A model generated the notes under the pieces. The model was not told the DNA's origin. It worked only from the letters and a program-made list of their open reading frames with translations, and did no database searches. Positions 1-64,000 of a stretch of DNA of 64,000 nt are shown piece by piece. The position numbers and the translations under genes are program-made. Numbering within the stretch: position 1 is the stretch's first letter; every line of letters starts with the position of its first letter. Source of the DNA: Sphyrna mokarran (Eukaryota); the NCBI GenBank assembly GCA_024679065.1, contig JAGIQG010000009.1, forward strand, positions 91,388,001 through 91,452,000, read 5' to 3'.

Positions 1-261
1 CGGATGTTTGGTTTGTGTTCTTCATTATTGAATTCAGACTCTCCTTTGCCATGTCTGATCGTACATTTACGACAGATGTAAGCTGTTCCCAAAATTCCTC
101 ATCAAAAAATTCCACCATGAATTGCTGTCTGGGAATCATCCGACGAATGTGAGTGTCATGATAATTAACTTGAACTCCTTTCACTATTGCAACATTAGTA
201 ACCTCAGGAAGATCACCAATTCCGGAGATTGCCGTGTATATCACAGTCAGTGAGTCAGTAT
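1..261 (-). CDS. Gene A exon 2, MHC class I alpha1 domain (gene continues beyond the left edge)
   Basis: Acceptor ttttacAG at 263-262; 261-nt phase-1 exon encoding DTDSLTVIYTAISGIGDLPEVTNVAIVKGVQVNYHDTHIRRMIPRQQFMVEFFDEEFWEQLTSVVNVRSDMAKESLNSIMKNTNQTS(G). Same length as the alpha1 exons of B and C, with the N86-type glycosylation site NQT. Not in the ORF track. Confidence 0.92.
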
Positions 262-555
262 CTGTAAAATAGTAACAGGTTAATAGATGTTTCCACAGAC
301 TACCAGCTGATCACAGTGAGAGCCATCCAAACTCCAATAATCCACATTCAATCCCAATAGAATCCTGTCTGATATTAGCAAAGGGGTGATGGACAATCCA
401 GAGCAGGATCTTCACTATCCTTCACAGAGCTTTTTAATCCCCCTTTATACATACTGTCTAGGATGTAGTGCTCTGAGGTAACCTGACCTATTCAACCATG
501 AGGACATCACACTTATCCTGAGGTGGGTTAAAGATGGATTATCCTTCACACAGGA

Positions 556-1105
556 ACATAAAATATAAAAGCAGGATTAAACCAAACGGCTGGTTGAGCC
601 TGCTCCAGCATTCAATACAATCATGGGTGAACTAGGGCTTTAACACAAGTTTCACAACTGCTCCCTGAATCCCTCAATTCCTAAGACTCCAAAGATCTGT
701 TTATCTCAGTCTTAAATGCTTGCAACAGTGGAGGATCCACAACTCCATGGGTGGAGAATTCCAAAGATTCACAACACTTTGAGTGAAGAAATTTCTCCAC
801 ATCTCAGTCTTAAGTGATCGATCCCTTACCCTGAGACTGTCCCTCTGTGTTTTAGACTCCTCACATTGTCTGTGTTTTAGACGGCGGAAACCATCTCTCG
901 GTGTCTACCCCGTTAATATCCTTCAGAATTGTGTAGATGTTATTGAGATCCCCTCTCATTCTCCTAAACTCCAGAGAATGCAGGCCCTGTTTTTTTCAGT
1001 CGCTCAACTTAGGGTCCAATTTAGTAAATCTTCACTATGTCGCCTCTAATGCAAGTCGAGCTTTTCTTAAATATGAAGGCCAAAATTGCACACAATAACC
1101 CAGAC
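556..1105 (-). mobile_element. CR1-type LINE 3' fragment in intron 1 of gene A
   Basis: Degenerate antisense match to the CR1 RT C-terminus/3' UTR seen in other copies here (e.g. gtgaagaaatttctccacatctcagtcttaa). Confidence 0.65.
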
Positions 1106-2149
1106 AAAGGATGAGACGGTAAATCATATGAGAGCTGAGAAATCAGGATCACGCCCAATTTCTTGGTTCCTGCAATCTTAGAAGAACTGGATTTCTGGTG
1201 AGGTTAGCCTCTCACCAGAAATGGGCGAGAGGCTAAATAACGTAAATATATTTTAATTTTGCTCTGTATGTGGTTAGCGAGCCTAGCGCTGAATCATCCA
1301 GGTCACTTTTCTTTATGGTCTTGCCAGGAGAGTTCTGTCCGCCAAGGAAAACATCTGCTCCCCATGAATGAGTAACAGCCGTGTTGGTCCCACTGGTTGA
1401 ACCAGAGTCTATTCAGGCTCCCCTGGGGGTGCCGAGCGCAAAGGGGGATGGCTTCTGGGCAATGTCAGCCTGGCATCTCGATAATGGCCACTTGGCAGTG
1501 CCAGAGATAGACCCTATGTGGAAGGAGGCTTATGGGGATGGGGGCCTATGGGAGCAGGGCCTGAAGAGGCCCTGTAGTGTGTTTCACAGCATCAGGAGAG
1601 GGAGAGGGTCCCGTTGCCACTCTGCAGCTGCAATATAAAGAGGGAGGTGAGGGGGTCCCGCCGCCATGCTATAGGTAATCAATGTGGCGGGGGAGAAGGG
1701 CCAACTGCCTCTCTGCAGCTCTGATTGGTTGGGGACACATTCACTGTGGTTGGTGGGGGGGTGGAGGCAGCAGGGGCTGATTTTCTGGGTGATGTGGGGC
1801 TCATAAAGGCCACGGAGCCTGTGATTGCAGTAGGGGGAGAGAGTTTGTGGAGGCTATGTATAACAGTAGAGGCAGGTCTCTCTGTCTGTCAGACTTCTGC
1901 AGTTCCTACAGTGCATGTATAGAATAACAGGTCTACGCATGCGTGGTAGCTCTCTCTGCTGTTGCGCAGTAGCCCTCTTGGCTATTGCCGTTCTACAGGC
2001 TGGCTGGTGAATTAAACCTTTCCCACTGTCTGTATATATGGTCCAGCTGATATTTGCAAATGTCTAAGTCCATAAGATTGGGGGTGAAAACTCATCCAAA
2101 AATGGATCTGCAACTCTGCCATTTCCATGCTAGCTGGACATTTAGAATC

Positions 2150-2540
2150 ATTCTCATAAAATTTCATCCATAGCCTCACCAAGATCCTGCACAACTACTG
2201 CAAGACTTTTTTTATTCTTGTACTCCAATCTCCTTGCAATAAAGACTGTTATACTAATGGTTTTCCTAACTGCTTGCTGTAGCTCCATGCTAACTTTCTG
2301 CATTCCTTGTACAAACACATCACAACCTCTCTGAGCATCAATATTTACATATTTCACAACTTTGAAAAAATATTCTGCATTTCTATTCTTATGGCAAAAA
2401 TGAATAACTTCCCACTTGCTGCGATTATACTGCACCTGCCATCTTGAGGCTGCCTCACTTACTGACATCTGTTTGCAGGCTCTTGGTGCCTTCCCAACAG
2501 CTCACCTTATCACCAACCTCTCTATGATCAGTAAACTGAG
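2150..2540 (-). mobile_element. CR1 LINE RT fragment
   Basis: ORF 2154-2468 contains RWQVQYNRSKWEVIHF...LEYKNK, a decayed version of the CR1 WQMEFNxxKCEVMHFG motif. Confidence 0.75.
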
Positions 2541-3098
2541 AATGCAGACCTGAGAGAGAATTTTATCCCACTGTGTGATGAGTTCAGGAAGCAATGTGCC
2601 ATTTACTAGCGGCAGGATCTTATGGTCCCACTACTGTCAATGGGGTTTCTGTTGAAGGTGTTTCTTGTGCCTAGGAACCCGCAGCAGGGGAGCGTCATTG
2701 GCAGGATGGACAGTTACCGTCAATATAAACAGCAGCAAGATTTTGCGTTTGTCTTGTTAACAAAGTCATTGATGTAGATAGTAAATAGCTGAGTATTGAA
2801 GTGATGAAGCTGTTTTGCTACTCCTAACCAATGTGAAAATTACAATTACCCATTTGAAGCATTTTTCAATTGCTCCAAGCTTCTCTGCTCTGGGTGTTTG
2901 TACATCCTGCTGACAGCAGAGCTGAACACCAATCCCACCATCTCACACTGTGCTGACTTCAATGGTGTCAAATATCAGGCTGGCTGTACAACAGCGTCTG
3001 AGCAAACATCACCCACTTCAAACTCTCACCAAAAGTTTCAAATTCAACCCAGAGAGAGAGAGAGAGAGTGAGAACGGGAGAGTGAATTCTGTACTTAC

Positions 3099-3150
3099 CG
3101 GGAGAGACCCAGGAAAAACACAGGGAGATGGAGAAAAGGATCAGCAACAT
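3099..3150 (-). CDS. Gene A exon 1, signal peptide MLLILFSISLCFSWVSP
   Basis: ATG at 3150; 52 nt ending at a phase-1 donor G|GTAAGT. Joins in frame to exon 1-261. Identical to the leaders at 25322 and 59492. Confidence 0.9.
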
Positions 3151-3215
3151 TCTGGGAATCCACTGTCCCAATTCCAATCACTGACTGGGAATTAAACACT
3201 CTGAGGGTGAAATAA

Positions 3216-3412
3216 CTTTATAAACTGCGGGGAAAACATAAAAAAAACAACCCAAAACTTTATCCAAAATCCATTTTCCCGTCTAAATCGAGCATTTCCT
3301 TCTCGCAGAGCCAAAGGGTGACTGACTGATTCGTCTCAGAAAATGAACCAATGAATGAGATAAACAGTCAGCCTGTCACTAGTTACCAGCAAGATCAAAC
3401 TCAGACAGGTTC
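3216..3412 (-). promoter_or_regulatory. Gene A proximal promoter: S box, X1/X2, Y box, TATA
   Basis: Minus strand: GAACCT (3412-3407), CTGGTAACTAG-TGACAGG (3389-3372), 19-nt spacer, ATTGG (3352-3348), TATAAAG (3222-3216). Order and spacing match the vertebrate MHC SXY module. Confidence 0.8.
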
Positions 3413-3624
3413 AGATTCAGTCTGGAAAAAAATCTAAGAGGCATTTTTCCCATTCCAACCCCTAATTTTATGGTGGATGGAGTTGGGGGATGCACATGTT
3501 GGCTATTTTGCCTGACCCTGCGATTGTTTACGATCCGTGCACATCTCCGAACCAGAAAAACATAGCACCAGTGAGACGGCGCTGAAAACCGGCTTACCAC
3601 TAATTTGCATCACTGACCATACTT

Positions 3625-4075
3625 CAGCATAGTAAGAAATCTCACACCACCAGGTTAAAATCCAACCAATTTATTTGATAGTAAACCCACACCTTTCGGA
3701 GTTTGTCAATTCATCAGGTAAATGGAGAGTTCTGGCCTCAGACAGAGCATTTAACGGCACAGGCAGTTTACAGATTACTGATTAGAATGTGAGTCTTTAC
3801 ACCTAACCTGCTATTCCAATCCTAAAGATGAAGACAGGGTAAGTGGAAAGAGCATTAGGTATAGGTTAAAGAGATGTGTGTTATCTCCAGACAGTACCGT
3901 AGGTGAGGTTTTGCAAGCCCAGGCAAGTCATGGGGGTTACAGATAGTTCGACATGAATCCAACATCCGGGTTGAAACCGTCCTCGTGTGTGCGGAACTTG
4001 GCTATCAGTCTCTACTCAGCGACTCTGCACTGTCGTGTGTCGTGAAGGCCGACTTGGAGAACGCTATTGTCCACC
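3625..4075 (-). mobile_element. Penelope-like element 3' end/pLTR fragment
   Basis: Reverse complement of the 8400-8820 Penelope tail (gatagccaagttccgcaca...). Confidence 0.75.
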
Positions 4076-4349
4076 AAGGTTCTCTGCAGGGCAGCAGTAA
4101 GATCAATACATTCAAGGGACGGGGTATCTGTTACCCAGATCAGTGGGGCAGCCGTGTCCATAGAAGGAGGTTGAAATAGCATGAGCGGGTAGCCATAAAT
4201 GTATGGGGAGGGGGTGGGGGGTGGGGTCGTTGGGCAATGATGAGGCCAACGATGGTTGCACGGGTGGTGGGGAGTATGCTATCATGAGGCTAGCAATGTC
4301 TGTATGAGGGGTGGGGGGGCACCGATATGTCTGGGGGTTGTTGTGCACC

Positions 4350-5350
4350 GAGAGGAAGGAGTGACACTGACAGGAGGAGAGGGAGGGGAGGGAGTGACAC
4401 TGAAACGAGGAGTGAGGGGAGGAATGACACTGACAGGAGGAGAGTGAGGGGAGGGAGTGTCCTTGACAGGGGGAGAATGAGGGGAGGGAGTGACCCTGAC
4501 AGGAGGAGAGTGAGAGGAGGGAGTGTCCTAAACAGGGGGAGGGTGGAGGGTGAGGGGAGGAGTGACCCTGACAGGGGGAGACTGAGGGGAGGGAGTGACA
4601 CTGACAGGGGGAGAGTGAGGGGAGGGAGTGTCCTGACAGGGGAGAGTGAGGGAGGGAGTGATCCTGACAGGGAGAGAGTGAGGGGAGGAGTGACCCTGAC
4701 AGGGGGAGAGTGAGGGGAGGGAGTGACACTGACAGGGGGAGAGTGAGGGGAGGGAGTGACCCTGATGGGGGGAGGAGAGTGAGGGAAGGGAGTGATCCTG
4801 ACAGGGAAAGAGTGAGGGGAGGGAGTGACCCTGACAGGGAGAGAGTGAGGGGAGGGAGTGACCCTGACAGGGGGAGAGTGAGGGGAGGGAGTGACCCTGA
4901 CAGGGGGAGAGTGAGGGGAGGGAGTGACCCTGACAGGGGGAGAGTGAGGGGAGGGAGTGACCCTGACAGGGGGAGAGTGAGGGGAGGGAGTGACCCTGAC
5001 AGGAGGAGAGTGAGGGGAGGGAGTGACCCTGACAGGGGGAGAGTGAGGGGAGGGAGTGACCCTGACGGGGGAGAGTGAGGGGAGGGTGTGACCCTGACAG
5101 GGGGAGAGTGAGGGGAGGGAGTGACCCTGACAGGGGAGAGAGTGAGGGAAGGGAGTGACCCTGACAGGGGGAGAGTGAGGGGAGGGAGTGACCCTGACAG
5201 GGGGAGAGTGAGGGGGAGGGAGTGACCCTGACAGGAGGAGAGTGAGGGGAGGGAGTGCCCCTGACGGGGGAGAGTGAGGGGAGGGTGTGACCCTGACAGG
5301 GGGAGAGTGAGGGGAGGGAGTGACCCTGACAAGGGGAGAGTGAGGGGAGA
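4350..5350 (+). repeat. 33-bp G-rich minisatellite, about 30 units (gggagtgaccctgacagggggagagtgagggga)
   Basis: Direct tandem periodicity; gives 11-aa repeats in all reading frames. Confidence 0.95.
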
Positions 5351-5608
5351 TTTTTTTCCAACATCTCCCAGATATGTGTGCATGTGTGGGTTCCCAGTCA
5401 CCCTGCTGATTCCAGGCTCCTTGGTGTGAATAGGCCGTACCCTCATCCCCCCCGAGCTTTTAATGATATTCCCGATTGTGACCTCTGCATTACACATAGT
5501 GGGGAGATTCGAATTTGAACACCAACTGAATAAACAATGTGAATTACACAAATTTTCCTGCCAATTCAGCAGTTAAGGTTTTTTTGGGAGAATCGCACCC
5601 CACCCCCC

Positions 5609-5900
5609 AATCTTTATCCAGTGCTTTTCGTAAAGTGAAACCTCCTCAAGGACAGCTTTATGAAACAAAGATTGAGCCAGAGACACACACAGCTCAGTGC
5701 ATAAAAACTGCCTCAAACTTTCATTTCTAAAATTGAGGTGTTGTTTGACTGGGAAACGCAAGTTCAGTGGGCACAGGAATGGGACGTTACGGAGATCCCA
5801 GTGTGGCACTTCACTCAATTCATTGCACTTTCTTTACACAAAGAACACTGGTGTAAAACACATCTTCCTATTACACCCAATGAAGTTAACACCATCACAT
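5609..5900 (-). promoter_or_regulatory. Displaced distal promoter of gene A with ISRE-like site
   Basis: aaagtgaaacc at about 5632-5642 (minus strand GGTTTCACTTT); flanks match 25655-25757 and 59818-59920. Confidence 0.7.
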
Positions 5901-6725
5901 CCCCTTACTCTCTCCCTGTCAGTCTCAGTCCCTCCCCTCACTCTCCCCCTGTCAGTGTCTCTCCCTCCCCTCACTCTCTTCCTGTCAGTGTCTCTCCCTC
6001 CCCTCACTCTCTTCCTGTCAGTGTCTCTCCCTCCCCTCACTCTCCTCCTGTCAGGATCACTCCCTCCCCTCACTCTCCTCCTGTCAGGATCACTCCCTCC
6101 CCTCTCTCTCCCCATGTCAGTGACACTCCCTCCCCTCTCTCTCCTCCTGTCAGGGTAACTCCCTCCCCTCACTCTCCTGTCAGTGTCTCTCCCTCCCCTC
6201 ACTCTCCTCCTGTCAGTGTCTCTCCCTCCCCTCACTCTCCTCCTGTCAGGGTCACTCCCTCCCCTCACTCTCCTGTCAGTGTCTCTCCCTCCCCTCACTA
6301 TGTCCTGTCAGGGTCACTCCCTCCCCACTCTCCTCTGTCAGGGGTACTCCCTCACTCTCCTGTCAGGCCCTCACCCGCATGTCTCTCCCTCCCCTCACTC
6401 TCCTGTCACTGTCTCTCCCTCCCCTCACTCTCCTGTCACTGTCTCTCCCTCCCCTCACTCTCCTGTCAGTGTCTCTCCCTCCCCTCACTATGCTCCTGTC
6501 AGGGTCACTCCCTCCCCTCACTCTCCTCCTGTCAGTCTGACTCCCTCACTCTCCTGTCAGTGTCTCTCCCTCCCCTCACTATGCTCCTGTCAGGGTCACT
6601 CCCTCCCCTCACTCTCCTCCTGTCAGTCTGACTCCCTCACTCTCCTGTCAGTGTCTCTCCCTCCCCTCACTCTCCTGTCAGTGTTTCTCTCTCCCCTCAC
6701 TTTCCTCTGTCAGTGTCACTCACTC
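5900..6725 (-). repeat. Second array of the same ~33-bp minisatellite, inverted relative to 4350-5350
   Basis: Unit ctccctcccctcactctcctcctgtcagggtca is the reverse complement of the first array's unit. Confidence 0.93.
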
Positions 6726-6977
6726 GCCGCCTGGTCAGTGGTTTCACTGTGATTTCTGGGTGATGGTCTGTATATTAAAGGAAGTGTCTCAGTGTAATTT
6801 GTTGTGGTATAACTCCAGCCTGTGCGATGCTAGTTTAACAGTTCTCGGGGGGAATGGATCAATGTGAATGTGTTCACTGTGTAGAGAGGGTCCAGGATCC
6901 CAGTGTCTCCGCTCCTTACAACGGAGCAGCTGACTGAGGCCTCTTCAATCTAACTCTTCGTCCATTTCTTGAATTTC

Positions 6978-7244
6978 ACTTGTCTGAGTTTGATCTTTCT
7001 GATAACTGGTGACAAAATGTAGCCCAGCCATTCAATTGGATGTTTTTCTGAAGCTAACCAATTATTTATCTTCAGCCCAGTTTAGGAAATGATCAAGTTA
7101 ATCAGGAAAATGGAATCTCCATTGATTTGTTATTTGTTTTTTTTCCCCCAATGTATAAAGAGTATTATTTTCCTCCTCAAGAGTGTTCAATTCTCAATCA
7201 CGGTGAGCTCTGCTGGCCACATATTCAAAGGAATGTAGGTAAGT
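6978..7244 (+). promoter_or_regulatory. Inverted paralog of the class I promoter with an ATG-TAG micro-exon and splice donor
   Basis: X1/X2 CTGATAACTGG-TGACAAA (6999-7016), 18-nt spacer, ATTGG (7035-7039), CCAAT (7058-7062), TATAAAG (7154-7160), ATG TAG (7233-7238), GTAAGT. Collinear with the reverse complement of 3148-3410. Confidence 0.75.
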
Positions 7245-8064
7245 CAACAAACTTATAATTTTCTGCATTTTTTCAGAGGTAAATTTTGGAAGTATTTAAC
7301 AAATCACCTAAAGAGACAGGCAACATAGAATGGAATTGGTAGAAATTAACAGATGTCCTTAGGGATCTATATCCTGCTGTCAGGAGAACTGAATACCAAC
7401 CCCATCAGACTCTTCCACACTGTGCTGATTTCAATGGTGTCAAATATCAGGCTGGCTGTACAATAGCGACTGAGCATCGCTGAGGAATGAATGTTTAGTG
7501 AGCGGGATCATGTGGTTGGGACGGGCAGTTGGTAATTACATTGAAATATATGTAAAAACATTAAAACCAGCTTCTTGCCTTTTGTGGGCTGAACCTTGTG
7601 GATGTCACCAGCCAGGAACATTAAAAATCAGGCAATATGATCTCGCTGGTGAGAACCGCGTTTTCTAATTCTTGCTGTATTTTCTACCTGTGTCTCCATT
7701 CTCGCTGAAAACTAACACAGCTGAAAATCACCCCTTTGATCTCTGCTATTCTTCACCAGTTACCTCAGTTCACAATCTTCTGTCTGAAACAAATCCTTAG
7801 GCTGCTATTTGTTTTCAATAAATTCTCACCGGCGGGATTTTCTGATGAGGTGGGGAACAGTTGTACACACTGCTGGTGGGAACCTTACCCGGCAGGGGGC
7901 AAAACTACTGCGTCTGCAGACGGCCGTCCCAGGACTGCTAATCAAACTGAAATGTGTATTTCCAAATTGTAATCATGCAGGACTGATCACATGGACCCAG
8001 GATGCCAGTCTCAATTCCCCGCTACAGGTCCCCCCACCGACTCCTGCTGATGCCTTCTGGGCCG

Positions 8065-8820
8065 CTGCACCATTCGAACAGTGACCATAATACCACACAA
8101 CCCTGCCACAGCAATCTCTGCAAGACATGCCGGATCATCAACATGGATGACATTCACCAGGTACACGGTACATACTCTTGCAACTCAGTCAACGTTGTCC
8201 ACCTAATACGTTGCAAGAAAGGATGTCCGGAAGCATGGTACATTGGGGACATTAGGGAGACCATGCAGACACTACGACAGCAGGTGAATGAACATCACTC
8301 GACAATCACCAGGCAAAACTGTTCCCTTCCTGTTGGTGAACACTTCAGCGGTCACGGGCATTTGGCCTCCGACCTTCAGTTAAATGTTCTTCAAGGGGGC
8401 CTTCACGACACACGACAGCGCAGAGTCACTGAGCAGAAACTGATAGCCAAGTTCCGCACACATGAGGACTGTCTTAACAGGGATCTTGGCTTCATGTCAC
8501 ACTATCTGTAAACCCCATGACTTGCCTGGGTTAGCAAAAATCCTCACTTACTGTGCTGTCTGGAGACAATACACATCTCTCTAACCTGTGCTCAGTGCTC
8601 CTTCCACTCATTGTTAGCCACTTTAAGACTTGAATAGCAGGTTAGGTGTAAGGATTCGCATTCTAATCAGTAATCTGTAAACTGTCTGTGCTGATACGTG
8701 TGCTATTGGAGACCAGAACACCTCATTTGCCTGACGAAGGCCATAAAGCCGAAAGCTTACGAGTTTACTATCAAATAAATCGGTTGGATTTAAAACTGAT
8801 GTTGTCAGACTTCTTACTGC
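8065..8820 (+). mobile_element. Penelope-like retroelement: GIY-YIG endonuclease end plus pLTR
   Basis: ORF 8002-8511 has PCHSNLCKTC...CNSVNVVHLIRC...WYIG...LRQQVNEH...VGEHF; hammerhead core at 8731-8754. Confidence 0.88.
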
Positions 8821-10335
8821 GATTCAAATAGAACAATGGGCTGGGAGAATCCTGGCCCTTGTCTCTCTGGAGTGGAGCAGACAGGAGGGGAGGTAGTTGA
8901 AGACCAGCATTTTTCAGCAGCTGCCCCTTTGTATAAAAACCATTACTGATACATTGACTGGTATAAAGCAGGTCCATCTCAATCCTTCCAGTCACGTGGA
9001 AGATGTTGCAAAATTCCATAACAAATACAAAGACGAGTTATATTGAACTGGGATGGCAGCAACACAAATAACCCCAAAAGAATCACTCCTGCCAGTTCCA
9101 AGTACAGAAACAGTGCAAGTCCATGAGACAGCAGCTGGATCTCGAATGGGTGCAGCCTCTGTTTACCAGATTCAGGGTTCTGGGAGATGCCTCATTGGTG
9201 GATGCCAGCTTTGAGTTCCCCTATAGGCTCTTGTTGATGTCTCCCAGCACACTGATCAGTGACCAGTGTGATCACTGATTAATGTCTCTGGCATTAGAGG
9301 GGTCAGCGTATGGGAAGATGCAGAGTGATACCTCTTGCGAAGTGAATTTTTTTTAATCTCCCCTCAATGCCCCCTCCACAACTCTTTGTGACAGAGACCC
9401 TCAGGCACAGAGAGGGGGATTTTTGATATTTAATTTGGAGGAATTGTTTGTGATCTCTTATTTAATAAAAATTCTATTTCTAACTTAGAAATTGTGTTCT
9501 GTTTGAGGTTGTTGTTGTACTTCTATTTGAGCTCAGAGTCATTCTAAATAAATCAAATCATTTTATTCACATAAACCATTTTAAGATGATGACAGTTTAG
9601 AAAGTAGAAAAATAGCTCAGAAATGCAAATGTTACGAAATGTTTCAGACCAATTTGCTGAGGTTGACATTGTTCAGTAATAACTCTCACAAACTTGTGCA
9701 ATGTCTCCTTGTTGCTGTAATAAAATCTCCCTTGTTTTGCTTTCCAGCCACACTGTCCTTTTGTGCATTTCCTGGGAGAAGGAGAGGGATTTTTCTCCCT
9801 CTCAATATCCAAACCTATCAGTTCCCCCCTCAGCTGCTCTCCAGCCTCCCTGACAACTGCAGTCGGTCTTTCCTCAGCTTCTTCCTGAGACCTGGCTCCA
9901 GGGATATCCATGTTGGGATCCTCCATTTCATCCACTTCTGGAACAATCTGCTATGTGGGATGAAGGATCAGTGCTTCCTGTGGGGAAAGTTGGGCGATGT
10001 GTAACCGAGCCCCACAATCCCCAACACTGTGACAGGAGAGTCGAGCAAAGTGACCCCTGACCTGTGCAGACGCTGGCAACAGGAATTCAACAACCTGATT
10101 GTCTCCTTCAGTACTCGACATGTTAAAGTGCTTTGTTTCTTCCGTGATATACTTTTAATGATTTTTAAAATCAGATCAAACCTGTTTGAATCTTTTAAAT
10201 CAAATCAGAGAACTTGTCAAACGTCAGATATATTGAAGATATAAAAGGTTATATTGAAAATCTTTCAGAAAGTGTGGCATATCGACCAAATGTGAGTGTA
10301 TTTCATTCCCAACAATCTGTCCCTCAGTCACTCAC

Positions 10336-10367
10336 TGGAGCTGTTGTGTACGTCCCACTTGGTGAAT
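10336..10367 (-). CDS. Gene B exon 6, cytoplasmic (DSPSGTYTTAP)
   Basis: ctgcAG acceptor and CCA|GTGAGT donor; carries the class I cytoplasmic Tyr motif; identical in gene C. If unspliced it reads on to VSD-stop at 10324. Confidence 0.8.
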
Positions 10368-10772
10368 CTGCAGAAGTGAAATAAATGTCAGTTAGAATGG
10401 GGAATAATCCATTCTCAGAGAGTGAGAACACAACAAGTGTGAGGGAATGGAGATTGTGTGAGAAATACTCATCCTCACACTCCCCTCCATCCTTACACTT
10501 TATGGAGATCCTGTAGATCTCTTCCATTCCATCCATATTCAGTAGGTGAGGATGTGATTGTGTGCGGTGGCTTTAATGATCAATACTATACGTGTCTGGG
10601 CTGATCACACGAGAAAAGATCAGACAAGGAACAAGATGTGTTTATACGTGCGTATCTGTGTGTAGGAATTAAATCAGTTCATTCAACACAGTGTCCTGTA
10701 TTCCCAGTACTGGAGATTTCCCACACTCACTCTGTCCCCTCAGTTCTACATTCCCCTCTCTCTCATTCTTAC

Positions 10773-10889
10773 CTCTCCATTGTCTTTTCCAGATGATTAT
10801 TCCGATTATCCCAAATATAACAGCCAGTGTAGGGATCACTGCTCCGATTATAATTCCAAGATTTTGTTTCCCATTGTTTTCCGGGATTT
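10773..10889 (-). CDS. Gene B exon 5, connecting peptide and transmembrane segment
   Basis: EIPENNGKQNLGIIIGAVIPTLAVIFGIIGIIIWKRQWR; AG/GT boundaries, 117 nt, phase 1. Confidence 0.9.
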
Positions 10890-24059: not shown

Positions 24060-25175
24060 TTCCAGGTGGGACAGCTGCCAGGATGTGACAGATGGACATT
24101 CACCCTTGCAGCATGACTGAAGAAGTTCCATTTTCTTGCGGCATTGGGTGACAGTCCTCAGCGTCAGGTCGTGGGTGCCATGGTTGCCCCATCCCAGGAT
24201 GTATTCAAGTTCCTGCTTCTGGATAGCCTACCCTCTCGGCGGTTCAAGATGGCCTGCCTCTACTCCATGGCATCCAGCAGACATCATAGCTCTGGCTCGG
24301 TGAAGTGTGAGGCTGCTGTCTGTGCTGCCATCCTCCTTGTGTGACTGGCTGTGAGTGCACCTTGAATCCAACTCCTCTGGGTTAGCAGCACATTGCTGCG
24401 GCCATTCTGAGCGAGTCACACACCACAGTATGCAGCAAACTACCTCGCCTTCAGGAGAACACCACAACACACAACCCTGCAACAGCAACCTCTGCAAGAT
24501 ATACCAAATCATTGATACAGATGCCATCATCTCGTGTAAGAGCACCATCCACCAGATACGTGGTACATATTTTTACGACTCAGCCAATATTGTCTACCTG
24601 ATGCATTGCAGGAAGGGATGTCTCACGCAAGGTACCTTCATGAGACCATGCAGACATTATATCAATGAATAAATCCACAATCACGCAGCAGAAGTATTCT
24701 CTTCCTGTTGGGGAACACTTCAGCAGTAAAGGGCATTCAGACTCTGATCTTCGGGTAAGCATTCTCCAAGGCGGCCTTCAAGACACACAATAACGCAGAA
24801 TCGCCAAGCGAAAATTGATAGCCAGATTCTGCACACATGAGGGTGGCCTCAACTGGGATCTTGGCTTCATGTCACACTATCTATAACCCCCGCGATTTGC
24901 CCAGGCTTGCAAAATCTCATCCACTGTCCTGGCTTGAGACAATTCACACCTCTTTAACCTGTGCTTAACCCTCTCTCCCACTGGCATTGTCTACACCTGT
25001 AAAGACTCGATTACCTGTTAAACTCGCATTCCATCTTGTAATTGACTTTGTGTCTATATATGCCCTATTTGTGAAACAAATCCTGCACTCACCTAATGAA
25101 GAAGCGATACTCTGAAAGCTCGTGCTATCAAATAAACCTGTTGGACTTTAACCTGGCATTGAGAGACTTCTCATG
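24060..25175 (+). mobile_element. Penelope-like element fragment
   Basis: ORF 24355-24672 has PCNSNLCK...ANIVYLMHCRKGC; tail homologous to 8400-8820. Confidence 0.85.
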
Positions 25176-25321
25176 CTATCTAACCTGAGACACACCCGGT
25201 CTATCAGTAACTTGGGACAGTGACCTGAACAAACATCACCCATTTCAAACTCTCACCAAAAGATTCAAATTCACCCCAGAGAGAGAGAAAGTGAGAATGG
25301 GAGAGTGAATTCTGTACTTAC

Positions 25322-25373
25322 CGGGAGAGACCCAGGAAAAACACAGGGAGATGGAGAAAAGGATCAGCAACAT
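25322..25373 (-). CDS. Gene B exon 1, signal peptide
   Basis: Identical 52-nt leader with intact G|GTAAGT. It is the only leader between the gene B body and gene C, implying an ~11.7-kb TE-filled intron 1. Confidence 0.87.
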
Positions 25374-25438
25374 TCTGGGAATCCACTGTCCCAATTCCAA
25401 TCAGTGACTGGGAATTAAACACTCTGAGGGTGAAACAA

Positions 25439-25690
25439 CTTGATAAACTTGGGGGAAAAACACGAAAAAACAAAAACTTTATCCAGACTCCATTTTCCCG
25501 TCAGTGACGAAGTTTGCTCATTCCCTTATTGCAAAATCAGAGAATGACTGATTGGTTGGTCTCAAAAAATTAACCAATGAAAGAGATAAACAGTCGGTCT
25601 GTCACTAGTTACCAGGAAGATAAACTCAGACATGCTCAGACTGAAAAAAATCTAATCTTTACCCAGCACTTTTCACAAAGTGAAACCTCC
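25439..25690 (-). promoter_or_regulatory. Gene B promoter (ISRE, X1/X2, Y, CCAAT; variant S box and TATA)
   Basis: ISRE 25677-25687; X about 25598-25615; Y 25574-25578; CCAAT 25551-25555. TATA reads TATCAAG and the S position reads GAGCAT. Confidence 0.78.
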
Positions 25691-26689
25691 CCACGGACAG
25701 CTTTATAAAACAAAGATTGACTCAGAGACACACACAGCTCAGTGCATAAAAACTGTCCCAAAGTTAGCAGGTTTTAAAGAGAGGCTGCAGAGAGGTGTAG
25801 GGAGGGATTACAGAGTGAAGGACCGAGGTTACTGAAGGCACATTCCCCAGTGTGGGGGAGATTCTAATCTCTGAGACTGGAGATATCAGAATGAGAGGAA
25901 CACAGAGATCCCACAGAGTTTGTGAAACTGGGGGAGATTACAGAAATAGGAAGGTATGAGGACATGGGGAGATTTCAATTTTAAAATTTAGGTGTTGTTT
26001 CACTGGGAAATGTGTGTTCAGTGGGCACAGGAATGGGACATTTCGGAGATCCCAGTGTGGCACTTCACTCAATTCATTGCACTTTCTTTATACAAGGAAC
26101 ACTGGTGTGAAACACATCTTCCCATTACACCCAATGAAGTTAACACCATCACATCCCCTTACTCTGTGTCTCACTTCCTCCTCAAACTCCCCTCCAGTTG
26201 GTGTCATTCACTCCCCTTCTGTCAGTCTCACTCCCTCCCCTCACTCTTCTGTTAGTCTCATTCCCTCCCTTCATTTTCCTCCTGTCAGTCTCACTCCCTC
26301 CCCTCACTCTCCTGTCAGTTCAGGGCTGGTTTTAAATGAAACCCAGACACAGAGTCTCAAACAACAGGGAGCCCAAAATGATGAGTGAGTCTCTCGTGGC
26401 CAATTAAGGACAGAACTATTTTGAAGTCCCAGTCTGACCTCCCCATTTCCCTCTCTCTCATCCTCCTCCATCACTCTGCCCTCCCTCACTCCCCTTCACC
26501 CCATTTCCCCACACCTTACCCTTCATCACCCTTCAACCCATCACTTCTCCCTCATTCTATCTCCCCCCCTTTATTCCACCCCATTTGTTGCCGTCCATTC
26601 CCCTTCCTTCATCCCATCCTTCCTCCCTCCACTCCATCAATCCCAAGCCCCCTCCACACTTCCATCCCAGTATGTAAACACTGATTGAA

Positions 26690-27215
26690 AAAACATAGAA
26701 ACAGAGAACAGTACAGCACAGTCCAGGCCCTTTGCCCTCAATATTGTTCCAAGCTATACCCAAACCCAAGATCAAGTTTATCCCAATCATTTTGGTGTGC
26801 TCCATGTGCCTATCCAATAACTGCTTGAAAGTCCAACTCCACTATTACAGCAGATAGTGCATTCCACACCCCAACCACTCTCTGAATGAAGAATCTACCT
26901 TGGACATCCCTCCTATATCTCCCACCATGTACCTTAAAGTTATGCCCCCTAGTAATAGCTACATTCACCTGAGGAAATAATCTCTGCACATCCACTCTAT
27001 CAATCTCCCTCATTATCTTATAAACCTCTATTAATTCATCTCTCATCCTCCTCCGCTCTAAAGAGAAAAGCCCCAGCTCCCTCAACCTTTCCTCATAAGA
27101 TCTTACCCTTCAAATCAGGCAGCATCCTGGTAAATCTCCACTACGCTCTGTCCAATGCTTCCACATCCTTATAATGAGGTGACCAGAACTGAACACAATA
27201 CTCCAAATGTGGTCA
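26690..27215 (-). mobile_element. CR1 3' fragment
   Basis: ORF 26810-27085 has LGLFSLERRRMRDELIEVYK; atagaa tail. Confidence 0.88.
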
Positions 27216-27471
27216 TTCAATATGATCATGGCTGATCTATGCTGGCCTCAATTCCCTTTTCTGTGCCATTTCTCCATAGCCCTCTATTCCTCGATTAAAA
27301 TAGTTATCCACTTCCACTTTATATACTTCTAATGTTCCAGCTCCCACCACTCTTTGGGGCAGAGAATTCAAGAGATTCACACCCTCAGCTAGAAGAAATT
27401 TCTCCATGCCGCAGTTTTAAGTGACTTTATGTTGTAGCTATGTCTCCTTGTTTGAAGCTCTCCCATTCATG

Positions 27472-28643
27472 AAATGGACTTTAGTAAGGCGTTTGATAAG
27501 GTGGCCCATGGAAGACTTCTACAGAAAATGCAGATGTGTGGAATAGAGGGTGATTTAGCTAATTGGATTAGGAATTGGCTGGCAGATAGAAGACAGAGGG
27601 TGGTGGTTGATGGGAGATATTCATCGTGGAGTTCGGTGACGAGTGGTGTGCCTCAGGGGTCTGTTTTGGGGCCCCTGCTGTTTGTAATTTTTATAAATGA
27701 TCTGGATGAGGGTATTGAGGGATGGATCAGTAAATTTGCAGATGATACTAAAGTTGGTGGTGTGGTAGATAGTGAAGAGGGGTGTTTTAGTTTACAGAGT
27801 GACTTGGACAAGTTGCAGAGCTGGGCCGAGAGGTGGCAAATGGAGTTTAATGTGGAAAAGTGTGAGGTAATGCACTTTGGCAGGAACAATAAATGTGTAG
27901 AGTATAGGGCTAATGGTAGGGCTCTTAATAGTGTTGAGGAACAGAAGGATCTTGGTGTATGTGTCAATAGATCCCTGAAAGTAGGCAGTCAAGTGGATAA
28001 AGTTGTTAAGAAGGCATATGGAGTCTTAGCTTTTATTGGTAGGGGGATTGAATTTAGGAGCCGCAGCATCATGTTGCAGCTGTACAAAACTCTAGTGCGG
28101 CCGCACTTGGAGTATTGTGTGCAGTTCTGGTCGCCACATTATAAGAAAGATGTGGAGGCATTGGAGAGGGTACAGAGGAGGTTTACCAGGATGTTGCCTG
28201 GTATGGAGGGCAGGTCCTATGAAGAGAGGTTGAAGGATTTGAGGTTGTTTTCGTTAGAAAGGAGGCGGCTAAGAGGGGATCTTATTGAAGCATATAAGAT
28301 GATTAGAGGTTTAGATAGGGTGGACAGTGATAGCCTTTTTCCTAGGATGGAGAAAGCTAGCACGAGGGGACACAGCTTTAAATTAAGGGGTATGAGTTAT
28401 AGGACGGATATCAGAGGTAGGTTCTTTACTCAAAGAGTGATTAGGGAGTGGAATGCCCTGCCTGCAGCTGTTGTAGATGCGCCAAGTTTGGTGGCGTTTA
28501 AGAGGTTAATTGATAAGTATATGGAAGAGAAGGGAATGGTTTAGTTTGGAGGGGCATTGCTTTTTATTTTGGTCGGCACAACATCGAAGGCCGAAGGGCC
28601 TGTTCTGTGCTGTATTGTTCTATGTTCTATGTTCTATGTTCTA
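27472..28643 (+). mobile_element. Young 5'-truncated CR1 LINE with an uninterrupted 356-aa RT C-terminal ORF
   Basis: ORF 27474-28544 (DFSKAFDKV, GVPQGSVLGP, FADD); (atgttct)n tail; inserted in an older antisense CR1. Confidence 0.96.
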
Positions 28644-30394
28644 TCTCATCATCTACCCTATCAAACCCACTCCAGATCTTATATGTTTGATTAAGGTCAT
28701 CCCTCACTCTTCCAAACTCTAAGGAATATAGACCCAGACTATTTAGTTTCTCATTTCAGGAATTAATCTAGTGAACCTCCTTTGCGCTATCTCCTTTTGT
28801 AGGTAAGGGACCAAAACTGTACACAGTTTTCAAGGTGAGGCCTGGACAATTGTAACAAAACCTTTTCTAAACCTTTTTAACCTATTTTTAAACTCCAACC
28901 ACTTTGCGATAAAGGCCAAAATGCCATCGGACTTCTTAGCCACATGTTGGATTTGCTTGTTAGCTTTTTGTGATTCATATACTAGAATACCTAGATCCCT
29001 CTGTACTTCACCCACCTCCAGTCTCGCTTCAGTTAGATAATAATCTGCCTTTTGATTCCTCCACTAAAGTGCATGTACTCACATAAAAATGGGTTCAAAT
29101 TTCAGTTATAATGAATCGTTGGTTGAAATAAGTTGTAGGCAAGAAAAAAATGTCATTTACATAAATAGTTAGAAAGTAACCTCAAAAATAAATATTCCAC
29201 AAAGTATATAACTTCCACAATATATAAAACAAGATTGCTATGAGGTACAGGTGAAGTTAACTGAAGCCACAATTGAATCACAAAAATGTATTGGGAAAAA
29301 AATGGATCAAGTGGCATTCCTACAGTAAAACTTTGCATGTTCTGTTAACTGTCAGAATAACGACATAGGCCCTGTGAAAGATTTAGGATCATGGTTAGGA
29401 TTACTGAGTAGGATATGGCTGAAATGTAAACATATATGTTTTTAATTCATTTTCACTGTTGAGGATTATAGGTAGAAATGCCTTAGGCATTGACTTTTTG
29501 AACGTAATGCATAAATGGCCTTAGCTTGGTTTGAGGAACTGGAATTGATCAGGTTACTGGAATTGATAATATTTAACCTTGTGGTGTGGAAAATTGGAGT
29601 GATACTGTGCATTAATTTTGCTGTTTGATAGTTCTTTAAGATCTGGACTAATTTGAATTGACTAAAGAATGAATTAGATGCATGAATGCTTGCACATGTG
29701 CCAAGATCCATTCATGAATATCTAGAAACTCAGGAACAAATGTAGGCCATTCAACCAGTTTAGCTTGTTCTCCCATTATAACTGATCTTAACCCTATTTA
29801 AAACTTAACTCTTAATGAATTGTTCACACAATAATGAAATGTTCCTCACTGGATTGTATAGTGTTCCTCACATTATATTTAAAAAAACCACTAAGAATTG
29901 GTACTTCAAGCTACAATCCCTGGGTTTTGGGAAAGCCTTACAGACAATATAAAAGTATTTGTAACAAAAGATTGGGAGCTCTTAGATGGAATTTAAAAAA
30001 TATCATTACTTTGGGTGTAGGAAATTTGTAAATTTTGAAACATAATGAGAGTGAGGAAGTTGTGGAACCATGTGAGGTGGTTTGTGATTTTTGAACAGGG
30101 TACTGCAAAAATGGCTCTTGCACTCGCCAAGATTTGTTTGGGATTGAACAATGTAACTGTTGCAAGTTTGAAAAATGTACCAAAAGCTAAATTGTTGGAA
30201 TTGTTGGCAACATTGCAATTAGAATTATGTACAGGAGCTATGAGGACTGAGGTTATTGAAAAGAGAGCAACACATTTAAATGTGCAAGAGTTGTCAGGCA
30301 GGCCAAGTAGTTTGAAAAGTAAGGAAATTGAATCTCGAGAGCTTGAAGTTTCTAGGTGTTCAGATCACCATCAATTTGTCCTGGTCCCTCCATG

Positions 30395-30960
30395 CCAATG
30401 CTATAATCACCATTATCTCTACTTTCTCAGGAGACAAAGGAAATTTAGCATGTCCACTCTGACTCTCACCCATTTTTATACCTGCATCATAGAAAGCATT
30501 CTTCCAGTTGTATCACAGCTTGGTATGTCTCCTGCTCTGACCAAAACCACAAGAAACTACATAGGGTTGTGAACGATGCGCAGTCCATCACCCAAGCCAA
30601 CCTCCCATCTATTGACTCTGTCTACACTTCTGGCTGCCTCAGAAAAGCAGCCAGCCTAGTCAAGGACCCTATGCACTCTGGACATAGTCTCTTCCACCGT
30701 CCTCCATGGGAAAAAGATGGAGATCACATACCAACCAACTCAAGAATAAATTCTTCCCTGCTGCTGTCAGACTTTTGAATGGACCTCCTTGTATCACTGA
30801 TTTTTCTCTATACCCTATTTGTAATTGTAGTATGATATTCTGCACCCTCTGATTTCCTTCTCCCCTATGAATGTATGCTTTGTCTGTACAGTGCAAGAAA
30901 CAATACTTTTCACTGTATCCAAATACATGTGACAATAATAAGTCAAATCAAATCAAAGAA
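30395..30960 (+). mobile_element. Rex1/Babar-type LINE 3' fragment
   Basis: YLYFLRRQRKFSMSTLTLTHFYTCIIESIL; (aaatc)n tail; homologous to 37680-38231. Confidence 0.8.
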
Positions 30961-32249
30961 TAAAAATTGAGAAATTAGAAATGCAGGAAAAAGAGAGGGA
31001 AAGAGAAGTAAAAAAGAGAGCTATCAAAGGGAATTGGAAATGTGGAGATTAACAGTGGCAGAAAAGAAAGAGGAGAGAATTTTGACTTTAACTGGGGGCA
31101 GGGGGGACAGAGAGACCAGAACAGATGGAAGAAGGAAGTAGTTCTCATAATGAACCGAGCAGTGAGATATTTAGATTTGTGCAGGGACTTCCAAAATTTG
31201 ATGAAATTTGAGTCTCCCTTTTTAACTTCCTTTTTAACTCCTTTGACAAAATAGCCAGGAAAATGAAATCATTGCAATATATTTAGCCACTGCTGTTACA
31301 GAATAAACATGAAATCAGGTCAGTGAAATCTGTACATCTTTCTCAGAGGAATGGTCTGGGGAGTAAGTGAGAATGAAGGAAACTTTACTGAGGCTGACAG
31401 AAGTTTCAAAGTATACATAAACAGTCCAGACAGATTCATATTGAATGTGAAAAAGTTGGGTAAGAGCATTACAATAGAAAAAACTGATGAGGCCCTCAGA
31501 GAAGTCATTCTGTTGGAAGAGTTCAAAGATTCATGATTTGCAGTGATCAGAACTCCTGTGGAGAAACAAAGTCAAACCGCATGGGGGCGACTATGAGTTG
31601 GTTCATAGGTCAAATCCATTTTTCCAATGCATTTTAAATCTGAAAAGGATAGAAAACAGGAAAGTGTGAGCGATTACAGTCAAGCAAGAGAGAAAATGGC
31701 TGAAATTTACAGGGAAACATCATTTAAAAATGGAAAAGATGGTGCTGAAGGAATGGAGGAGTATGACCAGCTGGGATGAAGCGTCATCTAGATTCAAAGC
31801 ATTGGCTCTATTCTCTCTCCACAGATACTGTCAGACCTTCTGAGATTTTCCAGCATTTTCTGTTTTTGTTTCAGTTTCCAGCATTTGCAGTATTTTGCCT
31901 TTGTCTTATATAACTGCAGTTAAATGTAATTCATTATAATAAACTGGGTCACACTAAATCCAGGTTGGGCCAAAGTAAATTGCCCCGTAGTTTCCAAAGA
32001 TGTATAGGTTAGGGTTATGAGTCATGGTAAATATATGGGGTTATAGGGATAGGCTGGGAGAATGGAGGCTGGCCTGGGCCAGGTGCTCTTCCAGAGAGTT
32101 GGTGCAGATTCAATGGGCTGAATAGTCTCATTCTGCAATGTAGAGATTCTATGATTCCATGATTCTGCTGGGGGTTAAACACGAAGCCAGTTAGAGTTAT
32201 ATATTTTAAGAAAGAAATAACTAAATTAGAGACTGAAGAACAAGACTGC

Positions 32250-33360
32250 ATGGTAGCTTGTTGCATAAAGTTAAATCTCATGGGATCCAGGGCGAGGTAT
32301 CTAGATGGATAAAGGATGGTTGTAGAGAGTTATTTTTCAAACTGGAGGCCTGTGACCAGCAATGTGCCTCAGCAATTGGTGCTGGGCCCACTGTTACTTG
32401 TCATTTATATTAATGATTTGGATGAGAATATAGGAGGCATGATTAATAAGTTTGCAGATGACACCAAGATTGACAGCTTAGTGGACAGTGAAGAAAGTTA
32501 TTTCCAACTGCCACAAAATCTTGATCAATTGGGCCAGTGGGCTGACAAATAGCAGATGGAGTTTAATTTAAACAAATGTGAGGTGATGCATTTTGGTAGA
32601 TTGAAGCAGGGCAGGACTTACTCAGTTAATGGTAGGGCGTTAGAGACAGTAACAGAACAAAGAGATCTAGGGGTACATATTCATAGCTCCTTGAAAGTGG
32701 AATCATAGGTGGATAAAGTGATGAAGGCATTCAGTATGCTTGGTTTCATTGGTTTGAACACTGAATACAGAAATATGACATCTTGTTAAAGTTGTACAGG
32801 ACATTGGTAAGGCCACACTTGGAATACTGTGTACAAGTCTGGTCACCCTATAATAGAAAGGATATTATTAAACTAGAAAGAGTGCAGAAAAGATTTACTA
32901 GGATGCTACCAGAACTTGATGGATTGAGTTATAAGGAAAGACTAAATAGACTGGGACTTTTTTTTAAGCATAGGAGGCTGAGGAGTGATCTTATAGAGGA
33001 CTATAAAATAACGAGGGGCATAGATAGATCGTCAATATCTTTTCCGAAAGGTAGAGGAGTCTAAAACTAGAGGCCATAGGTTTAAAGTGAGAGGGGGGAG
33101 ATACAAAAGTGTCCAGAGGGGCAATTTTTTCACACAGAGAATGGCTGCAACAAGCTGCCAGAGGTAGGAGTAGAGGCGCGTAAATTTTATCTTTTAAAAA
33201 GTATTCAGATAGTTACATAGGTACGATGACTATAGAGAGATATGGGCCAAATGTGGGCAACTGGGGCTTTTTAAAAAAAGAACAGGTCAGCATGGCCAAG
33301 TTGAGCCAAAAGGCTGTAACCCTCTAAGTCATAGAGTCCTTCTAAGACTCTATGACTCTA
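32250..33360 (+). mobile_element. CR1 LINE fragment
   Basis: ORFs 32316-32552 (NKFADDTK) and 32783-33064. Confidence 0.9.
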
Positions 33361-33689
33361 AGAGAAGATGATAGAGTTCATACACAGAAAAGGATAACCA
33401 ATAGGGGTAAAAATGTGGGCACAAGTTGTTCAGGGACAGAATGACCTACGGGCGGCTGATGTATTTTGGAATTTTGCATGTGAAGAGAAAGTCTTTCCAT
33501 GTGTACAAAATGGAATGGGGAAAGAAACTAATATCCAAAGAGGTAAAGGAATCAGTCAATTCCTAATATTTGGGAAAAACGTGATTGTTATCCAGAAGGG
33601 ATATTGAGGGAAAAGATTCTGGTTAGCCGTATTCACGGTGAGACAAAAGAAATTCCTTTTTTTGAATTTATTTTTTATTGTCTATTGTA

Positions 33690-33945
33690 TGCTTACATTA
33701 ACACTGCAATGAAGTTACTGTGAAATTTCCCTAGTTGCCACACTCCTTGCCTGTTTGGGTACACTGAGGGAGAATTGAGCACGGCCAGTGCACCTACCCA
33801 GCACGTCTTTCGGACTGCAGGAGGAAACTCATGCAGACACGGGGTGAATGAGCAAACTTCACACAGACAGTCACCCAAACTGGGAATTAAATCTGGGTCC
33901 ATGGTGCTGCGAGGCAGCAGTACTAACCATTGTGCCACTGTACTG
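33690..33945 (-). mobile_element. tRNA-derived SINE
   Basis: Same family as 15383-15665. Confidence 0.8.
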
Positions 33946-34859
33946 TCCCACAATGAAAAAAGTGAAAATAAATTTATGGAGTAGCTTGACGATGGGTTGT
34001 CTGAGTTATAGAAACATTGCTCATTGCAGAGATTCAATTCATTATCAGAATGATATAATCAGGTTACAAATAGTAGTGATGCCTACTGTGGTTAAATGGT
34101 CAGTACAAAATCCAGCTACAAAAGAATTGCAACAGACCACCCCAGCATGTTTCGTGATTGTGTTACAATTAGATTGCAGGCACATCAAATAAAACAGGAA
34201 AAGTAAAAAGTACAGGATGAGTAAAGACAGTTAAGAGTATCTGACGTGATCTTTAGTAAGCTGAATGAAGATGGAACCGTGAAGGGAAAGAAACAGATGT
34301 GTTTTGCTCAAAGAGATTGATAATATTTGTATTTATAGATAACGTAGAACACTAGTGAGGGGAAAGAGGGAGAGAGACAACTACCATCAGAACCACAGCA
34401 GTGGAACATACAATTTCCTGAAAATCGGAACCAGTTTCCGCCCTCACTGAACCTGAAGACTATTCCCCCACCTATTCCACCTTAATGTAGGAGTGGTAAT
34501 TATTTACTGGATTTAACTCATCAAGTTATTTAATATTGGATGTCGACTGTCTCAAATATTTACGTAACGTAGGTGTTTTGGGAACCATGGAATAGTTTTG
34601 TGTTACAATATGTGTATACAATCATCGGTCTACTTAAGAGGGGCAATCCTTTCTTGCCTTGGAGGTTTTATTGTATTTCTTTTAAGCTAATAAATATTCT
34701 TTATTAATTGTTCACGCACTGACTGGACTGTTCCTCACTGGGTTGTACTTCACTCCTCCCATTACAAAATACACAACTGAGAACTACTGACCAGAGTTAC
34801 CCTTTTTAGATTTTGGCATGGCATCGCATTTAATATCAGTATGGTTTGTAACAGAGAGA

Positions 34860-35215
34860 ATGTGTGTGAAAGGAGTAGGAAACAGTGAGTATGTATGAGT
34901 GGTGTGGCAGAGAGAGAGAGTGTGAAAGGAGTTGGGAAGAGAGAATGTGAGGGATAGTGGGGAGAGAGTGTGAGAGGTGAGGGGAGAATGTGTGAGGGGT
35001 GGGGAAAGAATATGTGAGGTGGGGGTGTGGATGAGGGGTGAAGATAGAATATGTGAGGGGTGGAGGAGGAGAACATGTGTGGGTGGGGTGAGGATAAGGG
35101 GTGAGGATAGAATGTGTGAGGGGTGGAAGAGAATATGTGAAGGGTAAGGGTAGAATGTGTGAAGGATGGGAGAGAATGTGTGGAGGGTGGAGTGAGAATG
35201 TGTGAGCGGTGAGGG
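34860..35215 (+). repeat. Degenerate GA/GT-rich minisatellite
   Basis: Repeated agaatgtgtgaggggtgg-like units. Confidence 0.75.
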
Positions 35216-35580
35216 TAGGGAGGACAGTCCTCCCACAATCCCTTTCAGCTTGCCTGGTTGTAAGAGCAGACATAGTTTGCCTTGTAGATGGACATTCCCC
35301 TCCCCTCACCACACACCACCTTCATCCCCATAATGATGGCCTGGCTTCTTTCCTGGTTTATTTTGATGTTTTTCTGAAGTGACTAACATGGACCTTCCTG
35401 TTGAAGCAGTTTCTCAGTTACACACCCTGTATTTTGACAAGCTGGGTGCTTGTCAAAAGCTGGAGGAATCGGGATTGGCTATTGGGGAACCTGTCCACTG
35501 TTCTTAATTGTGAGGGAAATGTAAATGTTTCCCACAAAAAATCCTAAACTGTGACTTTTATCATACACCTCTCTTTGTAG

Positions 35581-38231
35581 TAGTGTCACCAGATATCAGA
35601 GCAGCTTTCTTGAAGGTCAACCCACAGAAAGCAAGTGGCCCAGATAGGGTACCTGGATGTGCACTCAGATCCTGTGCGGATCAGCTGACAGGTATTCACA
35701 GACATCTTCAACCTTTCTTTACAACAATTTGAGGTCCCTATCTGCTTCAAGAAGAAGATCATCATTCCAGTACCTAAGAAAAACCAAGCAGTGTGCTTTA
35801 ATGACTGTCAGCTGGTACCTCTGACATCCATCATTATGAAGTGCTTCCGAAAGGTTAGTCATGGCACAAAACAATTCCAGCTTCCCGGACTACCTGGATC
35901 CATTACAGTTTGTCTACTGCTGCAACAGGTCCACAGCAGACGCAATTCTCCTGACCCTGCACTCAATCCTGTAATACTCAGATAACATGAACTCCTATTT
36001 ATTGACTGCAGCTCACCCTTCAACATTATTATTCCCATGAAACTCATCTCCAAACTCCACGGCCTGGGCCTCGGCACCTCCATGTGACTGGATCCTGAAA
36101 TTCCTAACTCACAGACACAATCATTAAGAATAGGCAACAACACTTCACCCACGATTATCCTCAATACCAGTGCCCCACAGTCTGTGTTCTTAGCTCTCTA
36201 CTACATTCCTTATGCATCTGTGAGGCCAAATTCCCCTCCAATTTGATTTTCAAGTTTGGGGACAACACCATCGTAGTGGGTTGGATCTCAAACACTGATG
36301 AGACAGAGTACATGAATAAGATAGAGAATCTGGTGAACTGGTGCAGCAACAATAATCTCTCTCTCAATGCCAACAAAACGAAGGAGATTATCATTGACCT
36401 CAGGAAGAGTAAAGGAGAATATCCCTGTCTACATCAATGGGGATGAAGTAGAAATGGTCAAAAGTTTCATATTTTTAGGTGTCCAAATCACCAAAAACCT
36501 GTCCTGGTCCCCCCATGCAGACACTATGGGCCCATATTTACCATCAATTTGCACCCGTTTTCGGGCATGAAAACATGTTAAGTCAGGTGAGAGACCATGA
36601 ACGTGGTCCGTACCTGCGCCTGCCCAGATTGTCACTTTACCTAGACCCGGGAACCACCATGATCCGCGTCGCACCCAAAATGGGCACAACAGCAATTTAA
36701 ATTCATTTGCATGCATTTCAATTGAATTAATGAACCGCCTGCCCAACTTTATCAATGTTTCCATCTTTATGGCCGTGTTTGCCGATTCAGAACCGCTCCG
36801 AAATTAACCTGCTAAACAAAAGTCAGAATTGGTCGATCCAGCTGCTGAAGAGTGAGTTCAGAGTTGCCAATGGCCTTCTGACCCAGATCAATGATGCGGG
36901 GAGAGAGGGGGGCAGGTCAGATCATTTTCTGGGTGAGGGGGAGGTGAGGAGGGCTGATCATTGGCTTCTGGGGAGGAAGGAAGAAGCAGTTCAGATGTTC
37001 CTTCGGGGATGGAGGGTGGGGGGAGTGAGGCCAGGCCATTCTCTGGGGAGGAGGGCAGAGCAGACGGGAGGGGGAGTAAGGACAGATTGTCCTTTAGGGA
37101 TAGAGGGGTGGTAGGGAGTTAGGCCAGGCCATTCTTGGGGGGGGGAGGGCATAGGTAGGAGGGGGAGTGAGGCCAGGCCATTCTCTGGGTGGGGGGAGGT
37201 GGGAGGCAAGTAAGATGTATTTCTAGTGGTTGGGGGTGGAGTGGAGAGGCCTGATTGCTCAATGATGGGGGGGTGGGGGGAACAGATGTATTTCTGCTGG
37301 GGCGGAACGAAGCAGGGAGTTGTGATCGGTCTGGGTAGCAGGGTGGTGGGTGGATAAGGAGGAAGTGATGTCTCTGGGGGCCATCGTTTCTGCTTTTCGC
37401 TCCCGGCCTCTTTCTCCACTTTCTGCGGCTCGGGAATAATCTGACAAGGGTAAGTTTTTTCAAATTTTTTTCTAACTGTGCATGCGTAGTTCAGAGCTCC
37501 GATCGTTTCGAGCACACTAATTCCCGCCCACAGCGCAATTTAGATCTGCGATTTTTTTTTAGGCTGAGTGCGTATGGGGGCACATGGAAGCAGATTTCTG
37601 AGTTGGATCTGAATTGCACCCAGAGTCAGCACTTAGAATGAAAATGGTAAAACTGAGCCCTATAATTAAGAAAGCTCACTGCGCCTCTACATTCTCAAAA
37701 GACCAAGGAAATTTGGCATGTCAGCTATGGCTCTCACCAACTTTTACAGATGCATCATAGAAAGCATTCTTTCTGGTTGTATCACAGCTTGGTATGGCTC
37801 CTGCTCTGCCCAAGACCGCAAGGAACTACAAACAGTCGTGAATGTAACCCAATCCATTACACAAACCAGCCTCCCATCTCTTGAGTCTATCTACACTTAC
37901 CGTTGCTTTGGCAAAGCAGCCAGCATAATTAAGGACCTCACGCACCCCAGACATTCTCTCTTCCAACTTCTTCCTTTGGAAAAATACACAAAAGTCTGAG
38001 TTCACGTATCAACCAACTGAAGAACAGCTTCTTCCTTTCAATTATCAGACTTTGGATTGGACTTACCTCACATTAGGTTGCTCTTTCAGTACACCCTAGT
38101 TATGACTGTAACACTACATTCTGTACTCTGTCGTTTCCTTCTCTATGAATGGTATGTTTTTGTCTGTATAGTGTGCAAGAAATCATATTTTTCACTGTAT
38201 GTTAATACATGTGACAATAATAAATCAAATC
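35581..38231 (+). mobile_element. Rex1/Babar-type LINE (decayed RT) interrupted by a MITE
   Basis: [50 protein letters not shown]; absent at the paralogous site 62408. Confidence 0.85.
36528..37660. mobile_element. Non-autonomous PIF/Harbinger-type DNA element
   Basis: Ends gggcccatatttaccat / atggtaaaactgagccc are imperfect TIRs with a 3-bp TSD TAT. Removal restores the host frame ADTIIKK. Confidence 0.8.
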
Positions 38232-38450
38232 TGTATGTGTGTATGAGCATGTGCATGCATGTGCTTATTTGCGCACCAGTGTGTCTGTATGTGTATGTAT
38301 GTATGTATGTGTTTGTCCCTGTGTGTGTGTGTGTGTGTGTGCCTTTGTGTTTGTGTTTGTATGTGTCTCTCTATGCATGTGTTGTTATGTGTGTCTATAT
38401 GTGAGTCTGTTTGTATACGCGTGCTTTTATATGCGTGCATGATTGCATGA
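38232..38450 (+). repeat. Degenerate (TG)n microsatellite, paralogous to 62410-62690
   Basis: TG-rich tract with matching flanks. Confidence 0.85.
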
Positions 38451-38579
38451 GGGTGTACTTGCATCCTCACTCTATCACCCATTCAATTACCAATTAAAAT
38501 CTGAATGAAAAACTTACAAACCCTGTAACACTGCGTTAAATTGTTTGACCTCTTTCCATGTTGCTTTTTTTTAAGTCAT

Positions 38580-40300
38580 CAACAGGATGTGAAAATTACT
38601 GACTGGGCTAACATTTATTCACAGCGCTATTAAGGTGGGAGTTTCAAGGTTTTGACCCAGCAACAATAAAGGAACAGCTGTTATATTTCCAAGAATGATG
38701 TGTGTTCCAAAGTATCTGCTGCCCTTGTCCTTCAAGGTGCTAGTGGGTTTAAAAGGTGCTGCCTAAGGTGAGTTCCTGCAGTGAATCTTGTAGATGGTTT
38801 TCACATGGTTGCTACTGTGCATCAGTAGTGAAGATTGAATATTTGTGGAAGAGATCACGCAGGCTGCTTTATCCTGAATAGGATCTGTTGAGTTTCTTGA
38901 CAGTTTTTAGAGCTGCACTCATCTAGGCAAGTGGAGAATATTCCATCATATAGAAACACAAAAAGTAGAAGCAGGAGTAGGCCATTCAGCTCTTTGAAGC
39001 TGTTCTGCCTTTCTTTATAATCATGGCTGATCATCAAATTCAAAATCCTGATTCCCCCTCTTCCCATCATATACCTTGATCCCTTTAGCCCCAAAAGCTC
39101 CATCGAATTTATTCTTGAAGTCAGACAACATTTTGGTCTCACCTCATTCCTGTGGTAGTGAATTCCACACATTCACCACTCTCTGGGTGAAGAAATTTCT
39201 CCTCACCTCAGCTGTTATCCTCAAACAATGACTCCCACTTCTAGACTCTTCCACCATTGGAACATTGTTTCTGAATCTAATCCTGTTGGATTTTATAAGT
39301 TTCAATGAGATCCCCTCTCTCTCTTCTAAACTCCTAATGAATAAAGTCCTCACACTCCTGATTTGTGCCAGGCAGATGGTGGATAGGTTTTGGGCAGTCA
39401 GGAGGTGAGTTATTCACTGCAGAATTCCTAATCTCTGACCTGTCCTTGGAACCACAGTATTTATATGGCTAGTCCAGTTCAGTTTCTGGTCAATGGTAGC
39501 CCCAAGATGTTGCTAAGGAGGATTCAGTCTCTTGTTGGAGATGGTTGTTACCTGGCATTTGTGTGGCCCAAATATTATTGCCAATTGGTGGTGCAAGCCT
39601 GGATGTATCTAGATCTGGCTGCATTTGGACACAGATTGCTTCAATATCTGAGGAGATATAATGTAGCTGAACATTGTGCAATCATCAGTGAACACCCCCA
39701 CTTCTGACATTTATCATAGAAGGCAGGTCATTGATGAAGCAGCTGAAGATGGTTAGGATTGCTACACTACCCTGAGGAATTCCTGCAGTGATGCCCAGAG
39801 ACTGAGATGATTGGCCTCCAACAACACACACATCATTTTTTGTGCTAGTTATGATTCCTACCAGTGGAAATTTTCCCCCTAATACCCATTGATTCCAGTT
39901 TTATGAGGGCTCCTTGATGCCACACTCGGTAGAATTCCACTTTGATGTCAAGAGCTATCACTCGCATCTCACCTCTGGAACTCAGCTCTTTTTCTCCATA
40001 TTTGAACCAAAGCTGTAATGAGGGCAGGAGCTGAGTGACCCCGGAGGATCCCAAACTGGAAGTCACTGAGCAGGTTATTCCCACTTGATGGCACTGTTGA
40101 TGACACCTTCATCACTTTACTGATGATTAATTGTAAACTGATGGGGCTGTAATTGGCTGGGTTAAATTTTCCTATTTCTAGCATGCAGCACATACCTGGG
40201 CAATTTTATACATTGCCATTATTCTAGCTGTACTGGAACAGCTTGGCTAGGGGAGCAGCAAGTTCTGGAACACAAGTCTTCAACATTTTTGCCGGATATT
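38580..40300 (-). mobile_element. Old LINE RT remnant (CR1/L2 group) with nested CR1 3' fragment (about 38945-39345)
   Basis: NPANYSPISL, RVIALDIKVEFYRVWHQG; nested RNFFTQRVVNVWNSLP. Confidence 0.7.
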
Positions 40301-41554
40301 GTCCTTCCACACCAACACACTCACTTTGAGGTTCCCTACACTTCTCGTTACTGAGAAGCTGGTGAGCTTCACCTCCAGCTCACTGGGAAATGTGCTGAAG
40401 TTTGATTCTCTAAAGTTAGGACATGGCTTCCTCTCCTCTGTCTCTCACACTGACATCTTCAGTTAACAAGTCAATCAATGCTGATGGAAAACAGTGAATG
40501 ATGTTGACATTTAGTCTGAACTCAGTCAGTTCACTCAACAACTTGAGTGAATGAATTAAACCTTTCCTGTGAAGTCAGTGGAGAAGAATTCAGACAAGGC
40601 AAACACCGACAAATTATTTATTGATTACAATCCACAGTTATCAGGGTCACAGTGAAACATTAGTAAATGACTTTTCTCCATCAATATATTATAACTTAAA
40701 GTTTATTTATTAAGGTCACAAGTAGGCTTACATTAACACTACAATGAAGTTACTGTGAAAATCCCTTAGTTGCCACACTGCAGTGCCTGCTCCTTTATAC
40801 AGAGGAGACTTTAGCATGGCCAATGCACCTAACCAGCATGTCTTTTAGACTGCAAGAGGAAACTGGAGCACCCTGAATCATAGAGGTTTATAGTGTGGAA
40901 ACAGGTCCTTCAGCCTAGCCTATCCATACTGCCCAGTTTTTACCATTAAGCTAGTCCCAATTTGCCCACATTTAGCTCATAGCTCTTTGAACTAATCTTA
41001 CCCATGTAACTGTCTAAATGCTTTTTAGACACATTGTACCTGCTTCTACTATTACCTCTGGCAGCTGGTACCTGCTTCTACTATTACCTCTGGCAGTTGG
41101 TTCCATCCATTCACCACCCTCTGCAGAAAAAAAATGCCTCTTTGTATCTCCCCCTTTTTACCTTAAAACTATACCCTCCAATTTTAGACTCTCTTACTTT
41201 TGGGGTCCCTGACTCTCTGCCTGATTTGTGCCCGTCATTATTTTATAGACTTCTACAAGATCACCCCTAAGGCTTCTACATTCCAGGGAAAAAGTCCCAG
41301 TCTCTCCAGCCTTTCCTTATAACTCAAACCATCAAGTCCCGGTAGTATCCTAGTAAGTCGCTATTGTGGCATAGTAGTTAGCACTGCTGCCTCACAGTGC
41401 CAGGGAAAAGTGCCTTTTTGAACACATCAAATATGTGTAAAACAACAAAATGGACTGGTGTCTATCAAAATAAAATTTGACATTCTGCAGAATCTCATTG
41501 ACTCTCAGAGTTGTAATTTAGATTGGCAACATTAATATCTCAGCAATATTCAAA

Positions 41555-44500
41555 GAGAACAAAGAAAACAAAGAAAATTACAGCACAGGAACAGGCCCTT
41601 CGGCCCTTCAAGCCTGCACCAATCATGCTGCCCGACTTAACTAAAACACCCTACCTTTCCAGGGACTGTATCCCTCTATTGCCATCCTATTCACGTACTT
41701 GTCAAAACGTCCCTTAAAAGTCACTACCGTATCTGCTTCCACTACCTCCCCTGGCAATGAGTTCCAGGCATTCACCACCTTCTGTAAAAAGTCTGCCTCC
41801 TACATCTCCTTTAAACCTTCCCTGTTGCACCTTAAACCTATGTCCCTGGTGATTGACTCTTCCACCCTGGGAAAAAATTTCTGACTATCCACTCTGTCCA
41901 TGCCTCTCATAGTCTTGTAGACTTCTATCAGGTGTTCTATCAGGCTTCTATCAAAGATGTGCGGGTTAGGTGGATTGGCCATGCTAAATTGCCCCTTAGT
42001 ATCCCGGGGTGTGTAGGTTAGAGGAATTAGCAGGTAAATAAGGGGATAAAGCCTGGGTGGGATTGTTGGTCATGCAGACTCGCTGGGCCAAATGGCCTCT
42101 TTCTGCACTGTACGGCTTCTATGGTTTCTATGGTCTCCCCTCAATCTCCATCGCTCCAGTGAGAACAAACCAAATTTCTCCAAACTCTTCTCATAGCTGA
42201 TGCCCTCCATACCAGGCAACATTCTGGTAAATCTTTTCTGTACCTTCTCCAAAGCTTCCACATCCTTCTGGTAGTGTGGCGACCAGAATTGAACACTATA
42301 TTCCAAGTGCAGCCTAACTAAGGTTCTATAAAGCTGCAATATGATTTGTCAATTTTTAAACTTAATACCCCGGTCGATGAAGGCAAGCATGTCATATGCC
42401 TTCTTGACTACATTCTCTACCCAGATTTCTTTGCTTGTCAATAGTCTTAAGGGTTCTGCCATTTACTGTATATTAACTAACTGTATTAGGCCTTCAAAAT
42501 GCATTACCTGATATTTGTCCAGATTAAACTCCATCTGCCATTTGTCCACCCAATCTCCAACCAATCTATATCCTGCTCTATCCTCTCATGGTCCTCAGCA
42601 TTATCCGCAAATTCACCAACCATTGTGTCATCCACAAACTTACTACTCAATCCAGTTCCATTTTCCTCCAAATCATTTATATATATATTACAAATAGCAA
42701 AGGCCTCAGCACTGATCCCTGAGGGATGCAACTTGTCACAGCTCTCCATGCAGAAATGTACCCTTTCACTACTACTGTCTGTCTTCTTTGACCAAGCCAG
42801 TTTTGTATCATTCACCTTACCAGCTCATCTCTGATCCCATGTGACTTCACTTCGCTTCTGCACCATCGCAAGTCTGCCAGGAGGGACTTTGTCAAAGGCC
42901 TTACTGAAGTCCACATAGGCAACATCCACTGCCCTACCCTCATCAATCATCTTCAACACTTCCTCGAAAACTCGATCAAGTTCGTGAGACACAACCTCCC
43001 CTTCACAAAACAATGTTGCCTCTCAATAATATGCCTACCTATTTTCAACTGGGAATAAATCCTGTCTTGAAAAATGCCAGACTCTTCATCCATCAAGTCC
43101 TTTACTTTGGTGAATACTGATGCAAAGTATTCATTTAATATTTGCCCATCTCCTCTGGTTCCACAAATAGATGCTCTCCTTGTCTTTGAGTGGGCCAACC
43201 CTCTTGCTCTTTACATATGTATAAAAAGCCTTGGGATTTTCCTTAATCCTGCTGGCAATGCTTTTTCATGACTCTTTTTAGCCCTTCTTACTCCTAACTT
43301 AAGTTTCTTTCTACTTTCCTTGTATTCCACACTTGCTTCATGTATTCCCAGGCTCCTAGTTTTGACAAATGCTTCTTTTATCCCAAACATCTGCCCCCAA
43401 TCTACATTCTTCAGTTCCTGTCTAATTTTGTTGTAATTAGCCTTTTGCCAATTTAGCATCTTAACTGGAAGACTACACTTATTTTTATCCAACAGTATCT
43501 TAAAGCTTACTGAATTGTGGTCGCTGGTCCTGAACTGCTCCCATACTGAAACATTGACCACCTAGTTGGGCTCATTTCCCAATACCAGGTCCAGTAATGG
43601 CTCCTTCTCTAGTTGGATTACCTTCATACTGTTTCAGGAAATCCTCCTGGATGCTTCTTACAAACTCTGCCTCATTCACGTCCCTAGCACCAAGACAATC
43701 AATATAGGGGAAATTAACAACAGCCCTGTTACTTTTGCACCTTGCCAAAATCTGCCTACATATCTGTTCCTCAATCTCCTGCTGGCAGTTGGGTGACCGA
43801 CAGTAAACCCCCAACATAGTAACTATTCCTCTCCTATTCCTGAGCTCTACGCATATTGCCTCGCTTTGTAAGCCCTCCAATGTGTCCTCCCAGAATACAG
43901 CTGTGATATTCTTCTTAACCAGTGGTGCAATTCCCCCATCCCTTTTACAACCCCCTCTATCCTACCTGAAACATCTGTATCCTGAGACATTAAGCTGCCA
44001 ATCCTGTCTTTCTCTTGACCAAGTTTCTGTAATAGCAACAACATCATAATTCCTAGTACTAACCCAAGCTCTAAATTCATCTGCCTTACGTGTTACACTT
44101 CTCGCATTGAAACAAATGCACTTCAGTCACCAGACCCTCTTTGATTAACAACCCACTCCCTGCCTGCTGTTTCTCTGAGTCCTACTGGTCCTACCCTCTG
44201 GTTCCCCTTCAGCTAATTTACATTTGCTTCAGTTCCCATCCCCATGCCAAACTAATTCAAATCCTCCGTGTGACACTAGCAAATCTCTTGGCCAGAATAT
44301 TTGTACTCTTCCAGTTTAGATGCAACCCATTTTTCTTGTACAGGTCCCATCTGCCATGGAAGAGACTCCAATGGTCCAGATATCTGAAACCCTCCCTAAT
44401 ATACCAGTTGTTTAGCTACGTGTTGAGTTGCATTATCTTAGCCTCACTGTTCCTAGCCTCACTAGCACATGGTACATGGAGTAATCCTGAGATTACAAGC

Positions 44501-45300
44501 CTATAGGTCCTGCTTTTTAACTTTCTACTTAACTCCTTAAATTGCTGCTGCAGGGCTTCGTCACTCCTCCTCCCTCTATCATTAGTACTAATATGTACCA
44601 CAACCTCTGGCTGTTCACTTTCTCCCTTCAGAATACCAGGGAGGTAACATGCTATCCTAGAATTCCTTTCACATCTACAGAAACGCCTGTCTGCATGCCT
44701 AACTATATAGTCCCCTATAACTATTGCTCTAGTTCTCGTTGTCCCTCCCTGCTTAACGACAGAGCCAGCCATGGTGCCACTGCTTTGGTTGCTGCTGCTG
44801 TTATCCCGATAAGCCATCTCCCCCAACAGTATCCAAAACGGTATATGTGTTAGAGAGGGGGATGACCACAGGGGGTTCCTGCACTGACTAACTGCTCCTT
44901 TTGACAGCCATCCATCTATCTGCTTGCACCTTGGGTGTGACCACGTCTCTAAAGCTCCTACCTATGACACTTCCTGCCTCCTTCATGCTCCTAAGTGCAT
45001 CCAACTGCTGCTCCAACCTATCCATGCGTTCTGTAAGAAGCTGCAATTGCGTGCACTTCCTGCAGACATAGATGTCTGAGACTTTAAGTGTCATGGATCT
45101 CCCACACCTCACAAGTGCAACTCTTAACCCCACTGACTGACATTTCGAGCACAAATTAAATTATTTGAAAAAAATTAATAAAATTCTCCCTTCACTTTTA
45201 CCTTCTCACAGCGGCTTTTTTTTTGGTTAGAGAAGAAGAGAGGGAGAGAAATGCTAATGTAGTGTTTCGGGCTTATCACTCCTTGACACCACATTTCCTT
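41555..45300 (-). mobile_element. Near full-length decayed CR1 LINE (ORF1 zinc-finger/esterase, endonuclease, RT) with nested SINE at about 41950-42130
   Basis: ORF1 pieces 44888-45154 (YVCRKC..LTERMDRLEQQL) and 44416-44826 (AIVIGD, SGNH esterase-like); ORF2 pieces 43572-43880, 42825-43013 and 42070-42339. Confidence 0.9.
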
Positions 45301-46034
45301 CCCACTTCTTGGTAGATGTTGCTGGTCTGACTTCTCCCAGAATGCACCAGTGAAGTCCCTCAGCTGCCTCTACTGGATGCTCTAACTCCAGTTTATCACC
45401 TGAGGTGATCTTCTCCTTCCCACTTCACATTGAGACATTTGACAGGTTTTTTTTAGCCATTCCCTGTAGCTATGATAGGAGGGCCTTAGACTTTCCCCAT
45501 TATGAGTCTCCAGTAGCTGCCCCAAGCTGTGTTCTGTCCCTCACCAGTATTCCTGAATCTTGCAATGTACCAGTCTGAAACCTTCATTCATGGAGACCCC
45601 TTTGCTCTGGAACAGCTGTAAGATTCAGGTTGATTTTGACTAAGTTCATTAATGGTCCTCCAGGAGACAGTATTTATCTCAGTGTGTGTTCCCGGGAACA
45701 GTCTGAACAGCGCACAGTCCTGTATAAAGGATCTGTCAGGTGAACACTTTGTGATTGTGTAGGAATTCATCAGATCAATTTTTGCTTTCCTTCATTTCAC
45801 ACAACTTACAGAGTGAAGTGGAAAACTGCTCAGCACCAGAAAGATGTTTCCAAAATCCTGATTGTCTTCTCCATTACCAGACTTGTCATAGAGTGTTTTA
45901 TACTGAGTCTAAAAGGTCTTGATCAAAATCCACAAACATTATAAGATATTTAAAATTCTGAGCAATCAGAAAGTGAGAAAAGTGCACAAAATGGGAGTAA
46001 TTCATTCCCAACAATCTGTCCCTCAGTCACTCAC

Positions 46035-46066
46035 TGGAGCTGTTGTGTACGTCCCACTTGGTGAAT
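46035..46066 (-). CDS. Gene C exon 6, cytoplasmic (DSPSGTYTTAP)
   Basis: Identical to 10336-10367 including splice sites. Confidence 0.8.
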
Positions 46067-46472
46067 CTGCAGAAGTGAAATAAATGTCAGTTAGAATGGG
46101 GAATAATCCATTCTCAGAGAGTGAGAACACAACAAGTGTGAGGGAATGGAGATTGTGTGAGAAATACTCATTCTCACACTCCCCTCCATCCTTACACTTT
46201 ATGGAGATCCTGTAGATCTCTTCCATTCCATCCATATTCAGTAGGTGAGGATGTGAGTGTGTGCGGTGGCTTTAATGATCAATATTATACCTGGTCTGGG
46301 CTGATCACACAAAGGAAGATCAGGCAGGGAACAAGAGGTGTTTATACGTGTGTACCTGTGGATGGGAATTAAATCAGTTCATTCAACACAGTGTCCTGTA
46401 TTCCCAGTACTGGAGATTCCCCACATTCACTCTGTCCCCTCAGTTCTACATTCCCCTCTCTCTGATTCTTAC

Positions 46473-46574
46473 CTCTCCGCTGTCTTTTCCAAATGATTAT
46501 TCCAAATATAACAGCCAGTGCTGCGATCATTATAATTCCAAGATGGAAACGCCCTTCACTGTTTCCCGGGATTT
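46473..46574 (-). CDS. Gene C exon 5, transmembrane segment
   Basis: EIPGNSEGRFHLGIIMIAALAVIFGIIIWKRQRR; 102 nt, AG/GT, in frame. Confidence 0.9.
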
Positions 46575-46935
46575 CTGAAACACATTTGAATAATATGAGG
46601 ATTGTCTCTGTTCCCGGATCCATTCCCAGTTCTGTGTTCATTGGGGACAATTTGAACTGAAACCACCCCAGTCCAAATGGGATTGGTTGAAGCTTTGCTT
46701 TTACACTGGCCCCGTGGTGGATAAGGGAGTGTCTACGGATCTGCTCTGGATGGACTTCCAGAAGGTCATTGATAAAGTTCCACACAAGAGATTCTTGACA
46801 ATAATAAGAGTGTTTGGAATTGAAGGGAATCTTTGTCAGGGGTGAAAATTGGTTGGCAGGAGAAAGACAGGGAATGGAGAGAATGGGAATGTGCTCCCAT
46901 ACAAACACATGCACATATCCAGTACAGTTCCTTAC

Positions 46936-47214
46936 CCCACTGATGGAGCTTGGGCTCTGCCAGGCTGCTGTGTTCAATTTGACAGGAGTATTGATCCTCA
47001 TCCCCAGCATTTATTTCAATCTCTTTCTGGATCTGATGGCTCCCATCGTGGTTCGGTCGAATCCCCGAGGATAGTGTCTCAGACATTACCTCTCCGTTCC
47101 TTAACCAGTTCACCTCGATGTCTACAGGATAAAAGCCAGTAACCAGGCAGGAGAGAGTGAGGGGCTTGTACTGACTATTGGGCTCACTTCTGGAGATGAA
47201 GACTTCAGGCTGAA
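46936..47214 (-). CDS. Gene C exon 4, alpha3
   Basis: C1-set Ig motifs; 87/93 aa identical to gene B. Confidence 0.96.
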
Positions 47215-47331
47215 CTGTAATGGGAAAGGGTGAAAACACAAACAATAAACCCACACTGAATGCAATGGGGGAACGGTTTGATAAATCAGTGAAGTTAGAG
47301 CAGAACATGGACTTAAAACTGAAATCAATAC

Positions 47332-47607
47332 CTTTCCGTCCCAAATATTCCTTTCCAGCTTCCAAATATTTGTGTAAATGTTGAACAAATTGTCCCAGAA
47401 GATATTTTTCCCAGTAATTATTCCAGGATTGATCAGAATCCCATTTCTCTTTAGTCTTTACTGCGAAGTGATTGGATGCAACCCATCTCATTCTGTCTGG
47501 CTCTAAACTAATATAGTCCTTTCCATCAAATCCAAACTGCATCGATCTCGTAATGGAGCCGTCTTCAGTGACCTCGACAGACCGAGTCCATTGAAGAACG
47601 TGAATTC
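47332..47607 (-). CDS. Gene C exon 3, alpha2 (no cysteines)
   Basis: GIHVLQWTRSVEV...FGFDGKDYI...TKEKWDSDQSWNNYWEKYLLGQFVQHLHKYLEAGKEYLGRK; 276 nt. Confidence 0.95.
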
Positions 47608-47754
47608 CTGTCAAAAACCAAACTGGGATCAATAATCAATAGACAATCTTTTCAGTGGTGAAAGGGGATTTAGTCTGAGATAGAAATGGATGGAATCTTC
47701 CTGTGCCATCAGTAGCAGGAAGCTGAGTGGTGAGGTTATTAAATTAGATGGAGT

Positions 47755-47845
47755 CAGTGCTGGGAGATGGACAGAGCTCAGTGTCCCAGGGGTCAGTGCT
47801 GGGGGACTGAGCTCAGTGTCCCAGGGGTCAGTGAGCTCAGTGTAA
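47755..47845 (+). repeat. Short tandem repeat in intron 2 of gene C
   Basis: About 3 copies of gagctcagtgtcccaggggtcagtg. Confidence 0.8.
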
Positions 47846-47886
47846 GGTTATACATCAATACGCTGATTCTCTCTGCCTGTTCTTAC

Positions 47887-48147
47887 CGGATGTCTGGTTT
47901 GTGATCTTCTGCACTGTATTCAGATTCTCCTTTGCCATGTTGAAGTGTTTTTTTGCCTCGCCTGTGATATAATCCCAGAATTCAGAATTGAAATTTTCAG
48001 CCATGAACCTCTGCCGGGGAATGCAGCGATGGGTATTACTGTTACAATATCCTACTTGGACACCATTAACCATTGCAGTGTTTATCAACTCAGGAAAATC
48101 TTCTACTCCAGAGACAGCAGTGTATATCACTGTGTATGTGTTAGTGT
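47887..48147 (-). CDS. Gene C exon 2, alpha1
   Basis: DTNTYTVIYTAVSGVEDFPELINTAMVNGVQVGYCNSNTHRCIPRQRF...EFWDY...TNQTS(G); 261 nt, AG/GT. Confidence 0.94.
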
Positions 48148-48964
48148 CTGTAAAAGAAACAATTAAAGCGATTGGTCAATAAACACCATCTGATCATCAG
48201 AACAATGTTGCTGGCCTTCATCATCCCCCCTCCTCAATCACTATCCCCTCCCTAATAATCACTCCCTGTCCCGATCACCACCCCCCTCACCGATCTCCAT
48301 CCACTCGCGTGATCACTACCTCGAGAGAGCCACTCCTGAACACCACTCCGAACGGGGCAACGGTCTAGGACTTGGGCCAGTGATACAGTCTGGGAGGCTG
48401 TGTAATCGGCCATCAGTGTTCGCGTCCTGCTACAGAGGACCAGGGACCAGTGTCAGAAGAGGATGAATAACCTTCTTTGAGCAGGAAGGGTCAGTGTCCA
48501 TCCCATCCTGATACCGGTCCCGTCTGTCGCCCCTGCAATGTCGAGCCACCCGCCTGACACTCTGCAGCCTCCCAGCACCCGGCCTCAAGGATATTCCTCC
48601 AACCCCTCTGGCACCCCCACTCACAACCACAGACTGCCGAGGCACAGCCCCAATAAACCCACCCTATCACCCCACCCCCTACACCCTGTGTCCTTCCAGC
48701 CATCAGATTTTCAATCCCTCCTTTATTCCCAAAGGACAAAGTGATCCATAACCCCACCAGGATCATGCCAAGACTGTGGGTGGGGTTCCCGAGCTGCATC
48801 TCCTCACTACCTTTGAGGAGCGCTATGGGGCTAGCAGGGAAGAGGAGGGAATGGTCACTGACAGCCAGGTCAGAGTTCACCATGGAAATCAGCATTTCCA
48901 AAACCCTTGTTCAAATGTCTCATTCCAGGTAAGTGGCAGACTGCCCAGACACTTGTCCCTTATT

Positions 48965-50745
48965 ATTCCACTCGAATACAAGGAAAGTAGAAAGAAACTT
49001 AAGCAAGGAGTTAGAAGGGTAAAAAGGGGCCACAAAAAAAAAACACTGGCCAGTTGGATTAAGGAAAATGCCAAGGATTTTCATACATAAGTAAAAAGCA
49101 AGAGGGTAGCAATAGAAAGGGTTGTCCCACTCAAGGATAAGAGAGGGAATCTATGCGTGGATCAAGGGGAAATGGGTGATATATTAAATGAGTATTTTGC
49201 ATCAGTATCCACCAAAGAATGACTTGTGGATGATGAGTCTGGGACAGGACGGGTAGATAGTTTGAGTGATGTTGAGATCGGAAAGGAGAAGATATTGGGG
49301 TTCTTGAGAAACATTAAGATAGACAAGTCCCCAGGGCCTGATGGGATATACCCCAGAATATTGAGAGAGGCAAGGGAGGAAATTGCTGGGGCCTTGAGAG
49401 AAATCTTTGCCTCCTCACTGGCTACAGGGGAGGTCCCAGAGGACTGGAGCATTACCAATGTTGTTTCTTCATTTAAGAAAGTTAGCAAGAATAATCCAGG
49501 TAATTACAGGCTGGATCATCACTGGCAGGGAAATTTTTGGAGAGGATTCTTCAAGACAGGATTTACACCCACTTGAAAATAAGTGGACGTGTTAGTGAGA
49601 GACAATATGGTTTTGTGAAGGGGAAGTCATGTCTCACAAACTTGATCGAGTTTTTCGAGGAAGTGATGAAGATGAATAATGAAGGTCGGGCAGTGGATGT
49701 TGTCTACATGGCCTTCAGTAAGGTCTTTGACAGGGTCCCTCATGGCAGACTGGTGCAGAAGGTGACATCACATGGGATCAGAAGTGAGCTGGCAAGATGG
49801 ATACAAAACTGGCTTGGTCAAAAAAAACAGAGGGTAACAGTGGAAGGATGCATTTCTGAATGGAGGGCTGTGACAAGTGGTGTTCCTCAGGGATCAGTGC
49901 TGTTTGTAATATATATAAATGATTTGGAGGAAAAAGTAACTGGGTTGATTAATAAGTTTGCGGACGACACAAAGGTTGGTGGTTTTGCAGAAAGCAATGA
50001 GGAACATCAGAGGATACAGCAGGATATAGATCAGTTGGAGACTTGTACAGAGAGGAGATGGACTTTAATCTGGATAAATGTGAGGTAATACATTTTGGAA
50101 GGTTTGATACAGATAGTAAATATACGGTAAATGGCAGAATCCTTAGGAGTATTGATAGGCAAAGGGATCTGATTGTACAGGTACACAGGTCAGTGGAAAT
50201 GGCAATGCAGGTGGAGGAGGTAATCAAGAAAGCATATGGCATGCTTGCCTTCATCAGCCAGGGCATCAAGGTTAAAAACTGGAAAATCATGTTGACACTT
50301 TATAGAACCTTAGTTAGGCTGCATTCAGAATATAGTGTTAAATTCTGATTGCCACAATACCAGAAGGATTTGGAGAGGGTCCAGTAAAGATTTACCAGGA
50401 TGTTGTCTGGTCTGGAGAACATTAGCTATGAGGGCAGGTTGGAGAAACTTGGTTTGTTCTCACTGGAACAACAGAGATTGAGGGGTGACCTGACAGAAGT
50501 CTACAAGATTATGAGAGGCATGGACTGAATGGATAGTCAGAAGCTTTTGCCCAGGGTGTAAGAGTCAATTACTAGGGGCACGGGTTTAAGATGCAAGGGG
50601 CAATGTTTAAAGGAGATGTACGAGGCAGATTTTTTACACACAGAGTAGCGGGTGCCTGGAACCCGTTGCCGGGGGAGATAGTGGAAGCGGATACTGAATT
50701 GACTTTTAAGAGTCGTCTTGACAAGTACATGAAAAGTTTGGAAAA
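48965..50745 (+). mobile_element. CR1 LINE fragment (RT)
   Basis: ORFs 49226-49576 (KSPGPDGIYPR), 49537-50088 (FADD) and 50043-50348. Confidence 0.92.
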
Positions 50746-51399
50746 GTCTACGAATCACCAGGCAGGAATATTCCGATTTAAATTTCACTCCCAGCTGTGG
50801 CTGCCTGGAAACACTCTCACCTCTGACTCAGTATGTTCTGGATTGAAGCTCCCGTTCCAGAGACTGGGCTGCACACACAGTGTATTACTGACAGAATGCT
50901 GCACTGTCAGAGGATCAGTCCTGAGGGAGAACTTTCCTCACAGATTAATGGAATAGATCCCGGGACAGAGCAGGATGATCAGAAACTGGATCAATACTGA
51001 TCCCTGAGACAACATCATCCATGTAGATTGTCTAATCAGAGTTTCCTGCACCATAACAGTGAGGACACTAGAAAAGGTATTTCATTGGCTGGAAAGAGCT
51101 TTGGTGCATCCTGGTGTTGTGAAGTCTTTCTGTCTCTGCTTTCTCTCTCACACCTTTTGTCAAAATACATTGGTAACTTTGGAATCTAACATCACTGCTC
51201 CCAAATCAAGGTACGGATTTTAATTTGTTAAGAATAGAAGAACCAGGAGCAGGAGTCGGCCATCTGGACCCTCAACCCTGCTCCTCCATTCAATAAGATC
51301 ATGGCTGAACTTCTTGTGGACTCAGCTCTACTTACCCTCCCGCTCACCATAACCCTTAATTCCTTCACTATTCAAAAATTTATCTATCTTTGTCTTAAG

Positions 51400-51724
51400 C
51401 CAGGAACAGTAGCACACTGGTTAGCACTGCTACTTTGCAGCTCCAGGGACCTGGGTTCAATTCCCAGCTTGGGTCGCTGTCTGTGTGGGGTTTGCACATT
51501 CTTCTTGTGTTTGTGCAATTCCTTCCAGATGCTCTGGTTTCCTCCCACAGCTCAAAGATGTGTGGGTTAGGTTGACTGGCTATGCTAAAATGGTTCTTAG
51601 TGGCCTGAAATGCATAGTTTAGAGGTATTAATGGGCAAATGTGTAGTGATGTGGTGGTAGACCTAGGTGGGATTGTGGTCAGTGCAGACCCAATGGCCTC
51701 TTTCTGTTCTGTTGGGTTTGTATG
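51400..51724 (+). mobile_element. tRNA-derived SINE nested in the CR1 3' region
   Basis: A box tagcacactgg and B box ggttcaattcc; ttaa flanks. Confidence 0.82.
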
Positions 51725-52938
51725 ATTAAAATCATTCAATGAGGTAGCCTCAACTGCTTCACTGGGCAGGGAATTCCACAGATTCACAATCCTTTGTGTG
51801 AAGAAGTTCCTCTTCAACTGAGTCCTAAATCTGCTTCTCCTTATTTTGAGGCTATCTCCCAAGTTCTAGTTTCACCCGCCAGTGGAAATAACTTCCCTGC
51901 TTCTATCTTATTTATTCCCTTCATAATCTTATATGTTTCTATAAGATCTCCCTTATTCTTGTGAATTCCAATGAGTATAGCCCCAGTCTACTCAGTCTCT
52001 CCTCATAAGCCGACCCTCTCAATTCCAGAATCAATCTACTGAATCTCCTCTGCACTCCTTCCAGTGCCTGTATATCCTCTTCAAAGTAAGAACATCAAAA
52101 CTGTACACTGTACTCCAGGTGTGGCACCTTATACAACTGCAACATGATCTCCCTGTTTTTAAACTCCATCTCTCTGAAAATGAAGGCAAAATTCCATTTG
52201 TCTTCTTAATTACCTGCTGCACCTGCAAACTAACTCCTTGAGATTCCTACACAAGGAAATCCAGGTCCCTCTGTGCAACAGCATCGGCAATTTTTTTCCA
52301 CCTAAAAAACAGTCCATTTTGCCATTATTCCTGCCAAAATGGCTGACCTCGCATTTACCAACATTGTACTCCATCTGCCAGACCCTCACCCACTCACCTA
52401 GATTATCTATATCCCTTTGCAGACTTTTAGCATCCTCTGCACTCTTTGCTCTTCCATGCATCTTACTGTCATCTGTGAATTTTAACACACGAGACTTGGT
52501 TCCCAACTCCAAATCATCTATGTAATTTGTAAACAATTGTGGTCCCAACACTGATCCCTGAGGCACACCACTAGTCAATGATCATTAGAAAAACATCCAT
52601 TTTCCTCCACTCTTCACTTTCTCTTAGTTGATCAATCCTCTATCCACGTTAGTACATTACCTGTAACATTGGGCATCTTTATCATATGCAGTCTTTGGTG
52701 CGGTACCTTGTCAAATGCCTTCTGGAAATCCAGATACATCACATCCACAGGTTCCCCATTGTCCACTGCACATGCAATGTTCTCAAAGAATACCACCAAA
52801 TTCGTCAAACATGACCTGCCCTTTATGAACCCATGCTGTGTCTTACAAATTGGATTATTTATATCCGGATATCTCACTATTTCTTCTTGATGATAGATTC
52901 AAACATTTTCCTTACTACAGAAGTTAAGCTTATAGAAC

Positions 52939-54170
52939 CGGTTGGGTGCTTTTTGGCGCTGCCGTTTTGGCGTCGATGTTATGGCACTGCTGTTTTGGCG
53001 CTAATTGTTTTGGCGCCCTTCATCTTGGCGCTAATTGCTTTGGCGCCAAAATTAAAATTAAAGCATGGAATAAATGGATTAAATTAAACTATGATAAAAA
53101 TAAGAAACCTTTATTCTGGCATAAAACATTTATGTAAAAGAAAAAGAAAATAATAATTAAAACTCAGTAATTTAATATATTTCGTAATTGTAGGCTATAC
53201 TACGCAAATATTCTAATGGTTCTCTCTCATCAAACTGGCGCACAATATTTAAAATGCGCTCATCGGCTTTCACATACTTAAGAAGTTTTTGTTTTGGAGC
53301 ATGGCCAGCAACCAACTGTTCACAATATACATCTCGGTTCTTTTGAATTTTTCTCAGTCCATCAATAAATTTCCATATAATGGGGTGGTGAACTCCTAAT
53401 TCCACATATATTTTTCTGTGTGCTGCTTCTGTGTGATTGTTAGTTCAGTCCTCTCCAGCGATTGTACGATTATACTGGTTCCACATCTCTGAAGGAAAAA
53501 GAGGGGGCTGCCTCTTCATAGAATAGAATTCATGACCACTGTCAGCTATTAAAAAGTTCTCATGTTCACCATTGTTCTTCATATAATGTTTGTAATCATC
53601 GGGGATCACTAATTCACGAACATGAACAGGATTTGGAGGAACGAGGTTCATTTGATTTCTTCTTCTCCTTACAATTTGCTTAATTGCGTCTGAACATGGA
53701 AGTGCTCCTTGAGCGGCTTGAGAAATATTTTCGGTACAAGAACTTATAATTGCCAATGGTTGATCTTGACTCTCTCCAGCCCGGCATTTTACACTTGTTT
53801 TAATTTCAGCTACTTCTACGCTTGCTGCTGAAGCACCATGAGAATGCTCGTTTGTTTTCTTTATCACTACATTGTTTTTAGTGTGTATACGGGCTTTGCA
53901 CACGTTCTTGTTTTCACACATCTAAAACTTCATCGAAGGTACCTTCTTGCTATGCTTGTCGAACACATATAGATATCCATTGTGAGAAAATTTTGATTTG
54001 TCTTTCTTACTTAAAATACTTTCAGCCATTTCTGTAGATAGGTTCGACTCAACTAATTATAAAAATGTTCACATTATAAAGAAAAAGTTCCTATACGAAA
54101 TAGGTATTAACGAATTGGCGCCAAAACGAATTGGCGCCAAAACGAATTGGCGCCAAATGGTACCATTCCC
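52939..54170 (-). mobile_element. Mutator/MULE (Phantom-like) DNA transposon with FLYWCH domain, internally deleted
   Basis: 8-bp TSD TATAGAAC (52931-52938, 54171-54178); imperfect TIRs and subterminal ttggcgcc repeats. One frame 54029-53172 with two stops: NGYLY..F*MC..CKARIHT..HSH and P.LFP..MWN..*TNNHTEAAH..HPIIWKFI. Confidence 0.88.
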
Positions 54171-55806
54171 TATAGAACATAGAACAATACAGCACAAACA
54201 GGCCCTTCAGCCCACGAGTTGCGCCGATCACATCTATATCTACCAATCCACAGACCTATCTATAATCCTCTATCCCATTCTTTTCCATATACTCATCCAG
54301 AAGTCTTTTAAAAGACCCCAGCGAGTTTGCCTCAACCACCTCTGACGGCAGCCGATTCCATTCACTCACCGCCCTCCGAGTGAAAAACTTATCCCTAACA
54401 TCCCCACTGTATTTGCTTCCCTGCACCTTAAATCTGTGTCCTCTCGTAGTGACCATTTCAGCTCGGGGAAATAGTCTCTGAGAGTCCACCCTATCTATTC
54501 CTCTCAACATTTTATAAACCTCTATCAGGTCGCCTCTCAACCTATGTCTCTCCAGTGAGAAAAGTCCCAGCTCCCTCAATCTATCTTCATAAGGCCTGCC
54601 TCCCAATCCAGGCAGCATCCTTGTAAATCTCCTCTGCACTCTCTCAATAGCCTCTACATCCTTCCTATAGTGAGACGACCAGAACTGCGCACAATACTCC
54701 AAGTGGGGTCTGACAAGGGTCTTACAGAGCTGCATCATTACCTCCTGACTCCTAAACTCTATTCCTCAATTAATGAAGGCCAGTACACCGTATGCCTTCT
54801 TGACCACTTCCTCCACCTGCGAGGCCGATTTAAGAGTCCTATGGACCCGGACCCCGAGATCCTTCTGCTCTACAACACAGCTAAGACTCCTACCCTTATA
54901 TTGTACTCCTTCATCCCATTATTCCTGCCAAAATGGACCACTACACATTTATCCGCGTTGAAGTCCATCTGCCACTTCTCCGTCCAGTCTTGCATCCTGT
55001 CTACGTCCCGCTGCAACTTTTGACAACCCTCCAAACCATCCACAACACCATCGACCTTTGTATCGTCAGCGAACTTACTAACCCATCCCTCCACTTCCTC
55101 ATCCAGGTCATTTATGAAAATGACAAACAGCAGGGGTTCCAGAACAGATCCCTGGGGCACTCCACTGGTTACTGACCTCCATGCAGAACAAGACCCATCC
55201 ACAACCACACTCTGCCTTCTGCTGGCAAGCCAGTTCTGGATCCACAAGGCCAAAGCCCCATGGATCCCATGCCCTCTCACCTTCTCCAGAAGCCTTGCAT
55301 GGGGAACCTTATTAAACGCCTTGCCAAAGTCCATGTACACTACGTCCACTGCTCTTCCTTCGTCAATGTGTTCCGTCACATTTTCGAAGAACTCAACTAG
55401 GCTCGTGAGGCATGACCTGCCCTTGACAAAACCATGCTGACTATTTTGAATCAGTCTAAACTTCTCCAAATGTTCATAAATCTTGTCCCTCAGAAGCCTC
55501 TCCATCAGCTTACCAACCACTGAAGTCAGACTCACCGGTTGGTAATATCCTGGACTATCCTTGTTCCTTTTCTTAAAGATAGGAACCACATCCGCAATCC
55601 TCCAATCCTCCGGAACCTCTCCCGTTTCCGTGGACGACACAAATATCATCACCAGGGGCTCTGCAATCACTTCCCTCACTTCCCACAATAACCTGGGGTA
55701 CATCCCATCCGGTCGCGGCAACTTGTCTATCTTGATAGAATTTAACAGGTCTAACACATCCTCTTTCCTAACATCCACATACTCAATCTCTTCCGTTTGC
55801 CTCAAA
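54171..55806 (-). mobile_element. Younger CR1 LINE (5'-truncated)
   Basis: ORFs 54870-55805 and 54256-54738; (gttctat)n tail; many CpGs retained. Confidence 0.95.
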
Positions 55807-58610
55807 TCTTATCGGCCAGTAGTTATCTGCCTTTTATCTACCTCTTTTTTTAAACAGTGGCATTGCATTTTCTGTTTTCCAATCTGTGGGAAACACCCCA
55901 GAGTTCAGCGAATTTTGGTAAATTACTACTAGTGCATTTGTCATTCCCCCTGACATCTCTTTAAGTATCCTGGGATACATTTCATCAGGGCCACGAGACT
56001 TGTCTATCTTCAGCCTCATTAACTTGCCCAACACTCCCTCTTTTATGATAATTTTTAGGTTCTCACCTGCCATAACCTTCTTGTCATCAATTTTTGACGT
56101 TATTTGTGTCTTCCACTGTGAAGACCGACACAAAATACCTGCTCAATGCTCAGCTATTTTCTCATTTCCAGTTATTACATATCTCTTCTCATCCTCTAAA
56201 GGATTCATGTTTACTTTCACACTCTTTTTCAGTTTTATATTTATAGAAACTTTTGCTCTCTGTTTTTAATATTCTGAGCTAGTTTACCCTCATTCTCCAT
56301 ATTACCTTTCTTTAGCTTTTCTCATGGCTTTCTGTTGACCTTTAAAGATTTCTCCATCCTCCAGTTTCTCACTAATCTTTGCCATTTTGTCTGCATTTTC
56401 TTTCAATTTGATTCCCTCTTTTATTTCCTCAGATATCCATGGCTGATTATCTCTTTTTCTACAGTCCTTCCTTATCACTGGTGTATACTTTTGATCAGCA
56501 CTGGGAAAGATCATTTTGAAAGTTCTCCACTGTTCCTCAATTGTCCCAGTATAAAGTTTTTGCTCCCAGTTTACCTTAACCATTCCTGACTCATCCCTTT
56601 ATAATCCCCTTTGTTTAAACACAAGCCAATAGTATTTGATTTTAAGTTCTCATGCTCCTTTATCGGTTCCATTACATACTGTTCAAGGAAGCTATCGTGG
56701 ATACGTTCTATGAACTCCTCCTCAAGGCTGCCTTGACCGACCTGGTTTGACCAATTGATACTGAGATTAAAATCCCCCATGATAATTGCTGTACAATTTT
56801 TACATCCATCAGTTATTTCTTTGTTTATTTCTCACCCCATCACAATGTTATTATTTGTTGGTTTATAGACTAAGCCAATCAGTGACTTTTTCTCCTTATT
56901 ATTTCTAATTTCCACCCAAATGGATTCAACCGTTTTTCCTTAGAACCTATATCATTTTTCATTATCGCTCTGATATCATCCTTAAATATCACAGTTACAC
57001 CATTTCCATTATCTTCCTGTCTGTTCCTCCGAATACTTTGATACCCCTCGATATTCAACTTCCAGTCATGAACATCCTTCAACTCTGTCTCAGTAATGGC
57101 CACCAAATCATACTCATTCACAATGATTTATGCTATCAATTCATTTACCTTGTTTCGAATGCTGCTGGCATTCAGATAAAATGCCCTTATGCTTATTTTT
57201 GTACCTTCTTTTTGAATTCTAACACTTCCATTAATAACATCTCCTCAGTTCTTCTTCCTTTAACTTTATTCCTGATTTTTGATGTAGTTGGAACTTTCTC
57301 CCCACATTTTGTCTTTGCTCCCTCCTTCTCGGACTCCTTACACACGTTCCCATTACTCTGGCGTTATTAGTTTAAACCCTCCCCAACTGCTCTAGCAAAC
57401 CCTTGGACATCAATCCCAGTCCTGCCCAGATGTAACCTGTGCAATTTATACAGGTCCCACTTCCCCCAGAACCGTCCCAATGCCCCAGGAATCTGAAACC
57501 CCTTCCCTGATACCATCTTTTCAGCCATGTATTTATCTGATATTTCCTCTCATTTCTAATCTGACTAACGCGCGGTACCACTAATAATCCTGAAATCACT
57601 ACCTTTCAGATCCGATTTCTTAACTTTCTTCCTAACTCCCTATATTCTGCTTTTAGGACCTCATACTTTTTTGTAAACTAAAAGTCGTTTGTACCAACAT
57701 GCACTACAACCATGGGGTGTTCACCCTCCCCCTTCACAATGTCCTGCAGCCGCTCCGAGACATCCTTGACCCTAACACCAGGGAGGCAACATACTATCTT
57801 GAAGTCTCGTTTGCAGCCAGAGAAATGCTTGTCTATTGCCCTTACAATTGAATCCCCTATAACTATTGCACTGGCACACTTTTTACCCATCCCCTCTCCA
57901 ACAGAGCCAACCTTGGTGCAATGAGTTTAGCTGCTGCTGCTTTCCCTAGAGAGATCATTCCCCTCAACAGTATCCAAAGTGATATATCTATTTTACAGGG
58001 GAATGGTCACTGGAGAATCCTGCACTACCTGCCTATCTCTCTTGCTCTGTCTGATGGTCACCCATTCTCTTGCTGCCTGAGGAGTCTGAGCCTGCGGTGT
58101 GACCAACTCTCTATACCTGCTATCCACAATACTCTCTGACTCACGGATGCTCCACAGTGTCTCCATCCGCCGCTCCAGTTCTGAAACTCGAGCTTCCAGG
58201 AGCTGTAGTGGAGACACTTCCCGTACACATGCTGACCCAGGAGACTGGAACTGTCCCCAGCCTGTCACATGGAGCAAGAGGAACAAGCCACTGCTTGGAG
58301 CTCTCCTGTCATGTCTTACCCCTTTCAATTAAACTTTTGAAAGATCTTTTGTTTCAGATATATACAATTTTCTTTCTTTCCTGCTCCTTGTTACTACCGA
58401 GTATAACCTTTTCAAACCACAAACCACAGAAATTACACAGAAACACTATAATAGTGTACACCAACTACAATGCCAAGAGCAAAAAGAAAAAATATTTCCC
58501 AATCAGCACTCCCGCTTGTAGCCTCTGCTGCCTGTTTCACCTAACTCCCTGTGTCCATCCAACTCCCAAAGCACTCCTCACAGTCAGATAGCACTCTGTA
58601 CAGGAAAAAT

Positions 58611-58862
58611 ATGATGTGAAGATGCCGGCGCTCGACTGGGGTAAACACAGTAAGAAGTCTCACAAAACCAGGTTAAAGTCTAACAGATTTATTTGATAGT
58701 AAACGTCTCTAGCTTTTGGAAAGTTGTTCCTTCGTCAGGTGATTGCAGAATTCTGAGTGGAGAACTTTCCATTCACCTGACAAAAGAATAGTGTTCAGAA
58801 AGCTTGTGGCGTTTACTGTCAAATAAACCTGTGGGACTTTAACCTTGTGTTGTGAGACTTCT
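58611..58862. mobile_element. Palindromic Penelope-pLTR-derived element with 12-bp TSD
   Basis: tacaggaaaaat at 58599-58610 and 58863-58874; about 58650-58745 is an imperfect inverted repeat of about 58770-58862. Confidence 0.8.
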
Positions 58863-59491
58863 TACAGGAAAAATGTAACAGTGAGCCAGCCAGAAGCTGG
58901 ACCTGGAATATTCTGATCTTGTTTTCTGACACTCATATTTTATCTTTTCCTCTTTGGTACTACAAAGTACTTGGTTACTAAATCTCCTGTGTTATCTACA
59001 GCTCTGCCTGTCAATCTTTAAGGGTTCCATGTCTCACAGAGTCACTCATTTACTGTTAATATATTTCGATAAACTTTTACCATTGGTCTTTATATTACCT
59101 ACACATTTCCACAATGTCCTTTATCTCAATTTAATCTTTCTGTTCCTCCATCCTCCCCTCTGTTTCTGGACATTTCCACTTTAATTGCTCCAAGCTTCTC
59201 TGATCTGGGTGTTTTGAACATACAAACATGGGGCAGGAGTAGGCCATTCGGCCCCTCGAGTCTGCTCCGTTATTCTGTGGCTGATGTGATTGTGATCTGA
59301 ACTCTACTTTCCTCTCAATCTCTCTGTACACTTTCACTCCCTTGTCAGTCATGATGTTATCTAACATTTATATCTGACAGATACACAATAATGTCTGAGT
59401 GAACATCACCCATTTCAAACTCTCACCAAAAGATTCAAATTCACCCCAGAGAGAGAGAGAGTGAGAACGGGAGAGTGAATTCTGTACTTAC

Positions 59492-59543
59492 CGGGAGAGA
59501 CCCAGGAAAAACACAGGGAGATGGAGAAAAGGATCAGCAACAT
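59492..59543 (-). CDS. Gene C exon 1, signal peptide
   Basis: Identical 52-nt leader with intact donor; intron 1 is about 11.3 kb. Confidence 0.87.
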
Positions 59544-59608
59544 TCTGGGAATCTACTGTCCCAATTCCAATCAGTGACAGGGAATTAAACACTCTGAGGA
59601 TGAAACAA

Positions 59609-59850
59609 CTTTATAAACAGGGGGAAAACACGAAAAAACAAAAACTTTATCTAAACTCCCACTTTCCAGTCCAAATCGAGCATTTCATGCTTGTAGAACC
59701 AGAGGGTGACTGATTGGTTAATTTTCTGAGATGAACCAATGAAAGAGATAAACAGCCAGCCTGTCACTAGTCACCAGGAGGATCAAACTCAGACAGGTTC
59801 AGGCTGAAAAAAATCTAATCTTTACCCAGCACCTTTCACAAAGTGAAACC
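59609..59850 (-). promoter_or_regulatory. Gene C promoter: complete ISRE-S-X1-X2-Y-CCAAT-TATA
   Basis: ISRE 59840-59850; GAACCT 59795-59800; X 59760-59777; Y 59736-59740; CCAAT about 59713-59717; TATAAAG 59609-59615. Confidence 0.82.
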
Positions 59851-60164
59851 TCCCCAAGGACAGCTTTATAAAACAAAGATTGAGCCAGAGACACACACAG
59901 CTCAGTGCATAAAAACTGTCTCCAAATTCCAGGGTTGAAGGAGGGTTTTAAAGAGAGGCTGCAGAGAGGTGTAGGGAGGGATTACAGAGTGAAGGACCGA
60001 GGTTACTGAAGGCACATTCCCCAGTGTGGGGGAGATTCTAATTCCTGATACTGGAGATATCAGAATGAGAGGAACACAGAGATCTCACAAAGTTTGTGAA
60101 ACTGGAGGAGATTACAGAAATAGGATGGTGTGAGGACATGGAGAGATTTCAATTTTAAAATCCG

Positions 60165-60545
60165 GGCAGAGGGAATGGTGCCTTTAATTCAAAGAGAATG
60201 GAATATAAAAGTAGGGAAGGCTTGCTAAACCTATAGAAGGCACCAGTTAGACCACATCTGGAAAACTGTCCCCTTTAGTCCCCTTATCTAAGAGAAAATA
60301 TACTAGCATTGGAAGCAGTGCAGAGAAGATTCACTAGATTGAGACCAGGTGTGGAGGGATTTTCTTCTGAGGAGAGGTTGAGTAGATTGGGCCTGTACTC
60401 ATTGGAGTTTAGAAGAATGAGAGCGACCCGATTCAAATGTATAAAATTCCCAGAGGGTTTGACAGTGTAGATGCTGAGAGGATGTTTCCCCAAGTGGGAA
60501 AGTCTAGGACCAGAGAGTAGAATCTCAGAGTAAAGTGTCACCCAT
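60165..60545 (+). mobile_element. CR1 RT fragment fused directly to intron-1 sequence of relic D
   Basis: Encodes LEAVQRRFTRL..EERLSRLGLYSLEFRRMR, then switches at tcacccattt. Confidence 0.8.
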
Positions 60546-60625
60546 TTCAAACTCTCACCAAAAGATTCAAATTCACCCCAGAGAGAGAGAGAGAGTGAGA
60601 ATGGGAGAGTGAATTCTGTACTTAG

Positions 60626-60677
60626 CGGGAGAGACCCAGGAAAAACACGGGGAGATGGAGAAAAGGATCAGCAACAT
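60626..60677 (-). pseudogene. Orphan dead leader exon (relic gene D)
   Basis: Leader copy with donor GT>CT (60625) and Leu10>Pro; no exons of its own downstream; promoter split by transposons. Confidence 0.85.
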
Positions 60678-60908
60678 TCTGGGAATCCACTGTCCCAATT
60701 CCAATCAGTGACTGGGAATTAAACATTCGAAGGAGGAAACTAATATTGTTTATTGTGATTGGAAAACACAAAAAAAATGTTGATAAGGGCTCCAGTTTCC
60801 TGTCTTCATTAAACTGTGATCAGTTCCCTGACGTTAAGCCACACAGTCATGGGGTGAATGATTCATTGCTGTCAGAAAAAGAGCCAATTAAAGGGAAAGA
60901 ATTTCTAA

Positions 60909-61649
60909 CGTTTATGTATTTTTCACAACTAGGCTTACATTAATACTACAATGAAGTTACTGTGAAAATCCCCTAGTCATGATGTAAAGATGCCGGCGTT
61001 GGATTGGGGTGGTAAGAACTCAGTAAGAATTTAGCAACACCAATTATTAATCCAACCGATTTATTTGATAGTAAAAAAGCGAGCTTTCAACACTCTTGTG
61101 TCTTCCTCAGGCAAGTGCAGTGTTCTAGTTGCCACACCCCAGCACCTGTTCAGGTACACTGAGGGAGAATTTAGCATGGGGATGAGAGGGTACAGAGGAC
61201 GTTTACCAGGATGTTCCTGGTATGGAGGGCAGGTCTTATGAAGAGAGGCTGAGGGATTTGAGGTTGTTTTCGTTAGAAAGGAGGCGGCTAAGAGGAGACC
61301 TTATTGAAACATATAAGATGATTAGAGGTTTAGATAGGGTGGACAGTGATAGCCTTTTTCCTAGGATGGAGAAAGCTAGCACGAGGGGACACAGCTTTAA
61401 ATTAAGGGGTGATAGTTATAGGACGGATATCAGAGGTAGGTTCTTTACCCAAAGGGTGGTTCGGGAGTGGAATGCCCTGCCTGCAGCAGTTGTAGATGCG
61501 CCAAGTTTGGTGGCGTTTAAGAGGTTAGTTGATAAGTATATGGAAGAGAAGGGAATGGTTTAGTTTGGAGGGGCATTGCTTTTTATATTGGTCGGCGCAA
61601 CATCGAAGGCCGAAGGGCCTGTTCTGTGCTGTAATGTTCTATGTTCTAA
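60909..61649. mobile_element. Composite SINE + Penelope fragment (60978-61124, TSD ctagt) + young CR1 3' end (61183-61649)
   Basis: SINE tail motif; hammerhead core 61085-61110 on the minus strand; CR1 part nearly identical to 28165-28640. Confidence 0.85.
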
Positions 61650-62034
61650 TTCTGTCACCAGTTATCAGGAAATTGTCCATTTTGAGTTCTGACACTTCCC
61701 TGTTGAGTTTCCTCCCCCATCAGGAATGGACACAAAAATAGAGCTTGGAAATGATAAAGAAGCCACACTGCAAACAACCATCATTTTAGCTGCTGCAGGC
61801 TTTGGGCCCAGTCGGGCCACCTGCACCCACAAGGGTACAGACTGTTAGGCTTATTAAAAACCTTGTTAAACTGCAATTTTTCCAGTCCGCTTTAGGTTTT
61901 CCAATTTGAAATTGAGCAGACGAATGGTCTGGTGTGAGCACCCAGCAGTTGGCCAGGGAGGACAGTCCTCCCACAATCGCTTTCAGCTTGCCTGGCTGTA
62001 AGAGCAGACCCAGTTTGCTCTGCGGATGGATATT

Positions 62035-62155
62035 CCCCTCCCCTCACCACACTCTCCCTCACCACACTCCCCCTCACCACACTCCCCCTCACCACACTCC
62101 CCCGCACCATACTCCCCCGCACCACACTCCCCCTCACTACACTCCCCCTCACCCC
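62035..62155 (+). repeat. 15-bp minisatellite (accacactccccctc), about 7-8 units
   Basis: Direct tandem periodicity. Confidence 0.92.
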
Positions 62156-62409
62156 CATAATGGTGGCCTGGCTTCTTTCCTGGTTTATTTTGATGTTTTT
62201 CTGAAGTGACCTTCCTGTTGAAGCAGTTTCTCAGTTACACACCCTGTACTGTAGCTGGGTGCTGGTCGAAAGCTGGAGGAATCCGGATTGGTTATTGGGG
62301 AACTACTCTTAATTTGAGGGAAATGGTTTCCATGCCAATTATAAATGTTCCCCCACAGAAAATTCTTAACTGTGACCTGTATCTGTGTGTATACACCTCT
62401 CTTTGTAGC

Positions 62410-62690
62410 TATGAATGTGTGTATACATGAGTGTAATGTGTGTATTTGTGTGTGTATGAGCATGTGTGTGTTACTTGCACACCAGTATATACATGTCTCT
62501 GTGTGTGCGTATGTATGTATGTGTTGGTGCTTGTGCGTGCATATGTATTTTTGTGTCTGTGTGTTTGCATGTTTCTGTTTGTGTGTGTGTGTTTACATAT
62601 GTTTGTTTGTGTGTGTGTTTGTGTGTGCGCGCGCACGCGCAGTCTGGTATATATGTGCGTGCTTACATGAGAGTATATGTGCATCCTCAC
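62410..62690 (+). repeat. Degenerate (TG)n microsatellite
   Basis: TG-rich tract. Confidence 0.85.
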
Positions 62691-63589
62691 TCCATAACCC
62701 ATTCAATTACCAATTACAATTTAAATGAAAATATTGCAACAATTCTACAAACCCTGTAAGACTGTTAAATTATTCCATTTCTTTCCAGTTGCTTCTATTT
62801 TAGTCTCAATGGGATGTGAAAATTACTGGCTAGGTCAGCATTTATTGCCATCCCTAGTTGCCCTGTTAGAGTGGGAGCTCCAGGTTTTGACCCAGTGATG
62901 GTGAAGGAACAACAGATATATTTCCAAGTTAGGGTGGTGTATTGTTTGGAGTGAAACAAAGAACAAAGAACAACACAGCACAGGAAACAGGCCTTTCAGC
63001 CCAACGAGCCCTTGCTGCTATTTTAACATTGTGAGTGCCCCTTTCTACCTATGACCTTTGTCTATGCCTATTGGGAAAGATGAGGGAAGACTAATGTGGA
63101 GACTATTTGTTAACACCAATCAGCCTAAGCGCACATTTTTGGGGTGTGGGAGAAAACTGAAGTGTCCGGAGAAAACCCGCACAAGCATGGGGAGAATGGG
63201 GAGAACTCCCGCAGACACTGGACCAAATCCATGTATCTGCACGGCAAATAGTAATAGTCACTGAGCTACAATGTTGCCGGTCAGCTGGTCCAGTTTGAGC
63301 GTACACTAATGACGTGAAGCACTAGGCAACTCTCGAAGCAACGTTCAAGAGCTGCCCTCGCACGACCCATCGTGTGTAAGCCCTTTGTTGGATAATAAAT
63401 TAAAAAAGACATCAATAAACACCCACAATTTATACAGACATTCACGGAATCCCCAGAAGCTCAGAAGTAAGACAAGTGAGCCATAAAATATGTTGAAAGG
63501 TCCATAGGAATCAATTGATTCCCAGGGACATACCAAGGCTCTTGATCTTTATTCAGAACAATCTCCTGTATCTCTCCATCTCTAGTCTG

Positions 63590-64000
63590 CTCATGTGAAT
63601 ATCTAAGTAAACCTTAAACAACTCTAGCATGCCTGCCTCTACCACCCTTCTTGGCAGTGCATTCTAGGCCCCCATAATCCTCTGTGAGAAAAACCTCCCT
63701 CCAACATCTGAATTATACCTCAACCCTCTCACCCTAAGCCCATGGCCCCTCATAATTTTTGTATCCAACCTAGAAAGAAGCTTACCACTGTTCGCTCTAT
63801 CTATACACTTCATAATTTTATACACCTCCATTAGATCTCCTCTTATTCTCCATCTCTCAAAGGAGAACAGCCCTAATTTGTCCAATCTCTCCTCATAACT
63901 CAGACCTTCCATACCAGGCAGCATCCTGGTAAACCTCCTCTGCACTGTCTCCAGACTCTCCACGATCTTCCGGTAGTAAGGTGACCAGAACTGGACGCAG
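63590..64000 (-). mobile_element. CR1 LINE 3' part (runs off the window)
   Basis: ORF 63664-63963 has LETVQRRFTRMLPGM..LGLFSFE..RGDLMEVYK. Confidence 0.92.

Follow-up and report, generated by a model that had tools for sequence, protein, structure and literature searches.

The 64-kb stretch of shark DNA analyzed here (the window) contains a minus-strand cluster of elasmobranch nonclassical class I (class Ib) genes and, on the opposite strand upstream of gene A, a single diverged copy of their promoter. On balance, we favor the reading that this inverted copy is what remains of the 5′ end of a class Ib paralog that came to lie in inverted orientation long ago, a near-inert by-product of gene birth and death. 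Judged by its sequence, it is today most likely at most a weak docking site for RFX, CREB, and NF-Y, with poor NLRC5 recruitment. A profile of the four promoter/exon-1 copies of the cluster matched positions 6978 to 7203 of the plus strand with an E value of 6.4e-22, and this was the sole further significant locus in the window; the next-ranked match (E = 0.001) was the reverse strand of gene C's own promoter. By BLAST, the inverted copy was 68% identical to gene A over 236 nt, and its identity to the class Ib promoters of the cluster was 60 to 70%. According to the initial annotation, a shark class I cluster contained an inverted and diverged class I promoter on the plus strand, about 3.8 kb upstream of gene A and divergent to it. 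This was borne out by the profile match, by the distance of 3.8 kb to the start codon of gene A (ATG 3150), and by the relatives of the gene B alpha-2 exon.

The cluster comprises the following features.

3099..3437, minus strand: promoter and exon 1 of gene A (ATG 3150; exon 1, 3150-3099), with the alpha-1 exon at 262-1
10324..25660, minus strand: gene B, from promoter and exon 1 (ATG 25373) to the last exon, with a stop near 10325
46023..59820, minus strand: gene C, with promoter and exon 1 (ATG 59543), alpha-1 at 48.15 kb, and the stop at 46023-46025
60538..60960, minus strand: copy D, an orphan exon 1 (ATG 60677) with a dead donor (GT changed to CT) and without a gene body of its own
2994-3183, 25218-25406, 59394-59576, and 60535-60710, minus strand: exon-1 cassettes of copies A, B, C, and D, respectively

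The remaining exons of gene B are found at 13.6 kb (alpha-1), 12.3 kb (alpha-2), 11.9 kb (alpha-3), and 10.9 kb (transmembrane [TM]), and its likely poly(A) signal is at 10159. The alpha-2 exon of gene B had 85 relatives, 84 of which carry elasmobranch class I-like names, and the best of these was 90% identical. When its alpha-1 domain was compared by eye with the nurse shark query Gcirratum_UCA_NODE_26056 of the PMC10751288 supplement, about 58 of the 84 residues matched. In the same paper, UDA is a single-copy lineage and UEA, its neighbor, a multicopy one, so that genes A to C are likely, by elimination, to be UEA; PMC12562908 served as a source of lineage names only.

The exon-1 cassette (the end of the untranslated region [UTR], the signal exon, and the first 100 nt of the intron) was 92 to 95% identical among A to D, versus a protein identity of 33 to 54% among the alpha-1 exons. 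Of the 17 residues of the leader, 16 or 17 were matched in 47 of the 85 relatives, which belong to several shark orders, and this likeness reflects either strong concerted evolution or selection acting on the peptide. A parallel to this uniformity is found in the conserved leader peptides of class I molecules. In a white shark gene model, the same leader was joined to a UDA-type alpha-1; either exon 1 is common to, or borrowed across, the lineages, or the model is an annotation artifact arising from a D-like orphan exon. Fusion of a relative's model to a UDA-type unit is expected if UEA and UDA are neighbors.

The promoters of the cluster have themselves diverged. CCAAT is present in genes B and C and mutated in gene A, TATAAA is present in genes A and C and mutated in gene B, and both are mutated in copy D. 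Just before the TATA-like word, promoters A to C also carry a pyrimidine tract followed by AG, which could be a splice acceptor for an upstream noncoding exon. Copy D, which lies 1.1 kb upstream of gene C, combines an old-type Y-to-TATA region with a freshly homogenized exon 1, and its X/S region has been replaced by repeats, such that no X box is found. Copy D is thus a second relic besides the inverted copy, and orphan promoter/exon-1 pieces do arise in this cluster.

At approximately −260 to −195 relative to the ATG, promoters A to C contain an S-X1-X2-Y module in mammalian geometry, preceded in genes B and C by an interferon-stimulated response element (ISRE) about 50 nt upstream of the S box. 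The primer sequences given in PMC4374748 provided two mouse modules, H2-K and H2-Eb, for comparison. Genes A and C share with these modules the S core, the 15-nt S-to-X1 spacing, X1/X2, and a nearly identical Y spacing. The corresponding parts of the inverted copy, and what follows them, are listed below.

6974..6981, plus strand: S-box position, TTTCACTT; 3 or 4 of 7 S positions kept, with an IRF core in either reading of the element
6981..6997, plus strand: S-X spacer, matching gene A at all 17 nt
6998..7016, plus strand: X1/X2 box (X1, 6998-7011; X2, 7010-7016), with 10 or 11 of 14 X1 positions and 5 or 6 of 7 X2 positions kept
7035..7039, plus strand: Y-box core ATTGG, 23 nt after X1; 7 to 9 of 10 positions of the whole Y box kept
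7058..7062, plus strand: putative CCAAT box
7154..7159, plus strand: TATAAA, a putative TATA box
7180..7203, plus strand: conserved block after the TATA box, 23 to 28 of 33 positions identical, at which supported promoter homology ends
7233..7244, plus strand: ATG TAG, then a consensus donor (AG/GTAAGT)
7239..7361, plus strand: decayed remnant, probably of the 3′ half of an alpha-1 exon, in the frame of the ATG, with its core match at 7269-7304
7368..7476, plus strand: 109-nt segment repeated at 2901-3004 in intron 1 of gene A (86% identical) and found twice only

The distances from X, Y, and CCAAT to the ATG agree with those of gene C to within 1 nt, and the X1-to-Y spacing is 23 nt, compared with 24 nt in genes A to C, 23 nt in H2-K, and 22 nt in H2-Eb (mouse spacings counted by eye). 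With respect to the H2-K module, the inverted copy is therefore alike in X, in Y, and in their 23-nt spacing but unlike in its lost S box, an element on which the initial annotation was silent; at most 4 of its 7 positions are kept, and the core ACCTG is changed. X1/X2 retains 7 of the 8 positions common to the mouse and shark modules; the exception is a G-to-A change at position 5 of X1, where genes A to C and both mouse modules have G. Thus, the X1/X2, Y, CCAAT, and TATA elements named by the initial annotation are present as cores, but X1 and Y are incomplete and an invariant X1 base has changed. Similarly, the reported 18-nt spacing of Y is found between X2 and ATTGG, but this gap measures 19 nt in genes A, B, and C. 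The claim that motifs were kept while spacers drifted was not borne out in that form, since the S-X spacer is the best-kept block of all (14 to 15 of 14 to 15 positions); the probability of a 17-nt identical run arising by chance anywhere in 230 nt is 0.02 to 0.14. The inverted copy has a GC content of 36% and a single CpG, compared with 42% and 3 to 5 CpGs in the genes. ATG TAG and the donor were found as described, but placing them at the homologous start position goes beyond the alignment, in which the last 33 nt before the ATG scored p = 0.15 to 0.28 and homology is statistically supported only to about 7203.

We also searched the other units of the cluster with the profile, as the initial annotation had suggested, and obtained no counterpart either in the 20 kb between the gene B promoter and the 3′ end of gene C or in the 4.4 kb visible upstream of gene C. 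The inverted copy therefore lies outside the repeating gene unit. We rejected the idea that the region upstream of gene A had simply been inverted or had undergone mirror duplication, because the inverted matches around it have different centers and the 109-nt segment is a direct repeat.

The copy is old. In the Y-to-UTR region, it is 62 to 65% identical to A to D (Kimura two-parameter [K2P] distance, 0.48 to 0.54), compared with 81 to 83% (K2P, 0.19 to 0.23) among A, B, and C, and it groups with copy D apart from A to C (bootstrap 95, five sequences). The distances and the grouping together indicate a promoter type older than the radiation of A, B, and C or than the homogenization of these genes. 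Its being recognizable at all requires no selection, because old transposon or repeat pairs in the window are 63 to 96% identical.

The degree of constraint on the inverted copy was assessed by comparing motifs with spacers, a check proposed in the initial annotation, with each of A, B, and C as the reference and for two gap settings and two motif sets (12 tests). Motifs were slightly ahead, at 70 to 80% identity (72 to 80% for the set of the initial annotation) versus 58 to 68% for spacers, and Fisher's test gave p < 0.05 in 4 of the 12 comparisons, but block permutation did so in only 1 (range, 0.029 to 0.229). The same tests on copy D, which is without an X region, yielded a motif excess in 0 of 12. 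Moreover, even a neutral copy should look better at its motifs, because constraint acts on the working genes with which it is compared. A model of such one-sided constraint predicted an identity of 0.67 to 0.82; 36 of 47 positions were identical (P = 0.11 to 0.87 across 12 parameter sets), and by another count 32 of 40 were kept (P = 0.06 to 0.70).

The cores taken alone gave a somewhat different picture. The inverted copy has retained ATTGG, CCAAT, and TATAAA without a change at any of the 16 bases (P = 0.002 to 0.04 if neutral), including the CCAAT that is gone from gene A and the TATAAA that is gone from gene B. With copy D as an outgroup, the inverted copy keeps 15 of 16 ancestral motif bases versus 70 of 96 to 98 spacer bases (Fisher p = 0.047 to 0.059). 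When positions were fixed from the mouse modules and genes A and C, 16 of 18 were kept (P = 0.06 to 0.35), and for the a priori X/S positions together with CCAAT and TATA the count was 27 of 29 (P = 0.003 to 0.085). Whole-motif identity thus appears to fit neutrality, with the cores slightly above it, and we regard core retention as a hint of constraint rather than a demonstration. Some of this retention may go back to the living paralog or may stem from short conversion tracts from gene A.

Beyond the promoter, likeness to the cluster drops abruptly. Between −33 and +160 relative to the ATG, the minus-strand copies are 92 to 95% identical to one another, and the inverted copy is 43 to 47% identical to them, down from 62 to 65% in the promoter; so abrupt a fall fits a junction to other sequence. 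We scanned the window in six frames with a family profile built from 68 of the 85 relatives (those of 300 to 440 amino acids), and the best match outside known exons was at 7.26 to 7.33 kb, on the strand of the copy and in the frame of its ATG, although with a window-wide E value of 6.9. Here, FFRGKFWKYLTN aligns with YFDAEYWDYLTD of the family. None of 300 shuffles and none of 192 real tiles reached the ungapped score of 24.3, and none of 3,000 shuffles reached the gapped score of 9.3 bits, with its two tiles ranking first and second among 1,180 overlapping real tiles (next, 8.2). Profile-profile comparison gave P = 0.005 and an HH probability of 7%. The W-x-Y-L motif is present in the alpha-1 query of this lineage and was not seen, by eye, in the UAA, UBA, UDA, UFA, and UGA queries of the accessible part of the PMC10751288 supplement. 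At the DNA level, likeness was weak (p = 0.027, 0.51, and 0.074 against A, B, and C, respectively), and a three-exon DNA profile did not match the stretch. Simulated alpha-1 halves carrying 0.3 substitutions per site had a median of 7.0 bits and a DNA score of 42, against the observed 9.3 and 39, so that the observed scores are in line with an alpha-1 half decayed to this extent. From these comparisons, the stretch after the ATG is probably the second half of an alpha-1 exon, a reading that was found after looking and that competes with the signal-exon reading over the same bases.

The reading frame is disabled: the ATG frame stops at its second codon, and the stretch has three stops in 56 codons. 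Its read-through frame had no close database relatives (one candidate, none at E ≤ 10; otherwise unrelated matches at E ≥ 0.17). Searches beyond it on the plus strand with tblastn, the family profile, and DNA profiles of ten gene segments yielded no alpha-2, alpha-3, TM, or other class I exons, and nine plus-strand frames had 0 Pfam matches. Two open frames of 50 and 66 codons across the promoter end were dismissed as chance, as they are not open at the homologous position of gene A.

We propose the following course of events. An early duplication would have placed a gene of the family on the opposite strand; the promoter homology and its age are seen directly, and the gene would once have been whole. 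A deletion then probably collapsed the gene body, joined the start region to the second half of alpha-1, and removed the later exons. The UTR end and the middle of alpha-1 share a 10-nt word in gene A and a 6-nt word in gene C, which could have provided a natural join for such a deletion. Thereafter, the working genes went on homogenizing their exon-1 cassette while the inverted copy dropped out and decayed; its S box, the invariant X1 base, CpGs, and reading frame are gone. MHC class I fragments and pseudogenes, such as the partial HLA class I pseudogenes, are typical of birth-and-death clusters. The inverted copy resembles these in that it is truncated and has decayed while other duplicates still work, and copy D is a further relic within the window; the inverted copy differs in that mainly the regulatory 5′ end survives and in its inverted orientation.

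The DNA between this copy and gene A is rich in repeats.

5609..5723, minus strand: upstream promoter block of gene A with the ISRE (5642), displaced 2.2 kb from the SXY module
4350-5349: inverted 30-copy array of a 33-nt minisatellite, 550 nt from the array at 5900-6740
5900..6740: 33-nt minisatellite, 26 copies
6740..6750, plus strand: half ISRE-like sequence at the minisatellite edge, probably incidental

The displacement is due to an insertion at 3437-5609 (2.2 kb, with a retroelement tail and the inverted minisatellite array) that splits the gene A promoter. The two inverted arrays could form a long hairpin, and a 3-copy array lies upstream of gene B at 26171-26319. Retroelement-like fragments at 7987-8819 and 3631-4062 are 81% identical and inverted to each other, without a Pfam match; we take them to have the look of a Penelope-type 3′ end. 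In gene A, the 109-nt segment takes the place of the stretch that intron 1 of gene C has between homologous flanks, which suggests that it was inserted with the inverted locus, 4.4 kb away, as the template. As a direct repeat, the segment has opposite senses relative to the two promoters.

A weak ISRE-like sequence had been noted at about 6740. We found GGTTTCACTGT there, but it has one GAAA-type half-site only, with TGT in place of the TTT that forms the second half in the three real ISREs. It resembled both the last decayed minisatellite unit (p = 0.08) and the three real ISRE regions (p = 0.02 to 0.09), and it is unsupported as the ISRE of the inverted copy. The region from 6729 to 6980 had no significant homology to other upstream DNA in the window. 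The 8-mer TTTCACTT, which occurs 7 times in 128 kb, is either a decayed S box or the family ISRE; in the latter case, a deletion of about 45 nt would have taken out the S box and brought the ISRE up against the S-X spacer. Leftward extension from it gave p = 0.046 to 0.19 to the ISRE block versus p = 0.50 to the S-box flank of gene A, which is suggestive only.

The main alternative to a decaying relic is that selection has kept it as a distal X-Y/CCAAT enhancer of gene A, acting through RFX, CREB, and NF-Y in the manner of the S′-Y′ module of HLA-DRA, which is itself inverted. According to the accessible parts of the respective papers, S′-Y′ lies about 2.3 kb upstream of HLA-DRA and binds RFX and CIITA (PMC2677874, PMC1904273), and XL elements are further distal modules in the human class II region (PMC7866136). 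Such modules are enhancers with RFX and CIITA binding, the HLA-DRA one being flanked by intergenic transcripts (PMC2677874, PMC1904273, PMC7866136, PMC1802633), and S-Y modules are active in both orientations in reporters, as well as distally (PMC1802633, PMC2677874). Help for gene A would be useful because it has lost CCAAT and its ISRE is displaced by 2.2 kb, and the IRF core at the S position, the H2-K-like spacing, the borderline outgroup test (p of about 0.05), and the retention of all 16 core bases, because of which a residual enhancer role is conceivable, point the same way. However, the S box, the determinant of NLRC5 transactivation according to PMC4374748, is decayed or deleted, and the motif excess is marginal. 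In addition, the invariant X1 base is changed, X and Y have fared no better than the TATA and UTR blocks, for which an enhancer would have no use, the other gene units have no such copy, and conversion tracts from gene A could have refreshed patches, as the 17-nt run and the 109-nt segment suggest. We consider a selected enhancer somewhat unlikely. In a variant of this idea, which on sequence grounds we hold to be unlikely, the promoter of the dead paralog was remodeled as the distal enhancer of gene A, with an IRF core in place of the S box fused to X-Y/CCAAT. The likeness to S′-Y′ consists in an extra X-Y-type module a few kilobases upstream of an MHC gene; the inverted copy differs in having CCAAT, TATA, a 5′ UTR, probable coding remains, a poor S box, and a class Ib setting. 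We did not class it as S′-Y′ because its S box is lost and because a core promoter and probable coding remains are present. The searched literature, which lacks most subscription papers, contained no study of shark class I promoter modules or enhancers.

Two further explanations concern the start region itself. In one, the copy would be a live promoter producing a capped, spliced noncoding RNA that runs away from gene A, divergent to it, and ends at an AATAAA, with the donor at 7238 closing exon 1 and shielding the transcript from early cleavage. Few parts are as well kept as TATA and the block that follows it, acceptors are found at 7276 (strong) and 9747, and AGGTAAGT, at the donor, is present just 3 times in the 128 kb that the two strands comprise, a rarity suggesting that it was either inherited from the donor of exon 1 or selected. 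A perfect donor where a first-exon donor would be useful is a point against our relic reading. However, the nearest strong acceptor would leave a 38-nt intron, three donor-like sites (including 7203 and 7279) crowd within 80 nt, the best Rfam match, and the only one, has an E value of 0.81, far below the cutoff for a structured RNA, and the nine plus-strand frames compared with Pfam gave no match; a live promoter therefore seems improbable. The spliced antisense long noncoding RNA toward gene B envisaged by the initial annotation is unlikely because five AATAAA sites (7817, 8774, 9464, 9547, and 9719 on the plus strand) come before the gene B poly(A) signal, and any plus-strand RNA would more likely be divergent to gene A than antisense to gene B. 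In the other explanation, the promoter and exon-1 cassette alone were duplicated in inverted orientation; the signal exon was then shortened by 46 nt or decayed where it stood, the resemblance to alpha-1 arose by chance, and the copy is inert. The tandem copy D proves that such cassettes move alone, no later exons are present, the signal-exon alignment reaches p = 0.010 to 0.014, and one 46-nt deletion plus one substitution would yield ATG TAG GTAAGT. Against this stand the abrupt drop in identity after the promoter, the stronger protein-level match to alpha-1, and an intron-1 alignment of p = 0.07 to 0.40, and we judge it highly improbable. That last value also makes the earlier view, a lost signal-peptide part followed directly by intron, the least supported of the three readings of 7239-7360. 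Under the relic reading that we prefer, ATG-TAG/GTAAGT is most likely a scar of decay rather than a designed micro-exon.

As a relic, the inverted copy is ordinary, but it records how this cluster evolves, in that exon-1 cassettes are shuffled and made uniform but promoter types of long standing persist. A remodeled enhancer, if that is what it proves to be, would make up for the lost CCAAT and displaced ISRE of gene A and would correspond, at a shark class I locus, to the S′-Y′ modules of mammalian class II genes, as an intermediate showing that distal MHC enhancers can come from pseudogene promoters. Any activity would likewise give distal MHC S-Y enhancers a concrete origin and offer a route to different expression from nearly identical class Ib promoters. 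The S-X-Y modules in mammalian geometry, together with the ISREs, in these shark class Ib promoters make RFX/NLRC5 control in cartilaginous fish testable.
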